DNA of 64,000 bases from Myxococcaceae bacterium (GTDB taxonomy: Bacteria > Myxococcota > Myxococcia > Myxococcales > Myxococcaceae). The stretch is from positions 40,588 to 104,587 of the forward strand of contig JBKQSS010000075.1 of the NCBI GenBank assembly GCA_052143535.1. The letters run 5' to 3'. The notes under the pieces are model-generated. The model saw nothing but the letters and a program-made list of their open reading frames with translations, did no database searches and had not been told where the DNA came from. The position numbers and the translations under genes were made by a program. Below, piece by piece: positions 1-64,000 of this stretch; positions within the stretch are counted from its first letter, which is position 1, and each line of letters begins with the position of its first letter.

Positions 1-539
1 GCATGCGCTTCGGGGCCTGGGTCCAAAAGGAGGCGCATCCCCGGGCCGAGTAGCCCCTCCAGCGTGTCCTCAACGAAGGGACGGAACCGTTCGAAGACAA
101 GGACGTCCGGCGCTTGGGTGTCCTTGGCCTGCTCCAGCCCCTCGCGCAGCGCAGCGGCCCTACGCAGTGGGGTGAGCACTGGGGACAAAAAGTAGCTCTT
201 CTCCACTCGCGCCGCGTTGAGCAGCACCAGCCGGTCGACCCCTAAGGCCGCTGCCGAGGCGAGCAGACGCCGCAGCACTTTTGGCCGCGGAACCGCCAGA
301 AGGACGTCCACCCCGGGCCGTGGCGGCGGTGTGCCGTCCAGCTGCAGGCGCAGCAGCACCCTGTCCGTCTCACTGCACAACACCTGGGCGGTGCCTACCG
401 CGCCTCCCTGGCGTCCGACCCGCACCACGTCACCCGGCCGGGCGTGCAGCACTTCCTGGACATGCCGTGCCGCGCGGCCGCGGAGTTCGGCTGTGCCGTC
501 ATCGCGGAGGTCCGCGGACTCGAGGAGCAAGAGATTCAC
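1..539 (-). CDS. rsmE: RsmE-family 16S rRNA (uracil-N3)-methyltransferase, N-terminal ~179 codons; the 3' end lies beyond the window start
   Basis: Absent from the ORF track because there is no stop inside the window. My own translation from GTG 539 stays open to nt 1: VNLLLLESADLRDDGTAELRGRAARHVQEVLHARPGDVVRVG...VDVLLAVPRPKVLRRLLASAAALGVDRLVLLNAARVEKSYF. A PUA-like N-domain followed by a SPOUT core is the typical RsmE layout. Confidence 0.65.
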   Translation of the reverse strand, partial: MNLLLLESADLRDDGTAELRGRAARHVQEVLHARPGDVVRVGRQGGAVGTAQVLCSETDRVLLRLQLDGTPPPRPGVDVLLAVPRPKVLRRLLASAAALGVDRLVLLNAARVEKSYFLSPVLTPLRRAAALREGLEQAKDTQAPDVLVFERFRPFVEDTLEGLLGPGMRLLLDPGPEAH

Positions 540-593
540 CGGCCGGCACCGCTCCTAGCTCGGCCGGCAGCAAGTCGTCTATGTCCGCTTCTG

Positions 594-1340
594 GTGACGC
601 GCCGCCTCTCTCCCCGTGTCTTCGAGCGTCTGGCCGACGCCTACCGAGCGCGTCCAAGTTACCCACTGGAGCTGGTGAGTCAGCTGCTCGCGCTCGCACC
701 GCCGGGAGCCCGGGTGGTAGACATGGGGGCAGGCATTGGGCACCTGGCGGAGCCGCTCGCCCGCGCCGGCGCGAGAGTGGTGGCCGTCGAACCCGCGGGC
801 GCGATGCTGGCCGAGTGCGCGGAGCGGGTGCGCGGCCTGCCGGTGCACTTGGTGTGTGCGCCCGCCGAGTCCACTGGGCTGCCGAGCGCTTCTGTTGAGT
901 TGGTGCTGCTCGCCGACGCCGCCCAATGGGTGGACCCCGAGGCAGCGGGCCGGGAAGCCTCCCGGCTACTGGTACCCGGTGGCACAGCCGCCGTGGTGGA
1001 GCCACGGCCGGCGGATACGCCCTTCATGCGCGCGCTGGAGGGACTGTTGCGCGAAGCCAATCCGGAGCGGCGGCCATCGGGGCCGGGCCGTGCTCGGCAG
1101 TGGCTCGCGCTCGCCAGCGGCGGCGGCCGCGTCCACACAGTGGAGCTTACACATGCGGCGGTGCTCTCACCGGCCGCGCTCGAAGGCGTCCTGCGCTCGC
1201 TCTCCTTTCTCGCGCCGGCGCTGGGGCCCGGGCGGATGGCCTCCCTCCTCAGGGAGGCTGCCACCCTTGCGCAGCGAGTTGGCGGGGCGCACTGGGAGCG
1301 CATTCTGCGGCTCTCCTGGGCCCACAAGCGCCGGGCCTGA
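594..1340 (+). CDS. class I SAM-dependent methyltransferase
   Basis: Track ORF 444..1340. It carries the Gly-rich SAM motif VVDMGAGIGHLAEPLARAGARVVAVEP. I moved the start to the in-frame GTG at 594 because ATG 444 would overlap the divergent rsmE by ~95 nt. Confidence 0.75.
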   Translation: MTRRLSPRVFERLADAYRARPSYPLELVSQLLALAPPGARVVDMGAGIGHLAEPLARAGARVVAVEPAGAMLAECAERVRGLPVHLVCAPAESTGLPSASVELVLLADAAQWVDPEAAGREASRLLVPGGTAAVVEPRPADTPFMRALEGLLREANPERRPSGPGRARQWLALASGGGRVHTVELTHAAVLSPAALEGVLRSLSFLAPALGPGRMASLLREAATLAQRVGGAHWERILRLSWAHKRRA

Positions 1341-1451
1341 GGCCCGGTCTCCCAATTTCCAGGGGTTGGCCGCCCGTCGAGTCAGGGCCACGTCAGGTTT
1401 TCACGAGAAGGAGGCCACTCCAGAAGGGCCTCGTGGTAGGGGTGACTGGAC

Positions 1452-2483
1452 GTGCAATTGACCCTGACGGACCCAACTCCTGCGCCCGAGACTGCCTTGT
1501 GGCCTTGGGAGCGGTGGATTCTCCCGCTTTTGAACGACGAGCGGGACCTGCCGTTTGTGCGCCTTTCGCTGAAGCTGCTCTGCATCAACGTCCCCCTGGC
1601 CGTACTGCTCTACGTCCCAGGCGTGTACCGGTGGTGGCTTGGGGCCAGCTACTTCCTGCTCAGCAGCGCGCTCTTTTTGGGGCCCTTCATTCTCATGCTG
1701 CACAACACCTCGCACCGGCCGCTCTTCAAGCGCCCGTACCGAGTCCTCAACCTCCTCGTCCCTTGGGCCTTGGGGCCCTTTTTCGGCGAGACGCCGGATT
1801 CGTACTTCGCGCACCACGTCGGCATGCACCACGCCGAGAACAACCTCGCCGATGACTTGAGCTCGACGCTGCGGTTTCGCCGCGACAGCTTCCCGCACTT
1901 CCTGCGCTACTTCTCTCGCTTCTTCTTCTTCGGGTGGGCCGAGCTGACCCGGTACCACTGGACGAGGAAGCGCTACAAAATGCTCCGCCGCTTTTGGCTC
2001 GGCGAGCTCTCCTTCTACGTCCTGGTGGCGGTGCTTGCCTGGCAGAACTTCTACCCGACGCTATGGGTGTTCATCATCCCGTTCGTCTTCACCCGGGTGA
2101 TGATGATGTGCGGCAACTGGGCCCAGCACGCCTTCGTCGACCTGTCGACCCCGGAGAGCCCCTACCGGAACAGCATCACCTGCGTGAACTCGTCCTACAA
2201 CCACAAGTGCTTCAACGATGGCTACCACATCGGCCACCACGTGAAGCCCACCATGCACTGGACCGAGATGCCGGGCGACTTTCTTCAGAACGTCGACCGC
2301 TACCGAAGCGAAAACGCCATCGTCTTCCGTAAACTCGACTACTTCAGCATTTGGGCGCTGTTGATGGCGCGGCAGTACGGCGTGCTCTCGCGCTACTACG
2401 TCGAGCTCGACGTCGCCCGGCCCAAGAGCAAGCCGGAGATTGTAGCGCTCCTTCGCTCGCGGACTCAGCAGCAGCCCGCCTGA
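1452..2483 (+). CDS. membrane fatty acid desaturase family protein
   Basis: Three His boxes (HNTSH, HHVGMHH, HIGHH) and hydrophobic segments. GTG start. Confidence 0.85.
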   Translation: MQLTLTDPTPAPETALWPWERWILPLLNDERDLPFVRLSLKLLCINVPLAVLLYVPGVYRWWLGASYFLLSSALFLGPFILMLHNTSHRPLFKRPYRVLNLLVPWALGPFFGETPDSYFAHHVGMHHAENNLADDLSSTLRFRRDSFPHFLRYFSRFFFFGWAELTRYHWTRKRYKMLRRFWLGELSFYVLVAVLAWQNFYPTLWVFIIPFVFTRVMMMCGNWAQHAFVDLSTPESPYRNSITCVNSSYNHKCFNDGYHIGHHVKPTMHWTEMPGDFLQNVDRYRSENAIVFRKLDYFSIWALLMARQYGVLSRYYVELDVARPKSKPEIVALLRSRTQQQPA

Positions 2484-2611
2484 AGCGTCGCCTTCCTCGA
2501 AGCCGACGTCCAGAAGAGCGTCGGGAAGCTTCGCGGCCTAAGCCCCGCGCCTTCTAAAAAGGACGCTAGTCCACGCCCTTGGGGTGACGATTGCGGGAAG
2601 GGAACCGTCGA

Positions 2612-2632
2612 GGCCCGGAGAGAGCCCGGGCC
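2612..2632. terminator. GC-rich hairpin between the convergent desaturase genes
   Basis: GGCCCGG-agagagc-CCGGGCC gives a perfect 7-bp stem, 3 nt beyond the stop of the minus-strand gene. There is no U-tract. Confidence 0.35.
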
Positions 2633-2634
2633 CG

Positions 2635-3606
2635 TCAGACTCGGGCGGCGTTGACGCCTGCTTCGCTTGCGTCCACCGAGGCGGTCACCAAACCGTCGAC
2701 CAGCTTTGGGTCGTCGTACGGGGCGCGCCCAATCTGCCGGGTGCCCATCGAAGGAACGAGGGGTGCCAGCAGGTAGCTCCGCGCACACCAACCCCAGAAG
2801 TCCCGCTGCACCAGCTCGGGGTGGATTTGGGCCGCCACCTTCGCATGCAGCGAAGGCAGCGAGCTCCAGTGGGCTCCCGGTGTCTCGTGGTGCGCGGTGT
2901 GGAGGCCGTTGTTGAAAAGGAAGTAGTTAATCGCCCGACCGGTGAAGGTCCGCGAATGGTTGTGCTCGCTCCAGGGGTCGGTGTGGACGTGCTGGATGTA
3001 GTTGAAGAACATGATGGTCCACAGCGCGAACACCGCCGGGATGGCGAACATCAGCAGCCACACCCTGAAGCCCTGCTTCCAGCCATGCAGCCCCACTGCC
3101 AGGGCAATCAGCGCAAGGTGGATTCCGACGAAGACGACGTACTGGCGGATGATTTCCCAGAAGAGCGCTGGTTTTGTCGCCCGAGCCTTGCGGATGTACT
3201 CGTTGGTGGGGGTGGACTGGAACACGGCGGCGATGAAAGGGAAGGCGAAGGCCATCGGGAAGTGATGGTTCTTCGTGTAGCGCCAGGTGATGGTGGCATC
3301 GCCCGCGCGGTTGACGAACTTGTGGTGGTTCAGGTTGTGGGTCGGGACCCAGGCGAAGGTCGGGTACCCGTAGAAAATGCTCAGCCACTGGCCAAAAATG
3401 GAATTGAGCCGTCGGCTCTTGAAGGTCTGGCAGTGGTTGTGGTTGTGGGCGATGACCCCGGCCGAGAGGGCCAGGTAGCAGCTCAACGGCCACAACCAGC
3501 TGGCCAGGGAAGGCCAGACGTATGGCGTGAGGGCGACAAGCGGCATTGCCACGGCCCATGCCATGGTGCGTCTGTCGGCGGAGTTGCGAAGAAGCATGGG
3601 CGCCAT
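2635..3606 (-). CDS. membrane fatty acid desaturase family protein (paralog of 31546..32481)
   Basis: His boxes AHNHNH, HNLNHH and HTAHH. The architecture is the same as the 31546..32481 product. Confidence 0.85.
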   Translation of the reverse strand: MAPMLLRNSADRRTMAWAVAMPLVALTPYVWPSLASWLWPLSCYLALSAGVIAHNHNHCQTFKSRRLNSIFGQWLSIFYGYPTFAWVPTHNLNHHKFVNRAGDATITWRYTKNHHFPMAFAFPFIAAVFQSTPTNEYIRKARATKPALFWEIIRQYVVFVGIHLALIALAVGLHGWKQGFRVWLLMFAIPAVFALWTIMFFNYIQHVHTDPWSEHNHSRTFTGRAINYFLFNNGLHTAHHETPGAHWSSLPSLHAKVAAQIHPELVQRDFWGWCARSYLLAPLVPSMGTRQIGRAPYDDPKLVDGLVTASVDASEAGVNAARV

Positions 3607-3693
3607 AGAGCAGAACTCTAACGGATTGGCAACTTCGGGTGTCTTGCTTCACTTGGGTAATTATTAGATGCCAGAACACAGGGTGACAGCGTT

Positions 3694-5103
3694 GTGAGCC
3701 CCTCCGAGAGTACCTCCGCCGCCATGCCCGGCCTCATCGACGAAGCGCCCAGCCTGGCTGTGCGTTTTCGCCGCTGGCGCTGGCCGCTGGTCGGGCTGGC
3801 AGTCGCTGTCGCCGCCTTTGCCGGGTGGCGCGTCCTCAAGCGGCCGCCACCCCTCAACTACGAGACGACCAGCGTCGACCGGGGTCCAGTCATTGCCCGC
3901 ATCACCGCCACCGGCGTCCTCTCGGCGCTGGTCACTGTCCAGGTGGGCGCTCAGGTGAGCGGCCAAATCACGCAGCTCCTGGTCGACTACAACTCGCCGG
4001 TGAAAAAGGGACAGCTCATTGCCCGGCTGGACCCGGTTTTTTACCAAGCGGGCGTGGACCAGGCGAGTGCCAACTTTGTGGCGGCTAAAGCCCAGGTGCA
4101 GAAGGCCGTCGTCCAGGAGTTGGACGCGAAACGCCAATACGACCGCACCGTGGCGCTCAAGCAGCGTGACCTCATGTCGCAGGCGGACCTCGACACTGCC
4201 GAGGCCACCTGGCGGGCGGCGGTTGCGCAGACCGGCACTGCCAAGGGACAGCTCGAACAGGCGCGTGCGCAGCTGAAGCAGGCCGAGGAAAACCTCCGCT
4301 ATACCAACATCAAGTCGCCCATCGACGGGACGGTCATCTCTCGCAGTGTGGACGTCGGCCAGACGGTGGCCTCGTCCCTGGCCGCGCCCACCCTCTTCAC
4401 CATCGCTGAAGACTTGCGTCGGATGCAGGTGGACACCTCGGTCGCAGAGGCAGACGTCGGCAAGCTCCACGACGCGATGGAAGCCACCTTCCTGGTGGAC
4501 GCCTACCCCAACGAGAAATTCTTGGGACGCATCCGCCAAATCCGCAATGCCCCGCAGACAGTGCAAAACGTCGTCACCTACGACGCCGTCATCGACGTGG
4601 CCAACCCCGACTTGAAGCTCAAGCCGGGAATGACGGCCAACAGCACGGTGGTGTACGCCGAGCGCCAGGACGCACTGCGGGTGCCGAACGCTGCTCTGCG
4701 CTTTCGGCCGCCTCCGGAGATGCTCGCGCTGTTGGGCGGGGCCCATCCGCACGCCGGGCCGGGGCGGGGCGGCGGAGCCGGGGGTGCGGGCGGCGCGCCG
4801 GCTCTGGGAGGAGCTGGTGGAGGGGGCAGGGGCGAAGCCGGCAGTGGCGGGGGCGGCGCTCAACGAAGTCCAACGCCACATTCACCCGCGGGTGCCTCAA
4901 CCGTCACAGCGGAAGGACCGAAGACGGTGTGGGTGCTCCGCGACGGCAAGCCCATGCCGGTGCACATCACCACTGGCGTCTCGGACGGCACGCTGAGCGA
5001 GGTCACCGACGGCGCGCTGAAGCCAGGTGACCTCGTCATCACCGGCGTGGCCGGGACACCAGCGCCAGGAACGGCGGGCGGACCGCCGCGCCGTCTCTTC
5101 TAG
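3694..5103 (+). CDS. HlyD/MacA-type periplasmic adaptor of an ABC exporter, with a Gly-rich insertion
   Basis: N-terminal TM segment, a lipoyl/barrel-sandwich motif (GQITQLLVDYNSPVKKGQLIARLD), a coiled-coil hairpin, and IKSPIDGTVISRSVDVGQTV. The MacB-type ATPase and permease genes follow. Confidence 0.85.
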   Translation: MSPSESTSAAMPGLIDEAPSLAVRFRRWRWPLVGLAVAVAAFAGWRVLKRPPPLNYETTSVDRGPVIARITATGVLSALVTVQVGAQVSGQITQLLVDYNSPVKKGQLIARLDPVFYQAGVDQASANFVAAKAQVQKAVVQELDAKRQYDRTVALKQRDLMSQADLDTAEATWRAAVAQTGTAKGQLEQARAQLKQAEENLRYTNIKSPIDGTVISRSVDVGQTVASSLAAPTLFTIAEDLRRMQVDTSVAEADVGKLHDAMEATFLVDAYPNEKFLGRIRQIRNAPQTVQNVVTYDAVIDVANPDLKLKPGMTANSTVVYAERQDALRVPNAALRFRPPPEMLALLGGAHPHAGPGRGGGAGGAGGAPALGGAGGGGRGEAGSGGGGAQRSPTPHSPAGASTVTAEGPKTVWVLRDGKPMPVHITTGVSDGTLSEVTDGALKPGDLVITGVAGTPAPGTAGGPPRRLF

Positions 5104-5106
5104 CGC

Positions 5107-5832
5107 ATGGCGTCCATCATCACCCTCGAGGACGTCACCAAGACCTACCAGATGGGAGACGTCGAGGTCCGCGCTCTGCGGGGTGTCCCGCTCGCCATCG
5201 AAAAGGGCGAGTTCGTGGCCATCATGGGCCAGTCCGGCTCGGGCAAGTCGACTCTGATGAATCTCATCGGGTGCCTGGACCGACCCACCACCGGCCGCTA
5301 CTGGCTCGACGGAGTGGAGGTCTCGGGGCTGAGCCGCGATCAGCTGGCGAAGATTCGCAACCGCACCCTCGGTTTCGTCTTTCAGAGCTTCAACCTCTTG
5401 GCACGCACCTCGGCGCTGGAGAATGTCGAGTTGCCGTTGCTCTACGCGGGAATGAGCCGGCAGCAGCGCCACGCTCAAGCCCGGGCCTCGCTCGAGCGCG
5501 TTGGCCTCGGCGACCGCATGCACCACACTCCGAGCCAGCTTTCCGGCGGCCAGCAGCAGCGGGTGGCCATCGCCCGGGCGCTGGTCAACGGTCCGCGGGT
5601 CATCCTCGCTGACGAGCCCACCGGAAACCTGGACTCGCGGACCAGTGTCGAGGTGATGGCGCTCTTTCAGGAGCTCGGCCGAAGTGGCATCACCGTCGTA
5701 CTCGTCACCCACGAGCCAGACGTCTCCACCTTTGCTGGGCGGGTGGTGGTGCTCAAGGACGGCCGGCTGCAGAGCGACCGCCGGCAGACGCCGGCACCGG
5801 CGGTGTTGCCACCGGACGAGGAAGCAGCGTGA
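5107..5832 (+). CDS. ABC transporter ATP-binding protein (MacB/LolD type)
   Basis: Walker [10 protein letters not shown], signature [15 protein letters not shown] and Walker [12 protein letters not shown]. Confidence 0.92.
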
Positions 5833-7046
5833 ACCTTCTGGAAGTCATCCGGGTTGCGCTGCGGGCGCTGATGCGGAACAAGCTGCGCTCGTTTCTCACC
5901 ACGCTGGGAATGATTTTCGGAGTAGGCGCGGTCATCGCGACGGTGGCCATCGGAGAGGGCGCGCGCTCGGCAGTCGAGGCTGCGTTCGCCTCGATGGGCA
6001 CCAACCTCCTGGTGGTGCTTCCGGGAAGCACCAGCGTCGGCGGTGCCCGCGGCGGGAGCGGCACGCAGCCGACCCTCACCTGGGACGACTTGAAGGCCAT
6101 TCGCACCGAGTTGCCCTCGGTGCGCTACGCGGTGGCGGTGCTCCGGTCCGGCTCGCAAGTCATCAGCGAGGATGCGAACTGGACCACCCAAGTCCAGGGC
6201 ACCGAGCCGGACTTCTTCGAGATTCGCAACTGGCCGATGCTGGTGGGCACCCGCTTCACGCAGTCCGACGTGGACGCTGGAAGCAAAGTGGTGGTGCTCG
6301 GGGCGACCGTATCGGACAAGCTCTTCGGGCCCAACGCCAACCCGGTTGGACAGGTGGTGCGCATCCGCAACATCCCCTTCCAGGTAGTCGCGGTGGCCGA
6401 CCGGAAAGGCCAAAGCGCCTTCGGTCAGGACTATGACGACGCCGTCTTCATTCCCCGCACAACGTACATGGCGAAAGTTCAAGGTGGCCTGCAGAAGTTT
6501 ATCGCCGGGCAGATTCTCATCACTGGCGTGACTGCTGAGCGGGCCGAAGCCGACGTCACCGCGCTCTTGAGGGACCGTCACAACCTCAAGGCTGGGGAGG
6601 ACGACTTCTTCATTCGCAACCTGGCCGAAGTGGCCAGCGCCCAGGAGGAGTCCAGCCGGACGGTGTCGCTCCTGCTGGCCATCGTCGCCGGGGTGTCCTT
6701 GCTGGTGGGGGGCATCGGCATCATGAACATCATGCTGGTGAGCGTGACCGAGCGGACGCGGGAGATTGGAACGCGGATGGCCATCGGCGCGCGCGGCATG
6801 GACATCCTGATGCAGTTCCTGGTCGAGGCCGTCACCCTGGCGACGCTGGGAGGGATGCTGGGCATCGCGGCCGGCGTGCTCACCGCACGGTGGATGACGA
6901 CGCTCTTCCACTGGCCGGTCCTCTTCCGGGCCGACGTCATCCTGGTGGCGGTGGTCTTCAGTGCCCTGGTGGGGGTGGCCTTCGGCCTCTACCCGGCGCA
7001 AAAGGCCAGCCGGCTCGACCCCATCGACGCCCTCCGCTACGAGTAA
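5829..7046 (+). CDS. ABC transporter permease (FtsX/MacB family)
   Basis: 4-nt overlap with the ATPase gene. It has a MacB-like periplasmic domain and the C-terminal FtsX motif GIMNIMLVSVTERTREIG...YPAQKASRLDPIDALRYE. Confidence 0.9.
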   Translation: MNLLEVIRVALRALMRNKLRSFLTTLGMIFGVGAVIATVAIGEGARSAVEAAFASMGTNLLVVLPGSTSVGGARGGSGTQPTLTWDDLKAIRTELPSVRYAVAVLRSGSQVISEDANWTTQVQGTEPDFFEIRNWPMLVGTRFTQSDVDAGSKVVVLGATVSDKLFGPNANPVGQVVRIRNIPFQVVAVADRKGQSAFGQDYDDAVFIPRTTYMAKVQGGLQKFIAGQILITGVTAERAEADVTALLRDRHNLKAGEDDFFIRNLAEVASAQEESSRTVSLLLAIVAGVSLLVGGIGIMNIMLVSVTERTREIGTRMAIGARGMDILMQFLVEAVTLATLGGMLGIAAGVLTARWMTTLFHWPVLFRADVILVAVVFSALVGVAFGLYPAQKASRLDPIDALRYE

Positions 7047-7050
7047 CCCC

Positions 7051-8436
7051 TTAGGGAAAGCGGCCGGCCGCCACCAGCAAGTCCAGCGCCGACTGACGGA
7101 GGGCGTCTTCAGCGATGACGGCCTGGGTCGCCGCGTCGCGGGCGGCCAGGAAAGCCTGGATGAGGTCGAGGTTGTTGCTGGCGCCGGCCTTGTAGGAAAG
7201 GTCCGCAAGCCGGTAGGTGTCCACTGCATAGGCGGCCGCTCGGCGGGCGTTGTCCAACGCGCGGACGCTGCGCTTCACCGAGTCGAACGACGTCCGGACG
7301 TCGGATAACACCTGACGACTGGTGCCCTCGAGGGTAATTTGGTTCTCCGCGAGCTGTGCCTCACGCTGGTGCGTGCGGCCGTAGCGGGCGCCGCCGTCGA
7401 AGATGGTCCAGCTGAGCTGCGCCTGAATTTGCCAGCCCCACTCCGGAAAGGGAGGCGTGGGTGGGTGCTGGAAGAGTGGCTCCCCGAGCAGATTCAAGGT
7501 GGGCAGGTATTCCATCCAACTCATGTTGAGCGAGCGGTCGGCGGCCTTCACTTGCTCCTCGTTGAGACGGATGTCGGTGCGCTCTTTCGGGGCATCGGAC
7601 AACGCCGCGTCGAGCCCGGGCAGCTGGGGGAAGTTGGGTGTCTCAGACGCGTCCACCGGGCCGGTGTCCCCGAGCAGCACGCCCAGGGCCTCCTGGGCAT
7701 TGTAGAGACCCTCGTAGCTGGCCTGGAGGATGACCTCGGCGCTCTCCAGCGTTTGCGCGGCGCGCGCGGCGTCCACTTTGTTTCCCAGGCCGCCGGCGAG
7801 GCGCTTCTTGGCATAGTCGAGCTGCGCCACGGCCGTGTCACGGGAGAGGACGTTGACTTCCACCTGACGCTTCTGGGCGATGAGCGCGATGTACGTCTTG
7901 GCGGTGTTGGTGGCAATGACCCGTCGGACATCTGCGCTGTTGTAGCGGGCCACCTCCACCTGGTCGCCGGCGCGGATGGCGTTGGCCCAGGCCGTGGGCG
8001 AAAGCAGCGGAATGTTGAGCTGGATGTTTCCGGTCCACTGGTTCTGCGGATAGATGACGGTGTTCGGCCCGGCGATGGTGGCCTCCGTCCGGGAGCCGTC
8101 GAGATGGGTGAAAGCGACATTGGCCGCCAGGGTGGGGATGGACGCCGCCCGCACCTCCTCCATCAGGCCACGAATGCGGGCCACTTCCTGGAGTGCGGTG
8201 AGCGTGCTGGGGTTTCGTGCCAGGGCCTGGTCCACCGCCTGCTGAAAGCCGATGGACTGGACGACGGGAGTGACACCGTCCACCCCCCCGTCCAATGCCA
8301 CCGCCGGCGTCCCCAGGGTTGGGTCCGGAGCAGAAGTCAGCCGGGGGAGGGGAAGCGGGGGTGCGGGCGGCAAGGGGACTTGAGCAGCAGCCTTCATCGC
8401 GAACAGCAACGCCAGAACGGCGGGCCAAAGGCGCAT
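7051..8436 (-). CDS. TolC-family outer membrane efflux protein
   Basis: The internal ATG at 8436 gives the signal peptide MRLWPAVLALLFAMKAAAQ. The protein shows the two-repeat OEP pattern and is convergent with the ABC exporter. Confidence 0.85.
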   Translation of the reverse strand: MRLWPAVLALLFAMKAAAQVPLPPAPPLPLPRLTSAPDPTLGTPAVALDGGVDGVTPVVQSIGFQQAVDQALARNPSTLTALQEVARIRGLMEEVRAASIPTLAANVAFTHLDGSRTEATIAGPNTVIYPQNQWTGNIQLNIPLLSPTAWANAIRAGDQVEVARYNSADVRRVIATNTAKTYIALIAQKRQVEVNVLSRDTAVAQLDYAKKRLAGGLGNKVDAARAAQTLESAEVILQASYEGLYNAQEALGVLLGDTGPVDASETPNFPQLPGLDAALSDAPKERTDIRLNEEQVKAADRSLNMSWMEYLPTLNLLGEPLFQHPPTPPFPEWGWQIQAQLSWTIFDGGARYGRTHQREAQLAENQITLEGTSRQVLSDVRTSFDSVKRSVRALDNARRAAAYAVDTYRLADLSYKAGASNNLDLIQAFLAARDAATQAVIAEDALRQSALDLLVAAGRFP

Positions 8437-8597
8437 GGAATTCTCCGAACTCCGGGAAACAACCGAGGGTGAGGTCCGCCGACCGACAACCGGACGCTGA
8501 CGCAGCTCAGCGCAGCCGGCCGCCGAAGGGCGCAGGGCCTCCGCTTGCCTCTGGCGCAGGGGCGGGAGGGCGGAGAGTCGGCACATGGGGGGCTGTA

Positions 8598-9149
8598 ATG
8601 CTCAGCGACGAAATCAATTGCAACCTCAACGAATCCGGGCTCACCTCCCGCCCCTCCGCCGTGCGTCCTTCGTCGCCGAGCGTCGTTGCCGGTCAGCTGG
8701 CCGAGTTCGAGCAGCTGGCGGGGCTCATCGCTCAGGCCCGCCGCAGAGTATGGAGCGGCGTGGCACGTGTCCTAGCCCCGGAAGGGGAGTCCGTCCTCGG
8801 CTGGGCGGTGGTGGGGACGCTTGCTCGCCTCGGGCCGCAGAGCCAGCGCGACCTAGCCGACATCATCGGCCAGCACCCCGCCGGCATCTCGCGGCAGCTG
8901 GCGGAGCTGGACGCTGCCAAACTTACCACCCGCACCCTCGATGCCCGAGACCGCCGCTGTCGCCTGGTTGCGCTCACGCCGAGCGGCCGACGCTGGCACC
9001 GCCATTGGCGACCGCGCGTCCTGGCGGCGGTGCGCGACGTCCTCGGTGTGCTCGACGGAGTGGAGCGCGAGGGGCTTCAGGCGCTGTTGGAGAAGGTGCT
9101 CGCCTCGCAGCCTATACTGGCGCGAGCACGTCGCAGGACGCTCCGGTAG
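8598..9149 (+). CDS. MarR family transcriptional regulator
   Basis: Winged-HTH core [57 protein letters not shown]. Start taken at ATG 8598 inside track ORF 8295..9149. Confidence 0.8.
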
Positions 9150-9190
9150 TCTCCAACTCGCCTCCTTCTCTCGCCTGGAGACCACCCGTT

Positions 9191-9559
9191 ATGGACCCTT
9201 CCTCCCTCAGCCGTCCGCTGTCCACCGTTCCGTTGGCCATGGTGACCACTGCTTTCGAGCTCCCGGGGCACCGGGTGGTGCGCAATCTCGGCATTGTCCG
9301 CGGCATCGTGGTGCGCTCGCGGAGCATCGTCGGGAGCTTCTTTGCCGGGCTTCAGACACTCTTCGGAGGCAACATCACGCTGTGGAGCGAGATGTGCGAG
9401 CTCGCCCGCCGCGAGGCCTTCGAGCGTATGGCGCTCCATGCACGGGCGGTGGGCGCCAACGCCGTCATCGGCGCGGCCTATGACGCGACGGAGATTGGGC
9501 AGGGAGTCACCGAGGTGCTGTGCTACGGCACGGCGGTGGTGGTGGAGTCCGCTCCCTAG
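9191..9559 (+). CDS. YbjQ/UPF0145 family (heavy-metal-binding-like) protein
   Basis: The last 122 codons of track ORF 8585..9559 read [45 protein letters not shown]...[17 protein letters not shown], the typical YbjQ pattern. Confidence 0.8.
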
Positions 9560-9927
9560 CGCAGCCGGTACCAATTCCAAGCGGCTGCTCCGCCGATGAG
9601 TGCCGGTACGAGGAGCATGGTCGGTTGCCACCAACCGAGATGGGCCCAGGCTACGCTCTGCGTCGCGGCCACCGCGAGGAAGCCCCACAAGGCCCAACGG
9701 CGCATCCACCACCACAGCGTCACCAGGAAGAGGATAGCCAACAGCGAGGTTGCCAGAATGAAGGCGGACAGCCAGGGGGCGCCGACGGAAGCGCCCAACT
9801 TCCGGTAGTCTGGACCGAAGGAGAAGGCGAAGGCCTGCAGCGCCGCCAAAAAGCCGACCGCACAGGCCAAGGTGAGGCTGACGGACGGACGGCGCGGTTT
9901 GGGCGAAGGCGGCGGGGGGAGGTCCAT
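9556..9927 (-). CDS. small integral membrane protein (about 3 TM), function unknown
   Basis: ATG 9927 opens the tail of track ORF 9556..10788. It has three hydrophobic helices and high GC3. Confidence 0.5.
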
Positions 9928-9955
9928 ACCGACGTCGCCGGTGCTAGCACAGGGG

Positions 9956-11221
9956 CTACCGCGCGTGGTCCCCCACCCGGACGCGCCACTGGCGCCCCAA
10001 TGCCAGCGCCACCCCGACGTTGGTGGCCCGTCGGCAGGCCAGCACCAGCGCCTGCTCCCCACCGGGAAGCATGGGAAAGACGAGAAACAGCCCACGGCGG
10101 GTGAGCGCCCACCCCTCCTCGGCCGGTCCGGAGCCGCCTGGCCCGAGGGGCGCCGAGCCGAGCAAACCCGCGGCGACTGTGGCGCCGCGCGCCAGCCGCA
10201 GGGTGGCACCCTCCTCGACGACAAAGGCGCTCTGCACCTCGCCGGTGGGCAGGTGCACAAGCCCGGCAGCCAAACACCCGGGCACGTCCGCAGTGGCAGC
10301 CTCGAGGGTGTGGGCCAGCGCGGGGGCTGAAGCGTCCAAGGTGAGGGGCCGCAACCCTCCGTCGGCCGGTAGCGGGGCGCGCTCCAGCACCCGGGCCAAG
10401 AGTGACGCTGACGTCTCGTCGTCCACGTCTTCCAGCAGTGCCGCGCAAGCCGGGCCGGTGACTGCCACACGCCAGTGGCGCGGCGTGCCCACCGAGGCGA
10501 GCTGCAGCGGGTCCCCGGGCTCGCCGCCCGGAGGCGTCCGCACCAGCGCTGCCAGGTCCCGCAGCGAGCGGTCCAGCCCCTCGAAGCTTGCCGGGGTGAG
10601 GCCGAGCGCGGACAACACCACTTCGGGTCCGCCCACTCGCTCCTGCAACACCACCACGCTGGTGCGCGCCCGGGAACCAATGTCCGCGGCGGCGCGGTGG
10701 GCCACATCGAGGGGGGCGGGGGTAAGGGCGCGGGCGCAGGCCAGGTAGGCCTCGAAGGCGCCGAAGGTGAGGCGCGGGTCGACGACACCGCGGAGCGCCT
10801 CGAAGTGGGCCTCCACGCCGGGCGGTGTCCGCGCTGCCAGGTCCAAGAGGCGCTTCACCACCTGTGCCTTGAGCGCGGTGCGGACCGCCATCTCGGCTCG
10901 CGGGCCGCCCATCTCGATGAGCACCTCGCCCAGGGGTCGCCGTTCGGCGCGGGACCGCTGCAGGGCGTCGGGGAGCAGCCGGCCCATCTCCGGGTAGAGG
11001 CGCTCCAGCTGCGTCCCGAGGCGCTCCTCCTCTGAGCCGCCAGCGACGAAGCGCAGCCGGCCGGCGCCAGCCACCAAGTCAAATCGACTCCCGTCCGGGA
11101 GTGGGCCGAACTTCCACAGCCCGGCCGTTGGTGTCTGCTCCACGGCCTCCAGTAGCTGGGCGAGAAAGCCCAGCTGGCGGTGGAGGCCAGCGTCACCGGG
11201 GTCGGCGGAGGGCTCGGGCAT
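9956..11221 (-). CDS. hypothetical protein, possibly with a DUF4388-like N-terminus
   Basis: Track ORF 9956..11272. The TTG at 11272 overlaps the phaZ stop (TTGA); the ATG at 11221 is the conservative start. I recognise no catalytic motif. Confidence 0.55.
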   Translation of the reverse strand: MPEPSADPGDAGLHRQLGFLAQLLEAVEQTPTAGLWKFGPLPDGSRFDLVAGAGRLRFVAGGSEEERLGTQLERLYPEMGRLLPDALQRSRAERRPLGEVLIEMGGPRAEMAVRTALKAQVVKRLLDLAARTPPGVEAHFEALRGVVDPRLTFGAFEAYLACARALTPAPLDVAHRAAADIGSRARTSVVVLQERVGGPEVVLSALGLTPASFEGLDRSLRDLAALVRTPPGGEPGDPLQLASVGTPRHWRVAVTGPACAALLEDVDDETSASLLARVLERAPLPADGGLRPLTLDASAPALAHTLEAATADVPGCLAAGLVHLPTGEVQSAFVVEEGATLRLARGATVAAGLLGSAPLGPGGSGPAEEGWALTRRGLFLVFPMLPGGEQALVLACRRATNVGVALALGRQWRVRVGDHAR

Positions 11222-11268
11222 CAGGACCGGAACAGCCCCGGATGCTACTGGTGGCACCGTCCGCCCCG

Positions 11269-12522
11269 TCAAGGAGGTGGGTGTGTGCCCCCGGCTAGTC
11301 CTGGGGTCCCGGTCGCGTGCCGGCGGATGAAGTCACGGATGCGCGGGGCGACCTCCTCCCGCCACCGGGTTCCGCTGAAGATGCCATAGTGGCCGGCACC
11401 AGGCTGCTGGTAGTGCTCCTTGTGCTCGGGCCCAAGGCCAGTGCAGAGGCTGTGGGCGGCCAGCGTCTGGCCAAGCCCGGTGATGTCGTCGTTCTCGCCC
11501 TCGACGGTGAGCAGCGCGGTGCGCTGGATGGAGGCTGGGCGGATTGGGTGGATGCCCCGGAATTTCATCGTGCCCCGGGCCAGGGCGTGCTCCTGGAAGA
11601 CGCTGCGGACTGTCTGCAGGTAGTACTCCGCGGGCAAGTCCATCACCGAGAGGTACTCGTCGTAGAAGCGCCGTTTGGTTTCGGCGGCGTCCTGGTTTCC
11701 ATCGACGACGTCCCGGAAAAGTCTCCAGTGGGCGGCGACATGCTTGTCCGCGTTGAGCGACACGAAGCCGCTCAGCTGGACGTACCCGGGGCAAACCCAC
11801 CGCCCGGCGCCCGGTTCCGTCGCCGGCACACGGTCGAGCGCCCAGCGCTCGAACCATTCCAGCGGCTGCGTCTCTGAGACGCGGTTGACCTCGGTGGGGT
11901 TGATGCGAGTGTCCACCGGCCCGGCCATCAGCACCATGGTGCGAGGCTGAGCAGCGGGCTCCTCTTCAGCCAAAAGGGAGATGGCCGAGAGCACGGCCAC
12001 TGCCGGCTGGCACACCGACAAGACGTGGACGTCGGGGCCAAGGTGTCGAAGGAAGCGCTGGATGAGGGCGATGTAGTCATCCAGGTCAAAGCCCCCAGCA
12101 GAGAGGGGGATGAGTCGGGCGTCGAGCCAGTCGGTGACGTAGACGTCATGGTCGGCAAGCAACGTCCGCACCGTCTCGCGCAAAAGCGTGGAGTGGTGGC
12201 CCGACAGCGGAGCAACCACCAGAACTGTGGGGTCGGTGGTCGGAACGTCCCGTTGAAAGTGCAAGAGGTTGCAGAAGGGCGTCTGCAGAACTGCCACCTC
12301 CTGCACCGCCACCGTGCGGCCGTGGACTTCGGCCGAGTGAAGGTTGAAGGAGGGCTTGGCATAGAAACGCGTCGAGCGCTCCACCAACTCGCTGACCGCT
12401 GCCAGCGTCCGGGTGAAGGGAGTTTCAGGCAATGCCGGATGCGACCAGAGCGCCTGGTTCACCGCCGCCCACAAATGAAACGGCTCCCGGAGCCCGCGCT
12501 GCAGTTGGTAGGTGAAGTACAC
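11269..12522 (-). CDS. phaZ: intracellular polyhydroxyalkanoate depolymerase
   Basis: MYFTYQLQRGLREPFHLWA... N-terminus and ...VVAPLSGHHSTLLRETV..., with the length (417 aa) typical of the PhaZ (TIGR01849-like) family. It is divergent from phaR. Confidence 0.85.
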   Translation of the reverse strand: MYFTYQLQRGLREPFHLWAAVNQALWSHPALPETPFTRTLAAVSELVERSTRFYAKPSFNLHSAEVHGRTVAVQEVAVLQTPFCNLLHFQRDVPTTDPTVLVVAPLSGHHSTLLRETVRTLLADHDVYVTDWLDARLIPLSAGGFDLDDYIALIQRFLRHLGPDVHVLSVCQPAVAVLSAISLLAEEEPAAQPRTMVLMAGPVDTRINPTEVNRVSETQPLEWFERWALDRVPATEPGAGRWVCPGYVQLSGFVSLNADKHVAAHWRLFRDVVDGNQDAAETKRRFYDEYLSVMDLPAEYYLQTVRSVFQEHALARGTMKFRGIHPIRPASIQRTALLTVEGENDDITGLGQTLAAHSLCTGLGPEHKEHYQQPGAGHYGIFSGTRWREEVAPRIRDFIRRHATGTPGLAGGTHPPP

Positions 12523-12573
12523 GCCCCAGGAGCCTGACCCAACCGGTCAACGAAAGGAACGGGTTTCTTCCAA

Positions 12574-12612
12574 ATGCTGCGCCGCTCCTGTAATTTCTCG
12601 CGCTTGCAGCAT
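12574..12612. promoter_or_regulatory. candidate PhaR operator in the phaZ/phaR divergent region
   Basis: Inverted half-sites ATGCTGC (12574..12580) and GCAGCAT (12606..12612). The TGCTGC core is the same as in the phasin-upstream palindrome. Confidence 0.4.
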
Positions 12613-12705
12613 GCGGCAGGTGAGTCCCTCGGGTGGGCGGCCGACGGCGATGCTATAAGCAGACGCCTCACCCGCGTCCCGGCGACGGGCGCCAGGAGGG
12701 CGGCG

Positions 12706-13203
12706 ATGGCCGTGGTCATCAAGAAGTATGGGAATCGCCGCCTCTACGACGCCGACTCTAGCCGCTACGTCACCCTGGCAGAGGTTGCAGCCAAGGTGCG
12801 CAAAGGGGCGGAGGTTCGCGTGGTGGATGCGAAGTCCGGCGCCGACCTCACCCAGCAGACGCTGACACAAGTCATCATGGAGGAGGGCAATGCGGCGCAA
12901 CTGCTCCCCGTCCCCCTGCTGCACCAGCTGATTCGGATGGGGGATGACGCGCTGGCGGACTTTCTCGGTCGCTATGTCACCCGGGCGCTCGAGCTGTACC
13001 TGCAGGCCCGGGCCGGGATGGGCGCCGTCGGCGCCTTTAACCCGTTTGCTGCATTTGCACCCTCCGACAGCTTCGCCGGCTTTCTCGGCACGGACCGTGC
13101 CGGAGCCAGCCCCGCCGCCACAGGCGCCGTGTCTCGGGAGGTGGAAGCCCTTCGCCGCGAGGTGGATGCCTTGAAGAAGACAGTGGGTAAACGCCGTCGA
13201 TGA
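12706..13203 (+). CDS. phaR: polyhydroxyalkanoate synthesis repressor PhaR
   Basis: The N-terminus MAVVIKKYGNRRLYDADSSRYVTLAEV is diagnostic. AGGAGGG SD lies 6 nt upstream of ATG 12706. Confidence 0.9.
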   Translation: MAVVIKKYGNRRLYDADSSRYVTLAEVAAKVRKGAEVRVVDAKSGADLTQQTLTQVIMEEGNAAQLLPVPLLHQLIRMGDDALADFLGRYVTRALELYLQARAGMGAVGAFNPFAAFAPSDSFAGFLGTDRAGASPAATGAVSREVEALRREVDALKKTVGKRRR

Positions 13204-13211
13204 TTGAGGTT

Positions 13212-13228
13212 TTGCTGCGACGCAGCAA
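13212..13228. promoter_or_regulatory. perfect palindrome TTGCTGCG-A-CGCAGCAA, candidate PhaR operator of the phasin gene
   Basis: 8-bp arms, TGC-rich, immediately upstream of TTGACA (13235..13240) and a TACGTT -10-like hexamer at 13257..13262. Confidence 0.5.
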
Positions 13229-13311
13229 TTTCGCTTGACAGCTCGGTGGGCGGCGTTACGTTTTGGCTGCAGGCGCGATGGACGCGTCGAGCAAAACCAC
13301 GGAGATTCACC

Positions 13312-13593
13312 ATGGCCGAGACGATGAAGTCGACGAATTCGCAGGTGCAGCAAATCTCAACGGAATGGAACAAGATGGTCGCCGAGCAGGTGACCCGGGT
13401 GGAGTCGGGCCTGACCGAGCTGGGCAAGCTGGAGGCCAAGACGCTGGCTCAGGCAGTGACTGGCTTCGAAGAGGCCGGTCGTATTGCCAAGGAGTCGGTG
13501 GCCCTCGCCGAGAAGGCCAGCTCCGAGTGGCGGAAGCTTTTCCTCGACGCGACCCGCCGCGCCGCGGCGATTCTCGCGCCTGAGAAGGTCTAA
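13312..13593 (+). CDS. phaP: phasin family protein
   Basis: 93 aa, all-helical and amphipathic (…EQVTRVESGLTELGKLEAKTLAQAVTGFEEAGRIAKESVALAEKASSEW). It has a GGAGA SD and sits between phaR and pct-phaC. Confidence 0.7.
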   Translation: MAETMKSTNSQVQQISTEWNKMVAEQVTRVESGLTELGKLEAKTLAQAVTGFEEAGRIAKESVALAEKASSEWRKLFLDATRRAAAILAPEKV

Positions 13594-13611
13594 GCGCTTC
13601 CACAGGTGAAC

Positions 13612-13650
13612 CGAGCAGAGAGGCGCCGTTTTCGGCAGTCTCTCTGCTCG
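13612..13650 (+). terminator. long hairpin after the phasin gene
   Basis: CGAGCAGAGAG...CTCTCTGCTCG forms an 11-bp perfect stem. The loop contains an inner GCCG-tttt-CGGC pairing. It starts 19 nt after the stop. Confidence 0.5.
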
Positions 13651-13751
13651 CTGCACTGCGTTTCGGCTTCCCGGCGCCGTGCTTGACGCCGCCGCCTCGA
13701 GTCGACTCTAAGGCCCCGGGGACCGTCCGCCGCCCCAAAGGGAGCTCGGCC

Positions 13752-15725
13752 ATGCTGAGCGTCAATAAGGTGACCAGCGTCGAGGAGGCGATGGCACTGG
13801 TGCAGACGCGTGACACGGTTGCCACCTCGGGCTTCGTCGGCAACGGCACTCCGGACGCGCTGCTCGATGGGCTGGCCCGCGCCTTCGAGACGTCCGGCGC
13901 ACCGAGGGAGTTGACGTTGGTGTTCGCGGCTGGCCAAGGCGATGGCAAGACGCGCGGGCTCAACCGAGTGGCCCTTCCCGGGCTGGTCCGCCGGGCGGTT
14001 GGCGGACACTGGGGACTGGTGCCGAAGCTGGGGGCGATGGCTGTGGCCGGAGAAATTGAAGCCTACAACTTGCCGCAGGGCTGCATTTCGCAGCTGTACC
14101 GCGACATCGCTGCGCACAAGCCGGGAACGCTTTCCCGGGTAGGGCTTGGCACCTTCGTGGACCCGCGGCTCGGCGGCGGCAAGGTGAATACCGCGACTCA
14201 CGAGGACTTGGTGGAACTGCTTGAGCTGCACGGCGTGGAGTGGCTGCTTTACAAGGTGTTTCCCATTCACGTGGCCCTGCTGCGAGGCACGACGGCGGAT
14301 ACGGCTGGCAACGTCACCATGGAGCGAGAGTCCCTGACGCTGGACAACCTGGCCATGGCCATGGCGGCAAAAAACAGCGGCGGTCTGGTCATCGTCCAGG
14401 TGGAGCGGGTGGCGCAGGCCGGGTCGCTCTCGCCGCGGGCGGTGAAGATTCCAGGAGCCCTGGTGGACTGCGTGGCCGTGGCCCGGCCCGAGCACCATTG
14501 GCAAACCTACGCCACCCAGTACAACCCGGTGTACTCCGGCGAGACGCGCGGCGTGCTGGAGGCACTTCCCCCCGCGCCGCTCGACGGGCGTAAGGTGGTT
14601 GGCCGGCGCGCGGCGTTGGAGCTGCTCCCGGGAAGCATCATCAACCTCGGCATCGGCATGCCGGAAGGCGTGGCCGCCGTGGCCCAGGAGGAGGGGCTCC
14701 TCAGCCTGCTCACCCTGACCGCCGAGCCGGGCGTCATCGGCGGTCTGCCCGCGTCCGGGCTCGACTTCGGTGCGGCGATGAACACCGAGGCCCTCATCGA
14801 CCAGAACCAACAATTCGACTTCTACGACGGGGGCGGCTTGGACTTGGCCTGCCTGGGAATGGCCCAGTGCGACGCTCTGGGCAACGTCAACGTCAGCCGC
14901 TTCGGAAGCACCTTTGCCGGCTGCGGGGGTTTCATCAACATCAGTCAGAACGCCCGGCGGGTCGTCTTCGTCGGCACCTTCACGTGTGGTGGGCTCGAGG
15001 TGGAGGTCTCCGGCGGCAAGCTGCGGATTGTCCGAGAGGGCAAGGTCCGCAAATTCATCCAGTCGGTCGAGCAGGTGAGCTTCAGCGCTGCCCAGTGCCG
15101 GAAGGCCAACCACGAGGCGCTCTACGTCACCGAGCGCTGTGTCTTTCGCCTCACCTCGGACGGCCTCGAGCTGACCGAGGTCGCGCCAGGCGTCACGCTG
15201 GACGACATCTTCAACAACATGGACTTTGTGCCCAGCCGGGCCCGACAACTGGCCACCATGGACGCTCGGCTCTTCCTTCCGGAGGCGATGGGGCTCCGCC
15301 ATTCGCTCGAGTCCAGGCCGCTCAAGGAGCGCATCCTCTTCGATGCTTTGGCCGGCGTGCTGTTCATCAATTTCGCTGGGCTTTCGCTGCGCGGTGAGTC
15401 GCAGCTGGAAGCCATCGCCTCGACGGTTGAGCTGCGTTGCGCCCCGCTCGCTCGCCGCGTGCCCGTCGTCGTCAACTATGACGGCTGTACCATTGCCCCA
15501 CAGCTGATGGACGCCTACGCCGAAATGGTGGAGCGCCTCACCGAACGTTTCTATTCCAAGGTGACTCGGTACACGAGCAACGCCTTTTTGCGGCTGACGC
15601 TGGGACACTCCCTGGCCAGCCACCACGTTGCGCCGCACCTGTACGGCTCCAGTCGTGAGGCATTCCGAGCGCTCGCCTCCGCAGGCCCTGCGCAAGAAGC
15701 GGCGCAGTCGTCCAACAACCACTGA
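13752..15725 (+). CDS. pct: acyl-CoA:acetate/3-ketoacid (propionate) CoA-transferase family, with a C-terminal extension
   Basis: MLSVNKVTSVEEAMALVQTRDTVATSGFVGNG..., ...EAYNLPQG... and ...LTAEPGVIGG... are typical of the Pct/YdiF family. At 657 aa it is about 120 aa longer than the ~520-540 aa members I recall. Confidence 0.8.
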   Translation: MLSVNKVTSVEEAMALVQTRDTVATSGFVGNGTPDALLDGLARAFETSGAPRELTLVFAAGQGDGKTRGLNRVALPGLVRRAVGGHWGLVPKLGAMAVAGEIEAYNLPQGCISQLYRDIAAHKPGTLSRVGLGTFVDPRLGGGKVNTATHEDLVELLELHGVEWLLYKVFPIHVALLRGTTADTAGNVTMERESLTLDNLAMAMAAKNSGGLVIVQVERVAQAGSLSPRAVKIPGALVDCVAVARPEHHWQTYATQYNPVYSGETRGVLEALPPAPLDGRKVVGRRAALELLPGSIINLGIGMPEGVAAVAQEEGLLSLLTLTAEPGVIGGLPASGLDFGAAMNTEALIDQNQQFDFYDGGGLDLACLGMAQCDALGNVNVSRFGSTFAGCGGFINISQNARRVVFVGTFTCGGLEVEVSGGKLRIVREGKVRKFIQSVEQVSFSAAQCRKANHEALYVTERCVFRLTSDGLELTEVAPGVTLDDIFNNMDFVPSRARQLATMDARLFLPEAMGLRHSLESRPLKERILFDALAGVLFINFAGLSLRGESQLEAIASTVELRCAPLARRVPVVVNYDGCTIAPQLMDAYAEMVERLTERFYSKVTRYTSNAFLRLTLGHSLASHHVAPHLYGSSREAFRALASAGPAQEAAQSSNNH

Positions 15726-15733
15726 GGAAGCTC

Positions 15734-17464
15734 ATGGACCTTTCCGTTGCCTCACCGAAACTCAAGGAAGCGCAGAAACGGGGCGGCCTGAAGTCCGCAC
15801 TCAGCCGAGCCGTCAACTTCATCGACCAGCTGGACGCCACCGGCCTCAACCGTTCGTTGCTCACCGAAGCAGCCGGCCTGGTCCGCCGTCCGGGCAAGAC
15901 CGGCGCGGCCGTGAGCCGTTTCCTGGTGGGGGAGCTGAGCGCCCTGGTGGCCAGCACGGCGCGCCTCGCCGGGGCCCCGGTGGAAGGGCCCATCCCGCCG
16001 CCCGCCAAAGACCGCCGTTTTGCAGACAAGGCCTGGGAGGAAAACGCATTTTTCTTTGGCCTCCTCCAGGGCCACCTGCTTCGGGAGCGGCTGGCCCAGG
16101 AGCTGGTCGAGGCGGCCGCGCTGTCGCCAGTGGCGGCAAGCAAGGCGCGCCTCATGAGCCAACTGCTCGTGGAGGCGCTGTCGCCGAGCAACTTCCTGTG
16201 GAGCAACCCGGGAGCGCTGAAGCGAGCCTTCGAGACTGGCGGGCTGAGCGTGGTGCGCGGCTTGATGAGCTTCCTCGAGGACGTCCGCACCCGGCATGGC
16301 TGGCCGAAGCAAGTCGACGGATCCTCCTTTCAAATTGGCAAGAATCTCGCGGCGACGCCTGGGAAGGTGGTCTTTCGGAACCACCTCATGGAGCTCATCC
16401 AATACGCACCCGTCACTGCCGAGACATACCGGGTGCCGCTGCTCCTCAGCCCCCCGTGGATTAACAAGTACTACATCATGGACCTCGCCCCAGGTCGCAG
16501 TTTCGCCGAGTGGGCGGTGAAGCACGGGCACACCACCTTCGCCATCAGTTACCGAAACCCGGACGCTTCGATGCACGATGTGTCGCTCGATGACTACCTG
16601 CTCGACGGGCCGCTGGCGGCGACGCGGGTCATCCGGGAGATTACTGGGGCGCCCAAGGTCAACCTCGCGGCGCTCTGCCTCGGCGGTACGCTGGCCACGA
16701 TGCTCCTCGCCTACCTCAACGAGACCGGCGAAGACTGGGTCAACAGCGTGACGCTGCTCAACACCCTGGTCGATTTCAGCGAGCCCGGAATGCTCGGGGC
16801 CTTCACCGACGCGAAAACCATCGAGCGCATCGGCCGTCGCATGGCGGCCCGGGGCTACCTCACCGCCGAGGAGATGGGTGGCACCTTCAACCTGCTTCGT
16901 TCGAGCGACTTGGTCTTCAGCTACGTGGCGAGCCGCTGGCTCATGGGAGAGCCGCTCCCCGCCTTCGACTTGCTTGCCTGGAACGGCGACGGCACTCGGA
17001 TGCCCGCCCGCATGCACATGGCCTACCTCAAGGCCTGCTACCTGGAGAACCGGCTCGCCAAGGATGAGCTGGTGGTGGGAGGACAGCATCTCCGCCCATC
17101 CACCATTCGCCAGGATGCCTTCATCCTCGCAGCCGTCGAGGACCACATCACCCCGTGGAAGTCCTCCTTCAAGACGACCCGATTGCTGGCCGGGAAGGTG
17201 CGCTTTCTGCTCAGCAGCTCCGGCCACATTGCTGGCATCGTCAACCCGCCCCACAAAAATGCCGTCTACTGGATGAACGACAAGCTCGAAGCTGACCCCG
17301 AGTTGTGGCGGGCCGGCGCCAGCCGTCGCAACGAGAGCTGGTGGGAGGAATGGGCACGGTGGGTTTCCTCCCGTGCCGGGGCCCTCGGGGCGCCGCCGCC
17401 CATGGGCAGCACCAGCCACCCGCCTTTGATGGAGGCCCCGGGAGCCTACATTCTCGAGCACTAG
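15734..17464 (+). CDS. phaC: class I poly(R)-hydroxyalkanoic acid synthase
   Basis: Lipase-like box NLAALCLGG with the catalytic Cys, ...PPWINKYYIMDL..., and 576 aa. Confidence 0.92.
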   Translation: MDLSVASPKLKEAQKRGGLKSALSRAVNFIDQLDATGLNRSLLTEAAGLVRRPGKTGAAVSRFLVGELSALVASTARLAGAPVEGPIPPPAKDRRFADKAWEENAFFFGLLQGHLLRERLAQELVEAAALSPVAASKARLMSQLLVEALSPSNFLWSNPGALKRAFETGGLSVVRGLMSFLEDVRTRHGWPKQVDGSSFQIGKNLAATPGKVVFRNHLMELIQYAPVTAETYRVPLLLSPPWINKYYIMDLAPGRSFAEWAVKHGHTTFAISYRNPDASMHDVSLDDYLLDGPLAATRVIREITGAPKVNLAALCLGGTLATMLLAYLNETGEDWVNSVTLLNTLVDFSEPGMLGAFTDAKTIERIGRRMAARGYLTAEEMGGTFNLLRSSDLVFSYVASRWLMGEPLPAFDLLAWNGDGTRMPARMHMAYLKACYLENRLAKDELVVGGQHLRPSTIRQDAFILAAVEDHITPWKSSFKTTRLLAGKVRFLLSSSGHIAGIVNPPHKNAVYWMNDKLEADPELWRAGASRRNESWWEEWARWVSSRAGALGAPPPMGSTSHPPLMEAPGAYILEH

Positions 17465-18438
17465 GCGGTGCGGGGCGGCTCAGAAGCGCCCGGAACGCTG
17501 GCTGTGCGCGCCGCACGTCGGTGGGCCCACAGAGCCCCCAGCGTCCCCACAATTCCGCGCCGGAAAAAGAGCACCGTCACCACGAAAACCAGCCCCGTCA
17601 CCAGGCCGGTGGCGGCGGTGGAGCGCGAGAGCGCGTCCCGCAGCAGGACGGTGACGGCGCTTCCCACCAGCGGCCCGAGGAAAGTGCCGGTGCCGCCGAG
17701 CAAGGTCGTCATCACCACTTGCCCGCTGGTCGTCCAGGAGAGCACGTCGAGCGAGACCACGCCGTGCGCGACAACGAAAAGCGCCCCGGCCAGCCCGGAC
17801 AGGGTAGCGGACAGCAAGAAGGCCAAGAGCTTGTGGGCCCACGTCGCGTAACCCACGCTTTGGGCACGGGTGTCGTTGTCGCGGATGGCGCGCAGCGCCG
17901 CGCCAAACGGGGAGTGGATGGTGCGGAAGGCCACCAGCGCACCGAGCGTCGAAACCACCAGCCCGAACCAGTAGGCGTGCAACGAATTGGAGAAGTCCAA
18001 GCCGAGCAGTGGGGGCCGGGGGATGTTGGGCATCCCACTCTCTCCGCCCGTTACCTCGTCCCATTGCTTGGCGATGAAGTCGACCATCTGCCCGAAGGCG
18101 AGCGTAATCATTGAGAAGTAGATGCCCACACTTCGGATGGACAGAAAGCCGATGGGGAGGGCGAGGACAAATGCGGCCGCCGTCCCCCCGAGCATGGCCA
18201 ACGGGACCCCGACTCCCAGGTGGAGAAGCAGCCACCCGGTGACGTAGGCGCTGGTGCCCCAAAAGGCTGCGTGCCCGAAGGACAGAAGGCCCACCTGGCC
18301 GAATACTAGGTCGAAGGCGAGCGCGAAGAGGCCGAGACAGAGGATGTCCAGGGCCACCACCGGGTAGACAACGAAGGGCAGCCCGACGAGCACCACCAGC
18401 GCCGCCGCTCCGGTGAGCAACCAGCTGCGGCCGCTCAT
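17461..18438 (-). CDS. livM: branched-chain amino acid ABC transporter permease (LivM type)
   Basis: ATG 18438 overlaps the livH stop (ATGA). The upstream part of track ORF 17461..18852 is an artefact that overlaps livH. Confidence 0.85.
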   Translation of the reverse strand: MSGRSWLLTGAAALVVLVGLPFVVYPVVALDILCLGLFALAFDLVFGQVGLLSFGHAAFWGTSAYVTGWLLLHLGVGVPLAMLGGTAAAFVLALPIGFLSIRSVGIYFSMITLAFGQMVDFIAKQWDEVTGGESGMPNIPRPPLLGLDFSNSLHAYWFGLVVSTLGALVAFRTIHSPFGAALRAIRDNDTRAQSVGYATWAHKLLAFLLSATLSGLAGALFVVAHGVVSLDVLSWTTSGQVVMTTLLGGTGTFLGPLVGSAVTVLLRDALSRSTAATGLVTGLVFVVTVLFFRRGIVGTLGALWAHRRAARTASVPGASEPPRTA

Positions 18439-19310
18439 CGTCCGCCCTCCGGCAATCCGAAGAGTCCAGTCGGCCGCACCAGGAGCACGCCGGCCATGAG
18501 GATGAAGACCAGCGTGTTGGCGATGGGCGGGTAGAACGCCGAGCCAATGGCGATCAGGACGCCAACGGTGAAGCCGGTGAGGATGGAGCCGAGGATGCTT
18601 CCCAAGCCCCCGATGACGACGACTGCAAAGGTGGTGACGATGAGTTCGGAGCCCATCAGCGGGTCGACGCTGTAGATGGGCGCGGCGAGCACCCCAGCCA
18701 GGCCGGCCAGGGCCGTGCCGAAGCCGAAGACGGCGGTCACCCAGAGGGAGACGTCGACGCCGAAGCTGCGCGTGACGGTGGGGTTCTCGGTGCAGGCCCG
18801 CACCACCGCCCCGAGTCGGGTCCGCTCGATGAGGAAGAAGGTGACGCCGCACACCGCCACCGAGGCGCCGATGACGAAGAGTCGGTAGGTGGGAAACAGG
18901 ACGAAGCCGAGGTTGGTGACCCCGGCGAGTTGGGAGGGGCCCGAATACGGGGCGCCGCTAATGCCGTAGAAGAGCCGGACGCTGTCCTGAATGACCAGCG
19001 TCAAGCCAAAGGTGAGCAAGAGGTTGTAGGCGGGCGGCAGGTTGTAGAGCCGCCGTAACATGGTTCGCTCGATGAGGACCCCGAAGAGGCCGAGGAGCAC
19101 CGGGGCGATGACCAGCGATGGCCAGAAGCCCAGGCCGAAGCGCTCACCGAGGCTGTAGGCGGTGAAGGCTCCAAGCATGTACATCGCGCCGTGAGCGAAG
19201 TTCACGATGCGCAACATTCCGAAGATGACCGCCAGGCCGAGGGAGAGCAAAGCGTAGAAGGCGCCGTTCACCAGCCCGTTGAAAATCTGGATGACCAGCA
19301 AGCGTCCCAT
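18435..19310 (-). CDS. livH: branched-chain amino acid ABC transporter permease (LivH type)
   Basis: MGRLLVIQIFNGLVNGAFYALLSLGLAVIFGMLRIVNFAHG is the classic LivH N-terminus. Confidence 0.9.
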   Translation of the reverse strand: MGRLLVIQIFNGLVNGAFYALLSLGLAVIFGMLRIVNFAHGAMYMLGAFTAYSLGERFGLGFWPSLVIAPVLLGLFGVLIERTMLRRLYNLPPAYNLLLTFGLTLVIQDSVRLFYGISGAPYSGPSQLAGVTNLGFVLFPTYRLFVIGASVAVCGVTFFLIERTRLGAVVRACTENPTVTRSFGVDVSLWVTAVFGFGTALAGLAGVLAAPIYSVDPLMGSELIVTTFAVVVIGGLGSILGSILTGFTVGVLIAIGSAFYPPIANTLVFILMAGVLLVRPTGLFGLPEGGR

Positions 19311-19348
19311 GTGCCCGGTATTCCTCCCTCGGCCGCTGCCTTACGTCG

Positions 19349-20554
19349 CTATTTGCCCATCTGGCACTTTGACTCGGAGAGCGGCATGAAGGCCTGAGCT
19401 GCCGGTGTCTTGGAGATGACCTTGAAGTAGTCGCGCTCCTCCTTGGCCTCACTCTTCGGCTTCACCTCTACCTGGAGCACGTCGAGGATGACGCGGTGGT
19501 CCTGCGGCCGGATGCTGGCGTTGCGAGCGAAGAAGTCGCTGAACTGATGGCCCTCGAGCGCCGCGCGCACCTTGTCCGCGTTGTCCGACTTCGCCCGGGA
19601 GACCGCCTCAAGGTACGTGGTGACGGCGGAGTAGACGCCGCCGTGCACCCAGGAGGGTTTCTTTCCGAAGGCCTTCTGGAAGTCTGTGCTCCAGGCCTTG
19701 CTTGGCTGGTCGAGGTTCCAGAACCAGGGAACGGTGACGACCGCGCCCGCGTACGCATCTTGCCCAAGCGAGTCGATGTCCGTCTCGAAGAGCAGCCCGA
19801 TGGCCAGGCCGATGCCGTCCTTCTTCAGAGCGAACTCGTTGTACTGCTTCACGACATTGACCAGGTCCGCCCCGGCGTGCATCGTGCCGAAGACCTGGGG
19901 CTTCAAGGATTGCGCTTTGAGCAGGTAGCTGGAGAAGTCGGTGTTTGGAAACGGAGTTGCTTCGCTGGGGGCAACCATTTTCCCGCCGGCGGCCTCCACC
20001 GCTTTGCGCATCTGCGCATCTAGGTTCTGCCCGAACTTGTAGTTCGGGTAGATGATGAACCAGGTTTTCCCGCCGCGCTTGGTGACCGCAGTTCCAGTCC
20101 CATTGGCCAGCATCCAGTTGTCGTAGGCGTAGTGGAACGTGTGGATGTTGCACTGCTCGTTGGTGAGCTCGGTGGTGCCTGCGCCAACGTCGATGAGCAG
20201 GGCATTGCGCGTCTTCACCACGCCCGCCACGGCCAGGGCACAGGAGGAAGTGGGCACGTCGAAGATGGCGTCTACGCCATCTCGCTCAATCATCTCCAGG
20301 GCTTTGTTGGTGGCGACGTCCGGCTTGCTCTGGTGGTCGACGCCAATCACCTCGACCTTGCCCGCGTATTCGGGGTGCTTCTTCATGAAGGCCGCGGCGG
20401 CCAGCTCTGCTGCTTTGACCGAGCCGGGCCCAGCCAGCGCCGAGTAGACGCCATTCATGTCAGTCAGCACGCCGATTTTGACTTTGTTGCCGGAGAGCTG
20501 CTGTGCCCCAGCTGGAACGGCGAGCAGCAGTGCTGCCAGCAGTGTCGTTTTCAT
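19349..20554 (-). CDS. ABC transporter substrate-binding protein (LivK/type I PBP family)
   Basis: ATG 20554 gives the signal peptide MKTTLLAALLLAVPAGAQQ. It has the KIGVLTDMNGVYS motif. Confidence 0.85.
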   Translation of the reverse strand: MKTTLLAALLLAVPAGAQQLSGNKVKIGVLTDMNGVYSALAGPGSVKAAELAAAAFMKKHPEYAGKVEVIGVDHQSKPDVATNKALEMIERDGVDAIFDVPTSSCALAVAGVVKTRNALLIDVGAGTTELTNEQCNIHTFHYAYDNWMLANGTGTAVTKRGGKTWFIIYPNYKFGQNLDAQMRKAVEAAGGKMVAPSEATPFPNTDFSSYLLKAQSLKPQVFGTMHAGADLVNVVKQYNEFALKKDGIGLAIGLLFETDIDSLGQDAYAGAVVTVPWFWNLDQPSKAWSTDFQKAFGKKPSWVHGGVYSAVTTYLEAVSRAKSDNADKVRAALEGHQFSDFFARNASIRPQDHRVILDVLQVEVKPKSEAKEERDYFKVISKTPAAQAFMPLSESKCQMGK

Positions 20555-20612
20555 CAGGTTCTCCTTGCAGGTGCGGGACAACGCCCTCGGGCGTTGGTTT
20601 TCCCACGGGGGA

Positions 20613-21305
20613 TTAGACACTCAAGTAGTCGAGCAACTCCTTTTCGCGGGTGCGAACCTGGTCGGTCGTCAACGTCTCCACCGAGCGCCCATCCACCACG
20701 AGCACGTGGCGGTCGGCCACCTTCAAAGCGAAGCGAAGGTTTTGCTCGACGAGCACCACAGCCAGCCCTTGCGCCTTGAGCTCGAGCACCATCTGGGCGA
20801 TGCGCTGGACGATGACCGGTGCAAGCCCCTCGGACGGCTCGTCGAGCAAGAGTAGACGGGGCGCTGCTCGAAGCACTCGGACAATGGCCAGCATCTGCTG
20901 CTCGCCGCCGGACATCTTCGTGCCGGGGAAGGCGCCGCGCTCCTTGAGGATGGGGAACGTCTGGTAGATGCGCCCCAGCGTCCAGCCTCCGGGCCGCAGC
21001 GCCGGGGGTAGCTCGAGGTTCTCGCGCACGGTGAGCGTCGAGAAAATGGCGCGCTCCTCGGGGACCCAGGCAACGCCCAGCCGAGCAATGCGGTCTGAGG
21101 TCAACCTTGAAATGTCCTGGCCGTCGAAGGTGATGGTCCCACGCCGGTCCGGAAGTACGCCCATTAGCGACTTGAGGGTGGTGCTCTTGCCAGCCCCGTT
21201 ACGGCCGATGAGGCTCACCACCTCGCCCGGCTTCACCGCCAGCGAGACTCCGTGAAGCACGTGGCTCTTGCCATAGAAGGCCTGAAGGTCGGAAACCACC
21301 AGCAT
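20613..21305 (-). CDS. livF: ABC transporter ATP-binding protein (LivF type)
   Basis: Walker A GRNGAGKST, MSGGEQQMLAIVRVL and LLLDEPSEGLAP. Start at ATG 21305. Confidence 0.9.
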   Translation of the reverse strand: MLVVSDLQAFYGKSHVLHGVSLAVKPGEVVSLIGRNGAGKSTTLKSLMGVLPDRRGTITFDGQDISRLTSDRIARLGVAWVPEERAIFSTLTVRENLELPPALRPGGWTLGRIYQTFPILKERGAFPGTKMSGGEQQMLAIVRVLRAAPRLLLLDEPSEGLAPVIVQRIAQMVLELKAQGLAVVLVEQNLRFALKVADRHVLVVDGRSVETLTTDQVRTREKELLDYLSV

Positions 21306-21309
21306 CGGG

Positions 21310-22059
21310 TCAGCCAACCTCCTCACCGAGGTAGGCCTCGATGACGTGCGGATTTCGCCGCACCTCATCGTAGGTGCCCTGCGCGAGGATGCGGCCGCGC
21401 TGGAGCACGGTGATGCGGTCCGCCAGCTGCGCCACAACCCCCATGTTGTGCTCCACCAGCACCAAGGTGCGGCCTTTCGCCACCTTCTTGCCGAGGGCCA
21501 CCATCCGCTGGACGTCGTCGGTGCCCATTCCGGAGGTGGGCTCGTCGAGCAGCAGCACCCGGGGCTCCTGGGTCAGCGAGATGCCAATCTCGAGGTTGCG
21601 CTTCTCGCCGTGGGACAGCGACGAGGCCGAACGGTGGGCCAGCCCCAACTCGTGGACCACCTCCAAAATCTGCCGAGCCCGGGGCTGGTACTTCAGCAGC
21701 ACCTTCACACTTTCCCAGAACCGCCAGTGGTGTGGCGTCTTGGACTGGATGGCAACCAGAAGGTTTTCCTGAACCGAGAGGGTGTCGAAGACCGAGGAGA
21801 TTTGGAACGAGCGGGACAGTCCCCGGCGGACAATTTTATGGGGAGCGACCCGGGTGATGTCCTCGCCGAAAAGGAAGACCTGGCCGGCGGTCGGCGTCAG
21901 AAACCCGGAGAGGAGGTTGAAGAGTGTCGTCTTCCCGGCGCCATTGGGCCCGATGATGGCGTGGGTCTCACCCTCCTCGATGACCAAGTCCACCCCGTCC
22001 ACCGCGGAAAAGCCATGAAAGGCTTTGGAAAGAGCTCGAGCCTCGAGAGCTGCAGGCAT
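21310..22059 (-). CDS. livG: ABC transporter ATP-binding protein (LivG type)
   Basis: Walker A GPNGAGKTT, LSHGEKRNLEIGISL and LLLDEPTSGMG. Start at ATG 22059. Confidence 0.9.
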   Translation of the reverse strand: MPAALEARALSKAFHGFSAVDGVDLVIEEGETHAIIGPNGAGKTTLFNLLSGFLTPTAGQVFLFGEDITRVAPHKIVRRGLSRSFQISSVFDTLSVQENLLVAIQSKTPHHWRFWESVKVLLKYQPRARQILEVVHELGLAHRSASSLSHGEKRNLEIGISLTQEPRVLLLDEPTSGMGTDDVQRMVALGKKVAKGRTLVLVEHNMGVVAQLADRITVLQRGRILAQGTYDEVRRNPHVIEAYLGEEVG

Positions 22060-22208
22060 AGGTTCGGCGCTTTGCGCGAGGGGCCGACGGCAGATGGACC
22101 TTAGCTGTGGCCTCGTGAAGGTCAACGAGGTTTAGCCACTCCCGGAGCGTATGCTCTCGTGACGCGCCGATGAGGCCCCTTTGGCCTTCGGAGAGAGGAA
22201 ATGACGCT

Positions 22209-22991
22209 ATGCGTATGAAGGGCCGTGTGGCACTGGTGACGGGGGCAGCAAGTGGCATTGGTCGCGCAATCTCCGAGGCTTTTTCCCGCGAGGGCGCCCA
22301 GGTGGGCGTGGCAGACATCAACGCTGCGGGAGCAACAGCTGTGGCGGACTCCATCGCCCACACCGGCGGCAGCGCCGTCGCCGTCCCCATGGACGTCACC
22401 GATGAGGCCCAAGTGAACGAGGGCGTCGACGCGCTGGTGGCGCGCTTCGGCACGGTGGACGTGCTGGTAAGCAACGCTGGTGTTCAGCACATCGCCGCGG
22501 TGGTCGACTGCAGCTTCGAGGCGTGGCGCAGGCTGCTCGCCATTCACCTCGACGGAGCCTTCCTCACCACCCGGGCCTGCATGCGCCGGATGGTGGCCTC
22601 CGGGAAGGGCGGCTGTCTTCTTTACATGGGCAGCGTGCACTCAGTGGAGGCCTCGCCGCTCAAGGCTCCGTACATCGCTGCCAAGCACGGCATCCTCGGC
22701 CTGGCCCGCGCAGTGGCGAAAGAGGGGGCGCCGCACGGCATTTGGAGCAACGTCATCGCGCCGGGCTTTGTGCGCACCCCACTGGTGGAGAGACAGATTC
22801 CAGAGCAAGCCCGCGACCTCGGCATCAGCGAGCAGGAGGTGGTGAAGAACGTCATGCTCAGAAATACGGTCGACGGCGAGTTCACCACGCTCGATGACGT
22901 CGCGCAGCTGGCAGTCTTCCTCGCGTCCTTTCCGAGTCGAGCGCTCACGGGCCAGTCGGTGGTGGTGAGTCACGGCTGGCATATGCAATGA
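22209..22991 (+). CDS. bdhA: 3-hydroxybutyrate dehydrogenase (SDR family)
   Basis: [11 protein letters not shown] Rossmann motif, NAG, and YxxxK in APYIAAKHG. The tail ...[31 protein letters not shown] is BdhA-like, and the gene is in PHA context. Confidence 0.8.
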
Positions 22992-23205
22992 CCTCTCGCC
23001 AAGACTAAGTCGTTCGGCCCGATACCTGAACGAAGTCGACCCCTGAACTTCCCGACACAGGCCTAAGGGCGACGTATTTCCCCATGAGAAAGCCAACCGG
23101 AGCTGCCCCCGGGTGCAAACCAATGGCGGCTTAGAGCGGCGCGCCGTGGCATTCGAAGGGTTGTCCTTACAGGGCGTGACCGCGGTCAAGATTGGCGCGA
23201 ACGCA

Positions 23206-24060
23206 CTACCCGCGCTTCGGCTTCTCGTGGGTCTCGACAAAGGTGAAGCCGAAACGGCCCTTCACGCACAGGTTCCCAGCGGTCACGCCGGAATCACTCG
23301 GCGACGTCACGCGGACAATTTTATTGTCTTGGACTCGCAGCGAGAGCGTACAGCCCACTCCGCAATATGGGCAGATGGTGTCTGTGACCGTTTGTTCCGA
23401 CTCTCGCCACTGACCAGCCTCGCGAAGGTCGTGCTCGGCCTTGAAGACCAGGGCACCCGTCGGACACGCGTTCACGCAGTTGCCACAAAAGACGCAAGCT
23501 GAGTCGGGCAGCGCCACCTCGTGCTCAGTGGCGATGCGTGCGTCGAAGCCGCGTCCGGCTACGGCGATAGCAAAGGTGTTTTGCGCATCGGTGCCGCAGG
23601 CCTCGACGCACTTATAGCAAAGCATGCAACGTCCGTAGTCGCGGACGAAGAGCTCATTGTCCACTGTTACTGGCTGGGCGACGCTCTCCGCCTTCGGTCC
23701 AAACCGCGCAGGGCGAGCTTCATACCGGGCTGCATATGCTGAGAACGCCGACGAGCGAGACATGTCGACAGAGGAACCGAGGAGCTCAATCACCAGTTTG
23801 CGGCTAAGCCGAACGCGGGGACTGTCGGTCAGGACTTTCATGCCCGGCTCGGCAAGGCGCGAGCAGGCTGGGACAAGGACGCGTGAGCCCTCGAGCTCGA
23901 CAACACAAATCCGGCACACATTGACCGGAGTCAGGTTCTCGGCCCAGCACAGCGTCGGCGTATCGATGCCAACGGATTGGCATGCCCCGAGCAACGTCGT
24001 CCCTTCTCGGACCGTCACGGGCTTCCCGTCGACAGAGAGCTCCACCGGCCGGGGCATCAT
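23206..24060 (-). CDS. fdsA: formate dehydrogenase alpha subunit, N-terminal Fe-S portion only (284 aa)
   Basis: It has a 2Fe-2S motif (LCWAENLTPVNVCRICVVELEG...PAC), two ferredoxin-type 4Fe-4S motifs (CMLCYKCVEACG, CVFCGNCVNACPTG) and the Mo-domain cluster CPYCGVGC...LCVKGRFGFTFVETHE. It ends KPKRG-stop where the Mo domain normally continues. The start overlaps the upstream stop (ATGA). Confidence 0.85.
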   Translation of the reverse strand: MMPRPVELSVDGKPVTVREGTTLLGACQSVGIDTPTLCWAENLTPVNVCRICVVELEGSRVLVPACSRLAEPGMKVLTDSPRVRLSRKLVIELLGSSVDMSRSSAFSAYAARYEARPARFGPKAESVAQPVTVDNELFVRDYGRCMLCYKCVEACGTDAQNTFAIAVAGRGFDARIATEHEVALPDSACVFCGNCVNACPTGALVFKAEHDLREAGQWRESEQTVTDTICPYCGVGCTLSLRVQDNKIVRVTSPSDSGVTAGNLCVKGRFGFTFVETHEKPKRG

Positions 24061-25895
24061 CCGGTGGGCCCTCGATGCGGCATCAGCTTGGCCAGGGCGG
24101 ATTGAATGGCCAGCGTCGCTGTCTGACCGAGCCCACAAATGGAGGCATCCTTCATCGCCTGAGCGAGCTCGGTCAGCAACTGGAGCTCAGCGTCCGTCGA
24201 CCCTAAGGGGATGCCCGCGGCAAGTCGCGTCAGCAGTTCCTCCTGACGCACGGTGCCGACACGACAAGGGACGCACTGCCCGCAGGACTCGTCGCGAAAG
24301 AAGGCCGCTAGGCGACGTAGGATTGGAGCAAGGGGCAATTCATCGTCCAGAACGAACACCACTCCGGATCCCAGTGAGGCCCCGATCTTGCGCGTGTCCT
24401 CGAAGGACAGCGGGACCGACAGCTCCTCAGGCGAGAGAAAGGTACTCGCCGCGCCACCAAGAAGGACGGCCTGAATTCGCCGACCCTTCGCAACGCCGCC
24501 CGCAAGTTCGATCAACGCGTCCAACCGAGTTCCGAAGGGGACTTCGTAAACGCCGGGTCGTGCGATTCGCCCGCAGACGCAAAATAGCTTCGTCCCGGGT
24601 GAGGCGGCCGTGCCGACGGACACGTACGAGGCGGCACCGTCGCGTACAATGTCGAGCACTGCGACCAACGTCTCCACGTTATTCACCGAGGTTGGTTTGC
24701 GGAAGAGACCTGAGTCCACCGGAAACGGCGGCTTATTCCGCGGCTCGCCGCGGAAACCTTCCAGAGAGTTGAAAAGAGCCGTCTCCTCGCCACAGATGTA
24801 AGCGCCGGCGCCACGGCGCAGCTCGATGTCGAAGGTAAAACCGCTTCCTAGAATCTCGGCGCCCAGCCAGTGCGTTGTACGAAGGAACTCAATGGCGTGC
24901 TCCAGTCGAGCGGCTGCCACGGGATATTCACCGCGGATGTACAGGTAGCCCCGTTCGGACCCGGTGGCAAAACCGGCGATGGTCATCGCCTCTAGGACCG
25001 CGAACGGGTCACTCTCCATCAGTACTCGATCCTTGAAGGTGCCCGGCTCAGACTCGTCAGCGTTGCACACGACATAGTGTGGACGTTCGGGAGCCCGCGC
25101 GACGGCCTCCCACTTGCGTCCGGTGGGAAAGGCGGCGCCGCCTCGGCCGACGAGCTTCGCTTCCGTCACTTCGCGAACGACGCCTTCTCGACCAAGCTCG
25201 AGTGCGCGCCGCAGCGCACGCTGCCCACCGTGCGCCTGGTAGGAATCCAGACTCAAGGGATCAACGAGGCCAGCTCGCACGAGCAACTTGCGAGGTCCTG
25301 TACCCCCGATGAATGCTGGCCTCCAGCGGGGGGGAGCGCCGCCCAGGGCAGCTTCGATCTGGGCAGTGGTCGCGCGACCAAACGCGACTTCCAACGGCGC
25401 CGCACCTGCGACGGACACCATTGCCGCAGGGGCTTGTTCGCAAAGTCCGAGGCAGGGGCTCCTTGCCCAAAGGGCGCTGGAATTCCCGGTGGTGTCCGGT
25501 GCGTCCGCTCGGTGCCGCGCGATCAATGGAGGTCCGAACTTGGCGTTGAGCTCCGCACACAGCTGCTCTGCCCCTGCGGCCTGGCAGACGATGTCGTCGC
25601 AGACATGAGCGAAGGCGCTCGAGCGCTCGGAGAGCGAAAACATCGCGTAGAAGCTCGCGACGCCGTAGGCCTCAGCCGGAGGAATTGCCAAACGGCGGCA
25701 GACGTAACCGAGTCCGCCAGGACTCACCCACCCGATCCGCGATTGGAGCGCATGCAGGCACGGCAGAAGGAGTGTCCGTTGGATCTTGGCGACGCTGGCC
25801 GGGGTCGGGATGTCAATCGGCAGCGGGCCGAGCACGGCATCAATCGCTGTGCTCTCAGGACCAGTCGGGGCTTCCGCGATGGCACGCAAGTCCAA
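24057..25895 (-). CDS. fdsB: NAD-linked formate dehydrogenase diaphorase: NuoE-like + NuoF-like fusion
   Basis: It has a thioredoxin-like 2Fe-2S part (…HVCDDIVC…SPCLGLCEQAP), an FMN/NADH part (GRGGAAFPTGRKW, YVVCNADESEPGTFKD) and a 4Fe-4S motif ESCGQCVPCR. The TTG start at 25895 is uncertain. Confidence 0.88.
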   Translation of the reverse strand: MDLRAIAEAPTGPESTAIDAVLGPLPIDIPTPASVAKIQRTLLLPCLHALQSRIGWVSPGGLGYVCRRLAIPPAEAYGVASFYAMFSLSERSSAFAHVCDDIVCQAAGAEQLCAELNAKFGPPLIARHRADAPDTTGNSSALWARSPCLGLCEQAPAAMVSVAGAAPLEVAFGRATTAQIEAALGGAPPRWRPAFIGGTGPRKLLVRAGLVDPLSLDSYQAHGGQRALRRALELGREGVVREVTEAKLVGRGGAAFPTGRKWEAVARAPERPHYVVCNADESEPGTFKDRVLMESDPFAVLEAMTIAGFATGSERGYLYIRGEYPVAAARLEHAIEFLRTTHWLGAEILGSGFTFDIELRRGAGAYICGEETALFNSLEGFRGEPRNKPPFPVDSGLFRKPTSVNNVETLVAVLDIVRDGAASYVSVGTAASPGTKLFCVCGRIARPGVYEVPFGTRLDALIELAGGVAKGRRIQAVLLGGAASTFLSPEELSVPLSFEDTRKIGASLGSGVVFVLDDELPLAPILRRLAAFFRDESCGQCVPCRVGTVRQEELLTRLAAGIPLGSTDAELQLLTELAQAMKDASICGLGQTATLAIQSALAKLMPHRGPTG

Positions 25896-25934
25896 GTTCG
25901 CGAAACTCTATCAGAGGCTTAGGGGAGGAGCCGC

Positions 25935-27860
25935 TTATGACACCGCATGAGCGGGCGGGCGAGCTTGCCATGCCCTAGACAGCTTCTCGACGCGAACCGC
26001 CGAAGCTTTGAACTCCGCGGTCCCCGATTTTGGGTCGGTCGCGTTGATGGTCAGGGTGTTGGTGTCGACGCTGTCCGGGAAATGGACCGTCATGAAGACC
26101 AGACCGGGCCGCAGGCCGGCGATGATGCGCACGGGGACTTCGACTGATCCTCGACGCGATACGATGCGCACCCATTCCCCGTCGCTGACATCGAGCGCAC
26201 GAGCATCCTCCGGACTCAGGTCGAGCGTCTCACCCCGAGCGTGTGGCCAAGCGAATCCTCCGCTCTGGACACCAGTATTGTATGACTCGAGACGCCTTCC
26301 GGTCGTGAGGCGCAAGGGAAATGACGCGTCGAGACCGTCCACCGGAGGGACCTGCTCCGCTGGCAGAAACGGCGCACGGGGACCGACCATTGGGTCGCTC
26401 CAGAGTCTCGCATGTAGGAACGGTGTCCCCGGGTGCTGCTCGTCAGGGCACGGCCATTGGATTCCGTCGAGTGCCTCGATGCGGGCGTAGCTCATCCCGG
26501 CGTGCATCGGGCTCAGCGCGCGAACCTCGTTCCAGATTGCTTCCGGATTCGATGAGCCCAAGTCGTACCCAAGGCGCCGGGAAAGGTCGGCCAGGATGAC
26601 GATGTCGTCGCGCGCTTGCCCAGGCGGCGTGAGGGCACGGCGGCATCGCTGAACACGTCGCTCGCTGTTGGTCACTGTGCCTTCGGACTCGCACCAGCTC
26701 GCCGAGGCCGGCAAGACGACGTCTGCCATCACCGCGGTCTTGGTCATGACGATGTCCTGAACCAGCAAGAACTCCAGCCCCTTCAACAGATTCATGGAGT
26801 GGTGTGAGTCGGCCTCGGATTGCGCCGGGTTCTCCCCGAGGACGTACAGTCCAGTCATCGCCTTGGTTTCCATGGCCTCGAACATCTCGGTGAGGTTCCA
26901 ACCCTTCTTTGGCGGGACGGGGCGGCCCCAGCATTGGTCGTAGCGGGCGCGCACCACGGGGTTTTCGACATCTTGAAACCCGGCCAGCTTGTTCGGGAGG
27001 GCCCCCATGTCTCCACCGCCTTGGACGTTGTTCTGCCCCCGCAGCGGGTTGAGTCCCGAGCCCCAGCGCCCGACATGGCCGGTGAGCAATCCAAGATTGA
27101 TGAGCGAACACACATTATCGACGGCGTTGTGGTGTTCTGTGATTCCAAGTGTCCAGCAGATGATGGCCTTGTCGGCTCGCGCGTATTCGCGAGCTACGCG
27201 TTGAATCAGCTCAGGAGAAACCTTTGTCTCTTGCGAGACTCTCGCCAGGTCGTACCTCTGAACGGTTTCTGAGTAGGCCTCGAAGCCCTCCGTCGCCCGG
27301 GCGATGAACGAGCGGTGCTCGAGGCCCTCTGCCAAAATGCAGCGGGCCATTCCATTGGCGAGGGTAATGTCGGTGCCCACATCGAGTTGAAGCCAACCGT
27401 CCGCCCATTCCGCGGAACTGGTGCGGCGCGGGTCCATCACAAAAAGCTTTCCCCCCCGTCGAATGGCCTTCAGGACGTGGTGGAAAAAAATCGGATGCGT
27501 TTCTCTGGCATTGCTGCCCCAGAGGATCATCACATCGGCTTCCTCAACTTCCTTGTAGGAACTCGTTCCGCCGCCTGCTCCGAAGACCGCCGCCAGACCG
27601 GCGACGCTTGGCGCGTGTCAAGTTCTGTTACAGCTGTCGATGTTGTTACTACCCACCGCGGCGCGCATGAACTTCTGCGCAGCAAAATTCACTTCGTTGG
27701 TGGCTTTGGAGCAGCTGAACATTCCAAACGAGTTCGCGCCGTGCCTCTCGACGACGCCGCGAATTCCTGCCGTCGCACGCTCGAGGGCCTGCTCCCAGCT
27801 GGCCGGGCGTAACTCCCCGTTCTCGCGGACGAGGGGTTCCGTGATTCGAGGCGGCGACAC
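25935..27860 (-). CDS. fdsA: formate dehydrogenase alpha subunit, catalytic Mo/W-bisPGD portion, selenocysteine-containing (Sec = codon 81, TGA at 27618..27620)
   Basis: Track ORFs 27618..27860 and 25935..27533 share a frame. The read-through gives ...NNIDSCNRT-U-HAPSVAGLAAVFG...MILWGSNARETHPIFFHH...GQNNVQGG..., which is the FdhF/FdsA catalytic core. Total 641 codons. Confidence 0.85.
27585..27617 (-). promoter_or_regulatory. bacterial SECIS-like hairpin directly 3' of the UGA
   Basis: The mRNA reads UGA CAC GCG CCA AGC GUC GCC GGU CUG GCG GCG GUC. The stem GUCGCC/GGCGGC (27605..27600 with 27594..27589) closes a GGUCU apical loop. Confidence 0.7.
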
Positions 27861-27965
27861 GACAGGAAGTCTATCCCCCCGCTCGTTGAGTTCAAGGCCG
27901 GTCCTCTAAGGGTACGTTTTGCCCCTGGGAGAGCCCCCGCGGCGGGAGGCGTCGGCATCAGCCTC

Positions 27966-27986
27966 AGCGCGTCGCTTCGACGCGCT
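27966..27986 (-). terminator. hairpin after the class-V PLP enzyme gene, upstream of the FDH operon
   Basis: AGCGCGTCG-ctt-CGACGCGCT forms a 9-bp perfect stem 26 nt past the stop at 28013. There is no U-tract. Confidence 0.45.
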
Positions 27987-28012
27987 CGTCACCTTACGTT
28001 TCCGCAGCACTC

Positions 28013-29497
28013 CTAGAACTGGAAGAAGCGCTCCATCGGCACCCCGTCATCTTCGCGGACGTGCCGAAACTCGTTGGTGGTCGACGAGTAGCGATAGTCG
28101 GCCCCCCAGGTCTTTGCATGCTCGACACAGCTGCGGACCGCTGCGGCCAGGGCGCGCACCTCCTCGGTGGTGGTGGTGGGATGGAGCGAGATGCGCACCC
28201 AGCCGGGCTTGTCTGAGAGATCCCCGAGGTCGATTTTGTCGGTGATGCGGCTCGAGCGATTCGGATCGACGTGCAGCAAATAGTGCCCGTAAGTCCCCGC
28301 GCACGAGCAGCCGCCGCGCACTTGGACGCCGAAGCGGTCGTTGAGCAGCTTCACCAAAAGGTTGTAGTGCAGGTCTTCGACATAAAAAGAGACGATGGCC
28401 AGGCGGTCGTCGACATGGTCGGCCAAAAGGTGCAGTCGCGGAATGCTTCGAAGCTTGCCGAGCAACAACTGCAGTAGCTCATGTTCGCGCTCGAGCATTC
28501 GAGCCGTTCCCATGGCCTCCTTGAGCTGCACCGCGAGCGCCGCCTTGATGGTTTGCAGAAAGCCGGGCGTTCCACCGTCCTCGCGCGCTTCGATGTTGTC
28601 CACGAAACTGTGCTGATGCCAGGGGTTGGTCCAGTTCACGGTGCCGCCGCCAGGCTGGTCCGGGACTCGATTGTGGTAGAGCTGCGAGTTGAAGACGAGC
28701 ACGCCGGAGCTTCCCGGGCCGCCGAGGAACTTGTGCGGCGAGAAATAGACGCCGTCGAGTCGGTCCAAAGGGTCCGCCGGGTGCATGTCGATGTCGACGT
28801 ACGGAGCCGACGCTGCATAGTCGATGAAGCAGTAGCCGCCGTGCTCGTGCATCACTCGGGCCAGCCGATGGACGGGCGTCCTAATGCCAGTGACATTCGA
28901 GCAGTCGGTGAATGCCCCGAGCTTCAACGGCCGCTCGCGATAGCGTGCGAGCGTTTCTGCGAGTTGGTCCACGCCCACCAGGCCGAGTGCGTCTGGCGGG
29001 ATGACCTCCACGTCGGCAACTGTTTCCAGCCAGGACGTCTGGTTGGAGTGGTGCTCCATGTGCGTCACGAAGACCACCGGCCGTAGCTCCGCGGGAAGAC
29101 GGCAAAACGGCGCGAGCTGCTCCGGCAGCCGAAGGCCAAGCATTCGCTGGAGCTTGTTCACCACCGCCGTCATCCCCGAGCCCTGGGTGATGATGACGTC
29201 GTCGGGTCCGGCGTGGACGTGCTCCTTGAGAATTGTCTGCGCGTGTCGGTAGGCGCGGGTCATCGCCACACCAGTGGTGCTCGACTCAGAATGGGTGTTG
29301 CCCACCAGTGGCCCAAACCGCTCGACGAGGCAGCGCTCGATGGGCGCATAGAGGCGACCGCTGGCCGTCCAATCCGCGTACAAGAGCTGCTGCTCGCCAC
29401 AGGGCCCAGTGAAACAGTGGCGCAAGCCGACGATGCCCTCGCGAAATTTCGCGAAGAAGCCAGCCAGGCGCTCTGTTTCCGCGAGGGGGAGTTGCAC
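28013..29497 (-). CDS. aminotransferase class V-fold PLP-dependent enzyme (cysteine desulfurase / selenocysteine lyase-like)
   Basis: 494 aa with the PLP-lysine context VYFSPHKFLGGPGSSGVL, plus THMEHHSNQTSW. Confidence 0.7.
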   Translation of the reverse strand: MQLPLAETERLAGFFAKFREGIVGLRHCFTGPCGEQQLLYADWTASGRLYAPIERCLVERFGPLVGNTHSESSTTGVAMTRAYRHAQTILKEHVHAGPDDVIITQGSGMTAVVNKLQRMLGLRLPEQLAPFCRLPAELRPVVFVTHMEHHSNQTSWLETVADVEVIPPDALGLVGVDQLAETLARYRERPLKLGAFTDCSNVTGIRTPVHRLARVMHEHGGYCFIDYAASAPYVDIDMHPADPLDRLDGVYFSPHKFLGGPGSSGVLVFNSQLYHNRVPDQPGGGTVNWTNPWHQHSFVDNIEAREDGGTPGFLQTIKAALAVQLKEAMGTARMLEREHELLQLLLGKLRSIPRLHLLADHVDDRLAIVSFYVEDLHYNLLVKLLNDRFGVQVRGGCSCAGTYGHYLLHVDPNRSSRITDKIDLGDLSDKPGWVRISLHPTTTTEEVRALAAAVRSCVEHAKTWGADYRYSSTTNEFRHVREDDGVPMERFFQF

Positions 29498-29862
29498 AGA
29501 GAAGGAGTCTCACGCTCTTCCGCGTCCGTGCAAGGCCCGCCGCGTGCGTGCGCTCAAGGCGTTTTCCCTAGCCCAACCCGGGGGGGCACTTTGCACCAGC
29601 CGTGAAGACGCCCGCGGGCCAAAAGGCCTCCTCAACCCTCCGCTGCTCGTCTGCCCGTGACCCCCAAGCCCAGAGGACTCGGCCTCGACAAGCGCCGCGG
29701 GAGACGGAAGACCTCCGAGCCTGGCCCGGCTGTGCGTGACGCTCCGCCGGCCTTCTGCGCAAAGACAGTTGGCGCCGCCGCGGGCGGCGATGCCGCAACA
29801 AGCACTTGAGGTTAGGGCCGTGCGTTTGCTGAGCCAGGACGGGCGTGGTACGCACGTTGGTT

Positions 29863-30177
29863 ATGGCGCGAGTCACTATTGAAGACTGCGGTCCCTACGC
29901 GGAGAACCGCTTCGCGCTTTCCATTCTTGCCGTCCGGCGCACCAAGCAGCTGCTCTCTGGCGCCACCTGCACGGTGCCCTCCGGCCGAGACAAGGCCACC
30001 GTCACGGCGCTCAGAGAGATTGCGGCGGGCAACGTGAAATTCGAACAAGACCTCCGCAACGTGCTGGGGCACCACGCGCCCGTTCCCGCTGGCGCGGCCT
30101 CCGCGACACCGCCCGCCCCCACGCTCGAGACGGTGGCCGAGGCGCTCCGCAGACAGCCCTTCGTCCCGACGCGGTAA
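29863..30177 (+). CDS. rpoZ: DNA-directed RNA polymerase subunit omega
   Basis: MARVTIEDCGPYAENRFALSILAVRRTKQLLSG is the canonical RpoZ N-terminus. Confidence 0.9.
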   Translation: MARVTIEDCGPYAENRFALSILAVRRTKQLLSGATCTVPSGRDKATVTALREIAAGNVKFEQDLRNVLGHHAPVPAGAASATPPAPTLETVAEALRRQPFVPTR

Positions 30178-30360
30178 GGCGCTTCCAGCCTCCGCCGGAG
30201 GTGCTGCGCTCGGGCCAGCCTCCGGCGAGCCCGTCAGTCGCTGTTTTCTGAGGGACGGACGTGCTGCGCCGCGTGGGGCTGGGACGGCTGGGAGTCCACA
30301 GCTGTGTCGGGGTCCAGCGGCACCCACTTCCGAGGGCGGTGGGCACCATGGCAAGTAGCC

Positions 30361-30780
30361 ATGCTAGTGCACGCCCATGCGACCGCCAGCGCGCAGGGCC
30401 CGCTCGTGCTGGTGGTGGATGACCAACCTTTTTTTCGGGCCTTCCTCCGAAACGCCTTGGCGCGCCGCGGACACACCGTCCTGACGGCCGACGACGCGGA
30501 CCAGGCCGAACGCCTTGTCGAGGAGGTTGGGCCTCCCTTGGTGCTCATTCTCGACCTGGTGTTGTGCGGAGTGAGCGGTCCGCAGCTCCTCCACAAGCTG
30601 TCCCAGCGCCCGGACGCACACCGTCTGCGCTTCATTCTCGTCTCCGCCCACCCCGTCGTAGAAACGGTGGCACCGGACTCACGCTTGGTTGTCGGCCGGC
30701 TCAGCAAGCCAGTCGACCTCGAGCGGCTCGCCCAGCACCTCGAGATGGCTGGCGCCGCGCTGCGCGACTCGGAAACGTGA
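30361..30780 (+). CDS. single-domain response regulator (CheY-like receiver)
   Basis: LVLVVDDQPFFR..., acceptor-Asp context LVLILDLVL, and ...GRLSKPVDLERL. The start (30304 GTG or 30361 ATG) is uncertain. Confidence 0.7.
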   Translation: MLVHAHATASAQGPLVLVVDDQPFFRAFLRNALARRGHTVLTADDADQAERLVEEVGPPLVLILDLVLCGVSGPQLLHKLSQRPDAHRLRFILVSAHPVVETVAPDSRLVVGRLSKPVDLERLAQHLEMAGAALRDSET

Positions 30781-30844
30781 AACGTCCCGAGGCGGATGGG
30801 CACGGCGCGCGCTCGAGAGGGTCCTAGCTGCGAAAGAGGGGCGC

Positions 30845-31484
30845 CTACTTCAGTTCGACCATGACAGCGCTGGCCTGGCCCTCCACCAACTCTTCGTAGT
30901 GGATGCGGCCGCGCGGGCTAAACTTGGTCAAGCCGAACGAGTGGGGGTTCAGGACGCTCTTGCCGTCCGGAGTGGTCGACTTGAGGACCCCGTCAGCGAG
31001 GTAGACGACGACAACGTCTCGCGCGTGGAAGTGCAGAGGCGTGCGCTTGCCGAACTGCCAAGTGTACCGCCAAGCAGTCACGCGCTCATTGTCGAGGGCC
31101 TTCTGGATGCTCGGGCGGTCAAAGGCGTCGGGAAGCCCGGTGGGATTGGCAAGCGCTGGCAGGGAAGCCTCTTCCAGCTGAACCACCACACTCCTCGCCG
31201 CCTCTTTGGACGTCCCCCGGCGGCGACTGGTCGGGCTTCTCGGCACGTACTCAACGTCTCCAGCCTGGTGATGGGCCACCGCGGTGTTTCCGTCGGCGCC
31301 CGTGACCTCGAGGTCGCCCGCAGTCAAGAAGATGATGACCGTGTCCCTGTCCCAAGCAGCGCTGGTTTGTCCCTCAGTCCAGGTGACGTCTCAAACCGCG
31401 ACTTGTGAGTTCTGGAGGATGGGCTTGGCCTGCTCCAGGGGAACCACCGCAAGCGGTAGCGCCAAAAAGGGGCAGCGAAGTCAT
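30845..31484 (-). pseudogene. lipoprotein with a duplicated beta-rich (cupin-like) module; apparent frameshift near 31374..31393
   Basis: ATG 31484 encodes MTSLPLFGATAC... with a lipobox, and that frame stops at 31374. The domain frame (track 30845..31327, TTG start) is open from 31390, and its upstream extension ...AWDRDTVIIFLTAGDLEV mirrors the later RDVVVVYLADGVLKS repeat. Confidence 0.35.
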
Positions 31485-31545
31485 AGGAGTCTCTCGCTCG
31501 AGGAAACTGGCCCGCGGAGAGGCAGGGGCCGACGGGGGTTCTTGG

Positions 31546-32481
31546 TCAGGCCGGCGCCATCGTGCGCTGGCCGGAGAAGTTGGCGTCTTCGGGCTGGACC
31601 CAGTCGCGGTCCGGGCCAAGGTCTATCACCACCAGCGGCGTGCCGTCATAGCGTAGGCGCCTGCCGGGATAGACGTAGGCGCGGAATATGTAGCCGAGCA
31701 TGGAGCGCTCTTGGAGCCCTGGGTGGAGCGTCGGCCGGACGCGCTCGGCATGGGCCGCAGGCAAGAGGCTCCAGTGCAGCCCCGGTTCCATATGGTGCAT
31801 GCCGTGGTAGCCGTTGTTCACCGTCAGGAAGTTCAACAGCGGGCTGATGAAGGTGCGTGAGTGGTTGACGGGGTGGTCCGGGTCGCAGCCGTCATGTTGA
31901 ATGAGGTTGATGGTCACGATGCCGAAGTTGGCGAAGAGGTGCGGCACCACCAGAAACACCAGCGCCTTGCGCCAGTCGAGCAGCAAGAGGGCACCTTTCG
32001 CCCCCCACACCACCACCGCTTCGAAGAGGTACTGGTGGTGCCACGCCGAAATTTTGCTCCCGCGCAGCTGTTTGAAGCGCGCGTTGCCCCGCAGAATGGC
32101 CGGCGACACGGCCGGAAAGAAGAAGAGCAGGTTGAGGAGGTTCCAGCGGAAGCGCACCTTGGTGGTGCGCATGACGTCCTCGCGCCTCTCGGTGTAGCGG
32201 TGGTGGGAGAGGTTGTGCCCCGGGACGTACTCGCTGATGGGGAAGCCGTAGGACAGGCTGACCCACACTTGAAAGAGCCGGTTCATCCAGCGGCGGGTGA
32301 AGACTGGGGAGTGCACGGTGTTGTGGGCGACCACCGCGCAGAGCCACGAGTTGTACGAGAGCACGGCTACCCACGCCCAGAGCAGAGGGCCCGTGGGCGC
32401 AAGAAGCCAGCCCCCGATGAAAAGGGTCGCGTAAGCGGCGAGAATTCCTAGGGTGCGTATGTCGGCTCTGTAGCGCAGCAC
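31546..32481 (-). CDS. membrane fatty acid desaturase family protein
   Basis: His boxes AHNTVH, HNLSHH and HGMHH. Paralog of 2635..3606. Confidence 0.85.
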   Translation of the reverse strand: MLRYRADIRTLGILAAYATLFIGGWLLAPTGPLLWAWVAVLSYNSWLCAVVAHNTVHSPVFTRRWMNRLFQVWVSLSYGFPISEYVPGHNLSHHRYTERREDVMRTTKVRFRWNLLNLLFFFPAVSPAILRGNARFKQLRGSKISAWHHQYLFEAVVVWGAKGALLLLDWRKALVFLVVPHLFANFGIVTINLIQHDGCDPDHPVNHSRTFISPLLNFLTVNNGYHGMHHMEPGLHWSLLPAAHAERVRPTLHPGLQERSMLGYIFRAYVYPGRRLRYDGTPLVVIDLGPDRDWVQPEDANFSGQRTMAPA

Positions 32482-32531
32482 GTTAAAGGTACCTTCCCAA
32501 AGGAAGCGGGCGACGTCCAGCCCGGCCTGGC

Positions 32532-33275
32532 CTAACGCCGTTTTGTCACTCCGGCCACCGAAGTAACGCCATCCGCTCGTGGCGGCATCAAACGGTCCAG
32601 GACTGCGCGAGCCACGGACGGTGAAAACAGCATCCCCAGATGGCCAACGTCTGGGACATGCACCAGGTCGTCCCCGGCGGCGAAAACACGCGGGATGATG
32701 ATGTTGTCTGAGCCCGCGACGATAGAGGTGTAATGCACGGTGCGGGAGTGTCTCTCGCTGTTGGCGAGCCGTTCCAGGACCGCGGAGTCCGGACGTAGCT
32801 CATGGCCCACGCGGGATGAAAGCCAGTAAGCGTTATAGGTGCCTCGGTGGGGCGTTCCAAGCGTGATGCAGCGGTCCACCCGCCGCGCGCCGCCCAGCTG
32901 CTCGAGGTAAACGCGGGCCACCAGCCCTCCGAGGCTGTGGCAGAGGAGGTCGATTCGCCCCCCCCGAACGGCGTGGCGTAGGTAGTCCCGGAGGGCGCGG
33001 GCCGCGTGCTCGATGCCGGCCGAAGCCCGGTAGTCAAAGGCCAAAATCTGCCGCATGCCGTGGGCGCGCAAGTAGGCGCTCAGTGGGAGGAAGCTGCTGC
33101 GGTTGGCGCCATAGCCGTGGACCAGCACCACGGTACGCTGCTCGCGTCGTCGCGGCGTCCGCTTGCGCTGGGCCCGCCAGCCGAAAGGGTGAAGGAGTGA
33201 AAAAGCGGCCAGCGCCGCCACCTCCCGCGCCACCAGCACCCTGGCAGGCCGGGCCGAGGCGGGGAAGTCGCGCAT
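32532..33275 (-). CDS. alpha/beta hydrolase (lipase/esterase-like)
   Basis: ATG 33275 begins 247 aa containing VVLVHGYGANRSSF and the nucleophile elbow CHSLGG. The upstream part of track ORF 32532..33938 overlaps the desaturase gene and is rejected. Confidence 0.75.
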   Translation of the reverse strand: MRDFPASARPARVLVAREVAALAAFSLLHPFGWRAQRKRTPRRREQRTVVLVHGYGANRSSFLPLSAYLRAHGMRQILAFDYRASAGIEHAARALRDYLRHAVRGGRIDLLCHSLGGLVARVYLEQLGGARRVDRCITLGTPHRGTYNAYWLSSRVGHELRPDSAVLERLANSERHSRTVHYTSIVAGSDNIIIPRVFAAGDDLVHVPDVGHLGMLFSPSVARAVLDRLMPPRADGVTSVAGVTKRR

Positions 33276-34048
33276 CACGCCGGCGCCTCCTCCGGGGCCG
33301 CCCGCAGGGCGGTGTTGGTCGCAGGGACGAAGTGGATGATGCGCAGCCAGGCGAGTAGCCGCATGACTTGGTAGGCAGGGTCGAGCTCGAACCAGCGGAC
33401 AGCGAAGTTGGGCCGCGTCGGGAACTGGTGGTGGTTGTTCTGGAAGAGCTCGCCCATGGTGACGAATTCCAGCCGGAGGGTGTTCTTGCTGTCGTCCTCG
33501 GTGTCGAAATTCCGGTAGCCGTAACGGTGGCCGCACCAGTTGACGATGGCGCCGTGAATGGGGCCCATCGTCCAGTGGACCGGCAAGAGAAGAAACCACC
33601 ACAGGGAGGGGGCGAAGTGGGCGTAGAAAAGGACGAACAGGAGCGACAAGGCAACCCGCGTGCTCCAGCGCTGCGAGAGTCGGTCGATGAACGGCCACTC
33701 CGGCGTTCCGCCGAGAAACCGCGCTTCGGGCTCTCCGCGCCGGTAAGCGTAGACGTCGTATTGGTGCTTGGTGTGCCACATCATGCTCGCCACGTTGGAG
33801 AAGAAGCGGGGCGAGTGCGGGTCCTGCTCGGTGTCCGCAAAAGTGTGGTGCTGACGGTGCAAGATGGCGTACGCGCGCGGCACCAAAAACGACGGCCCCT
33901 GCGCCACGAAGGCGAGCAAGTAGAAGAAGCGCTCCCATGCGGGGCTCATGGTGAACATCCGGTGGGCGCCGTACCGGTGGAGGAAAAACGTCTGGGCGAA
34001 GATGGAGAGCCCCCAGTGGGCCGCGAGGAGACAGAGGATGGCCGTCAT
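33275..34048 (-). CDS. acyl-CoA (delta-9-type) desaturase
   Basis: His boxes HRYGAHR, HRQHH and NNHHQFP. The start overlaps the stop of the RHH gene (ATGA). Confidence 0.8.
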   Translation of the reverse strand: MTAILCLLAAHWGLSIFAQTFFLHRYGAHRMFTMSPAWERFFYLLAFVAQGPSFLVPRAYAILHRQHHTFADTEQDPHSPRFFSNVASMMWHTKHQYDVYAYRRGEPEARFLGGTPEWPFIDRLSQRWSTRVALSLLFVLFYAHFAPSLWWFLLLPVHWTMGPIHGAIVNWCGHRYGYRNFDTEDDSKNTLRLEFVTMGELFQNNHHQFPTRPNFAVRWFELDPAYQVMRLLAWLRIIHFVPATNTALRAAPEEAPA

Positions 34049-34350
34049 GACTCTCGGTCCGCCTTCCGCGACCCCGCAGGGAGCCGGCCCACCAGCGTTC
34101 GCCGAAGACTGTCTCGCCCCTGCGCCAAGCGCGCGGCGCCGGCCCGCAGCCCCTGCTCGACGCGCTCCCCGGCCTCGTCCGCTGCGGCCAAAGCGTCCTC
34201 GAGGATGGTGCGGATGAGGTTAGAGACGGGAATTCGCAGCTCCTCGGCGAAGCGCTTCAACTCTGCCTCGAGGGGGGCTGGGACGCGGGTGTGGATGACG
34301 CGCTCCTTTCGCGCTCTGGGCGCGGCGGCGCGTGAAACGGGCCTCTGCAT
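34045..34350 (-). CDS. ribbon-helix-helix-like small protein, putative operon regulator
   Basis: KERVIHTRVPAPLEAELKRFAEELRIPVSNLIRTILEDAL fits a beta-strand/helix/helix RHH pattern. It is the first gene of the desaturase/hydrolase operon. Confidence 0.5.
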   Translation of the reverse strand: MQRPVSRAAAPRARKERVIHTRVPAPLEAELKRFAEELRIPVSNLIRTILEDALAAADEAGERVEQGLRAGAARLAQGRDSLRRTLVGRLPAGSRKADRES

Positions 34351-34351
34351 G

Positions 34352-34374
34352 AGTCACTTTGTATCACAAAGTGA
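34352..34374. promoter_or_regulatory. perfect 10-3-10 palindrome GTCACTTTGT-atc-ACAAAGTGAC abutting the RHH start codon
   Basis: 39% GC in a ~68% GC context. It ends 1 nt from ATG 34350. Confidence 0.55.
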
Positions 34375-34500
34375 CACGTCTGTCCAGACGAAGAAGAGTG
34401 CCGTTCGCATCGCGCGTCGGTGCGCCGTCGGGGGACACGACAGGGGGAGGACCGTCACCCCCCGGGCGCGTCGCCACGCTCTTCGGGGCAGGAGCGATGT

Positions 34501-35514
34501 TTAAGGGCCCGCCACCCAGAGCTGTCCGGCCGCCGAGTCGGCGGCAAAGGCCTTGCCGGCGGCTGACACCACCACCCCCTGCACTCCGGACGCGGTATGC
34601 GCCTGCCCGGTGGCGCTCAACGCGCCGCCACCGAGAAGCTCGGCGCGGGTGAGAAGCTCGGCCTTCCCTGCGGCAGCGAAGACAGTCCCGAGTTTCGGTG
34701 CGAGGTCGATGTTGTCGAGGCCCGCTCCCGTTTCCAACCTGCCGAGCAGAGTGGGCACGGGATTGACCGCGAAGGAAAGGAGGCGGTCCGTGCAGGCCAC
34801 CACCAGGACGTCCCCGGTCGCGTCGAGCGTCATCCCTCTCGGCCCCTCGGCGCTGCAGGTGGTTGGCCAGTGGGCCGCGGTAGCGCGCTTGTGCACGTCG
34901 AGGACCAGTGTCTGGTTTCGGTCGCGGAGGTTGGTGTAGAAGCGGCCCCGGGCGGCGTCCACCGCGTAGCCCTCGGGCTCGCCGGGCAGCTCGATGTGCC
35001 CTGCGATGGGAAGCCCAGCCTTGGCCGCCGAGAGGATGACGAGGGCTTTCGCGATGGGCAGGGTGGCCCACACCTCATCGGTGGTGGCCACGTAGGCCAG
35101 ACCGTCCGGCGCCTCCGGCAGGGCCACGCACTCCCCCCGCTGCAGGGTGCGCAAGTCCACCGCGCACACCGAGGAGTCCGCCCGGTTGCCGATGAAGGCG
35201 CGGCCAGGCCCAAACGTCACCGACGAAGGGCCGAGCTCGCGCCCGTCTCTCTGCCGCGTGGCGAAGCCCTCAATGGTACGGATGGTTTCTAAGTTGGCGT
35301 CGACGACGAAGACGCGGCCGGTAAGTCCACCGGGGACCCACACCTGGTTGGTGCCCGGCTCGTAGCCGAGGTAGTCCATACCAATGCGGCCGGGGGAACT
35401 GGGGAGGAGCCGGAGGGCGTGGATGGGAAGCGTGGCGACGCTGCCGGCGTCGGGTTGTCCGAGTGCAACGGTCGACGTCAGGGTCGAGGCGGCGAGGAGG
35501 AGCAGACGGTACAT
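34501..35514 (-). CDS. secreted beta-propeller repeat protein (YncE/YVTN-like)
   Basis: Signal peptide MYRLLLLAASTLTSTVALG and repeated ...G.a.d......yv.n... blades. Confidence 0.6.
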   Translation of the reverse strand: MYRLLLLAASTLTSTVALGQPDAGSVATLPIHALRLLPSSPGRIGMDYLGYEPGTNQVWVPGGLTGRVFVVDANLETIRTIEGFATRQRDGRELGPSSVTFGPGRAFIGNRADSSVCAVDLRTLQRGECVALPEAPDGLAYVATTDEVWATLPIAKALVILSAAKAGLPIAGHIELPGEPEGYAVDAARGRFYTNLRDRNQTLVLDVHKRATAAHWPTTCSAEGPRGMTLDATGDVLVVACTDRLLSFAVNPVPTLLGRLETGAGLDNIDLAPKLGTVFAAAGKAELLTRAELLGGGALSATGQAHTASGVQGVVVSAAGKAFAADSAAGQLWVAGP

Positions 35515-35572
35515 GGTCGGCTCTATAGCGCAAACCGGTTCGCGACCAACTGAGGGGAAAAACCCCGGTGCG

Positions 35573-35761
35573 TCAGGCGGCGCGCGCGTCGACCCGAACG
35601 TCGCCGGTCGCCATCGACGTTGGCGACAGGGCCGTCGCCCCGCCGAGTGGTCCGCGGCGATCCCCGGAGCTCGGCCGTCCGTCCCTCGGGAAGTCGAGTA
35701 GGTCCGCCACCAGCGCGTCCTCCAACAGACGCCTGCGCCACTTGTCGTCGAACTTGAACAT
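35573..35761 (-). CDS. hypothetical small protein (62 aa)
   Basis: ATG 35761 is preceded by AGGAGAGAG. GC3 is about 85-90% in this frame. I recognise no homology. Confidence 0.35.
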   Translation of the reverse strand: MFKFDDKWRRRLLEDALVADLLDFPRDGRPSSGDRRGPLGGATALSPTSMATGDVRVDARAA

Positions 35762-35868
35762 GGACTCTCTCCTCATGTCGGTGCGGCCTCAGTGCCGCGC
35801 CCATAGGGACAAGTTGCGCTCCCCGGTGACAGACCGCCAAGACATTTGTAGGGCACCTGAAATAACCT

Positions 35869-36834
35869 TTGGCTATGGCCATCAACCTCAACTCGCTCCG
35901 GCTCTTCACCGCGGTCGCGGAGCACCGGGGCTTCACCGCGGCCGGACGGCACCTGCGGGTGAGCCAGCCGGCCATCTCCAAGGCGGTGAGGCAACTGGAG
36001 GGGCAGCTCGGGACGCAGTTGCTGGTGCGGACCGCCCGCGGGGTGACGCTGACCGAGGAGGGCACGGTGCTGTTGGCCCACGCCCAAGTTCTCTTTGGCG
36101 AGGAGCGCGCCGCGGAGGAGGCCCTGGCCGAGCGGCGGGGCCTCAGCCGCGGCTCGCTGCGCCTAGGCTCGAGCATGACGGTGGCGAGCAATTTCCTCCC
36201 GCCCGTCCTCGGCGCCTTCCACACACGCCACCCGGCGATCGAGTTGACGCTGGTTGCCGCCAACACCCGTGCCGTGCTGGAGGCGCTCCTCGCCAACACG
36301 GTCGAGCTCGGCGTGGTGGAGGGCCCCGTCAGTCACCCACGGGTGGAAGTGTCCCCCTGGCTCGAGGATGAGCTGGTGGCGGTGGCGGCGCCAGGCCATC
36401 CCCTCGCCCAGGTGCGCCGCCTCAGCGCTGCGCGGCTCTTCCAGGAGCTGTTTCTCATTCGCGAAGAGGGGGCAGGAACGCGCGACGTGGTGCTCGCCGC
36501 GCTGCGAAACCGACAGGTGACGCCAGCTCGCCTGTTTGAAATCAGCGAGAACGAGGTCATCAAACAGCTCGCTGCGGCCGGGGTTGGCTTCACCATTCTC
36601 TCCCGGCTTGCGGTTCAGAAGGAGATTGCCCGGGGGGAACTGGCGACACTCTCCGTCGACGACCTCGTTCTGCGCCGAACACTCACCTGGCTCCAGGTGA
36701 AGGGCCGCCGGCCGACTGCGGCGATGACCGAGTTTCGCTCGCTTGCCACCGGGCCCTTCCGACCGTCGCTCGAGTCCCTCCCTCAAAAGAGTGTGCTAAG
36801 GACTCCCGCGCCAAGGAGGCCGAAAACTTCATGA
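35869..36834 (+). CDS. LysR family transcriptional regulator
   Basis: LNSLRLFTAVAEHRGFTAAGRHLRVSQPAISKAVRQLEGQLGTQLLVRTARGVTLTEEG. Confidence 0.9.
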   Translation: MAMAINLNSLRLFTAVAEHRGFTAAGRHLRVSQPAISKAVRQLEGQLGTQLLVRTARGVTLTEEGTVLLAHAQVLFGEERAAEEALAERRGLSRGSLRLGSSMTVASNFLPPVLGAFHTRHPAIELTLVAANTRAVLEALLANTVELGVVEGPVSHPRVEVSPWLEDELVAVAAPGHPLAQVRRLSAARLFQELFLIREEGAGTRDVVLAALRNRQVTPARLFEISENEVIKQLAAAGVGFTILSRLAVQKEIARGELATLSVDDLVLRRTLTWLQVKGRRPTAAMTEFRSLATGPFRPSLESLPQKSVLRTPAPRRPKTS

Positions 36835-37334
36835 CCATACGCGCGGGTGAGCGCCTTCCGGACGGAACCCTCACCGAGATGATTGAGGTCGAGACTCCGG
36901 GCTGCGTGGTGGGCCCGAACAGCTTCAAGGTGGCGGACCTGATGAAGGGCAAGCGGCTGATTATTTTCGGCCTGCCGGGTGCGTTCACCCCGACCTGTTC
37001 TGGGAAACACGTGCCCGGCTACGTGGGCCACTACAACGACTTCCGCGCCAAGGGTGTGGACGAGATTTGGTGCGTCGCGGTGAATGACGCCTTCGTGATG
37101 GCCGCCTGGGGCCGAGACCAAAAGGCAGACGGCAAAGTGCGCATGCTCGCCGACGGCAGCGCCACCTGGACCAAGGCGCTCGGTCTGGACCAGGACCTCA
37201 CCGCCCGTGGGATGGGCATCCGCTCGCAGCGCTACGCCATGCTCGTTGAGAACGGTGTGGTGAAGCTGCTCAATGTCGAGGCCCCCGCCATGTTCGAAGT
37301 CAGCGACGCCGACACCCTCCTGCGGGCCGTCTAG
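36831..37334 (+). CDS. peroxiredoxin (Prx5/PrxD subfamily)
   Basis: FGLPGAFTPTCS contains the peroxidatic Cys. 167 aa, with a 4-nt overlap with the LysR gene. Confidence 0.88.
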   Translation: MTIRAGERLPDGTLTEMIEVETPGCVVGPNSFKVADLMKGKRLIIFGLPGAFTPTCSGKHVPGYVGHYNDFRAKGVDEIWCVAVNDAFVMAAWGRDQKADGKVRMLADGSATWTKALGLDQDLTARGMGIRSQRYAMLVENGVVKLLNVEAPAMFEVSDADTLLRAV

Positions 37335-37343
37335 GACAGTGCA

Positions 37344-37366
37344 GGAAGGCCCGGCACGGGCCTTCC
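37344..37366. terminator. bidirectional hairpin between the convergent prx and pit genes
   Basis: GGAAGGCCCG-gca-CGGGCCTTCC forms a perfect 10-bp stem. Confidence 0.6.
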
Positions 37367-37396
37367 CCCCTGGTGCCTGCCTCGAGGGGCAGTGGC

Positions 37397-38893
37397 CTAG
37401 GGAATCCCGAAGAGGTGCAGGACGACGAAGAGGCCGCCGGCGAAGGTAGCCGCCCCGAGGAGCACGCACACCGGGAGCGTCAGCACCCAAGCCAAGAGCA
37501 GGTTTCGCAGCGTGCCCATCTGTAGCCCGGAGTGGTTTGCCCACATGGTACCGGCAACGCCCGACGAGAGGACGTGCGTCGTGCTCACCGGCAGGCCGTA
37601 GTAGTCGGCCAGGCCGATGGTGCCCATGGCGACTATCTCTGCCGACGCCCCTTGGGCGTAGGTCAGATGCTCCTTGCCGATTTTCTCTCCGACCGTCACC
37701 ACAATCCGCTTCCAGCCAATCATCGTGCCGAGGCCGAGGGTGAAGGCCACGATTACTTTCACCCAGTTCGGGATGAATTTGGTCGTCGTCTCGAGGTTCT
37801 TCTTGTAGCTCGTCAACTCAGACTTGTCCGAGGCGTTGGTGAGCAAGCCCTGCTTGGCCAGCTTCCCCAGGGTCTCGGTGACCAAATAGATGTTCGTCCG
37901 GAGCTTGGTGCGCCCGAAGGGGTCGATGTCCGCAATCCGCGCATGACCGCTGAGTGCCTCGGTAATCTCCTTGTTCTTGTTGGCCAGCGCCGAGTAGGTA
38001 TCCTCCGTCACCTTTCCTGTCGTCTTGAGGTATGCGGAAAGGTCCTGGGTGGCGTAGTCGTGCAGCACTGGCGCCGCATGGGGGTTGACGTACTTGTCGA
38101 GTGTCACTTGGGCGATTTGCGACTCCCTGAGCAGGGCCGACGTCTCGGCCACGCCGGTGCCCGGGTTGAGCGCGAAGGAGGCAGGGACGATGCCCACCAG
38201 GATGAGCATGATGAGCCCCATGCCCTTCTGCCCGTCGTTGGAGCCGTGGAAGAAGCTCACTCCGGTGCAAGTCAGCACCAAGAGGGCGCGAATCCAAGGT
38301 GGAGGCGGCTTGTCCTTGTCGGGCGCGCGGTAGAGCTCGGGTCGCTTGATGAGTTGCTTTGCGACGATGAGCAAGAGGGCCGCGAAGGCGAAGCCGATGA
38401 CGGGCGAGATGAGCAGCGAGGCGCCCACTTCCTTGGCCTTGGCCCAGTTGACCCCCTCGCCGAACTCGTGACCGCCGGCGAGCATCGAGTTGGCCAGTCC
38501 CACCCCCATGATGGAGCCGATGAGGGTGTGGGAGCTCGAGGCCGGGAGCCCCAGGTACCAGGTGCCCAGGTTCCAGATGATGGCCGAGATGAGGAGGGCA
38601 AAAACCATCGCGAAGCCTGCTCCCGACCCGACATTCATCACCAACTCCACCGGCAGCAGCGCCAGCACGGCGAAGGCCACGGCACCGGTGGAGGTGAGCA
38701 CCCCGATGAGGTTCCAGCAGCCTGACCACACCACGGCCACCGTGGGCTTCAGGGTGTGCGTGTAGATGACGGTGGCTACTGCATTGGCTGTGTCGTGGAA
38801 GCCGTTGACGAACTCGAAGCTCAGCGCCAGGCCGAGCGCGAGCAGTAAGAAGATGACAGTTCCGATGGAGAGCGTCTCGCCGAACAGGTGCAC
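37397..38893 (-). CDS. inorganic phosphate transporter, PiT family
   Basis: The FEFVNGFHDTANAVAT signature occurs, and again as FFHGSNDGQKGMG. The protein is polytopic. Confidence 0.9.
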   Translation of the reverse strand: MHLFGETLSIGTVIFLLLALGLALSFEFVNGFHDTANAVATVIYTHTLKPTVAVVWSGCWNLIGVLTSTGAVAFAVLALLPVELVMNVGSGAGFAMVFALLISAIIWNLGTWYLGLPASSSHTLIGSIMGVGLANSMLAGGHEFGEGVNWAKAKEVGASLLISPVIGFAFAALLLIVAKQLIKRPELYRAPDKDKPPPPWIRALLVLTCTGVSFFHGSNDGQKGMGLIMLILVGIVPASFALNPGTGVAETSALLRESQIAQVTLDKYVNPHAAPVLHDYATQDLSAYLKTTGKVTEDTYSALANKNKEITEALSGHARIADIDPFGRTKLRTNIYLVTETLGKLAKQGLLTNASDKSELTSYKKNLETTTKFIPNWVKVIVAFTLGLGTMIGWKRIVVTVGEKIGKEHLTYAQGASAEIVAMGTIGLADYYGLPVSTTHVLSSGVAGTMWANHSGLQMGTLRNLLLAWVLTLPVCVLLGAATFAGGLFVVLHLFGIP

Positions 38894-39092
38894 GCGGGCC
38901 TCGTCTCTGTGGGGGAAGGCGAGCGGTCGTAGCTGAAGCGGCGATGTCGACTTGGTGAGGAAGGCGTGACGTTTTCAAGACCAACAGCGCCTTGGGCGGA
39001 AAAGCGTGGTCCGAACCTCCGCCTTAGCCCGAGGCCGGACGAGCACTAGCTGCAGCACGTCCCGCCCGAGTCGCCGCGCCCCCTCCGGGAGC

Positions 39093-39338
39093 TCACCCCT
39101 TCTTCTTCAGCTGTCCCTCGTGCTCCCGGATGAAGGTGCGGATGTCGTCGGTCAGGTCGAGGAGCTTGAGCCACTGCTCCTGGTAGAGGGTGACGGGAAA
39201 CCGCCCCAGGCCATAGACGGAGAGTCCACCCTTTTCGCTCACCTTCATCGACACGGCCTTGCTTCCGCGCGTCTTGAGGGCCTCGTTTTCCGCCCTGAGC
39301 CGTTCCAGCTCCGCTTTCAAGTCTGCCTCGGTGCTCAT
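39093..39338 (-). CDS. hypothetical small coiled-coil protein
   Basis: 81 aa, MSTEADLKAELERLRAENEALK...GLGRFPVTLYQEQWLKLLD. The coding statistics are good. Confidence 0.55.
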   Translation of the reverse strand: MSTEADLKAELERLRAENEALKTRGSKAVSMKVSEKGGLSVYGLGRFPVTLYQEQWLKLLDLTDDIRTFIREHEGQLKKKG

Positions 39339-39643
39339 GGTGGGCCCTCCTGGGCGGCCTCGGTGGGGGTTTTACCTCGCTTCGTTCTGACGGTGGCCCC
39401 TGGCGGCAGGACGAGACTCGCCCGTCAACACCCCCTTAGCGGAGACTCGCCCGAAGGAGGTTGGACTGCGCTCGACCGCCCTTCCGCGAGCCCTTCGCGG
39501 GTTTGGCCGCTGTCCCCGGCAAAGCCCGGTCCCGCCGGTGCGACGGCACGCGACGGCAAAGGAGGCCAGAGCCCGGAGGGCCCCGTGGCGACTGGGAGGG
39601 GACGGATGCGAGCAGCGGGGCCCCAACGCGTCCGCCCGTGCCG

Positions 39644-39793
39644 CTAAATGCCTCGTCCGCTGACGAGGCGGACCACGACCACTACCAGCGCGATGACGAG
39701 CAGAAGATGAATGAGTCCGCCACCGACATGCATGGCAAACCCGAGGAGCCAGAGCACCACCAAAACCACCACCACTCCCCACAGTAGATTCAT
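39644..39793 (-). CDS. lmo0937-family small membrane protein (49 aa)
   Basis: MNLLWGVVVVLVVLWLLGFAMHVGGGLIHLLLVIALVVVVVRLVSGR is the typical pattern. It is the tail of track ORF 39644..40060. Confidence 0.6.
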   Translation of the reverse strand: MNLLWGVVVVLVVLWLLGFAMHVGGGLIHLLLVIALVVVVVRLVSGRGI

Positions 39794-40198
39794 GGTGCTT
39801 CCTTTCGTCACCCCCCACCGCGGAAGGTACCGCCTAAGGTAGGGGCGTTGGGGCTCGTCTGCCAGCGTCCAAAGCGGTGCAGCTGCCCTGGACGCCCCCG
39901 CGGAACGAGTCTCGGGCGAGGACGGTGGAAGCTCCGGCCGGGGCGGCCCCATTGCCCCGAAGTGAGGTCTGTCCCGGGGGCCAGCCAAAGGGCACCCTGA
40001 CGTGGAGTGAATCGGCTTCCGAGGGCCGGCCACCTTGAAACGTTCAGGGTGAAACGGCATCGAAACCCGGTGCCCGGGAACATCCGGGAGAAAACAGTAC
40101 GTTTGACCGTGAATTCAGGCGCCTCGGTGCATTTTCCCAAGCCAAGGGTCCTGAACACGGGTATCTGGAGGTGACCCCCTTTCCGCCGGCCCCCGACT

Positions 40199-41410
40199 AT
40201 GTTCCGTCCAGCTGAAGCGCAATCCCGGGACGAATCTCCCGAGGAGTCTCTCTCCCCGACCGACCAGCCACCCAAACGCCGGGGCCGGCTTCGCCCGTGG
40301 TTGCTTGCGGTCGGAGCCTTAGTCCTCGTCGTGCTCGTGCTGGTGGGAGTCAAAGCCGGGCAAATTGTGACGATGATTAAGGTCGGCAAGTCGATGCTCC
40401 CGCCGCCCGAGTCAGTCACGGCGGTCGAAGTAAAGTCCGTCGATTGGCGACCGATGCGTTCGGCCGTCGGTACGCTGGTCGCGGTGCGCGGGGTGACGCT
40501 GGCCGCCGAGCTCACGGGCGCTGTCCGCGAGATTTCGTTTGAGAATGGCGCAACCGTGAAGCAGGGCCAACTCTTGGTTCGGCTGGACACCTCTACTGAG
40601 CAAGCGCAGCTCGAGGGCGCGCTCGCCGATGACGAGCTTGCCAAGCAGACGTTGGAGCGCGCCCGGAAGCTTCGTCGGGACCTCACCAACACCCAGGCCG
40701 ACCTCGAGGCAGCCGAAGCCCGGGCCGTCCAGGCCGCATCCAACGTTCGGAATCTCCGCGCCGTCATCGCCAAGAAAGTCATCGTCGCTCCCTTCGCTGG
40801 ACGGGTCGGGATTCGCCAGGTCGAACTGGGGCAAGTCTTGCAGCTCGGGACGGCTGTGGTTTCGCTTCAGACGGTTTCTCCCATCTACGTGGAGTTCCAG
40901 CTTCCCCAGCAGGCCCTGGCCGACGTCAAGGTGGGCCAGCGCATCTCGCTGAAGGTAGACGTCTTCCCGGGCTCGACTTGGGACGGCACCATCACCACCA
41001 TCAATCCAGAGGTGGACCCAAGCAGTCGGAACGTGCGGATGCGCGCCACCGTGGAGAATAAGGACGGGCGGCTCACCCCCGGAATGTACGCCAGCGTGGA
41101 GGTCTACTCGGACAAGCTCGAGTCGCTGCTGATTGTCCCAGCCACCAGCGTCCTCTTTGCGCCCTACGGCGACTCGGTCTACGTGCTGGAGGAGGCCAAG
41201 GGCGACGACGGGAAGACCGGCCTCGTGGCCCGGCAACGCTTCGTCCGCGTCGGGGAACGCCGTGGGGACTTCGTAGCCATCGTCTCCGGGGTCAAGGCCG
41301 GCGAGACGGTGGTGAGCAATGGAGCTTTCAAACTCCGAAATGGGGAGTCGGTTCAGGTGAAGAACGACACGGCGCCGGCGCAGCTAGCTCCAGTGCCGGT
41401 CGATCGCTGA
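40199..41410 (+). CDS. RND efflux periplasmic adaptor subunit
   Basis: It has the HlyD_D23/barrel-sandwich pattern (GAVREISFENGATVKQGQLLVRLD, VIVAPFAGRVGIRQVELGQ) and precedes the RND pump gene. Confidence 0.88.
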   Translation: MFRPAEAQSRDESPEESLSPTDQPPKRRGRLRPWLLAVGALVLVVLVLVGVKAGQIVTMIKVGKSMLPPPESVTAVEVKSVDWRPMRSAVGTLVAVRGVTLAAELTGAVREISFENGATVKQGQLLVRLDTSTEQAQLEGALADDELAKQTLERARKLRRDLTNTQADLEAAEARAVQAASNVRNLRAVIAKKVIVAPFAGRVGIRQVELGQVLQLGTAVVSLQTVSPIYVEFQLPQQALADVKVGQRISLKVDVFPGSTWDGTITTINPEVDPSSRNVRMRATVENKDGRLTPGMYASVEVYSDKLESLLIVPATSVLFAPYGDSVYVLEEAKGDDGKTGLVARQRFVRVGERRGDFVAIVSGVKAGETVVSNGAFKLRNGESVQVKNDTAPAQLAPVPVDR

Positions 41411-41423
41411 CGGGGATGAGGAC

Positions 41424-44400
41424 ATGAGATTTACCGACCTCTTCATTCGGCGACCGGTCATTGCCATCGTCGTCAACGTCATCATCGTGGTGGCCGGCGT
41501 CCAGGCCATCCGCTCACTCAACGTCCGGCAGTATCCACGGAACGACAATGCCGTGGTGACGGTGACCACGGTGTATGTCGGCGCCAGCGCTGACTTGGTG
41601 CGCGGCTTCATCACCACGCCGCTCGAGCGCGTCATCGCCGCTGCCGACGGTATTGACTACCTCGAATCGACGAGCAGCCAGGGCGTGTCCATCATCAGCG
41701 CGCGTCTGCGGCTCAATTACGACGCGACCAAGGCGCTGGCTGAAATCAGCTCCAAGGTCGACCAGGTGCGCGGGGACTTGCCGCCCGAAGCCCAGGTGCC
41801 GGTTCTCAACATCGAGTCTGCGGACAGCCAGTTTGCCTCGGCCTACCTCAGCTTCTCCTCGGAGTTCCTGAAGCAGAACGAGATTACCGACTACCTGGTC
41901 CGCGTCGTTCAGCCCCGGCTATCGGCGATTCCAGGCGTGCAGCGGGCGGACCTTCTCGGCGCCCGCACCTTCGCCATGCGCATCTGGCTCAAACCCGACC
42001 GCATGGCCGCGCTCGACGTCAGCCCGGCGAATGTTCGCCAGGCCCTCGCCTCGAACAACTATTTGGCCGCGGTGGGCCAGACCAAGGGTTCGCTGGTCCA
42101 GGTGAACCTCACCACCAACACCGACTTGCGCTCGGTGGAGGAGTTCCGCCGTCTCGTCATCCGCGAGAGCGGCGGAGCGGTGGTGCGGCTCTCCGATGTG
42201 GCCGACGTGGTGCTGGGGGCCGAGGACTACGACACCAACGTCGCCTTCAGCGGGCAGACGGCGGTCTTCATCGGCATCTGGGCGCTGCCCAACGCCAACT
42301 CCCTCGACGTCATCAAACGGGCCCGCGCCGAGTTGAAGCTCATTCAGAAGGAGTTGCCCGAGCAGATTAAGGCCTACCTCGCCTACGACGCGACCGAGTA
42401 CATCCAAAGCGCCATCGATGAAGTGGTGAAGACACTCCTCGAAACGCTGCTCATCGTCGTCATCGTCATCTTCCTGTTCCTCGGCTCCTTGCGCTCGGTG
42501 CTGGTCCCGGTGGTAGCCATCCCGGTGTCCCTCATTGGCGCGGTGTTTCTGATGCAGGTCTTCGGATTCACCATCAACCTGCTGACTCTTTTGGCCATCG
42601 TCCTTTCCGTCGGTCTGGTGGTCGATGACGCCATCGTCGTGGTGGAAAATGTCGAGCGGCACATCAGCGAGGGCATGACCTCGCTCAATGCCGCACTGGT
42701 GGGGGCGCGCGAGCTGGTGACGCCCATCATCGCGATGACCATCACTCTGGCGGCGGTGTACACCCCGATTGCCTTTCAGGGTGGCTTGACCGGGTCGCTG
42801 TTTCGCGAGTTCGCGCTGACGCTGGCCGGCGCCGTCACCATTTCGGGCGTGGTGGCGCTGACCCTATCGCCGATGATGTCGCGGTACTTGCTCCGGCCCG
42901 GGGACGACCACAAAGGGCTGGCCCGCCTCATCAACGCCGGGTTCGACAAGTTTCGCGAGCTGTACGGGAGGGGGCTGAACGTCGTCCTCGCGCGGCGCGG
43001 CATCGTCTACATGGCCTGGGGCGTCCTGAGCCTCCTGGCGGTGCTGATGTTTCAAAACTCGGTCAAGGAGCTGGCCCCCGCGGAAGACCAGGGAGTCATC
43101 TTCGGCATCGTCAACACCCCGGCCAATTCGACCCTCGACCAGATTACTGCGTCGACCAAGCTCGTCTATCAGGCGATGGAGACGATTCCAGAGACCCGGT
43201 TCACCTTTCAAATCACCTTTCCAGGCAATGGCTTTTGGGGCGATGGACTGAAGCCCTGGGGCGACCGGAAGCGAACCGCCTCGCAAATCCTCCCCGAGCT
43301 GCAGGGCAAGGTGAGCGCCATCCCCGGCATTCAGACGTTCGCCGTGGTTCCGCCGTCGCTCCCAGGTGGCGGCACCTTCCCCATTGAATTTGTGATTGCC
43401 TCCACCGCCGAGGCGTCGGAGGTGCTCGATTTCGCCAAGAAGCTGCAGGAAAAGGCAGCGACCAGCGGGAAGTTCTACTTTCCTCCCATCCTCGATGTGA
43501 AGCTCGACCAGCCGCAGTCAGAAATCATCATCGATCGCGAGAAGGTGGCTCAGCTGGGGCTGAGCTTGCAAACCGTTGGTCAGGACATCGGCGCCGCGGT
43601 GGGCGGCAACTTCGTCAACCGCTTCAGCATCGCCGGTCGGGCTTACAAGGTCATCCCGCAAGTCCTCCGGGTCGACCGGATGAATCCCGACCAGCTCAAT
43701 GACATTTACGTGACTGGCCCAGGTGGGGGACTGGTGAAGTTGTCCTCCATCGCCAAAATCCGGGACACCGTCACGCCGCGGTCGCTCAACCGCTTCCAGC
43801 AGCTGAACGCAGTGAAAATCAGCGGCGTCGCCGCGTCTCTCGAGGACGGCCTGTCCTTCCTCGAGAAAGAGGCCAAGACCATCCTTCCTCAGGGCTACGC
43901 CATCGACTACACAGGCGAGTCACGCCAGCTGAGGCAGGAGGGCAACAAATTCTTGCCGGCCTTTAGCCTCGCGGTGCTGCTCATTTTCCTGGTGCTGGCG
44001 GCCCAGTTCAACAGCTTCCGGGACCCCTTCGTCATTCTCGCTGGGTCCGTGCCGCTCGCTCTCTTCGGGTCGATGATTACCACCTTCTTCAAGATGCCCA
44101 ATCCCCAAATCCACTTCTTCACCGACGGGTGGACGACGTCCATCAACATCTATTCCCAGGTTGGGCTGGTGACGCTGGTGGGCCTCATTTCGAAGAACGG
44201 CATCCTGATTGTTCAATTCGCCAACCAGCTGCAGGAGGCGGGCAAGACGAAGGCCGAAGCGGTGAAGGAGGCGGCGATGACGCGTCTCCGGCCCATTCTC
44301 ATGACCAGCGTGGCAACGGTTGCAGGCCACTTCCCGCTCACCCTCGTCACCGGTGCCGGAGCGGCCGCTCGAAACAGCATCGGCCTGGTGCTGGTCACGG

Positions 44401-44549
44401 GCATGGCGGTGGGGACCGTCTTCACCCTCTTCTTCGTGCCAGCCATCTATCTCCTCATCGCCAAGGACCACCGGGCAGACGAAAGGCTAAGCGACGTGCA
44501 GCCTGTCGGCGGGCGCCTGGTGCCCTCCCCAGGGGCAGCCGAGCAGTAG
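41424..44549 (+). CDS. RND efflux permease (AcrB/HAE-type)
   Basis: 1041 aa. MRFTDLFIRRPVIAIVVNVIIVVAG... and ...VVDDAIVVVENVERH... Confidence 0.92.
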   Translation: MRFTDLFIRRPVIAIVVNVIIVVAGVQAIRSLNVRQYPRNDNAVVTVTTVYVGASADLVRGFITTPLERVIAAADGIDYLESTSSQGVSIISARLRLNYDATKALAEISSKVDQVRGDLPPEAQVPVLNIESADSQFASAYLSFSSEFLKQNEITDYLVRVVQPRLSAIPGVQRADLLGARTFAMRIWLKPDRMAALDVSPANVRQALASNNYLAAVGQTKGSLVQVNLTTNTDLRSVEEFRRLVIRESGGAVVRLSDVADVVLGAEDYDTNVAFSGQTAVFIGIWALPNANSLDVIKRARAELKLIQKELPEQIKAYLAYDATEYIQSAIDEVVKTLLETLLIVVIVIFLFLGSLRSVLVPVVAIPVSLIGAVFLMQVFGFTINLLTLLAIVLSVGLVVDDAIVVVENVERHISEGMTSLNAALVGARELVTPIIAMTITLAAVYTPIAFQGGLTGSLFREFALTLAGAVTISGVVALTLSPMMSRYLLRPGDDHKGLARLINAGFDKFRELYGRGLNVVLARRGIVYMAWGVLSLLAVLMFQNSVKELAPAEDQGVIFGIVNTPANSTLDQITASTKLVYQAMETIPETRFTFQITFPGNGFWGDGLKPWGDRKRTASQILPELQGKVSAIPGIQTFAVVPPSLPGGGTFPIEFVIASTAEASEVLDFAKKLQEKAATSGKFYFPPILDVKLDQPQSEIIIDREKVAQLGLSLQTVGQDIGAAVGGNFVNRFSIAGRAYKVIPQVLRVDRMNPDQLNDIYVTGPGGGLVKLSSIAKIRDTVTPRSLNRFQQLNAVKISGVAASLEDGLSFLEKEAKTILPQGYAIDYTGESRQLRQEGNKFLPAFSLAVLLIFLVLAAQFNSFRDPFVILAGSVPLALFGSMITTFFKMPNPQIHFFTDGWTTSINIYSQVGLVTLVGLISKNGILIVQFANQLQEAGKTKAEAVKEAAMTRLRPILMTSVATVAGHFPLTLVTGAGAAARNSIGLVLVTGMAVGTVFTLFFVPAIYLLIAKDHRADERLSDVQPVGGRLVPSPGAAEQ

Positions 44550-44649
44550 CCTTCGCTCAAGGCCAACCAGGTGTCACGCTTGGCCCGCCTTGTGCCCATA
44601 GCCTTGTGAGCTCGGGCCACTTTGGCCCGTCTCCTCAAGGAGTGTTTCG

Positions 44650-44769
44650 GTGAAAAACTGGAAGGCGAAAATGGCGTTTGTCGCGGCTTTGGCGCTGCCC
44701 TTGGCTGCATGGGCATCCACCGTCGGCCCCTGTTGCCCATACTGTCCGCATTGCCCGTTCTGCCCCTAG
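44650..44769 (+). CDS. secreted Cys/Pro-rich micropeptide precursor (39 codons)
   Basis: Not in the track (<60 aa). AAGGAG (44637..44642) lies 7 nt before the GTG. The product is MKNWKAKMAFVAALALPLAAWA|STVGPCCPYCPHCPFCP. It ends 33 nt before the ECF sigma gene. Confidence 0.5.
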   Translation: MKNWKAKMAFVAALALPLAAWASTVGPCCPYCPHCPFCP

Positions 44770-44802
44770 ACGGGCAGCCGCGTACCTAGCCAAATCGACC
44801 GG

Positions 44803-45333
44803 GTGGAGCGACACGAGCTTCAGGCAGCGATGGTCCGGCTCGCCAACGGCGACCGGAGCATGCTCCGGGGAGTTTTCGACGCGCTCCACCCGGTGGTTCT
44901 TCGCTGGTGCCGAAGAATGCTCCGGAACAACGCCGACGCCGAGGACGCAGCTCAGGTGGCCCTGGAGAAGCTCTTTTTCAAAGCCTCTGACTTCGAGGTG
45001 CGCGGGGATGCGCTCGGGTGGGCCCTGGCCGTTGCGACGGCCGAATGCCGGACGCTGGCTCGAAAGAAGTTTCGGCGCCGTGAGACGTCAGATGGCCCGT
45101 TGGCCGCAATGACCGTCGACAGCGAGGCGGAGCAACTCGTGGCGCGCGAACAGCTGAGAGCTGCACTGCTCGAGGTGCTGGGTACGTTGAAACCGGAGGA
45201 CGTGCAGGTGCTGCTGGCGTGGATTGAGGTTGAGCCGAGGCCGTCGGTGCCCGGGCCGACGTTTCGCAAGCGGCTCGAGCGGGCTGCCCACCGTCTCAAA
45301 GTGGCCTGGAGGGCGCGGTATGGACTCGACTGA
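44803..45333 (+). CDS. ECF-type RNA polymerase sigma factor
   Basis: Region 2 (DAEDAAQVALEKLFFKASDF...GWALAVATAECRTLARK) and region 4 (LKPEDVQVLLAW...TFRKRLERAAHRLKV). Confidence 0.8.
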   Translation: MERHELQAAMVRLANGDRSMLRGVFDALHPVVLRWCRRMLRNNADAEDAAQVALEKLFFKASDFEVRGDALGWALAVATAECRTLARKKFRRRETSDGPLAAMTVDSEAEQLVAREQLRAALLEVLGTLKPEDVQVLLAWIEVEPRPSVPGPTFRKRLERAAHRLKVAWRARYGLD

Positions 45334-45862
45334 ACTGCTTCAGCGGGTGCGCTGGAGCTACGAGTTGGGCCGGTTGCGCGTGGCCCTGCCGGGCGTCGCC
45401 TTGGCTGCTGCACTCGTCGCCTACGCCATGAGCAGGCCCCACCCGGGCTCAGCGCCGGTCTTGGGTGGCCTTCTTCTCCTGGTGACGCTTTTCGCAGGCC
45501 TGTGGCGTCGCGTGAGCGCCCGCGCGGTCCTCCCCGGCCTCGGGGCAGGTCTCGTGCCCTTTCTGGTGCCCGCTCTGGCCATGCGGGCCGGGATGGGGTG
45601 CGGGCTCCGGGACTGCACGACGCTGTGTCTGGTGAGCTGTTTGGCCGGTGGGCTTGGGGCTGGTGCGCTGATTGTCTGGAGGAGCACCGCGCTGGTGGAG
45701 GGCCGCCGGCTGTTTCTCGGAGTGTCGGGCAGCGTTGCGACGCTGGCTGGCGCGCTCGGGTGCGCTGACTTTGGCGCCATCGGACTATTGCTTCTTCTGG
45801 GAGGTTGCGCGGTCGTCCTCAGTCCCGCTTGGGCCCTGAGCCGAAGAACGGCCGCGGCTTAG
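45320..45862 (+). CDS. polytopic Cys-rich membrane protein, putative cognate anti-sigma factor
   Basis: ATG 45320 overlaps the end of the sigma gene by 14 nt. About 5 TM segments, with intramembrane Cys residues (GMGCGLRDCTTLCLVSCLAGG, LGCADFG, LLGGCAVV). Confidence 0.55.
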   Translation: MDSTELLQRVRWSYELGRLRVALPGVALAAALVAYAMSRPHPGSAPVLGGLLLLVTLFAGLWRRVSARAVLPGLGAGLVPFLVPALAMRAGMGCGLRDCTTLCLVSCLAGGLGAGALIVWRSTALVEGRRLFLGVSGSVATLAGALGCADFGAIGLLLLLGGCAVVLSPAWALSRRTAAA

Positions 45863-45897
45863 CAGCGCTCGTCAGCACCCCTGGGGTGCGTGGTGCT

Positions 45898-46854
45898 TTA
45901 GTCGTCGTAACGGATGTCGCCGGCTCCCTCGACGTCATAGCCGGCGATGGCCCCCACCTCGGAGCGAAAGGCTGAGCCCTGCGCCACCTCGCACACCCGG
46001 ATGACCCGGGCGTCACCGAGGTCGCGTGCCTTGACAATCAGGCCGTAGGACTCGGTGGCGAGGTGATGAAAGACGAGGCCGCTGCGCGTCCCCCACGCCC
46101 TCGTCGCCAGGCCCACCTCGGCACGACCAGAGATGACCGCCAGGACGACCTCGAGGTGCGAGGAGAGCAGCAGGGCGCCCCGGTGGATGCGTTCCGGGTC
46201 GAGCATTGCAGTGCGAAGTGCTTCATCCAGGTGAGAGCGGATGCCGGCCGAGGGAGGCCGCGACGCCAGACTGCGAGTCGCGAGGTCCTCTATGCGTCCC
46301 TTCGCTCCGGGCTTGGTCAGCAGGCCAATCTCACGGTTGACGAGGTGGATTCTCGCCACTCGCTCGCCGTCCAGATGAGTCGGAAAGCCGCCGGCGTGGG
46401 CTCCAGCGGCGAGGACTGCGCCGCGGCCCAGCAAACCCAAGCCGGACTCCCGGTCGGCTTGGACGAAGCCGAGGAACGGCGGCCCCCGCTCCGAGCTGAG
46501 CCGCAGCAATGTCATCAGTGCCACGTCGCCGTTGCCGGCGACCAGCGCGGGGGCGGCGCCCGCTGCGAGCGGACGCGGCGCTTGGCCGTCGGCGAGCGGC
46601 GCCGCGCCACCGGACCAGACGAGCACGTCCCGCTGGTCAAACCGCCATTCGGAGCCCACCCGCCGAGCAGGAAGGCCTTTCCGCAATAGCCGGTAGACGT
46701 GCTTGGGGTGGACCCGCAGCAGCTCGGCGACTTCCGCCGTCGTCAACAGCGCCGAGGCGGCCGCTGGGCTCTCTCCTTGGGGGTGGGTTGGTGCCACCGG
46801 GTGGGCCCGAGGCCCAGTCCGCAGTCGGCCTCCCTTTAAGGAACTAGAAGACAC
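45898..46854 (-). CDS. HTH (excisionase/MerR-like) + periplasmic-binding-protein-like domain regulator (TunR/ModE-like oxyanion-responsive type)
   Basis: LLTTAEVAELLRVHPKHVYRLLRKGLPARRVGSEWRF is an HTH_17-like motif, followed by a ~230-aa PBP-like domain. The true start is uncertain because the first codons have low GC3. Confidence 0.6.
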   Translation of the reverse strand: MSSSSLKGGRLRTGPRAHPVAPTHPQGESPAAASALLTTAEVAELLRVHPKHVYRLLRKGLPARRVGSEWRFDQRDVLVWSGGAAPLADGQAPRPLAAGAAPALVAGNGDVALMTLLRLSSERGPPFLGFVQADRESGLGLLGRGAVLAAGAHAGGFPTHLDGERVARIHLVNREIGLLTKPGAKGRIEDLATRSLASRPPSAGIRSHLDEALRTAMLDPERIHRGALLLSSHLEVVLAVISGRAEVGLATRAWGTRSGLVFHHLATESYGLIVKARDLGDARVIRVCEVAQGSAFRSEVGAIAGYDVEGAGDIRYDD

Positions 46855-46867
46855 ATAAACCCCTTTT

Positions 46868-46890
46868 AGGGTGCAATGCAGGGTGCTATG
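46868..46890. promoter_or_regulatory. tandem direct repeat AGGGTGCaATG-c-AGGGTGCtATG in the divergent regulator/OMP intergenic region
   Basis: Two 11-nt units with a 12-nt period and one mismatch. Confidence 0.3.
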
Positions 46891-46975
46891 AGGAACTTAA
46901 GTCATCGGAACACGCTCGGCAGCCTTCCAAGGCCCCCGCGTGTGCCCCGGCAACCGTCTTTTTGGGGAGGGGATA

Positions 46976-47962
46976 ATGCCATTTGCGCCAGGGATTCTGG
47001 TTCGCTCGGTCGTGGTTTTTGTCCTGATGCTGACCTGGGGGGCCTCGGCCCAGGACTCGACGCCAGCTGTCAACGACGCAACTCCGACTGTGCCGCCCGC
47101 AGCGCTCGGGATGTCCTATGCCAGCGCGTACCAGGCGTGCCGGACGGGGTGCGATGCGCACCGCGAGCTGTCGGACCTCACTCCGCTCAACTTCTTTACT
47201 GAGGGGTGGGACGAGGCGTGGGCCCACCGTCACGGTGACACTCCCGACATGTCGCTGCTTCGGGTCACTACCAACTTCCTCGAGCGAGAATTCCGGCTCG
47301 ATTACGTCTTCACTGCCGTCAACAACAACGCCAAGGAGCAGGACACGCAAGTGGGGGATGGGCTCATCGCCTATGGCATCAACCGCCGTCTGATGGTGGA
47401 GGTCGTCGGCAGCTACCAATGGAACGTGCCCCCGAGCGGGTACCCCACCGAAAACGGCGCTGCCGTTGGCGCGGTGCTGCGCTTCCAACTGGTGGACACC
47501 CCGACCGGCTCCTATGCCTTCCAATACCGTCTCAACACTCCGAACAAGGGGCTCGGCCAGACGACGACCGGGATGCAGTACGCGTTGGCGGGTTGGCAGA
47601 ACGTCACCGCTTGGATTCCAGGGCTCACCCGCTTTGGGCTCTACTACTCCTTCCAGTACGAGAACCTGGTCGGTCCGCACAAGGCCACGCAGACCCTCAA
47701 TGACTTCACCTACGTCATTTCGTTCGCCAGGACCTGGACCCCAGCCAACATGCCGGTCATCGGGGATTTCACGACCTTCCTCGAATTTGCCGGGGTGACC
47801 AATCTCGACGGCTCGGCAGCAGGCACCACCATCAGCATCACCCCGGGCATCCGCTTCTGGTTTGCGCGCAACAACTCAATCACCTTCGGCATAGACTTCC
47901 CATTGACCACAAATCCGGCGTACTCCGTCGTCTACCGATTGAATTACATCCTCAATTTCTAG
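46976..47962 (+). CDS. outer-membrane beta-barrel protein (putative channel)
   Basis: GGGGAGGGG SD. Signal peptide MPFAPGILVRSVVVFVLMLTWGASAQ. It has alternating beta-strand patterns and a C-terminal ...YRLNYILNF (terminal Phe). Confidence 0.6.
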   Translation: MPFAPGILVRSVVVFVLMLTWGASAQDSTPAVNDATPTVPPAALGMSYASAYQACRTGCDAHRELSDLTPLNFFTEGWDEAWAHRHGDTPDMSLLRVTTNFLEREFRLDYVFTAVNNNAKEQDTQVGDGLIAYGINRRLMVEVVGSYQWNVPPSGYPTENGAAVGAVLRFQLVDTPTGSYAFQYRLNTPNKGLGQTTTGMQYALAGWQNVTAWIPGLTRFGLYYSFQYENLVGPHKATQTLNDFTYVISFARTWTPANMPVIGDFTTFLEFAGVTNLDGSAAGTTISITPGIRFWFARNNSITFGIDFPLTTNPAYSVVYRLNYILNF

Positions 47963-48011
47963 CTTCGTCCCGGCTCAGCGAGTCGCAGTCGATGCTGAAC
48001 GGAGGCCGCGA

Positions 48012-48215
48012 ATGCAGCTCAGCGCACGCAACCAGCTCAAGGGCAAGGTGAAATCCGTGAAGACCGACGGGTTGACGGCCGAGGTCACCGTGGAAGTCGG
48101 GGGCAATGAGTTGGTCTCGACCATCACCAAGGCCTCTGCGGACCACCTCGGTCTCAAAGCTGGGGACACGGTGACGGTCTTCATCAAAGCCAGCGAGGTG
48201 CTGGTTGGGAAGTAG
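48012..48215 (+). CDS. mop: TOBE/Mop molybdate-binding (molbindin) protein
   Basis: MQLSARNQLKGKVKSVKTDGLTAEVTVEVGGNELVSTITKASADHLGLKAGDTVTVFIKASEVLV is the canonical single TOBE domain. Confidence 0.88.
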   Translation: MQLSARNQLKGKVKSVKTDGLTAEVTVEVGGNELVSTITKASADHLGLKAGDTVTVFIKASEVLVGK

Positions 48216-48738
48216 GAAGCACGGCGTCCCGCGGGCCCTGCTGCTGGTCCTCGGGCTAGTGCCCTGCCTCACGGTTGCGCTCGAAGCAGCGCCCAAGCCC
48301 TCGGTGCGTGTCGACGGGTCCCTTCCCCAGTCCGGCACTCTCGGACAGAGCGAACTGGAGAAACTCGGTGCCTCGACGATGACGTGGACCAGCCATGGGG
48401 AGACCCATCAGGTGAAGGGCGTCCGCGTGGACAAGGTGCTAACTCACTTCGGCTTCACCCCAGGACCGATGGGGAAAGACGTCCCGGTCGCCCAGAAGGT
48501 GAAGGGCTTCCGCCAGGTACTGGTGGCCACTGCCCGGGATGGCTTCCAGGCAGTCTTCAGCTGCGCCGAAGTGACTGAGGGGATGGGCCCGACGGTGGCT
48601 CTGGTTGTCTGGGAAGTCGACGGTAAGGTTCTCGGGCCCGACGTCGGACCTCTGCGTATGGTGGTGGTGACTGACGCCTTGCCCGCCAGGTCTCTGCGCC
48701 AACTGGAAACTCTCCACGTCGGCGACGGCCCGGGGTGA
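48205..48738 (+). CDS. small secreted molybdopterin-oxidoreductase-like domain protein
   Basis: It has a signal peptide and resembles short Oxidored_molyb-like proteins (…VKGVRVDKVL…DGFQAVFSCAEV…GPLRMVV..D). TTG start overlaps mop. Confidence 0.45.
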   Translation: MGSRKHGVPRALLLVLGLVPCLTVALEAAPKPSVRVDGSLPQSGTLGQSELEKLGASTMTWTSHGETHQVKGVRVDKVLTHFGFTPGPMGKDVPVAQKVKGFRQVLVATARDGFQAVFSCAEVTEGMGPTVALVVWEVDGKVLGPDVGPLRMVVVTDALPARSLRQLETLHVGDGPG

Positions 48739-48912
48739 AGTCCGGGGAGCCCCGCCCAGGTCCAGCCCATCCGCCGTTCCTCGACGCCCGGCCGCCAATT
48801 TGACGGCCTCTGCACGCTGAGGCTTGGGCTCCCGAGAGCTTGCGTCCCATCGACCCGGGCGGGGCTTCCGCGTTAGGAAAGGCGCTCACCCAGGAAGAGC
48901 CCCCGGTACTCC

Positions 48913-49575
48913 ATGCCCCACGCCAGTCACCTGCTCATCGTTCTCCTCGCCGCGGCCCTCGCCGACGGCGGCGCCACTGCCCCGGCGAGTGGCGAGCGCC
49001 AAGCCGTCATTCCCCTAGAGAGCTTCAAGGTCTTCACGCAGGACTCCGGGCCGGTCAACTACTACGAGGTGGTGACCGACGAGGGCACGCGGATGATTCG
49101 CGGCCTGTACAAGCCGCCTCTCGGCAACGTGGTCCTCTTTGCCGAAACCCCTCAGAAGGCCTGGCACGACGTCAAGCAGGTGAGCTGGCGCTGGCGCGTG
49201 CACGCGCTCCCCAAGGACGCCAACGACTGCGGGCCGGGCTTCTCCGACAACGCCGCCTCCGTCTTTCTCGCCTTCAAGGCGGGTCTCAAATTCATGGTCC
49301 TCAAATACGCGTGGAGCACCATGGGGACGCCGGGGACCTCGTGTCAGTCGCAACGCGGCTGGTTCTTCGACCGGGACACCATCCTGGTCAGAACGGGCGG
49401 ACCCCTCCACGTCTGGGAAACGGTCGAAGTAAACCCCAGAGCCGAATTCGCGAAGCATTACGGAGTGAAGCTCGAAGACGTCCCGGACTTCGTCGGCCTG
49501 GGCCTGATGACGGACGGGGACAACTCCCAGTCACCGGCCGAAGGGGACTACGCGGACTTCGTCGTTCGCTGGTAG
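48913..49575 (+). CDS. DUF3047 domain-containing secreted protein
   Basis: It has a signal peptide, and the pattern ...VSWRWRVHALPKDANDC...DNAASVFLAF... is as I recall for DUF3047. Confidence 0.55.
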   Translation: MPHASHLLIVLLAAALADGGATAPASGERQAVIPLESFKVFTQDSGPVNYYEVVTDEGTRMIRGLYKPPLGNVVLFAETPQKAWHDVKQVSWRWRVHALPKDANDCGPGFSDNAASVFLAFKAGLKFMVLKYAWSTMGTPGTSCQSQRGWFFDRDTILVRTGGPLHVWETVEVNPRAEFAKHYGVKLEDVPDFVGLGLMTDGDNSQSPAEGDYADFVVRW

Positions 49576-49933
49576 GAGCTGTCGACGCCTGGTGCAAACC
49601 TGTGGCGTTGTTCCAGAAGCCACGAAAGAGGCCACCAGTCCCGCACCCGCCTCTTGCGGGTCAGTGGCGACCCGCGAGTGCCGGTTTTGTGAGGCCACAG
49701 TTGCGCTGGGAAAATGAACGGGTCCGGTAGTTTTCGGCTTTTGTCAGGAGTTAACGGACGTTCTCCCGCGTTTCGTCATCAACTCTCCGCTCCGAATCCT
49801 CCCGGAGGCGCTATGGACACGGCGCTTTGCTGTCGGGGCGCGCGCAGAACTGATGAAAGCTCGGCTCCGAATGCGGTAGGAGATTGGCGCCAGCCGCCTC
49901 CATCGGGCTGTGTCGTTTTGAAGAGGTTGCTCA

Positions 49934-52792
49934 ATGGCTATCTGCCGCACCGTCGCTGCCACCTTGCTTGCAGTGCTTTTGGGCGGGTGCCCTGCGACGG
50001 TGGGTTCTGACGCTGGCGGGGCGAGCGTCCCCACGGCACCAACGGACGTCGGGGCCGTTGCTGGCAACCAGTCGGTGTCCCTGAGTTGGGTAGCGCCGGT
50101 CAACACAGGGGGAAGCCCTGTCACAGGCTACAGCATTGCCATTAATCCTCCGGCCCCGTCAGCGCAAATTACCGTGAGCGGGACCACGGCAACGGTGGCA
50201 CCCCTCACCAACGGGACCGCCTACACTTTCACCGTGGCCGCGGTGAATGCCGTGGGGACTGGCCCGGCAAGCCTTCCGTCTTCGGCCGTGACGCCAACGG
50301 CATCCGCTGCAAGTGTCCCAGGACCGCCGACGAACGTCGTAGCAATTGCTGGTGACCAGGCCGCGATGCTGACGTGGGCGGCGCCCGCGAGCACCGGGGG
50401 AAGCCCCATCACTGGCTACAGCTTTGTCATCAGTCCTCAAGCTTTGTCGGCGCAAATCATCGTGAGCGGGACCAGTTCGTCGGTGACGTCGCTCACCAAC
50501 GGGACTGCCTACACCTTCACCGTGGCGGCGATGAATGCCGTCGGGACGGGTCCGGCAAGCCTTTCGTCTGCGGCAGTGACGCCCATGGCGCCCCCGCCGG
50601 GCGTCCCGACTGCGCCCGGCGACGTGACGGCAAGGCCGGGCGTCGGTAGCGCCAACGTCAGCTGGACGGCACCCTCGTCGGATGGCGGCAGCGCAGTCAC
50701 CGGCTACACGGTCACCATCATTCCGTCAGCTTCGGCGGGCGTCGTCACCGTCACCGGGACAACAGCGTCCGTCACCGGACTCGCGAACGGAGTGACGTAC
50801 ACCTTTGCCGTGGCGGCTTCCAATGCCGCGGGCACGGGTCCAGCCTCGTTGAGCGGCCCCGTCACGACGTTCGACGTCCCGGGCGCGCCGACCAACGTCA
50901 TCGCAGTCGCGGGCGACCAGTCCGTGCTGCTCACTTGGACAGCGCCCACGAATACAGGGGGAACTCCGGTTTCCAGCTACGTCATTGCAAGTCCGCAGGC
51001 CCCGTCACCGCAAGTGACTTTCGCCGGCCCCACCTCTGCGGCGGTGACATCCCTCACCGATGGGACCACCTACACCTTCACCGTGGCGGCGGTGAATGCG
51101 GTGGGGACTGGTCCGGCAAGCCTTCCGTCTTCACCCGTGACACCCGAGCCGCCCACCACGCCTCCGAGCAACCTCATGTATTCGACCAACCCCGCCGTTT
51201 ATCTTGCCGGGGCGGCCATTCCACCGAATACCCCCAGCACGAGCGGCGGTGCTGTTGCCTCCTACTCCGTGTCCCCAGCCCTCCCGGCGGGCCTCAGCCT
51301 CAACACCCTGACTGGCGTCATTAGCGGAACACCCACGGCGGCCACAGCGACCGCGACATACACGGTGGCGGCGACGAATCTTGTCGGAAGCACGACGGTA
51401 GGTCTCGCCATCACGGTGAACCAGCCAGTGCCAGCCCTGGCGCAGCGCCGGGCTTTCGGCGCCCTAGTCACTGGACGGGGGGTCCCCAGCGCCGGACCCA
51501 ACTTCACCATCCGCCTGCAAAACCCCGTTTTAGCGGGGAATTGCGTCGTCCTCCTTGTCGACTACTCGCACGGCATCACCGTCAACAGCATCACGGACGA
51601 TGCCAACAACGCGTGGAGCACGACCCCCGCAGTCACCGCGGACGCGGGCGCGGGGAAGAACAAGACGGAAGCCTACGTTCTCTTCAATTCCAACCCTGGC
51701 GCGCAAAACTTCACCATCACGTTCAGCGCGACAGAGAACAACGTCCATTTCATCCTGCTCGAGTACTACAACGTCGGAGCTGTGGGGGTCTCGACGAGCA
51801 CCACCGCTGCGAACGCCCCTACCATCTCGACGTCGGCCATTACCCCGACGGTGGGAAGCCTGGTCCTGCATTACTCGATGGACAACACCGCCCTCATTGG
51901 CGCGTCGAGGTCGGCTGTTACGTCCTTCGCGGCGGGCCCGGGCTGGACGCTCGAGGCTGCGGACTACGCGTCGGGCACCAGTGGCGGCTCCGGGCAAATG
52001 AGCTTCTTCGTTCTCCAGACGCTCATCGCACCCGGGGGAAGCATCACGCCCACTGTCACGACGACGGGCAACAACAGCGTTAACAGTATTGCCTTTGAGC
52101 TACTCGCCGCCGCAGCTGGCACACCGCCGCCAGCCGGCATCCGCGTTCTGAGGATGCAGGACTACCTCAACGTTAACGCCAACGTCTCCACGTGGAGCGA
52201 GCCCTTCCCGAGCTCGGGGAACTTACTGGCAGTGTTTGACAGCAACGGCAACATCACCTCCGCCATCAGCGACAGCAACTCGAACACCTGGAAAATTCCA
52301 GTGAAGGGCCAGAACAGCGTCGTTTGCTCACTGAACTACGCGGCCAATGCCACCACCAGCCCGACGCTGGTGATGTCCTGGCCCATCACTCAAGGTGGGA
52401 ATGCCAACACCACGGTCACCGCCTACGACATTGTTGGCGCGGATCCGGTCAGCCCTTTTGTCCAGTGGGTCACCGCTCCCTTCACGGGCATCAGTGGACC
52501 GTTCACCGGCCAGCCCATCATCACGCCGCAGAAACCGAACGGAGTGGTGATTGTCGTGACGGGCGACGGCATCGGTCCCATCACCGCGCTCACTCAGCCG
52601 GCGGGAGCGTATTACCTCAGCACCAACTACCCGGGCGAGGTGGACAACGACACCATCGACAATGCCGATGGCTACGCTCTCTATTATTACGGTACGAACC
52701 TCGCGACGCAGAACTACGGCTGGGACATTGGAACGGGCGGCATGAGCGCCAACTCGACGGGGGTGGAGTTCGCCGTCGCCCCAGGGCTTTAG
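49934..52792 (+). CDS. large lipoprotein: 4 x fibronectin type III + Ig-like (He_PIG-type) domain + duplicated C-terminal domain of unknown function
   Basis: Lipobox LLGGC. Four ~95-aa repeats (…LSWxAPxxTGGSPxTGY…[23 protein letters not shown]). [24 protein letters not shown] is Ig-like. The following ~480 aa are unassigned. Confidence 0.8.
50027..51148 (+). repeat. four tandem ~290-300-bp coding repeats (FN3 modules)
   Basis: DNA-level similarity is visible by eye, e.g. accaacggga(c/t)(c/t)gcctacac(t/c)ttcaccgtggc(c/g)gcg(g/a)tgaatgcc recurs near 50208, 50508 and 51058. Confidence 0.8.
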
Positions 52793-52832
52793 TCTGCCGC
52801 CGTTAGACAGCCCCGGGGGGTTAGTCCTCCCG

Positions 52833-54218
52833 GTGGCTCGGAGGGAATGCATACGGCGGTTTCGTCAAGCGCTCGTCGCGGCTGCGCTCGCCACGGCTTG
52901 CACCCATTCGAGCAGCTCGGGCGACGCTGGTACCGACGGCGGCACGAGCGGCATTGGAAAAATTAACCACATCGTCATCATCGTTCAGGAGAACCGCTCG
53001 TTCGACCACTACTTCGGCACCTTTCCTGGAGCCGATGGCATTCCCATGGACGACGCTGGCCTTCCCCTGGCCTGCCTTCCACAGGTAGACGGCGGTCCCT
53101 GCATCCGTCCCTTCCACGACCCGAACGACGTCAACGGCGGAGGCCCGCATGGTGAGGCCAACGCCATTGAAGACATCGACGGGGGCGCCATGGACGGTTT
53201 CTTGGTGTCGGCCCAGACAGGACAGAAGGGCTGCCTCGACCCGAACAATCCAGCGTGCAGCAACGGCAACTCCATCGACGCGGTCGGCTGGCACGACGAC
53301 CGGGAGATTCCCAATTACTGGGCCTACGCCAAAACTTTCGTCCTCCAGGACCACATGTTCGAGTCCAACGCCTCCTGGAGCCAGCCTGCTCACCTCTACC
53401 TCGTGTCCGAATGGTCGGCGTATTGCACCGAGGCCGGCAACCCACAGAGCTGCGTCAATGCGCTGGAAACGCCGAGCCCGGCGGGCATCGGCCCGTACGC
53501 CTGGACGGACCTGACGTACCTTCTCAATATCGCCGGAGTCAGCTGGCGCTATTACCTCGCAGAGGGCACTGAGCCGGACTGCGAGGACGACGGGGCGGAG
53601 GCCTGCGAGCCGGTGCCCCAGCTGGCGACCGTGCCCAGCATCTGGAACCCGCTACCCAACTTCGACACCGTCAAGGCCGATGGGCAGCTCAGCAACGTCG
53701 CCCCGCTGGACCAGTTTTACGTGGACGTGAAGAACGGAAGCCTTCCTTCTGTAACGTGGATTATCCCCGACGGAACCGTGAGTGAGCACCCGCCCTCCCG
53801 GGTGAGCGTGGGGCAGGCATACGTCACGGCCATCCTCAATACCCTGATGCAGAGTTCGGCCTGGCCAGACATGGCCATCTTCCTGGTCTGGGATGACTGG
53901 GGCGGCTTTTATGACCACGTCCTACCCCCAGTGGTCGACGCCAACGGCTATGGCCTCCGCGTGCCCGCGCTCGTCATTAGCCCGTATGCCCGCGCCGGCC
54001 ACATTGACCATCAAACGCTCAGTTTTGATGCCTATGTGAAATTCATCGAGGACCGCTTCCTCGGCGGCCAACGACTCGACCCCCAAACGGACGGGCGGCC
54101 CGACCCCCGCATCTCCGTCCGCGAGACTGTCCCCATCCTCGGCGACCTCAGCGAGGACTTCGACTTCACTCAGACGCCGCTGCCGCCCCTGCTGTTACCC
54201 ACCGACGGCGGCCAATGA
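52833..54218 (+). CDS. phosphoesterase family protein (non-hemolytic phospholipase C / acid phosphatase AcpA-like), lipoprotein
   Basis: The [23 protein letters not shown] signature, ...[10 protein letters not shown]..., and lipobox LATAC. Confidence 0.8.
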
Positions 54219-54280
54219 CGTTTCCAAAGGCAGCTCCACTTTAGACGTCGCGCCCCGCGGGCAAGGGCGTACTCCGGACG

Positions 54281-54994
54281 TCAGTTCCGCTTCACGTAGC
54301 CTGAGTTGGTGATGGCCACCGAGATGTCGGCAGACTTCACAGCCAGCTGGATGCCCGCCGTGTAGATGGTCCCGTCTGCCAGGGCTGCCAGCCGGGCGTC
54401 CATGGTGACTGGATTCGACGGCTGCCCGAGGTACGTCCCGACGTTGAGGCCCAAGAGCTGATTGGTCGTCATATCCAGGGTGATGCCGAGGAAGTCCCCC
54501 GGGAGACGGTAGTCGCGGAATAGCAGGCGGACGACCTTGCCCGGCTGAAGAATCTCCAGCGACGACTTTCCAGCATCCTTGGACTTCTGGATGAGGAGCG
54601 GGTCCGGCGGCACATAGCTTTGGACGAGCGCGACCGCCTGTTTCATCGTATCGGACAGCTCGGCTTTCTTGTTCTCGGCAATTTTTCCGCGGAGCCCGGG
54701 CTTCGGCGCAGGCGGAGGCGTCGTGGCGATGAGCACCTTCGTGAGCGCCCCATCCGCGCCGTAGTAGCAGCTCTCCTGCTTGCGTGACTTCTCCTCGCCC
54801 TTCAGGCTGACCACCGTGGTTTGAACCCACTGGTAGCTGCGCAAATTCTGCTGGCTCATGGCGAGTGACTTCTTGATAGCGGCGACTCGCTCGCCTAGGC
54901 CACCGTCACCCGCTGCTGCGGGCTGAGCCCAGCCCCCGGCGCTCGCCAGCACCCCGCAGACAGCGACCAGCGTGAGACAGCTGTCTTTCCTCAT
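54281..54994 (-). CDS. secreted hypothetical protein
   Basis: ATG 54994 gives MRKDSCLTLVAVCGVLASAGGWAQ (signal/lipobox-like). I recognise no motif. Confidence 0.55.
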   Translation of the reverse strand: MRKDSCLTLVAVCGVLASAGGWAQPAAAGDGGLGERVAAIKKSLAMSQQNLRSYQWVQTTVVSLKGEEKSRKQESCYYGADGALTKVLIATTPPPAPKPGLRGKIAENKKAELSDTMKQAVALVQSYVPPDPLLIQKSKDAGKSSLEILQPGKVVRLLFRDYRLPGDFLGITLDMTTNQLLGLNVGTYLGQPSNPVTMDARLAALADGTIYTAGIQLAVKSADISVAITNSGYVKRN

Positions 54995-55189
54995 CGCAGT
55001 ACCTTCCCTTCGAGCGTCGGTGGAGTCATCGAGACAAGCCGGCCGAGAGTAGGCGTTCTGCCTGAGCCGCGTCCACGCAAACCGGTGGGCTCTCCGCCCG
55101 TGTGCAGCAGTCAGGCCCAAGCGCCGTCGCTTCGTTTTGGGGTGGCCGGCCGTCGACTAGGGGGTTAAGCGCCCTTCGGGAGGTCCTTC

Positions 55190-55552
55190 ATGTACGACCA
55201 CATCGGCCTGAAGGTGAAGTCCCTCGAGACAAGCGTTCGCTTCTACCGCGCGGCGCTCGGGGCGCTTGGCCATGCACTGCTGTCCCAGGACGAAGCCAGC
55301 GCAAGCTTCGGGCCCCCAGGCGCGCCATCCTTTTGGCTTTACGTGGCCAAGGGACCGGTTGGCCCGGGCATCCACGTGGCCTTTCGAGCCGTCGAACGCT
55401 CCGAGGTTGACCGCTTCTACCGCGTTGGTGTCGAGGCTGGTGGGCGCGAACACGGGGCGCCCGGCATTCGGGCCGACTACGGCCCCGACTACTACGCAGC
55501 ATTTCTCATTGACCCCGACGGAAACAACGTCGAGGCGGTCTGCCTGCGGTAG
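55190..55552 (+). CDS. VOC (glyoxalase/bleomycin-resistance/dioxygenase) family protein
   Basis: MYDHIGLKVKSLETSVRFY... and ...YYAAFLIDPDGNNVEAV. GGGAGG SD. Confidence 0.8.
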   Translation: MYDHIGLKVKSLETSVRFYRAALGALGHALLSQDEASASFGPPGAPSFWLYVAKGPVGPGIHVAFRAVERSEVDRFYRVGVEAGGREHGAPGIRADYGPDYYAAFLIDPDGNNVEAVCLR

Positions 55553-55838
55553 GCACCAGCCTTGCGTTGAAGGCTAACGCTGGGCTTCTCAGCGGAGCTT
55601 CCACTAGGCGAAAAGGGCCACTGCGCTGGAAGTGCATAGACCAGCAGAAAGACGGGGGCTTCCTCGGCGACGGAATAGCCGGCCCTTTTGACGCCCAAAT
55701 ACATGTTGAGGCCGCCCCGAAAAGCCACGGCGCGGGGAAGACGAGCGGCCCCAACGCCAGTCCCGCAGGCGCCTACGAGGCGCAAACCCCGAGGCACCAG
55801 AATGCAAAATGGCGGTGTGCATGGCCCCGGAGCGTCTC

Positions 55839-56159
55839 TTATTTGGCCTGGCCAAGGTTGAGGCGCTTCACCTTGCCCGCAGCCGTGAGCTCGAACTTGA
55901 AATGCGTCTTGAAGTCGCCCCAGCGGTCCGAATGGAAGGCGCCGACCACGTCGAGTCCATGGTTCTCTACCCGCTCGATGGAGGTGAAGCGCTCATGACC
56001 AAGCGCCTCCCGGTTGAATTCTTCGAGACTGCTGGGGCGGCCATCGTCATAGAGCTGGGCCCCTGGCTCGAAGAGGACGGACCACGCCTGCCGGTCGCCC
56101 GTCTGGAGCGCGTCGATGGCGGCCTTCACCGTTGGGTGCGTGAGTGCGTCCGTCAACAT
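55839..56159 (-). CDS. NTF2/SnoaL-like small protein
   Basis: 106 aa starting at ATG 56159, ...FNREALGHERFTSIERVENHGLDVVGAFHSDRWGDFKTHFKF.... Last gene of the operon. Confidence 0.5.
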   Translation of the reverse strand: MLTDALTHPTVKAAIDALQTGDRQAWSVLFEPGAQLYDDGRPSSLEEFNREALGHERFTSIERVENHGLDVVGAFHSDRWGDFKTHFKFELTAAGKVKRLNLGQAK

Positions 56160-56193
56160 GTCCCCGGGGTTTCCCTTTCGTCTGTTTTCAAAC

Positions 56194-57648
56194 TCAAGTC
56201 GTCCATGTCGTTGGCTCGAGCCGAGGAAGCCGTCTGAGGACTGACTGGGCGGCATGGTAACCGCACATGCCATGCACGCCACCGCCAGGCGGACTCGAAG
56301 CCGAGCAGATGAAGAGCCGCGGATGGGGCGTTGTGTAGGGGTCGAGCCGCGCGACCGGCCGGGTAAACAGCTGGCCGAGGTCCGCCACGCCACCGGTAAT
56401 AGCCCCACCGACGTAGTTGGCGTTGTAGCGCTCGAGGTCGGCCGGCCGGGTGACGTGACGGGCGAGGATGCGGTCGCGGAACCCCGGCGCGAAGCGCTCC
56501 ACCTGCGACTCGATGGCCCCCGTCATGTCCGCCGTTGAGCCCGCTGGGACGTGACAGTAGGCCCAGCCAGTCTGCTTTCCCGCCGGCGCCCGGGTGCCGT
56601 CGAACTCGCTTTGTTGGCAAAGCAAAACGAAGGGCCGGGCTGAGTGCTGGCCGCGCCACACGGCCGCCTCGGACGCAGAAACCTCCTCCAGCGTCCCCCC
56701 GAGATGGACGGTGGAGGCCTCGAGGCAGCGGGCGTCCTTCCAAGGGATGGAGCCATCCAACGCCCAGTCCACCTTGAAAGCTGCCGGGCCATAGCGGTAG
56801 CGGCTCAGGCGCCGAAGGTAACCAGCCGGAAGCACGGCTTCGGCAATGGTAGCCAGCTGTGCCGGGCTGGTGTCGAAGAGGTAGGCGCGCGCTTTGGGGA
56901 GGTCCGCGAGCCTTCGCACCTCGACGCCCGTCTCCAAGCGGCCCCCAAGCTCGCGGAGCAGGCTGGCCAAGGCTCGGGCGATGGCTTCCGAGCCCCCGGC
57001 GGCCACCGGCCACTCCTCGACATGCCCAGTGACAAGGAAGAGGAGCGCGACCGCCGCGGTGAGGTGCTGCTCGAGGGGCAAAATGGCATGAGCGGCGCAT
57101 CCGGCGAGAAGCGCCCGTGCCGGGGCGCCCTGAAAACGCCGGGCAAGGCCGGTGGCCGAGCCAATGCCTTGCAGGCCAAAGCGAAGCAGCAGCCCAGGGT
57201 GGTGCGGCACGCCGAGCGGCGCCAGCACGTCCTCGAGCAGCGCGTGTGGTCGGCGGAGGTAGGGCGCCACCAGCCTCCGGTAGCTCTCGGCGTCGCTGCC
57301 CAGCGCATTGGAGGTGGCGTCCAGAGAGCGCCGCAACAGCACCGCGGGCCGGTCGTCTAGAGGATGGGCCACAGAGGCGGTGGGGCGAATCCAGCGCAGG
57401 CCGTGCTCTTCGAGAGGCAGCTGTCGGAGGTAAGGCGAGAGGATGCCCATGGGGTGGACCGCGGAGCAGACGTCGTGGGCAAAGCCGGGGAGGGTGAGGG
57501 CAGCAGTGCGCAGCCCGCCGCCGAGGGTGGCTTTGGCCTCCAGAAGGAGCACCGAGGCACCAGCGCGGGCGAGCGCCACACCTGCCGTCAAACCGTTTGG
57601 GCCCGACCCTACGATGACGACGTCCGGCTCGCTCACGCCGCTGCCCAC
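56194..57648 (-). CDS. FAD/NAD(P)-dependent oxidoreductase, phytoene-desaturase (CrtI)-like
   Basis: DVVIVGSGPNGLTAGVALARAGASVLLLEA dinucleotide fold and the C-terminal ...FICSASSPPGGGVHGMCG. 16-nt overlap with the upstream gene. Confidence 0.8.
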   Translation of the reverse strand: MGSGVSEPDVVIVGSGPNGLTAGVALARAGASVLLLEAKATLGGGLRTAALTLPGFAHDVCSAVHPMGILSPYLRQLPLEEHGLRWIRPTASVAHPLDDRPAVLLRRSLDATSNALGSDAESYRRLVAPYLRRPHALLEDVLAPLGVPHHPGLLLRFGLQGIGSATGLARRFQGAPARALLAGCAAHAILPLEQHLTAAVALLFLVTGHVEEWPVAAGGSEAIARALASLLRELGGRLETGVEVRRLADLPKARAYLFDTSPAQLATIAEAVLPAGYLRRLSRYRYGPAAFKVDWALDGSIPWKDARCLEASTVHLGGTLEEVSASEAAVWRGQHSARPFVLLCQQSEFDGTRAPAGKQTGWAYCHVPAGSTADMTGAIESQVERFAPGFRDRILARHVTRPADLERYNANYVGGAITGGVADLGQLFTRPVARLDPYTTPHPRLFICSASSPPGGGVHGMCGYHAAQSVLRRLPRLEPTTWTT

Positions 57649-59333
57649 GGCTGTCGTTGGCGGAGCTCGCGCACGTCCAGCTTGCCCGCCTCCATCAGGC
57701 CAGTCTTCGCGTCGAAAATCCGAAAATCCAGCGTCGAGCGACCGAGCGGTTGCGACTCGACAAAAATGCAGCGGAGCTCGCCCGCTTCAAATCCGCACTG
57801 TTCCTGGACGGCATTCAGAAGCGACTCTCGGTGCAGGTGCCCATCGCCGAAATTCCAGCCCAGTATGAGGCCGGCGATGACTTCGCCTTCGACGTACTCG
57901 TAGTCCTCGAGGCGCCCCACCGCCCGCGGGATGAGCACTGGCAGGGCGCCACCGTGCAGGTGCATCAGCCTGAAGCCGAGGACTTTTCCAAACAGGCCTA
58001 CGGCGGTGGCTTTGTCATAGAAACGGTCCAGCTGGTCGAAAACCCACGGTGCGCTCTTGGTGAGCCGGTCTAGCTTTCGGTAGCTGTCGCCGCGGAAGAG
58101 CCAGACCCCGTATGCCCAGTTACCGGCGTAGTAGCGCATGGCGAGGAGGAACGAGAAACGCCCCGGGAAAAGGTTGCCGGCTAACGGGATGGCCACCAGC
58201 ATAAGAGCGAGAAAAGCCGTCACCCACGCCGGGCCCAGAGCTGCCAGGGTGACGTCGGGATGCGCCCAGAAGAGCGCAAACGCTCCGTAGACCACCATGA
58301 AGTTCCATTCGATGGGCACCCCCATCGGCACGTTGCTGGTGATGTAGAGGTGCAAAAGCAGCATCAGCACCATGCCCACCACCAGCGAGGGGCCGCCCGG
58401 CGACAGAAGAAGGATGACCGGAACGCCCAGTTCGAGTGCGGTCCCGGCATGCGCCATCCACTCGGCAAGCCGCGAGGGCCGCAGGTCGTCGGGGTAGCGT
58501 CGGTACATCCTCCGGCGCAACCACGCAAAGCGCAGGAAGGGGCTGTTGCTAGTCATCACGCAGACCACACTCGGGAAGTGGTGGTTAAGCTTCGAGAAGC
58601 CAGCCCAGAACCAGAGGGCGAGCTGCACCGCCTTCGCGCCGGCAATCCAGTTGCTGGCGAAGGCGAAGCACACCGTCGTGGTCCAGTAGTGCTCGGCGCG
58701 GAGAGCGAGAAATACGGTCCGGTCGGCCAGCCCAACCAGAGGAACCAGCACCACCACCGGGAGGAGGTACGCTGCATCGAGCGCGGGTGCGATGAGCGCC
58801 CGCACCAGCGCGAGCAGCAGGGCGGCATAGAGCACCACGTCCACCCACGTCCGCCGGGTGCCGCCAAGGAGGGGCAGGGACGGAAACAGCGGCAGCTTGG
58901 TGGTGCCCGGTCTCAGAAAGTACAGAAAGCCACCGAGGGGCGGAAAGTAGCGTCCGGTGAGGGGACCGCTGCCGCAGCCCAGCCCGAGGCCTTCAAAAAG
59001 CATGCTCCACAGGATGGCCTTCTGGAAGGCAACCGGCGCAAGCCACCAAGAGGCGATGGAGGTCAGCCCCCCCAGGCCCGGGGTGAAGCTGCAGAAGAAG
59101 ACCCACGCGCCGATGTAGAGGAGCAACTTGAAGGCGTGAATGGCGTAAGCGCCGAGGGGTGTCCCATAGCCCTGGATGGCCCAGGCCTGACAAACCATCC
59201 GCCCGCGCTCCTCGAGTGGCTTCTTCGCCCAGAGGAGCGCGTCATAGGGCGGTGGAGTCGGCTGAAGCAGCTTCACGAGCACCTCGAGCCTTGGAAGGGA
59301 TTTGCCGGCAAGGTAGCCCAGTCGTCGGCGCAT
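57633..59333 (-). CDS. polytopic membrane protein, DUF3556-like
   Basis: 566 aa with about 10 TM and a soluble C-terminal domain. The size and architecture fit what I recall of DUF3556 (~570-590 aa). Assigned from memory only. Confidence 0.6.
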   Translation of the reverse strand: MRRRLGYLAGKSLPRLEVLVKLLQPTPPPYDALLWAKKPLEERGRMVCQAWAIQGYGTPLGAYAIHAFKLLLYIGAWVFFCSFTPGLGGLTSIASWWLAPVAFQKAILWSMLFEGLGLGCGSGPLTGRYFPPLGGFLYFLRPGTTKLPLFPSLPLLGGTRRTWVDVVLYAALLLALVRALIAPALDAAYLLPVVVLVPLVGLADRTVFLALRAEHYWTTTVCFAFASNWIAGAKAVQLALWFWAGFSKLNHHFPSVVCVMTSNSPFLRFAWLRRRMYRRYPDDLRPSRLAEWMAHAGTALELGVPVILLLSPGGPSLVVGMVLMLLLHLYITSNVPMGVPIEWNFMVVYGAFALFWAHPDVTLAALGPAWVTAFLALMLVAIPLAGNLFPGRFSFLLAMRYYAGNWAYGVWLFRGDSYRKLDRLTKSAPWVFDQLDRFYDKATAVGLFGKVLGFRLMHLHGGALPVLIPRAVGRLEDYEYVEGEVIAGLILGWNFGDGHLHRESLLNAVQEQCGFEAGELRCIFVESQPLGRSTLDFRIFDAKTGLMEAGKLDVRELRQRQPWAAA

Positions 59334-59442
59334 TGGCTGACGGTGCAGTCCTTCCTTCGTTAGGGCGCGCGCTCCCCCTCAGGCCAACCCACCGTGGGTG
59401 CCGGTCGGACGTCGCCGCTTGCACCAGACTCGAAAGGGAGCT

Positions 59443-59476
59443 ATCTATAGATACATCTAAAGACACATCTCTAGAT
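59443..59476. promoter_or_regulatory. AT-rich repeat/palindrome cluster, candidate PadR operator/promoter
   Basis: ATCTATAGAT (perfect palindrome) ACATCT aaagac ACATCT CTAGAT. It is 29% GC and overlaps the first candidate start of the PadR gene. Confidence 0.5.
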
Positions 59477-60071
59477 GGGTCGAGAGGAGAGCGGCGTGCA
59501 CGAGGGACATTGGGACTGGGAGCGTCATTTCATGGGTCGGGGCTTTCGCGGACGCCGAGGCGGTGGCGCGGACTTCTGGGAAGTCTTTGGCGGCCCTCCG
59601 CCGCGGGCGGACCGCGGGGCAGTGCGGTACCTCGTCCTGGACGCCATCGAGAAGCAAGCGCGCCATGGTTACGAGATTATGCAAGCCATTGAGGACCGGA
59701 GCGGACGGACCTACCGCCCCAGCCCGGGCGTCATTTACCCGACGCTTCAACTGCTAGAGGAGTTGGGCCATGCGCGCGTTGAGGAGCGCGATGGCCGCAA
59801 GGTGTACGCCATCACCGCAGACGGGAAGCGCGACCTCGAGGAGCACCGCGAGGAGGTGACCGACTTCTACGAGCGGTCCGGCGCCGGGAGCTGGGAGGAG
59901 TACGCCGAGGAGCTGGGGGACCTCATCAAACACGCCACTCGGCTCTTCAAGGTCTTCCGACACTCCGCCCGCCACGGCAGGCTCAGCCCAGCGACGATGA
60001 AGAAGGTGCGCGGGGTCCTCGACGAGGCGATGGCCAAAATCGAAGCACTGGTGGACACGGACCGGAGCTGA
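59475..60071 (+). CDS. PadR family transcriptional regulator
   Basis: VRYLVLDAIEKQARHGYEIMQAIEDRSGRTYRPSPGVIYPTLQLLEELGH. GTG 59496, preceded by GAGAGGAGA, is the more likely start. Confidence 0.88.
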   Translation: MGREESGVHEGHWDWERHFMGRGFRGRRGGGADFWEVFGGPPPRADRGAVRYLVLDAIEKQARHGYEIMQAIEDRSGRTYRPSPGVIYPTLQLLEELGHARVEERDGRKVYAITADGKRDLEEHREEVTDFYERSGAGSWEEYAEELGDLIKHATRLFKVFRHSARHGRLSPATMKKVRGVLDEAMAKIEALVDTDRS

Positions 60072-60154
60072 CCGTCAAGCGAGTCGGGTCTGGCTCTGGA
60101 ACGAACCCAGGGCCAACCGGCGACGCCCCATGCCATGCTCGGCTGCATGCTCGC

Positions 60155-61768
60155 ATGCGGAACGCCGGCATGACCACCAACTCATCGGCCCCGGCACGGA
60201 TGCGCTGGTTTGTCCGTGGAGACGTCGATGGCTTCTTTGGCCTCGCGCTGGACAACCTCGTCCAGCTGCTGGTGCTGTCTGCGTTGTGCCGGACAGTGCT
60301 CGGCTTCCCTGACGCGCTTCTCTTTGGCCGAGTGTTGCCCGGTGCGGCCGTCTCTCTCCTAGTCGGCAACGTCTTCTACGCGTGGCAGGCGATGGCGCTC
60401 GGGCGGACCACCGGCCGGGCGGATGTGTGCGCGCTTCCCTATGGCATCAACACGGTGTCGCTCTTCGCCTACGTCTTCCTCGTCATGCTGCCGGCCAAGC
60501 TCGCCGCGCAGGCAGCCGGAGAGGCCGACCCGGCCCGGGTGGCCTGGCATGCGGGCCTGGTGGCCTGCTTCGGCTCGGGGATGATTGAGCTGCTGGGGAG
60601 CGCAGTGGCCGAGCGCATCCGAAGGGCCACCCCGCGTGCCGCGTTGCTCTCCACGCTCGCCGGAATCGCCCTGACTTTCATCGCCATTGGCTTTCTGTTC
60701 CGCACCTATACCCGGCCCGTGATTGGCCTCGGCACGCTGGCGGTCATTTTTGTCGTGTACTTCGGCCGGGTGTCGTTTCGCGGAGGCCTGCCCGGGGGCT
60801 TCGTGGCGGTGGCCCTCGGTGTGGCGTTCGCCTGGCTCACGGGTCTGGCACCGACCGGCCCCACTCCTGCTCCGCCGGCACTCCATCTGCCGCTACCTGT
60901 CCTAGGGGAGCTCTTCACCGCGCTGACCGGCCATTACCTGCTCGGCTACTTCTCCGTCATTCTGCCGATGGGCCTCTTCGCCACCATCGGCTCGCTGCAA
61001 AACATAGAGTCCGCCCGAGCCGCCGGAGACGTGTACCCAGTTCGCAGCTCCCTCGCGATGAACGGTCTGGGGACGCTGGCCGCCTGCGCCTTCGGTTCGT
61101 GCTTCCCGACGACGCTCTACATCGGCCACCCGGGTTGGAAGGCCATGGGGGCCCGTGCAGGGTACTCAGTCCTCAATGGCGCATTCATGAGCCTTATCTG
61201 CTTCACCGGGACACTGGGGTGGATTGCCTGGGCCGTCCCAGTCGACGCCGGGATGGCCATTGTCCTCTGGATTGGCATCGTCATTGCTGGGCAAGCATTT
61301 CAGGCGACGCCACGTCGTCATGCTCCGGCGGTGGTCGTGGGCCTACTGCCCAGCATCGCCGGGTGGGGCGCCTATATGGCCAAGGCCGGGCTCCATGCGG
61401 CCGGAATGGGCGGCCCGAATGGAGCGCCGTTCTCGCCAACGCTAGTCGGAGTATTTGAGCGGTCGGACATTTGGTTTGACGGCGCACTCCGATTGGAGCA
61501 GGGCTTCATCCTGAGCAGCATGCTGCTCGCGGCTGCCACTGTGGCTGTCATCGAGAGGCGCTTTGTGCAGGCTGGTGCCTGGTGCCTCGGTGGCGCGGCA
61601 CTTTCCGCCATCGGGTTGATGCACTCCTACCGCTGGGCGCCGGGGGACACCGTCCTGTCACTCACCCCTGCGTGGCCGTGGGCCGCGGGCTACGCCGTCA
61701 TGGCAGTCATTTTCATCCTGGCGAAGTGGGTCACCCTGCCGAGGGTTGACCTCCCAGACGAGGGGTGA
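60155..61768 (+). CDS. NCS2/AzgA-type purine (adenine/guanine/hypoxanthine) permease family
   Basis: [19 protein letters not shown]..., polytopic, ...[14 protein letters not shown].... Confidence 0.7.
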
Positions 61769-61852
61769 GGCGTCGAGGCTAGGGCGGTTCGGTCAGGCAA
61801 GCCCATGAACGCCGATTGGGCTAGCCTCGGGCGCCTCGACATAGGAGTGCGA

Positions 61853-62860
61853 ATGGCCACGACACGACGGAAGCTTCTCCAGACGGCGGGCGCTGCTGCC
61901 GCAGGGACGGTGCTCTTGAGTCGGCCAACAAAGGCTGCCGGAAAGGCAAGCCCGACTTTCTCACCGCGCTCCCTCAGCTACTGCATGTTGCAGGGTCCGA
62001 GCGGCATGAGCCTCGGGGTGAAGCATGATGAGCGCATCCTCGATGTCGGAAAGGCAGGGAAGCTCTTGGGCACAGCGGTACCTGCCAGCACGGACGATGT
62101 CATCGCCGGGCGCAACCTCAAGGGGCTGCAAGAAGCGCTCACTGCGGCTGCCTCCTTGAAGGCCGTCTTTATCCAGCAGAGTAGCGCTCAATTCGGCCCC
62201 TGCATCACTGCTCCCCAGAAAATCATCATGTTGGGCTTCAACTACCGTCGCCACGCGATGGAGACAGGAACGCCCATCCCCAAAGCACCGGTCCTCTTCA
62301 ATAAATACAACAACGCACTTTCCGGTCACGGGGGAATCATCAAGCTCCCTACCCAGGTTGCCTCGAAGTTCGATTACGAGGTCGAGCTCCAGGTCATCAT
62401 CGGCAAGACGGCACACCAGGTGGCCGAGGCGGACGCGCTCGGTTATGTGTTTGGCTATGCCACCGGCAACGATTTCTCGGCGCGCGACCTCCAGTTTCGC
62501 GATGGAAAGGCGTCGCAGTTCATGCTCGGGAAGACGTCCGATGGATTCATGCCCATTGGCCCATGGCTGGTGGGTGCCGAGTTGGTCGGGGACCCTCAGA
62601 AGCTAGCCGTGGAGTGCCGCGTCAACGGCGAGTCGCGCCAGTCCTCAAACACGAGCGACATGATTTTCACCTGTGCCCAAATCATCAGCTACGCCTCACA
62701 AGTCTTCACGCTCTCTCCAGGGGACCTCATCTCAACGGGCACGCCGGAGGGCGTCATTGGCGGCAAGCCGGAGGCACAGCAAGTCTGGCTCAAGCCCGGG
62801 GACAAAATCGCCTGCAGTGTCGAGAAGCTTGGCGAGCTCCAGTTCAACCTGGCGGGGTAA
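61853..62860 (+). CDS. fumarylacetoacetate hydrolase (FAH) family protein with a Tat-type signal peptide
   Basis: MATTRRKLLQTAGAAAAGTVLLS is twin-Arg. The FAH core reads FDYEVELQVIIGK...GNDFSARDLQ...GKTSDGFMPIGPW...PGDLISTGTPEGV. Confidence 0.8.
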   Translation: MATTRRKLLQTAGAAAAGTVLLSRPTKAAGKASPTFSPRSLSYCMLQGPSGMSLGVKHDERILDVGKAGKLLGTAVPASTDDVIAGRNLKGLQEALTAAASLKAVFIQQSSAQFGPCITAPQKIIMLGFNYRRHAMETGTPIPKAPVLFNKYNNALSGHGGIIKLPTQVASKFDYEVELQVIIGKTAHQVAEADALGYVFGYATGNDFSARDLQFRDGKASQFMLGKTSDGFMPIGPWLVGAELVGDPQKLAVECRVNGESRQSSNTSDMIFTCAQIISYASQVFTLSPGDLISTGTPEGVIGGKPEAQQVWLKPGDKIACSVEKLGELQFNLAG

Positions 62861-63013
62861 TGCAGGCAGCAAGCTTCCCGCCCATCTTGTCGGGCGGTGT
62901 GCTGCGGCCAACCGCGCCCGGTTCAGCCAAACGTTGGGACCGCAATTCCGGTGTTACCGACAGTTCGGACACTTGAACGCAGCCCGAACAGCTCTGGAAA
63001 GGAGACAATAATC

Positions 63014-63403
63014 ATGGTGCCAGGCAAAGGAATCATCAGTCTGCCGAGCTCTCGCACGGTCTCAGAAACCCTGGACCGTGTGGAAGCGGCACTTCGAAGC
63101 AAAGCGATCACCGTCTTCGCGCGCGTGGATCATGCGGGCGAGGCAAGAAAGGTGGGATTGGCAATGCCCCCGACCCAGCTGTTGATTTTTGGAAACCCTA
63201 AAGGTGGCACCCTTGTAATGTTGGCTGCTCCCACCGCCGCGATTGATTTGCCGCTGAAAGCCCTGGCGTGGCAAGACGCCGACGGGAAAGTCTGGCTGAG
63301 TTATAACGACCCCGCATTCTTCGCGGCTCGCTTCGGCCTAAGCGACGCTCAAGTCGCGCCGCTCGCCGGAGTCAGCGCCGTCCTGGAACAAGCGTTGAAA
63401 TAA
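63014..63403 (+). CDS. DUF302 domain-containing protein
   Basis: GGAGA SD. ...TVFARVDHAGEARKVGLAMPPTQLLIFGNPKGGTLVM...IDLPLKALAWQDADGKVWLSYNDP. Confidence 0.8.
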   Translation: MVPGKGIISLPSSRTVSETLDRVEAALRSKAITVFARVDHAGEARKVGLAMPPTQLLIFGNPKGGTLVMLAAPTAAIDLPLKALAWQDADGKVWLSYNDPAFFAARFGLSDAQVAPLAGVSAVLEQALK

Positions 63404-63638
63404 GCCTCGGTGGAAAGGAGGGACGCCGCAGAACCGACAGTGTCACCTCTCGTCGCGCTCGGGTTCTTTGAAGCTGGCGAACCCCTTCCGCTGCGCACGC
63501 CGAGCAGCGCCTGAACGTAGATATCAACCTTCCGGAACCCGGCCTGGCGGCAGGGGGTGCTGAATAACGGGCTCGTGAACAACAAGGCCCCGGCTTGGCC
63601 AGCGCGGTCATCGTCTAGTGCAACTAAGGAGACGGCCA

Positions 63639-63893
63639 ATGAGACGACGACGACTTTCACAAGCAGTCGATTTTGGTGATGTGGCCACGATAGCGACCGC
63701 GATTGGCGCAGTTGCAATTGGCGCGTTCGCAATTGGAACGCTAGCCGTCGGTCGCGTTGCGGTTAGGCGGGCCAAATTCAAATCTCTGGAGATTGAAGAC
63801 CTCGCCGTGACGCGACTGCACGCCGGCGAACTCAAGGTGAGCGGCTCGCTTCAATTTCCTGGAAGCGAGGTCGAACGCCAGGTTTCACAATGA
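63639..63893 (+). CDS. small membrane-anchored hypothetical protein
   Basis: AAGGAGA SD lies 6 nt before the ATG. The product reads MRRRRLS...AIGAVAIGAFAIGTLAVGRVAVRRAKFKSLEIEDLAVTRL. Confidence 0.55.
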   Translation: MRRRRLSQAVDFGDVATIATAIGAVAIGAFAIGTLAVGRVAVRRAKFKSLEIEDLAVTRLHAGELKVSGSLQFPGSEVERQVSQ

Positions 63894-63927
63894 AGAAGAC
63901 ATCGAACTCATTCTTGAGGAGCAACTC

Positions 63928-64000
63928 ATGTCACGAGAATCGCGAATGTCCGCGGGAGTTCTTCTCATCGTTCTTCCGACGGTGATGTACGGGGGGATAG
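63928..64000 (+). CDS. hypothetical membrane protein, first 24 codons only (runs off the window)
   Basis: GAGGAG SD lies 6 nt before ATG 63928. The product MSRESRMSAGVLLIVLPTVMYGGI is open to the window end. Confidence 0.3.
   Translation, partial: MSRESRMSAGVLLIVLPTVMYGGI

Follow-up and report, generated by a model that had tools for sequence, protein, structure and literature searches.

Our analysis shows that the large subunit of a formate dehydrogenase is encoded by two separate genes, which flank an NADH-dehydrogenase-like gene in the window (the whole stretch of 64,000 nucleotides that was analysed). It is quite probable that the three genes specify a cytoplasmic, soluble, NAD(P)+-linked selenocysteine (Sec) formate dehydrogenase carrying Mo- or W-bisPGD and built of three polypeptides. 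The most likely design, judged from the sequences and their homologues, is a three-subunit enzyme in which the FS0 cluster would be supplied in trans. The relevant features are as follows.

25935..27860, minus strand: catalytic half of the formate dehydrogenase alpha subunit (ORFs, Pfam, TIGR01591, PDB alignments).
24057..25895, minus strand: fusion of NuoE-like [2Fe-2S] and NuoF-like FMN/NAD(H)/[4Fe-4S] parts, 612 aa, TTG start (ORFs, Pfam, profiles).
23206..24060, minus strand: Fe-S half of the alpha subunit, 284 aa (ORFs, Pfam, alignments).
27618..27620, minus strand: in-frame UGA, predicted selenocysteine, motif SCNRT-U-HAPSVAG (sequence and relatives).
27589..27605, minus strand: predicted apical SECIS hairpin GUCGCC-GGUCU-GGCGGC (sequence and comparative analysis).
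27966..27986, minus strand: perfect 9-bp hairpin with a 3-nt loop, between an aminotransferase-V gene and the catalytic gene (repeat search and sequence).
23097..23112, minus strand: terminator-like hairpin followed by a T-rich stretch, some 95 nt past the Fe-S gene (promoter/terminator scan).

The ORF listing and its translations place the genes on the minus strand in the order catalytic (27860..25935), NuoE-NuoF fusion (25895..24057) and Fe-S (24060..23206). Together with the Pfam domains, they uphold the original prediction that the halves of the large subunit flank the NuoE/NuoF gene (A_C - GB - A_N). The catalytic gene carries Molybdopterin and Molydop_binding, the fusion carries 2Fe-2S_thioredx, Complex1_51K, SLBB and NADH_4Fe-4S, and the Fe-S gene carries Fer2_4, two Fer4 and Molybdop_Fe4S4. 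The last of these domains, FS0, is not on the bisPGD chain and lies instead at residues 250-301 of a 310-aa Fe-S ORF. In a PDB sequence search, the Fe-S protein aligned to residues 23-305 of Rhodobacter capsulatus FdsA and the catalytic protein to residues 308-934. The break thus falls between FdsA residues 305 and 308, separating FS0 from the first of the bisPGD domains, which agrees with the predicted split at a domain boundary. The further claim that nothing was lost or duplicated at the junction also holds, the halves summing to 925 aa (641 + 284). Split inteins and trans-splicing were ruled out, given that only about 4-6 residues extend beyond the homologous cores in both halves. The single alpha chain of about 900-1000 aa that characterises FdsABG and Fdh1AB was found neither in the window nor in 80 related loci; the domains of the NuoG-like Fe-S extension that feeds a NuoE/NuoF-like diaphorase are present, on a separate chain.

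The catalytic frame has 641 codons and a GTG start, MSPPRITEPLVRENGELRPASWEQAL. According to Pfam, it has the Mo/W-bisPGD domains and no Fe4S4 domain. The protein begins at position 1 of the Molybdopterin profile and at residue 59 of FdhH, to which it aligns over residues 59-689 in the PDB sequence search. Besides the Molybdopterin and Molydop_binding domains, it has the features of a formate dehydrogenase active site, namely a Sec-His dyad (Sec81-His82, in CNRT-U-HAPS) and Arg274 (PLRGQNNVQG). A Shine-Dalgarno-like GGGGGGA precedes the GTG by 13 nt, a rather long spacing. We propose that the gene is translated independently and that its UGA would be recoded through the SECIS.

The original prediction gave the correct number of codons for this gene, but overlooked the in-frame TGA (27620..27618) and its SECIS. 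The TGA is the reason why the ORF listing breaks the frame into pieces of 80 and 532 aa. Of 69 related loci, 67 have a TGA in this alignment column together with a conserved SECIS, and Cys replaces Sec in Herbidospora and in 74 actinomycete proteins. The hairpin begins 12 nt past the UGA and its loop lies 18 nt past it. Among 65 distinct Sec sequences, the stem pairs form in 98-100% and the loop is GGUCU without exception; conservation at third codon positions is 0.91-1.0 inside the hairpin versus 0.34-0.83 downstream. In the Cys forms, three of the six SECIS pairs are broken. The SECIS of E. coli fdhF has, as here, an apical loop containing GGUC at 18 nt from the UGA. The evidence for the SECIS of the window is comparative, since the single-sequence folding energy of the region is no better than that of shuffles (z = 0.26) and a scan of 22-30 kb against Rfam (E <= 10) returned chance-level matches, with no SECIS or credible RNA family. 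An in-frame UGA at the Cys position of homologues, accompanied by a SECIS with a conserved loop, argues that the UGA is read as selenocysteine. The 64-kb window contains no fdhD, selA/B/D (the sel genes were sought among the scanned ORFs) or tRNA-Sec, and its only tRNA is tRNA-Ala.

The Fe-S half has the composition originally described: 284 aa, one 2Fe-2S, two ferredoxin-type 4Fe-4S and the CPYCGVGC cluster, ending in KPKRG and a stop at 23206. Its ligands are C38, C49, C52 and C66 for the [2Fe-2S]; C145, C148, C151 and C155, and C189, C192, C195 and C199, for the two [4Fe-4S]; and C230, C233, C237 and C265 for FS0, followed by a conserved Lys (CVKG). The last 60 aa align to FdhH 6-53, which is the FS0 domain, and the protein ends 13 residues past the GRFGF motif. 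There is no PF10588 match in this half for the His/Cys3 [4Fe-4S] cluster (A4 of RcFDH; NADH-G_4Fe-4S_3); the region of that motif is deleted relative to FdsA, and no conserved His or Cys exists beyond the 16 ligands. This loss of A4 is unconnected with the break. We discarded the 310-aa ORF, which starts at TTG, since relatives start at the ATG overlapping the diaphorase stop. That overlap, an ATGA at 24060..24057 (Fe-S ATG, fusion TGA), is present in the sequence as predicted, and we propose that it couples translation of the Fe-S gene to that of the diaphorase gene. The diaphorase has, according to Pfam, NuoE and NuoF domains only, and the absence of additional ferredoxin domains makes it of the non-bifurcating type. 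Two features of the electron-bifurcating Hyl/Bfu enzymes are accordingly not seen: the diaphorase has no C-terminal pair of [4Fe-4S] clusters, and FS0 is off the catalytic chain.

The limits of the operon are less sharply drawn. The aminotransferase-V gene upstream of the catalytic gene has its stop at 28013, and the 9-bp hairpin foreseen 5' of the catalytic gene is found at 27966..27986; it is followed by no U-tract and probably marks the end of the upstream transcription unit. The hairpin at 23097..23112 is a candidate for the operon end; it is a consensus match only, and such sites are no more numerous in the region than shuffles would lead one to expect. The spacer at 22992..23205 has a GC content of 61.2%, close to the 60% estimated originally. 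The special meaning given to this value does not stand, because the entire operon has a lower GC3 than the neighbouring genes.

In the proposed mechanism, formate would be oxidised (or CO2 reduced) by the catalytic polypeptide at Sec81, His82 and Arg274. Electrons would leave through the pterin to FS0 and its adjacent Lys, both contributed in trans by the Fe-S polypeptide through its C-terminal domain of 55 residues. They would then pass through the two ferredoxin-type [4Fe-4S] clusters to the [2Fe-2S] of the same polypeptide, and from there to the NuoF-like [4Fe-4S] and FMN of the NuoE-NuoF fusion, where NAD(P)+ would be reduced. From homology we infer the physical association of the three proteins in a complex, its dependence on NAD(P), whether NAD or NADP, and the use of Mo or W.

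To our knowledge, all characterised metal-dependent NAD-linked formate dehydrogenases have a single large alpha chain, usually of ~900-960 aa in an enzyme of two or three polypeptides. We found no account of the present split in the literature searched (for example PMC5736913, PMC9304861, PMC13397495, PMC5640789, PMC7171172), which mostly excluded subscription journals. The FdsABG(D) enzymes of R. capsulatus and Cupriavidus necator (PDB 6TGA; PMC7171172) likewise join a cytoplasmic bisPGD unit to an Fe-S module of the NuoG type and an FMN diaphorase resembling NuoE/NuoF. The on-pathway clusters of FdsA (A1/FS0, A2, A3 and the [2Fe-2S]) have counterparts in the window proteins, which share about 35-38% identity with FdsA-type proteins (P0250). 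Yet the alpha chain is here cut in two, the genes run A_C - EF - A_N rather than G-B-A, NuoE is fused to NuoF, the His-ligated cluster A4 of the dimer interface is missing, Sec replaces the Cys of FdsA, and the window has no fdsD and no fdsC/fdhD. In Fdh1AB (FoDH1), the beta subunit is a NuoE-NuoF fusion, as in the window. This tungsten, NAD-dependent enzyme of Methylobacterium/Methylorubrum extorquens (PDB 7E5Z, 7VW6) matches the Fe-S half at Fdh1A 67-340 (E = 1e-37) and the catalytic half at Fdh1A 372-984, but Fdh1A is a single chain of about 990 aa with an active-site Cys, neither split nor permuted.

Other systems share parts of the design. In the clostridial electron-bifurcating formate dehydrogenases HylABC-FdhF2 and HytA-E-FdhA (PMC5736913, PMC6288185), the NuoG-like Fe-S module (HylA) is also separate from the Sec catalytic subunit. 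The cut there precedes FS0, so that FdhF2 retains Molybdop_Fe4S4, whereas FS0 sits here with the Fe-S subunit, and HylB bears the extra ferredoxin clusters of bifurcating enzymes that the window diaphorase lacks. Formylmethanofuran dehydrogenase FwdB/FwdD is a precedent for a formate-dehydrogenase-like bisPGD unit that is split at a domain boundary and reassembles. The related profile TIGR03129 matches weakly; FwdB/FwdD is nevertheless cut at the opposite end, before the C-terminal Molydop_binding, in another enzyme with other partners and organisms, and with no permutation around a diaphorase. E. coli FdhF (formate dehydrogenase H; PDB 1AA6/1FDO) shares the Sec-His, the RGQNNVQG Arg and the FS0 Cys4 with Lys, but is one chain including FS0 and passes electrons to hydrogenase-3 instead of to an NAD-linked diaphorase.

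The split form is widespread. Loci of this type occur in at least seven phyla (Myxococcota, Planctomycetota, Acidobacteriota, Actinomycetota, Alpha-/Betaproteobacteria, Chloroflexota), and in 80 GTDB species loci the break point is identical. The order catalytic, NuoEF, Fe-S is kept in all but three related loci with enough flank. Of 70 informative loci, about 65 have all three genes side by side. A few lineages have an opposite-strand gene between the catalytic gene and the other two, or no catalytic gene within 3.6-4 kb, which indicates that co-transcription is not obligatory. All 16 cluster Cys ligands are invariant in 83 distinct Fe-S halves, and Sec-His and the RGQNNVQG Arg are conserved in 67 of 69 loci. 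Stand-alone Fe-S halves of 275-330 aa form at least 120 clusters at 90% identity, and stand-alone catalytic halves of about 630-650 aa are found in many cultured Actinomycetota. Split forms have at least 52% identity to the window protein, against at most 42% for the best fused proteins among 1.84 billion representatives. Matches of about 350-370 aa in the representative library were rejected as further split forms: they are N-terminal parts of fused Sec enzymes, cut at the UGA by gene callers. A protein search of a plasmid collection gave no split members, only canonical fused fdhF/nuoG-type proteins at no more than 38% identity. A search around the 80 loci for extra conserved neighbours (FdsD-like, fdhD, mobA) gave lineage-specific genes only; fdhD adjoined the operon in Streptomyces alone, directly after it.

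These data bear on the idea that the locus is a mis-assembly, or a fresh, genome-specific break of a normal fdsA whose halves are pseudogene remnants. The one-chain large subunit of the characterised NAD-dependent enzymes (FdsA, Fdh1A), the apparent stop in the catalytic ORF and the lack of nearby fdhD and sel genes might speak for it. However, two independent assemblies match the locus at 99.97-99.98% identity and are colinear over 22935..30530, and the split arrangement is also found in closed chromosomes and isolates. The original prediction had left room for a recent or assembly-level event in one genome, and a contiguous fdsA was to be looked for in relatives; instead, related loci share the split and show no sign of rearrangement, and the architecture is ancient and widespread. 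The apparent stop is the predicted Sec codon, with a conserved SECIS. Because break and order, the 16 Cys, the TGA and the SECIS are conserved and the assemblies agree, we conclude that this is a functional gene fission with permutation, as first proposed, and an ancient one. Decay or mis-assembly, refuted by the comparative data, is scarcely conceivable.

Two other readings concern function. The NuoEF and Fe-S proteins might form a general HoxFU-like NAD(P)H platform, with the Mo/W subunit as an exchangeable client or otherwise partnered. This would fit the scores of the Fe-S half against HoxU, NuoG and [FeFe]-hydrogenase N-terminal models, the closer resemblance of the catalytic half to HDCR FdhF and the methanogen Fdh chain 7bkb_D than to FdsA, and the Myxococcota in which the catalytic gene lies apart from the NuoEF/Fe-S pair or is absent within the flank. 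We consider it unlikely, since FS0 and the CxKG Lys on the Fe-S half make sense only when docked onto a bisPGD subunit devoid of FS0, FS0 is missing from the catalytic half in every member, and the three genes are so commonly adjacent. Less probable still is a substrate other than formate or CO2, as in an assimilatory nitrate-reductase-like or uncharacterised bisPGD oxidoreductase. The best family of the catalytic half, TIGR01591 (Fdh-alpha; profile positions 52-672, E = 1.9e-186), gives 621 bits, just under the NCBI trusted cut-off of 666; NasC models match too, and database names are generic. Yet the shortfall arises because the first 51 profile positions are missing here and lie on the Fe-S half, which matches positions 1-52. 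The Sec/Cys-His dyad and RGQNNVQG Arg, diagnostic of formate dehydrogenases, are conserved, the nearest solved structures are all formate dehydrogenases (E = 1e-150 to 1e-116), and fdhD adjoins the operon in Streptomyces. An NAD(P)+-linked formate dehydrogenase remains our preferred reading.

The split and the permuted order would have arisen once, long ago, from a fused nuoE-nuoF-fdhA-type operon, and the split form has since been maintained by selection and probably spread by horizontal transfer. Among fused relatives without the His-ligated A4, the nearest (P0191) has an operon nuoE-nuoF-fdhA with an overlapping nuoF/fdhA junction, which resembles the conserved NuoEF/Fe-S overlap here. This relative is compatible with the originally proposed origin by tandem operon duplication and subsequent loss of both ends, which we regard as plausible. 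The same permuted order would result from a circular intermediate, or from fission and later transposition.

It is doubtful that the fission was adaptive and not neutral. If it was, a separate Sec module might uncouple inefficient UGA decoding from the assembly of the electron-transfer module, with FS0 as a detachable "plug" that would join the catalytic subunit to the NuoEF/Fe-S platform. When the Sec enzyme is fused, a stop at the UGA would leave an Fe-S fragment of about 360 aa, which could still bind the diaphorase and thereby poison the complex; when it is split, such a stop would leave only a harmless 80-aa peptide. Were this true, it would be the first case of a bisPGD enzyme that receives its proximal cluster in trans, and the operon would be a clean natural example of operon-scale circular permutation.

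For the biological reduction of CO2, the metal-dependent NAD-linked formate dehydrogenases rank among the prime candidates. The pieces described here currently have generic names ("2Fe-2S iron-sulfur cluster-binding protein", "molybdopterin oxidoreductase family protein", "YjgC", "HndD"), and annotation of Sec-containing genomes divides the catalytic gene at the UGA. As a consequence, annotations of Myxococcota, Planctomycetota, Acidimicrobiia and many actinomycetes probably understate the capacity for formate oxidation. The three-piece form suggests that the proximal FS0 and the electron-relay Lys can come from another polypeptide, and that the dimer-interface cluster A4 may be dispensable. 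Such knowledge would help in engineering these enzymes as modules and in tracing the co-evolution of the NuoG-like module and bisPGD subunits with complex I and hydrogenases. Fixed across phyla, such a circular permutation at the level of the operon would also make a tidy evolutionary example.

Our analysis showed that the formate dehydrogenase alpha subunit is encoded here by two genes, placed in permuted order around the diaphorase gene:

27860..25935, minus strand: catalytic gene, a 641-codon reading frame with a GTG start, whose protein begins MSPPRITEPLVRENG
25895..24057, minus strand: diaphorase gene (NuoEF), 612 aa, a NuoE-like thioredoxin-type [2Fe-2S] domain fused to a NuoF-like FMN/SLBB/[4Fe-4S] module
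24060..23206, minus strand: Fe-S gene, 284 aa, with Fer2_4, two Fer4 motifs and Molybdop_Fe4S4 (Pfam)

The ATG of the Fe-S gene overlaps the diaphorase stop codon (ATGA), and its protein ends with LCVKGRFGFTFVETHEKPKRG before the stop. The catalytic protein contains the Pfam domains Molybdopterin (residues 5-428) and Molydop_binding (516-619), and no Fe4S4 domain was found in it by Pfam. In searches against solved structures, the Fe-S protein matched residues 23-305 of FdsA, the alpha subunit of the Rhodobacter capsulatus NAD+ enzyme (E = 8e-44), with its last 60 residues matching residues 6-53 of Escherichia coli formate dehydrogenase H (FdhH), i.e., the proximal [4Fe-4S] domain (FS0). The catalytic protein matched residues 308-934 of FdsA and 59-689 of FdhH. 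The cut thus coincides exactly with the boundary of FS0 and the first bisPGD domain, and the alignments show no residue lost or duplicated at the junction. The split and permuted arrangement described in the original prediction is confirmed. Such a cut predicts exactly how the best family model, TIGR01591 ('formate dehydrogenase subunit alpha'), is shared out: positions 1-52 match the Fe-S half and 52-672 the catalytic half (621 bits, slightly below the 666-bit cut-off).

The catalytic frame is called as two ORFs (80 and 532 aa) because of an in-frame TGA (27620..27618) lying between SCNRT and HAPSVAG. This codon, which the original prediction overlooked, occupies the position of FdhH Sec140, and a His comes next. 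It is followed by a short hairpin:

27605..27589, minus strand: putative SECIS, a 6-bp stem capped with the loop GGUCU, starting 12 nt past the UGA, with the loop 18 nt past it

Neither Rfam nor single-sequence folding energy detected this element; the comparative evidence for a SECIS is strong. Comparing 65 distinct homologous sequences of the Sec type, we found the stem paired in 98-100%, with U-A/U-G and C-G/U-G exchanges and one change from C-G to U-A, the loop invariant, and third-codon conservation at 0.91-1.0 within the hairpin vs 0.34-0.83 immediately past it. Two genomes among these loci are of the Cys type, and there the loop is altered and three of the six stem pairs are lost. Most lineages of the split family depend on selenocysteine, including aerobic soil groups.

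The split genes could be thought to result from mis-assembly, recent rearrangement or pseudogenisation. Yet, the locus was independently assembled from two other sequencing runs at 99.97-99.98% identity, both assemblies being colinear and gap-free over 22935..30530 and covering both junctions, and the break point and gene order are conserved across phyla. Together, these observations exclude the three explanations. The fission is neither recent nor local to this genome: where relatives might have shown a contiguous fdsA, nearly all loci with sufficient flank have the split order.

This conservation emerged from several searches. The Fe-S half retrieved at least 120 clusters of stand-alone proteins of 275-330 aa that share its domains (65-91% identity) and lack Molybdopterin. 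The catalytic half retrieved stand-alone proteins of ~630-650 aa without Fe4S4 domain from many cultured Actinomycetota (Saccharopolyspora, Nonomuraea, Nocardiopsis, Amycolatopsis, Streptomyces, Kutzneria, Thermopolyspora, Herbidospora); all start with M-x-Y-T-R-L-T-x-P-L-V-R and all have an active-site Cys. Scanning a single genome for each GTDB species, we obtained 80 loci, from Myxococcota, Planctomycetota, Acidobacteriota, Actinomycetota (Acidimicrobiia, including 'Ca. Aldehydirespirator', and Herbidospora), Alphaproteobacteria (Xanthobacteraceae, Afipia, Hyphomicrobium), Betaproteobacteria (Comamonas badia) and Chloroflexota. Nearly every one with enough flank has the order catalytic gene, NuoE-NuoF fusion, Fe-S half on one strand. 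The break point is the same in all: the Fe-S protein ends within ~25 residues past the GRFG(F/W)x(F/Y)V motif, and R(L/I)TxP(L/M)VR lies only a few residues into the catalytic protein.

The exceptions concern the catalytic gene. In two Archangiaceae/Myxococcales loci an unrelated gene on the opposite strand lies between it and the NuoEF/Fe-S pair: one encoding an 846-aa repeat protein (L029, 1635-4175) and a long ORF of uncertain identity (L014, 2756-4150). Three further loci (L026, L035, L055) have no catalytic gene within ~3.6-4.1 kb upstream. The catalytic gene can thus form a transcription unit of its own. The Fe-S half of the Cys-type operon in Streptomyces (L088/L089) is directly followed by fdhD (FdhD-NarQ family, 9666-10550), whose product is a formate-dehydrogenase-specific sulfurtransferase/chaperone; there is no fdhD in the 64-kb window. 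Cultivable carriers of the split operon include Herbidospora, strains of the Streptomyces samsunensis type (Cys, with fdhD) and Comamonas badia DSM 17552 (Sec). The neighbours of the operon in the window are:

28013-29497, minus strand: class-V aminotransferase/SufS-like cysteine desulfurase, immediately upstream of the Sec-enzyme operon
29845-30177, plus strand: rpoZ-like ORF, between the fdh locus and the desaturases
30304-30780, plus strand: response regulator, also between the fdh locus and the desaturases
31546-32481 and 33275-34219, minus strand: fatty-acid desaturase paralogues, close together
13584-15725: CoA-transferase
15659-17464: PhaC PHA synthase
18435-19340, 19349-20620 and 20613-22125: Liv-type ABC transporter (permease, binding protein and two ATPases, respectively)
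22170-22991: SDR

The aminotransferase gene also matches selenocysteine-lyase weakly, and its adjacency to the operon is not conserved in relatives. The genes at 13584-22991 are metabolic neighbours unrelated to the operon.

The interpretation given in the original prediction is partly supported. It favoured a functional gene fission, a reading we judge correct from the conserved break point, the kept active site and the invariant cysteines. Across 83 distinct Fe-S halves, exactly 16 cysteines never vary, and all are cluster ligands:

C38, C49, C52, C66: [2Fe-2S] cluster
C145, C148, C151, C155 and C189, C192, C195, C199: two ferredoxin-type [4Fe-4S] clusters
C230, C233, C237, C265: FS0

After the last FS0 ligand comes a conserved Lys (CVKG), matching the Cys42-x-Lys44 motif of FdhH, the electron relay from pterin to FS0. 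In the catalytic halves, the Sec/Cys-His pair and the Arg of P-x-RGQNNVQG are kept at 67 of 69 loci.

How the genes were split and permuted can be approached through fused relatives. Split members share 52% identity or more with the Fe-S half of the window; the best fused proteins among 1.84 billion representatives reach at most 42%. The best relatives of both halves are the same fused proteins, P0194 (39% to the Fe-S half, 47% to the catalytic half) and P0191 (39% and 43%), which is consistent with a single fused ancestor. The operon of P0191 is nuoE-nuoF-fdhA, with a 4-nt overlap between nuoF and fdhA. The split operon retains this overlap at the junction of NuoEF with the Fe-S half, so the catalytic part is the piece that has 'moved'. 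The tandem duplication of the original prediction (E-F-A-E-F-A, with the outer E-F-A_N and A_C lost afterwards) would fit, but so would excision of a circle and its re-integration within fdhA, or a simple fission and then a transposition; no intermediates were seen. One library protein, P0125 (1405 aa), is a single ORF in which two complete FdhA-like units follow each other head to tail, the kind of intermediate that the duplication model needs, and in another, P0127 (511 aa), the NuoF C-terminus runs on into the Fe-S half; each could be a real fusion or a frameshift/assembly artefact. A 'Ca. Aldehydirespiratoraceae' chromosome carries, 3.4 kb downstream of the operon, a second partial match to the Fe-S half (L080, 10250-10858; 53% identity, query residues 79-276). 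Many library hits of ~350-370 aa were rejected as split forms: they are N-terminal pieces of fused Sec FdhA cut by gene callers at UGA, ending ...NNVD-x-CAR(T/L) directly ahead of it (P0204, P0207, P0222, P0256, P0269 and similar). Such cuts are a systematic artefact able to mimic split genes.

Identity between phyla is 56-73% (70-73% between Myxococcota and Planctomycetota copies), and GC3 of the three fdh genes (23206-27860) is 0.70-0.73 vs 0.79-0.85 in their neighbours. Both observations suggest horizontal spread, and they hint that the fdh genes here were acquired horizontally.

Judging from its sequence, the enzyme is most likely a soluble, FdsABG/Fdh1AB-like formate dehydrogenase in function. 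The diaphorase shares its NuoE-NuoF fusion with Methylorubrum extorquens Fdh1B and lacks extra ferredoxin domains (Pfam), hence its resemblance to the non-bifurcating FdsBG/Fdh1B type. The enzyme differs from FdsABG/Fdh1AB in two structural traits, the single alpha chain and the His/Cys3 [4Fe-4S] cluster (A4 of the R. capsulatus enzyme; Pfam NADH-G_4Fe-4S_3), which is missing from the whole split family and also from P0191. In the R. capsulatus enzyme, A4 sits at the dimer interface, off the path from bis-MGD to FMN (PMC7171172). The clusters kept in the split family are the on-pathway ones. The catalytic subunit also departs from cluster-bearing bisPGD catalytic subunits, which commonly carry FS0 in cis. 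Other known cuts lie elsewhere: clostridial HylA/FdhF2 have the NuoG-like module cut off before FS0, and FwdB/FwdD have the C-terminal cap domain split off. We found no description of the present cut or permuted order in the literature searched; the split genes are present in very many public genomes under generic names, because the TIGR01591 match is divided over two proteins. Overall, the split formate dehydrogenase is solid and widespread, but it introduces no new principle and only varies the architecture of an enzyme class that is well understood.

What the first reader, a model, noticed from the sequence alone, without database searches (positions are those of the whole stretch)
27585..27860. 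In-frame UGA with an fdhF-like SECIS hairpin: two track ORFs are one selenocysteine formate dehydrogenase subunit
Track ORFs 27618..27860(-) and 25935..27533(-) share one frame (27620-27533 = 87 nt). Only the TGA at 27618..27620 separates them. Reading through gives ...GSNNIDSCNRT-[UGA]-HAPSVAGLAAVFGAGGGTSSYKEVEEADVMILWGSNARETHP.... The 'stop' therefore sits at the Sec/Cys-His molybdenum-ligand motif of formate dehydrogenases.

Twelve nt after the codon, the mRNA can fold as GUCGCC-GGUCU-GGCGGC (27605..27589). That is 6 bp including one G-U pair, with a 5-nt loop. From memory, the E. coli fdhF SECIS carries the same GGUCU apical loop in the same codon register (codons 7-8 after UGA, encoding Gly-Leu). 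Automated annotation would truncate or split this gene.
Basis: partly seen in the sequence, partly recalled or inferred. Interest (0 to 1): 0.6.

Follow-up and report, generated by a model that had tools for sequence, protein, structure and literature searches.

The report
Selenocysteine codon in formate dehydrogenase gene
The apparent stop codon that splits this gene is almost certainly read as selenocysteine, so the two fragments are one formate dehydrogenase catalytic subunit; this is an ordinary, well-known kind of recoding that gene callers routinely mis-annotate.

Summary
On the minus strand, one in-frame TGA (27620..27618) separates ORFs 27860..27618 and 27533..25935. Read through, they give a 641-residue Mo/W-bisPGD formate dehydrogenase catalytic subunit.

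- **Active-site position.** The TGA aligns with Sec140 of E. coli K-12 FdhF. His141 and Arg333 are also conserved.
- **Conservation.** The same codon is TGA in all 80 best orthologous loci from at least eight phyla. It is also TGA in every ortholog found in the genus and family of this genome.
- **SECIS hairpin.** GUCGCC-GGUCU-GGCGGC is not unusually stable (z = +1.17). Its six core pairs are nevertheless kept in 82 of 82 distinct Sec-type sequences, with compensatory C-G to G-C changes.
- **Cys-type control.** Fifteen Cys-type orthologs encode the same CHAPSVAGL peptide. None keeps the full stem or the GGU glycine codon.
- **Machinery.** The genome has selA, selB (with both winged-helix domains), selD (itself with a Sec-position TGA) and tRNA-Sec. 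TGA is also its commonest normal stop.

Formate dehydrogenase alpha is the most widespread bacterial selenoprotein, so novelty is low. One side point: the subunit lacks its 4Fe-4S domain, which a separate downstream gene encodes. That gene order is conserved.

The parts
25935..27860 (-). One gene for the catalytic Mo/W-bisPGD subunit of a formate dehydrogenase. It has 641 codons, a GTG start, Sec at codon 81 and a TAA stop. It lacks the N-terminal 4Fe-4S domain.
   Evidence: Translation with TGA=U. Pfam Molybdopterin (6.2e-65) and Molydop_binding (7.5e-26), with no Molybdop_Fe4S4. TIGR01591 scores 621 bits over profile positions 52-672. It is 35% identical to E. coli FdhF over residues 60-689. 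tblastn matches (one segment per locus listed) run through the TGA in the 80 related loci.
27618..27620 (-). UGA codon read as selenocysteine (residue 81), the predicted Mo/W ligand.
   Evidence: It aligns with residue 140 (the TGA) of E. coli K-12 fdhF. The codon is TGA in 80 of 80 best orthologous loci. It is TGC or TGT in 15 Cys-type orthologs.
27588..27606 (-). SECIS apical hairpin. The core stem is 27605..27600 paired with 27594..27589. The loop GGUCU is at 27599..27595. An optional seventh pair is C27606-G27588. The hairpin starts 11-12 nt after the UGA.
   Evidence: Fold. Pair counts on 82 distinct sequences show the core 100% paired; pair 18-30 is CG in 74 and GC in 8; pair 20-28 is UG in 45, CG in 32 and UA in 5; the covariation score exceeds all 500 shuffles. 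The stem is not kept in Cys-type orthologs. The register matches E. coli fdhF. A weak Rfam SECIS_3 match is anchored on the UGA.
24057..25895 (-). Downstream partner gene: a NuoE-NuoF fusion (2Fe-2S, FMN/NAD(H) site, 4Fe-4S). This is the diaphorase subunit.
   Evidence: Pfam 2Fe-2S_thioredx, Complex1_51K, SLBB and NADH_4Fe-4S. NuoF family TIGR01959 at 439 bits. It is found downstream of the Sec gene in 75 of 80 related loci, directly after it in most.
23206..24060 (-). Fe-S subunit (284 aa from ATG 24060). It carries 2Fe-2S and two ferredoxin-type 4Fe-4S sites, plus the Molybdop_Fe4S4 domain that the catalytic subunit lacks. Its start overlaps the previous stop as ATGA.
   Evidence: Pfam Fer2_4, Fer4_7 and Molybdop_Fe4S4 at residues 250-301 of the 310-codon ORF. 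ATGA overlap. It is conserved as the third gene in related loci.

Best explanation
The TGA at 27620..27618 is a selenocysteine codon. SelB carrying Sec-tRNA(Sec) binds the apical hairpin that starts 11-12 nt downstream. The hairpin has a 6-7 bp stem and a GGUCU loop, with G23 and U24 at the same positions as in E. coli fdhF. SelB then delivers Sec to the ribosome, and one 641-residue protein is made. Sec81, followed by His82 and helped by Arg274, is predicted to ligate the Mo or W of the bis-PGD cofactor and to catalyse formate/CO2 interconversion. The protein is the catalytic subunit of a three-gene, probably NAD(H)-linked formate dehydrogenase. Electrons would pass through the Fe-S subunit (24060..23206), which carries the 4Fe-4S domain missing from the catalytic subunit, to the NuoE-NuoF fusion (25895..24057).

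Inferred: actual Sec insertion, the choice of metal, NAD coupling and the direction of catalysis.
For: - One in-frame TGA separates the two ORFs, with coding sequence conserved on both sides.
- U81 aligns with Sec140 of E. coli FdhF. His141 and Arg333 are also conserved, as His82 and Arg274. U81 also aligns with the ligand Cys of solved formate dehydrogenases 7qv7 and 7bkb.
- The codon is TGA in 80 of 80 best orthologous loci from Myxococcota, Planctomycetota, Chloroflexota, Actinomycetota, Acidobacteriota, Rokubacteria/Methylomirabilota and Spirochaetota. It is TGA in 7 of 7 other species of the genus.
- Core hairpin pairs are kept in 82 of 82 distinct sequences, with compensatory changes.
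- Fifteen Cys-type orthologs encode the same CHAPSVAGL peptide. None has all six pairs. Their Gly codon is GGG, GGC or GGA and never GGT. Five Sec-type genes in the same class all keep the stem and GGT.
- selA scores 532.6 bits. selB scores 282.5 bits and has SelB-wing_2 and SelB-wing_3. selD scores 375 bits and has TGA in the motif SHCAG-U-AAK, where E. coli SelD (recalled, not checked here) has its catalytic Cys17. tRNA-Sec is found by ARAGORN and by Rfam at 71.8 bits.
- A second Sec formate dehydrogenase in the same genome has a hairpin with loop AGUUU at the same register.
- TGA closes 806 of 1411 long frames in this genome, so it is not reassigned genome-wide.
Against: - There is no direct evidence of translation or selenium incorporation.
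- The hairpin is no more stable than shuffled sequence (z = +1.17).
- No Rfam SECIS model reaches its gathering score. The best is SECIS_3 at 14.9 bits against 63.
- The longer lower helix that RNAfold draws has no covariation support.
- Four of the six stem pairs follow from the peptide sequence alone.
Confidence: 0.95

Rival explanations
1. The TGA is a true stop. The locus is a broken gene, or it yields two separate products: an 80-residue N-terminal peptide and a 532-residue protein restarted at GTG 27533.
For: TGA is the commonest ordinary stop in this genome. Gene callers do split the gene this way. The hairpin has no energetic distinction.
Against: A disabling stop would not sit at the same codon in 80 of 80 orthologs across phyla, with both flanks conserved as protein. 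A restart at 27533 would leave out residues 82-109. These include the invariant HAPSV[AV]GL motif next to the metal ligand. The genome maintains a complete Sec apparatus.
Confidence: 0.02
2. The UGA is read through with a standard amino acid (Cys or Trp, by near-cognate decoding) rather than Sec. The hairpin would only slow termination.
For: Low-level near-cognate UGA read-through exists in bacteria (general knowledge). Cys is functional at this position in orthologs.
Against: Lineages that use Cys encode it as TGC or TGT and have lost the hairpin. Lineages with TGA keep a hairpin whose loop and register match the SelB-binding element of E. coli fdhF. The genome carries SelB with its RNA-binding winged-helix domains.
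Confidence: 0.02
3. Assembly or sequencing error: the true codon is TGC or TGT.
For: The genome is a draft of 105 contigs. Reads could not be examined.
Against: Independent assemblies of 80 other species, and of 7 congeners, have TGA at the same place. The downstream synonymous sites (GGT, and the paired third positions) are those of Sec-type genes, not Cys-type genes.
Confidence: 0.01

Closest known systems
E. coli formate dehydrogenase H (fdhF, Sec140) and its SECIS
   Same: The Sec codon is at the aligned active-site column. His and Arg333 are conserved. The motif after the UGA is H-x-P-S-V-A-G-L. The apical hairpin starts 11-12 nt after the UGA, with GGUCU at nt 22-26 so that G23 and U24 coincide.
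   Different: Only 35% identical. FdhH carries its own N-terminal 4Fe-4S domain and works in the formate hydrogenlyase complex. In E. coli the loop is GGUC closed by A-U and U17 is bulged (from memory of the literature). Here the loop is 5 nt closed by C-G and U17 is paired.
Cys-type orthologs in cultured Actinomycetes (Saccharopolyspora, Kutzneria, Nonomuraea, Nocardiopsis, Thermopolyspora, Streptomyces)
   Same: 60-64% identical over the full length, and they also lack the Fe4S4 domain. They have the same three-gene order: Mo subunit, NuoEF fusion, Fe-S subunit with Molybdop_Fe4S4.
   Different: The codon is TGC or TGT and there is no conserved hairpin. An FdhD gene often follows. They form one subclade of the tree, nested among Sec-type sequences.
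NAD-linked metal formate dehydrogenases: FdsABG of Rhodobacter capsulatus (PDB 6tg9) and tungsten FDH1 of Methylobacterium extorquens (PDB 7vw6, 7e5z)
   Same: The catalytic domain is homologous (E 1e-116 to 1e-120). The partner has NuoE and NuoF modules, and there is a NuoG-like Fe-S module.
   Different: Those enzymes use Cys, and their alpha subunit is a single polypeptide of about 960-990 residues. Here the ligand is Sec. The alpha subunit is split into two genes placed on either side of the diaphorase gene.
Rfam SECIS_3 (RF01989)
   Same: The match starts exactly at the UGA, and the GUC of the loop aligns.
   Different: 14.9 bits against a gathering score of 63 (E = 1.9). It is not a member by Rfam's criterion.

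Membership tests
Bacterial selenoprotein gene (UGA-Sec with SECIS) | In-frame UGA with conserved coding sequence on both sides | tested here: met
   The tblastn matches listed, one per locus, run through the TGA in the related loci.
Bacterial selenoprotein gene (UGA-Sec with SECIS) | The UGA column is occupied by Cys in some homologs and lies in a redox or active site | tested here: met
   TGC or TGT in 15 Cys-type orthologs. The column is Sec140 of E. coli FdhF.
Bacterial selenoprotein gene (UGA-Sec with SECIS) | Stem-loop immediately downstream of the UGA, with G/U in the apical loop, conserved among Sec-type genes | tested here: met
   Core stem paired in 82 of 82 sequences with compensatory changes. 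The loop is GGUCU in 79 and GGGCU in 3. The stem is absent in Cys-type genes. Thermodynamic stability is not exceptional.
Bacterial selenoprotein gene (UGA-Sec with SECIS) | selA, selB, selC and selD present in the genome | tested here: met
   SelB has SelB-wing_2 and SelB-wing_3.
Bacterial selenoprotein gene (UGA-Sec with SECIS) | Selenium actually incorporated at the UGA | not testable with these tools
   Needs 75Se labelling or mass spectrometry.
Rfam bacterial SECIS families | Score at or above the family's gathering threshold | tested here: not met
   Best is SECIS_3 at 14.9 bits against 63.
Mo/W-bisPGD formate dehydrogenase alpha (TIGR01591, FdhF type) | Molybdopterin and Molydop_binding domains, plus the catalytic triad Sec/Cys-His and Arg | tested here: met
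   U81/H82/R274 align with U140/H141/R333 of E. coli FdhF.
Mo/W-bisPGD formate dehydrogenase alpha (TIGR01591, FdhF type) | Whole-protein score above NCBIfam's cut-off, with the N-terminal 4Fe-4S domain in the same polypeptide | tested here: not met
   621 bits against a cut-off of 666.25. The match starts at profile position 52. The Fe4S4 domain is on the separate protein 24060..23206.
NAD-linked FdsABG/Fdh1AB-type formate dehydrogenase | NuoE/NuoF-like FMN diaphorase and NuoG-like Fe-S module encoded with the catalytic subunit | tested here: met
   The gene order is conserved in relatives. NAD(H) coupling itself was not tested.

The most novel reading that the evidence does not exclude
The Sec-type form of this split formate dehydrogenase (catalytic subunit, NuoEF fusion, Fe-S subunit) is a large clade spread over at least eight mostly soil and groundwater phyla. 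Gene callers systematically truncate it in public protein sets. Sec is the ancestral state. The Cys forms of cultured Actinomycetes arose by one or two Sec-to-Cys replacements, after which the SECIS decayed at synonymous sites. The conserved V-A-G-L-A peptide itself pre-encodes four of the six stem pairs, which may make Sec/Cys switching easy in this family.
Probability: 0.55. Interest if true: 0.35.

Novelty: new member of a known kind. Interest (0 to 1): 0.25.

Why it matters
**Annotation.** The correct product is one 641-residue selenoprotein, not an 80-aa and a 532-aa fragment. The same correction applies to the 80 orthologous loci fetched here. The closest database entries, at 500-551 aa, all start after the TGA.

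**Biology.** The organism appears to be an uncultured member of the Myxococcota. The finding shows that it needs selenium for at least three proteins: this formate dehydrogenase, an FdnG-like one and SelD.

**Wider significance is small.** Formate dehydrogenase alpha and SelD are the most widespread bacterial selenoproteins (PMC5029168, Table 3: 822 organisms for FDH alpha). The recoding element here is of the classic fdhF type.

**A useful by-product.** The paired Sec-type and Cys-type orthologs give a clean natural control. They show that the hairpin is selected at the RNA level.

Tried and rejected
- **Folding energy as evidence for the hairpin.** z = +1.17, so it is not informative in this GC-rich coding context.
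- **Rfam at a relaxed threshold.** Only a sub-threshold SECIS_3 match was found.
- **An extended lower helix** (alignment columns 7-14 with 37-44). It is 75.6% paired, which equals the shuffled expectation, and it shows no covariation. It is rejected as part of the element.
- **The upstream class-V aminotransferase/SufS-like gene (29497..28013) as part of the operon.** It was not found next to the gene in any of the 80 related loci, so it is rejected.
- **ORFs 23240..22641 and 22640..22122.** They have no Pfam match and are not conserved in the related loci.
- **Genome-wide TGA reassignment.** Rejected, because TGA closes 806 of 1411 long frames.
- **Two literature searches for a description of the split architecture found none**. 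That is weak negative evidence only.

Full report
**1. The observation**

On the minus strand, ORFs 27860..27618 and 27533..25935 are in one frame. A single TGA at 27620..27618 separates them. Translating 27860..25935 with TGA read as U gives a 641-residue protein with no other stop.

The hairpin GUCGCC-GGUCU-GGCGGC is at 27605..27589. RNAfold's centroid structure is this hairpin plus one more pair, C27606-G27588.

**2. What the protein is**

- Pfam finds the Molybdopterin and Molydop_binding domains.
- The best NCBIfam model is formate dehydrogenase alpha, TIGR01591, at 621 bits. This is below its 666-bit cut-off because the match starts at profile position 52.
- The best solved relatives are formate dehydrogenases: 7qv7 FdhF at 1e-150, 7bkb, and E. 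coli FdhH 1aa6 at 1e-123.
- I fetched fdhF from E. coli K-12 MG1655. In the pairwise alignment, residue 81 falls on residue 140, the E. coli Sec. His82 falls on His141 and Arg274 on Arg333.
- In fdhF itself the first stop in frame is codon 140.

The TGA therefore sits on the metal-ligand column.

**3. Conservation of the TGA**

A scan of one genome per species returned 593 relatives. The best 80 come from MAGs labelled Myxococcota, Planctomycetota, Chloroflexota, Actinomycetota (Gaiellales, Thermoleophilia), Acidobacteriota, Rokubacteria/Methylomirabilota and Spirochaetia.

- All 80 have TGA at this codon, inside the motif N-N-[IV]-D-S-C-N-R-T-U-H-A-P-S-V-[AV]-G-L.
- For each locus the listed tblastn match of the window protein is a single segment that runs from residues 1-5 (13 in one locus) through the TGA to about residue 630.
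- All 7 other species of the window's genus have the gene, each with the TGA. So do 4 other genera of its family.

A disabling stop would not be kept like this.

**4. The hairpin**

Energy does not single it out: z = +1.17 against dinucleotide shuffles. No Rfam SECIS model reaches threshold. The best is SECIS_3 at 14.9 bits, though that match begins exactly at the UGA. Four of the six pairs are also forced by the codons of V-A-G-L-A-A. The test therefore has to be comparative.

*Sec-type sequences.* I aligned 82 distinct sequences, each the TGA plus 45 nt, and counted pairs.

| Feature | Result |
|---|---|
| Six core pairs | Paired in all 82 sequences |
| Pair 18-30 | C-G in 74, G-C in 8, never unpaired |
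| Pair 20-28 | U-G in 45, C-G in 32, U-A in 5, never C-A |
| Covariation score | Exceeds all 500 shuffles |
| Register | Sliding the partner by 1-2 columns drops pairing to 16-33% |
| Loop | GGUCU in 79, GGGCU in 3 |

*Cys-type controls.* Fifteen orthologs from Actinomycetes encode the identical CHAPSVAGL peptide.

- None keeps all six pairs. They keep 2 to 5.
- Their glycine codon is GGG, GGC or GGA, never GGT.
- Five Sec-type genes from the same class all have the full stem and GGT.

*Other points.*

- The longer lower helix that RNAfold sometimes draws shows no covariation, so only the apical hairpin is supported.
- A hairpin of this geometry with a GGUCU loop occurs 12 times in 8.9 million positions of the genome.
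- Against E. coli fdhF the register is identical. GGUCU occupies nt 22-26 from the U of UGA in both genes.
- From memory of the E. coli literature, the minimal SelB-binding element is the 17-nt apical stem-loop placed 11 nt after the UGA, with G23 and U24 essential. That fits here, but I did not check it against a paper.

**5. The machinery**

| Gene | Place in the genome | Evidence |
|---|---|---|
| selA | C47 | 532.6 bits |
| selB | C48 | 282.5 bits; EF-Tu GTPase, SelB beta-barrel, SelB-wing_2 and SelB-wing_3 domains |
| selD | C62 | 375 bits, with its own TGA in SHCAG-U-AAK, where E. coli SelD (recalled, not checked here) has its catalytic Cys17 |
| tRNA-Sec | C5:62012-62107 | ARAGORN; Rfam 71.8 bits |

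- A second Sec candidate is an FdnG-like formate dehydrogenase on C65. It has the hairpin GGUGGCC-AGUUU-GGCCGCC at the same distance from its TGA.
- FdhD is present on C56.
- TGA closes 806 of 1411 long frames, so the code is standard and the recoding is local.

**6. Context**

The catalytic subunit begins where FdhF-type proteins have finished their 4Fe-4S domain. That domain is not upstream: the next gene up is a class-V aminotransferase.

- The gene downstream (25895..24057) is a NuoE-NuoF fusion.
- The third gene (24060..23206) encodes 2Fe-2S, two 4Fe-4S sites and the missing Molybdop_Fe4S4 domain. Its start overlaps the previous stop as ATGA.
- This order is kept in about 75 of the 80 loci and in the Cys-type Actinomycete loci.

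It is a conserved arrangement, not a local rearrangement.

**7. Evolution**

I built a quick maximum-likelihood tree of 116 sequences, rooted on unsplit FdsA-type relatives.

- The window sits with Myxococcota-labelled sequences (SH-aLRT 98-99).
- All 15 Cys-type orthologs fall in one Actinomycete subclade, nested among Sec-type sequences.
- Three state changes are needed in all.

One caveat: the 80 loci were chosen as best hits to a Sec-type query, so the proportions of Sec and Cys forms are biased.

**8. Comparison with what is known**

Formate dehydrogenase alpha and SelD are the most widespread bacterial selenoproteins (PMC5029168, Table 3 and text). Annotation pipelines commonly miss them where UGA is the main stop (PMC13449736). 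This gene is therefore a new, currently mis-called member of a very well-known kind.

In the protein collection the window's own product appears as a 531-aa fragment. Its closest relatives appear as fragments of 500-551 aa.

**9. Verdict**

The probability that the TGA encodes Sec is about 0.95.

Still missing is direct evidence of incorporation.

Interest is low to moderate. The main value is correct annotation. The Sec/Cys ortholog contrast is also a clean demonstration of selection on the RNA.

Noticed in passing
window 23206-27860 (-): The formate dehydrogenase alpha subunit is split at the boundary between the Fe4S4 domain and the molybdopterin domain. Its halves are permuted around the NuoEF gene: catalytic part, NuoEF fusion, Fe-S part. 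The order is conserved in about 75 of 80 Sec-type loci from many phyla and in Cys-type Actinomycetes. Two literature searches found no description of it.
   Followed up: partly
genome contig C62:44574-45500 (+), locus L010: selD carries its own in-frame TGA in the motif SHCAG-U-AAK. A hairpin whose apex reads GGUCC lies about 33 nt downstream.
   Followed up: partly
genome contig C65:17873-20827 (+), TGA at 18314: A second Sec candidate: an FdnG/FdoG-like formate dehydrogenase of about 1070 residues (motif QARV-U-HGPTVASL). It has the hairpin GGUGGCC-AGUUU-GGCCGCC at the same register as the one studied here.
   Followed up: partly
window 28013-29497 (-): A 494-aa class-V aminotransferase, SufS-like (TIGR01979 at 129 bits, far below its cut-off), lies directly upstream of the Sec gene. 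It is not found next to the gene in any of the 80 related loci. Its role is unknown; cysteine desulfurase or selenocysteine lyase are possibilities.
   Followed up: partly
L132 1411-4518; L134 1-2518: In Saccharopolyspora and Nonomuraea, the Cys-type operon lies next to a gene for a thiamine-diphosphate (TPP) enzyme and one for a CoA-transferase family III protein. These may be oxalyl-CoA decarboxylase and formyl-CoA transferase, which would point to formate derived from oxalate. MoeA and FdhD genes are also nearby in several of these loci.
   Followed up: no
window 24057-24060 (-): An ATGA overlap joins the stop of the NuoEF fusion to the start of the Fe-S subunit, which suggests translational coupling. 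The ORF list instead extends the Fe-S ORF to a TTG at 24138.
   Followed up: yes
G471:C1:8033749-8035653 and G475:C12:24086-25972 (same family as the window's genome): These two orthologs show 4 and 2 TGA codons inside the match rather than 1. They may be decaying copies, or the match may be spilling into another frame.
   Followed up: no
genome contig C5:56938-62107: tRNA-Sec (62012-62107) lies about 3 kb downstream of a 736-residue Mo-enzyme gene that has no in-frame TGA.
   Followed up: no

Follow-up and report, generated by a model that had tools for sequence, protein, structure and literature searches.

A conserved gene for a predicted exported cysteine-proline peptide at the head of a putative ECF sigma factor operon in Myxococcaceae

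We identified a 39-codon gene encoding a predicted exported peptide rich in cysteine and proline in a 64-kb stretch of DNA (hereafter the window) from a Myxococcaceae metagenome-assembled genome (MAG). The gene is under protein-level selection and is the first of a conserved triad, followed by genes for an ECF sigma factor and for a polytopic membrane protein that is a putative anti-sigma factor. A promoter-like element keeps its position ahead of the triad, and the family to which the sigma factor and membrane protein belong is associated with copper genes. From these comparisons we favor, with modest confidence, the reading that the three genes form a self-regulated operon responding to thiophilic-metal (copper) stress, in which the first cistron would supply a periplasmic thiolate buffer peptide.

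The peptide gene and its family

The gene occupies positions 44650..44769 (+) of the window. It opens with GTG at 44650, ends with TAG at 44767-44769, and is translated as MKNWKAKMAFVAALALPLAAWASTVGPCCPYCPHCPFCP. The Shine-Dalgarno sequence AAGGAG (44637..44642, +) lies 7 nt upstream of the start codon, and GGAG-type sites are found at the equivalent position in orthologues; the ribosome binding site, spacing, start and length read from the sequence all agree with the first-pass annotation of this DNA. Codons 1-22 (44650-44715, +) encode a predicted Sec-type signal with lysines at positions 2, 5 and 7 in the n-region, an h-region, and AWA followed by S. The signal and its cleavage site were called by the n/h/c-region and -3/-1 rules only. 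The mature peptide STVGPCCPYCPHCPFCP (codons 23-39, 44716-44766, +) has 17 residues, arranged as overlapping CPxC units (C-x2-C-x2-C-x2-C) with a CC pair and a single histidine. It contains five cysteines, and not the six first counted, in addition to five prolines, and it lacks methionine. A lipoprotein reading was rejected as the lipobox is missing. At -1 the window peptide has P and the other groups have E/S or D; what is conserved is a signal peptidase I site (AxA).

The window has 733 ORFs with a length of 25 aa or more. Only this one has at least four cysteines in its last 14 residues, and only this one has at least three CP dipeptides there. A collection of 15 billion predicted proteins contains both neighboring products, the sigma factor (MGO8970749.1) and the membrane protein (MGO8970750.1), but no copy of the exact 39-aa protein. 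The ORF is thus unannotated in this MAG, as had been proposed from the sequence. A six-frame screen for Cys-rich tails in a distant clade also returned minus-strand matches, PCPPCRPCCPCP, which were discarded as an antisense frame at the start of a multicopper oxidase gene; the region covers the signal peptide and Met/Gly-rich N-terminus of the oxidase and does not encode peptides.

In seven group A orthologues the reading frame is kept, every indel is a whole number of codons, and TGC and TGT are interchanged. The mean dN/dS of the peptide gene is 0.21, compared with 0.18 for the sigma factor gene and 0.15 for the membrane protein gene. Searching 5.8 billion proteins with the peptide family recovered 33 small proteins, and an exhaustive HMM profile search gave 54 divergent clusters at 50% identity with lengths of 35-72 aa. 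Every one of these clusters consists of a Sec signal and a short Cys/Pro(/His) tail, and the mature tail is 12-25 residues long across the family. The number of cysteines ranges from 3 to 6 between orthologues, both odd and even, and their spacing varies too, which argues for bulk chemistry and not a fixed fold. None of the 54 clusters has a Pfam or NCBIfam family, and the window peptide has no Pfam or NCBIfam match, nor a match to DUF2282. With the exception of one genome record, CP150352.1 with the P0131 triad, the sequences come from MAGs and metagenomes; the carriers are MAGs labelled Myxococcaceae and Acidobacteria and many unassigned metagenome contigs. A full-text literature search on CPxCP-type motif strings (e.g. 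CPFCP, CPHCP, CPYCP, HCPFC) returned no relevant paper.

It is very improbable that the ORF is non-functional as a protein, either as a chance ORF or as a Cys-codon attenuator uORF controlling the sigma factor gene. It is very short, unannotated and immediately precedes a regulator gene, and its run of cysteine codons is like those of amino-acid attenuators. However, the low dN/dS and whole-codon indels, together with a signal-peptide architecture kept across the 54 divergent clusters, speak against both readings. The gap to the sigma factor gene is 33 nt (1-58 nt in other lineages) and contains no terminator or alternative hairpins, nor room or signal for a separate sigma factor promoter; scans of the region for sigma-70 promoters, terminators and Rfam elements found nothing. 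Moreover, group C peptide genes have no sigma factor gene alongside and no regulator downstream, so the function of the peptide appears to be independent of the regulator.

The regulatory gene pair and the promoter-like element

The sigma factor gene (44803..45333, +; 176 aa) starts with GTG 33 nt after the peptide stop codon. Its product matches Pfam Sigma70_r2 (E = 9e-11) and NCBIfam sigma70-ECF (E = 4e-10), the latter at 39.5 bits, just below the model cutoff of 42.9 bits. The closest solved structures, SigW and SigK, are weak matches. Region 4 is not detected by Pfam; nevertheless, the C-terminus FRKRLERAxxRL is conserved. The region 2 match, the small size and the co-encoded putative anti-sigma factor fit an ECF sigma factor.

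The sigma factor stop codon (45331-45333) overlaps the ATG (45320) of the membrane protein gene (45320..45862, +; 180 aa, annotated 'hypothetical') by 14 nt, and both the 33-nt gap and this overlap are as first described. In every related locus examined the membrane protein gene overlaps or directly follows the sigma factor gene. Visual inspection of hydropathy, together with the positive-inside rule, predicts six transmembrane (TM) segments with both termini in the cytoplasm. The AlphaFold model (pLDDT 82.6) is all-helical with five long helices, the last of which (129-174) could span the membrane twice. Five cysteines are invariant or nearly so in an alignment of 50 homologues: C94 (45599-45601), C99, C103, C107 and C148 (45761-45763). 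Their predicted sites are the loop between TM3 and TM4, the outer half of TM4 and the TM5/6 turn. The protein had been described as having about five TM segments with intramembrane cysteines; it is indeed polytopic and Cys-bearing, but six segments are more likely than five, and the conserved cysteines are predicted to lie not deep in the membrane but at its periplasmic face. The predicted-cytoplasmic N-terminus is also conserved (Y14, E15, R18) and may be where the putative anti-sigma factor contacts its partner.

Similarity searches did not place the membrane protein in an existing family. It has no DUF1109/NrsF match in Pfam at E <= 1 and no NCBIfam match, and its 50 homologues gave only noise, with no DUF1109/NrsF, at Pfam E <= 10, although remote homology beyond the reach of HMMER is possible. 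No PDB sequence was matched in a profile search, and a Foldseek search of the AlphaFold model against the PDB gave nothing below E = 0.1, with TM-scores of at most 0.33. In a profile search for relatives annotated as DUF1109, the best 120 matches listed were all un-annotated proteins of about 183 aa.

The triad of peptide, ECF sigma factor and overlapping polytopic protein of about 180 aa was seen in 7 of the 11 peptide types examined, and in two further types the sigma factor gene is present and the contig then ends. The arrangement is kept with very different peptides (group A, group B, P0087, P0090, P0122, P0131 and P0117). The proposal of a real gene for a secreted Cys-Pro peptide, tied to an ECF sigma factor and a Cys-bearing polytopic protein and recurring in relatives without frame-breaking changes, is therefore upheld by synteny, in-frame variation, the dN/dS value and a shared promoter. 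In a Polyangia-type clade the first operon gene encodes a different secreted Cys-containing protein (142 aa), and several related loci (L010, L012, L018, L022, L036, L061 and L065) have no first gene and carry the promoter directly before the sigma factor gene.

The promoter-like element is of ECF type, lies upstream of the peptide gene at 44573..44600 (+), and has the form GTCACG-N13-GTGCCCATA. We read it as a -35 element GTCACG, a 16-nt spacer and a -10 element CCCA/CCTA. The motif GTCACG-N13-GYGCCYAKA occurs once in the 64-kb window, where the chance expectation, computed for a simpler pattern, is 0.07. About 45 related loci from three clades carry the pattern GTCAC[GA]-N13-G[CT]GCC[CT]A[TG]A at the equivalent site before their first operon gene, and in all triad lineages it immediately precedes the peptide gene. 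In one locus (L107) it separates an HMA gene from the peptide gene. Another locus (L103) has a second copy before a separate, unlinked gene for a small secreted His/Cys peptide, which suggests that the peptides are outputs of the sigma factor. Based on its position and conservation, the element is probably the autoregulated, sigma-dependent promoter of the operon. The Shine-Dalgarno sequence of the peptide gene is strong and that of the sigma factor gene is weak, suggesting that the peptide would be made in excess of a 1:1 stoichiometry.

The unit directly follows genes for an RND adaptor (40199-41410) and an RND permease (41424-44549). Although the first-pass annotation was right about this position, the RND pair is outside the conserved unit: the synteny is confined to close relatives and the promoter motif is absent upstream of the pair, and we rejected a functional link. 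By NCBIfam the pair is of the multidrug (HAE1) type, not CusA/CzcA.

Metal context and possible functions of the peptide

In sister clades the same sigma factor and membrane protein pair, with the same promoter, precedes multicopper oxidase operons, as well as genes for OEP and CusB-like adaptors with an HMBD domain and RND pumps (CusCBA-type). Peptide loci L105, L107 and L108 adjoin genes for CopZ-like HMA proteins and P1B ATPases. Overall, the sigma/anti-sigma family is found overwhelmingly beside copper or heavy-metal genes (MCO, CusB-HMBD, HMA, P1B ATPase) and not beside those for Msr, Prx or catalase. The clade of the window itself has no copper gene inside the conserved unit, and the link to copper comes from homology of the regulator pair to the sister clades and from the three distant peptide loci. 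In CPx-type P1B ATPases, CPC or CPH is the motif that binds the metal. A metal or thiol role, as first suggested, is backed by this genomic context in relatives. Of the three specific roles put forward at that stage (a ligand for the anti-sigma factor, a metallothionein-like chelator and a disulfide-rich signalling peptide), the evidence favors a sigma-induced chelator or buffer over an anti-sigma ligand.

In the buffer reading, the operon would run from the promoter (44573-44600) through the genes for the peptide, the ECF sigma factor and the six-TM anti-sigma factor. At rest the membrane protein would hold the sigma factor via its short conserved cytoplasmic N-terminus. The five-Cys cluster at its periplasmic face would sense a thiophilic metal, most likely Cu(I)/Cu(II) and possibly Ag, Cd or Hg; thiol-reactive oxidants are less likely. 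The released sigma factor would transcribe its own operon from GTCACG-N13-GYGCCYAKA. The peptide, as the sole non-regulatory product in cis and one with a strong Shine-Dalgarno sequence, would be exported by the Sec pathway and cleaved after AWA. The resulting 17-mer would be a soluble thiolate buffer of the periplasm, binding metal and protecting envelope thiols, and metal binding by the peptide would damp the signal (negative feedback). SigF/NrsF offers a precedent: it governs Sec-exported Cys peptides with a copper-buffering role (PMC11626156) as well as MrpX, a scavenger peptide rich in Met (PMC4436054).

Several points weigh against a buffer. A 17-mer may leak through porins. Periplasmic cysteines are normally oxidised by DsbA, and the known periplasmic copper binders mostly use Met or His, so an unmodified thiol peptide may be disulfide-locked; bufferins escape this problem by conversion of Cys to thiooxazoles. 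In addition, a co-regulator of the CnrX or RseB kind would also be expected to be co-transcribed with a sigma factor and an anti-sigma factor.

The peptide could be such a regulatory co-sensor, docking on the anti-sigma Cys cluster through a metal bridge or mixed disulfide and gating sigma factor release as CnrX does with CnrY and RseB with RseA, although we regard this as unlikely. The peptide gene is probably co-transcribed with both regulators in at least seven lineages, cysteines are predicted on the periplasmic side in both partners, and the Polyangia-type clade has another secreted Cys protein (142 aa) in the first operon position. However, the many family members that lack a first gene would do without such a sensor, and the number and spacing of cysteines in the peptide vary freely even in close orthologues. 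The group C peptides without a sigma factor gene, the second and unlinked peptide under the same promoter in L103, and the Shine-Dalgarno strengths, which suggest an excess of peptide instead of a 1:1 complex, also point away from a docked partner. A more elaborate possibility, which we consider doubtful, is that the peptide is the diffusible half of a two-part thiol switch, in which a metal-bridged or mixed-disulfide complex with the five-Cys cluster sets sigma factor activity; in a related variant the unmodified 17-mer would exit the cell as an enzyme-free ribosomal chalkophore. If true, the thiol switch would be a peptide-ligand-gated ECF pathway, which has no described precedent.

We are similarly skeptical of a role as a sacrificial redox scavenger akin to MrpX, in which oxidants or electrophiles of the periplasm (HOCl, ROS, Cu-catalysed oxidation) would oxidise the thiols, a dedicated periplasmic reductase would possibly reduce them again, and the stimulus would be oxidative in place of a metal. 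Its CPxC units do resemble thiol-disulfide active sites, CPHC being the active-site motif of DsbA and CPYC that of glutaredoxin. A small secreted Oxidored_molyb-like protein (177 aa, 48205-48738) is encoded 3.4 kb downstream in the window, and its homologue (33% identity, E = 3e-13) adjoins unrelated group C peptides, which together with the MrpX/YedY/SigF-NrsF precedent (PMC4436054) would suit a scavenger. However, the Oxidored_molyb-like match falls short of the Pfam cutoff (23.0 vs 24 bits), the gene is absent from the group B, L100, L103, L106 and L108 loci, and the family contexts described above are those of copper and heavy-metal genes and not of oxidative stress genes such as Msr, Prx and catalase.

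It is improbable that the peptide is the precursor of a modified or secreted natural product acting outside the cell, such as a RiPP, a chalkophore-like metallophore, or a signalling or antimicrobial peptide. A Sec signal with a short Cys-rich core is also found in bufferin and oxazolin precursors (PMC11626156), and a 17-mer is small enough to exit the periplasm. Nevertheless, no MNIO/DUF692, DUF2063, radical-SAM, protease or dedicated exporter gene was found among the window ORFs from 34.5 to 54.2 kb or in the Pfam tables of related peptide loci, and, besides the sigma and anti-sigma factors, the neighbors differ between lineages.

Relation to known systems and implications

The triad had been thought to belong to no described family. 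This is true of the peptide and the membrane protein, neither of which has a Pfam or NCBIfam match, but functionally analogous triads have been published (PMC11626156, PMC4436054). One close parallel is SigF-NrsF (ECF16) with the bufferins BufA1/BufA2 of Caulobacter, and the gig operons of Cupriavidus (PMC3511200, PMC11626156, PMC12452194). In both cases an ECF sigma factor gene overlaps the gene of a six-TM anti-sigma factor (here predicted) with conserved periplasmic cysteines, two in NrsF (PMC3511200) and five, at predicted periplasmic positions, in the family described here. The output in both is a small Cys-bearing product that is Sec-exported (here predicted), and bufferins serve in periplasmic copper buffering. 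The promoters are similar in architecture but differ in sequence (GTAACC-N16-CGAA for SigF, GTCACG-N16-CCTA/CCCA here). Unlike in the bufferin systems, the peptide has no DUF2282 match, the membrane protein has no DUF1109/NrsF match, and MNIO (DUF692) and DUF2063 genes are absent from the window ORFs between 34.5 and 54.2 kb and from related peptide loci. The bufferin is a folded protein of 60-70 residues encoded in a separate operon, whereas here the mature product is a Cys/Pro tail of 12-25 residues encoded by the first cistron of the sigma factor operon.

A second parallel is SigF-NrsF with MrpX and YedY1Z1 in Azospira suillum (PMC4436054), where a small signal-bearing product, extremely enriched in one oxidisable or soft-ligand residue, is the chief output of a neighboring ECF/polytopic anti-sigma pair, as would be the case here. 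The small Oxidored_molyb-like secreted protein encoded nearby in two peptide lineages recalls YedY. However, it is half the length, scores under the Pfam threshold and is missing from most other peptide lineages; the peptide is rich in Cys and Pro and not Met, and the stimulus is probably a metal and not hypochlorite.

The first-pass annotation likened the sigma/membrane protein pair to CarQ-CarR of Myxococcus xanthus, which is apt for the layout and predicted topology: both are myxobacterial ECF sigma factors with a translationally coupled six-TM anti-sigma factor (predicted here). CarR is a six-TM DUF1109 anti-sigma factor (PMC8156234), whereas DUF1109 is not detected in the membrane protein described here. 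In carQRS the third product, CarS, is a cytoplasmic antirepressor encoded after the pair and the output is carotenogenesis, unlike the secreted peptide encoded before the pair here. The CnrYXH system of Cupriavidus metallidurans (PMC6851896) is also a three-gene autoregulated operon with an extracytoplasmic metal-binding component, a membrane anti-sigma factor and an ECF sigma factor. However, CnrY is single-pass and the system Ni/Co-specific, CnrX is a membrane-anchored His/Glu/Met sensor while the peptide would be anchor-free after cleavage, and no homology to the CnrYXH components was detected with Pfam or NCBIfam. The Cys-Pro-Cys/His and C-x2-C ligand chemistry of the peptide is that of the CPx sites of P1B ATPases and the CxxC sites of MerP, CopZ and Atx1. 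In those proteins the ligands belong to a folded domain or a TM helix, whereas the peptide repeats the motif along an oligopeptide that would be free and exported.

At about 40 codons, genes such as this one are systematically missed by MAG annotation. The regulators add a putative new polytopic anti-sigma family with several hundred members, all annotated 'hypothetical', and a new ECF promoter motif that would let regulons be read straight from genomes. The family may also bear on the copper inactivation of CarR-type anti-sigma factors, since CarR is inactivated by copper via an unexplained, CarF-independent route (PMC8156234, PMC6851896). A chemical question is raised by a free thiol peptide that would stay functional in an oxidising periplasm. 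The logic of the bufferin and MrpX systems, in which an ECF sigma factor and a polytopic Cys-bearing anti-sigma factor control a residue-biased periplasmic peptide, may be broader than the SigF-NrsF family, and here it would need no maturation enzyme. If the buffer reading is right, an unannotated family of exported Cys/Pro peptides, comprising at least 54 divergent clusters, would join the periplasmic defences against soft metals.

The peptide gene and its genetic unit

The layout that the first-pass annotation described was borne out by our reading of the sequence. A Shine-Dalgarno sequence, AAGGAG (44637-44642), precedes an ORF encoding MKNWKAKMAFVAALALPLAAWASTVGPCCPYCPHCPFCP (GTG at 44650, stop at 44767-44769). 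The gene for a 176-aa ECF sigma factor (Pfam Sigma70_r2, E = 9e-11) begins with a GTG at 44803, 33 nt after the peptide stop, and that for a 180-aa hydrophobic membrane protein begins with an ATG at 45320, in a 14-nt overlap with the sigma stop. An RND adaptor and permease pair, recognized by Pfam and NCBIfam scans, lies upstream (40199-44549); the peptide, sigma and membrane genes are on the forward strand. The sole factual slip was a count of six cysteines, as the mature 17-mer STVGPCCPYCPHCPFCP contains five Cys, five Pro and one His. Among the 733 window ORFs of at least 25 aa, this ORF alone has at least four Cys, or at least three CP dipeptides, among the 14 residues at its C-terminus. 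The window derives from a Myxococcaceae MAG; its sigma and membrane proteins have the accessions MGO8970749.1 and MGO8970750.1, and the 39-aa product is absent from a set of 15 billion predicted proteins. Across the full window (1-64000), no match attains the gathering score of its Rfam family.

Homologues of the membrane protein were collected (alignment A1, 50 sequences), and 90 related loci (L numbers) were then fetched from genomes and metagenomes. In the close clade, where the membrane protein is 72–85% identical, an orthologous ORF occupies the same position, again 33 nt before the sigma gene (L001, L002, L003, L029, L030, L032 and L102). The first-pass annotation had proposed a search for conserved synteny with synonymous rather than frame-breaking variation, and both were found. 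Length differences are whole codons throughout, corresponding to CPx units gained or lost, Cys codons interchange between TGC and TGT, and the L003 and L032 peptide genes differ by seven synonymous and no non-synonymous codon changes. Mean dN/dS (Nei-Gojobori) is 0.21 for the peptide, compared with 0.18 for the flanking sigma gene and 0.15 for the membrane gene. The peptide ORF is a real and previously invisible gene that founds a sizeable family. It is extremely unlikely that the ORF is non-coding or an attenuator uORF, as this is contradicted by the selection and by the conserved signal peptide. One orthologue (L002, 3335-3451, P0064) has the tail ACLFPHCPFCP with only three Cys, two codons being missing and two changed. 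This is probably not a sequencing error because the same sequence is recorded in NCBI, Logan and ENA.

A profile of the orthologous peptides retrieved 33 small proteins from 5.8 billion, and HMMER, run exhaustively over 1.84 billion cluster representatives, yielded 54 clusters (E <= 1e-3), nearly all of 35–72 aa. All clusters share a K/R-rich N-terminus, a hydrophobic core, an AxA-type cleavage site and a tail of 12–25 residues, such as CCPxCPHCPFCP, CPSGCPCCPCPGC, DCPIDHCPFCPHAK, CCPGCPFCPSHLHA or CPCSDCPCSDCPCG. The earlier statement that no described family is known for such a peptide-sigma-membrane protein triad holds for the peptide itself: Pfam and NCBIfam contain no family for any peptide in the set, and a full-text literature search on the motif strings returned nothing relevant.

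Genomic context was retrieved for eleven peptide types. In seven, the ECF sigma gene is directly next, followed by an overlapping membrane gene of about 180 aa: group A (which includes the window), group B (L011, L098/99), P0087, P0090 (L100/101), P0122 (L103/104), P0131 (L106, a 12.5-Mb genome record) and P0117 (L108/109). Two further types, P0126 (L105) and P0142 (L107), show a divergent P1B-ATPase gene, then CopZ-like HMA, peptide and sigma genes before the contig ends. The adjacent sigma gene is absent from group C and P0104. Loci L095-97 are a decayed version: deletion has removed the sigma gene and, from the 5' end of the membrane gene, about 50 codons. The peptide (tail CPICHCGGC) and promoter are retained despite this decay (L095 190-838, L096 177-2349, and L097), and in L096 what is left of the membrane gene forms an in-frame fusion with a Lactamase_B protein.

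Promoter-like element and probable operon

When the upstream DNA was aligned, a conserved element resembling an ECF-type promoter emerged, GTCAC[GA]-N13-G[CT]GCC[CT]A[TG]A, which precedes the first operon gene in about 45 loci from three clades. The window match, GTCACGCTTGGCCCGCCTTGTGCCCATA (44573-44600, forward strand), lies 49 nt before the peptide start codon and is the only copy in the 64 kb, even with two mismatches allowed. In L107 the element falls between the HMA and peptide genes; hence, in every case, the peptide gene comes first downstream of the element. Neither a sigma-70-like promoter nor a terminator was found in the 33-nt peptide-sigma gap, which also has no Rfam match. We infer from this arrangement that peptide, sigma factor and membrane protein probably form one autoregulated operon.

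At the HMA-peptide junction of L105 and L107, the -10 part of the motif ends 6–9 nt before the peptide ATG, so that the transcript would be leaderless or nearly so. Unlike these, the window is expected to have a leader of roughly 40 nt carrying AAGGAG.

A second copy of the element in L103 (4370-4397, reverse strand) heads another small secreted peptide, MSRWAKWTAVALLVALPTIGFA-VTRYRAHHPSCSMKSGCPHARHR. The product, 45 aa with His, Cys and Met and ending in VTRYRAHHPSCSMKSGCPHARHR, is encoded at 4215-4352 on the reverse strand, convergent on the sigma operon. This second copy shows small exported Cys/His peptides to be putative outputs of this sigma factor.

The membrane protein and its sister clade

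The membrane family is a large one, with 563 matches at E <= 10. The best 120 of these (E < 1e-57) are all of about 180–187 aa, annotated as hypothetical and without a Pfam domain. In alignment A1, M1, Y14, E15 and R18 of the N-terminal segment are invariant, as are C94, C107 and C148, and C99 and C103 are nearly so, giving the pattern G-C-G-x3-C-x3-C-x3-C plus G-C. Hydropathy and the positive-inside rule predict six spans with both termini inside, which would place the five cysteines in loop 3-4, the outer half of TM4 and the TM5/6 turn. The AlphaFold model, of good confidence (pLDDT 82.6), is all-helical; no PDB relative was detected either by structure, with Foldseek, or by a sequence-profile search.

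NrsF and CarR are six-TM DUF1109 anti-sigma factors; NrsF depends on two periplasmic cysteines to retain SigF, and copper inactivates CarR (PMC3511200, PMC8156234, PMC6851896). By analogy, the membrane protein is a likely functional counterpart of both. The protein is not classed here as a DUF1109 member, as none of the 50 family members matches the profile even at E <= 10, and the promoter (GTCACG-N16-CCTA) differs from that of SigF (GTAACC-N16-CGAA).

A neighbour-joining tree splits the membrane proteins into two clades. One contains those linked to the peptide (group A plus L011); the remaining members, which come mostly from MAGs labelled Polyangiaceae, Polyangiales or Myxococcales, make up the second. 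In this sister clade the first gene of the operon is either one for a secreted protein of 142 aa or the sigma gene. Downstream are multicopper oxidases with all three Cu-oxidase Pfam domains, outer-membrane factors, RND pumps, CusB-type adaptors with a heavy-metal-binding domain, a secreted protein of 152 aa that has a CCxxC motif and lacks a Pfam match, and a cytochrome-c-like His-rich protein. A second element copy immediately precedes the oxidase operon in L005, L006, L008, L010, L048-050 and L054. These oxidase and pump contexts, together with the HMA/P1B-ATPase neighbours of three peptide loci, tie the whole sigma/membrane family to a probable role in copper or soft-metal homeostasis.

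The 142-aa protein comes first after the same promoter in the Polyangia-type clade (L026 2999-3427, L048 328-756 and about 30 other loci), filling the slot of the Cys-Pro peptide in the window's clade. It has conserved QDC...PDC cysteines and no Pfam family. Many sister-clade loci also carry a small single-TM ORF of about 51 aa, MSCPDCRPNGRxRLLWL…, with an N-terminal CPDC and no Pfam family, directly before the multicopper oxidase gene and slightly overlapping it (L012 4606-4761, L005 5763-5924, L026 about 4600-4760).

Possible roles of the peptide

The best-supported reading, which we favour with moderate confidence, is a copper-type thiophilic-metal module in which the peptide is a periplasmic metal buffer. 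A periplasmic thiophilic metal, most likely copper, would engage the anti-sigma cysteine cluster, and the freed sigma factor would transcribe its own operon. The peptide, as first cistron with a strong Shine-Dalgarno sequence, would be exported, cleaved after AWA and buffer metal through iterated CPxC/CPH thiolates, damping the signal. The chemical objection to this is that DsbA normally oxidises free thiols in the periplasm.

Alternatively, the peptide could be a co-sensor docking on the anti-sigma factor, as CnrX or RseB do. We regard this as unlikely. Several observations favour an effector over a sensor. In at least four lineages (the window, L098/099, L108/109 and the P0087 contig) the peptide is the sole product in cis without a regulatory function; many relatives of the regulator pair work without any first gene; and the Cys number varies from 3 to 6 among orthologues. 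Group C peptides also exist without a sigma gene, and in L103 a second, unlinked peptide stands behind a copy of the same promoter. A RiPP or other secreted natural product is very improbable, since no maturation genes were seen among the window ORFs scanned from 34.5 to 54.2 kb or in the annotated gene tables for the related peptide loci. A small secreted protein, Oxidored_molyb-like and encoded close to two peptide lineages that are unrelated, hints at a sacrificial redox scavenger resembling MrpX, a role that we consider quite doubtful.

The window encodes a 177-aa secreted protein of this kind 3.4 kb downstream of the peptide (48205-48738, forward strand; Oxidored_molyb 23.0 bits, below the cutoff of 24). 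It is homologous (33% identity, E = 3e-13) to a 185-aa protein adjoining sigma-less group C peptides (L091 517-1074, reverse strand). In L003 and L032 the corresponding gene is only about 450 nt after the membrane gene. The 177-aa protein may be a partner resembling YedY, as is the case for MrpX, or its presence may be coincidental. L003 (4650-4922, forward strand) and likewise L032 have a 90-aa ORF after the membrane gene that we take to resemble a Mop/TOBE molybdate-binding protein. Convergent on the window operon is a gene (45898-46854, reverse strand) for an HTH_17 plus PBP_like protein with a weak NCBIfam match to 'molybdopterin biosynthesis protein' (74 bits, far below the 534-bit cutoff). 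A molybdate theme may run through the neighbourhood. About 7 kb upstream, a LysR-type regulator is followed by a Redoxin/AhpC-TSA family protein (35869-37334, forward strand); the two make up a thiol-peroxidase pair that has no connection with the conserved unit.

The nearest known systems include SigF-NrsF with bufferins (PMC11626156, PMC12452194) and with MrpX (PMC4436054), as well as CarQ-CarR and CnrYXH. The common logic is a polytopic Cys anti-sigma factor, an ECF sigma factor and a residue-biased periplasmic peptide. The peptide family, anti-sigma family and promoter described here are distinct and carry no annotation. The peptide is much smaller, appears to need no MNIO maturation and is the leading cistron embedded in the sigma operon. 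The peptide-sigma-membrane finding does not overturn an established principle. The role of the peptide is testable, and it bears on periplasmic copper handling and on metal sensing by CarR/NrsF-like anti-sigma factors.
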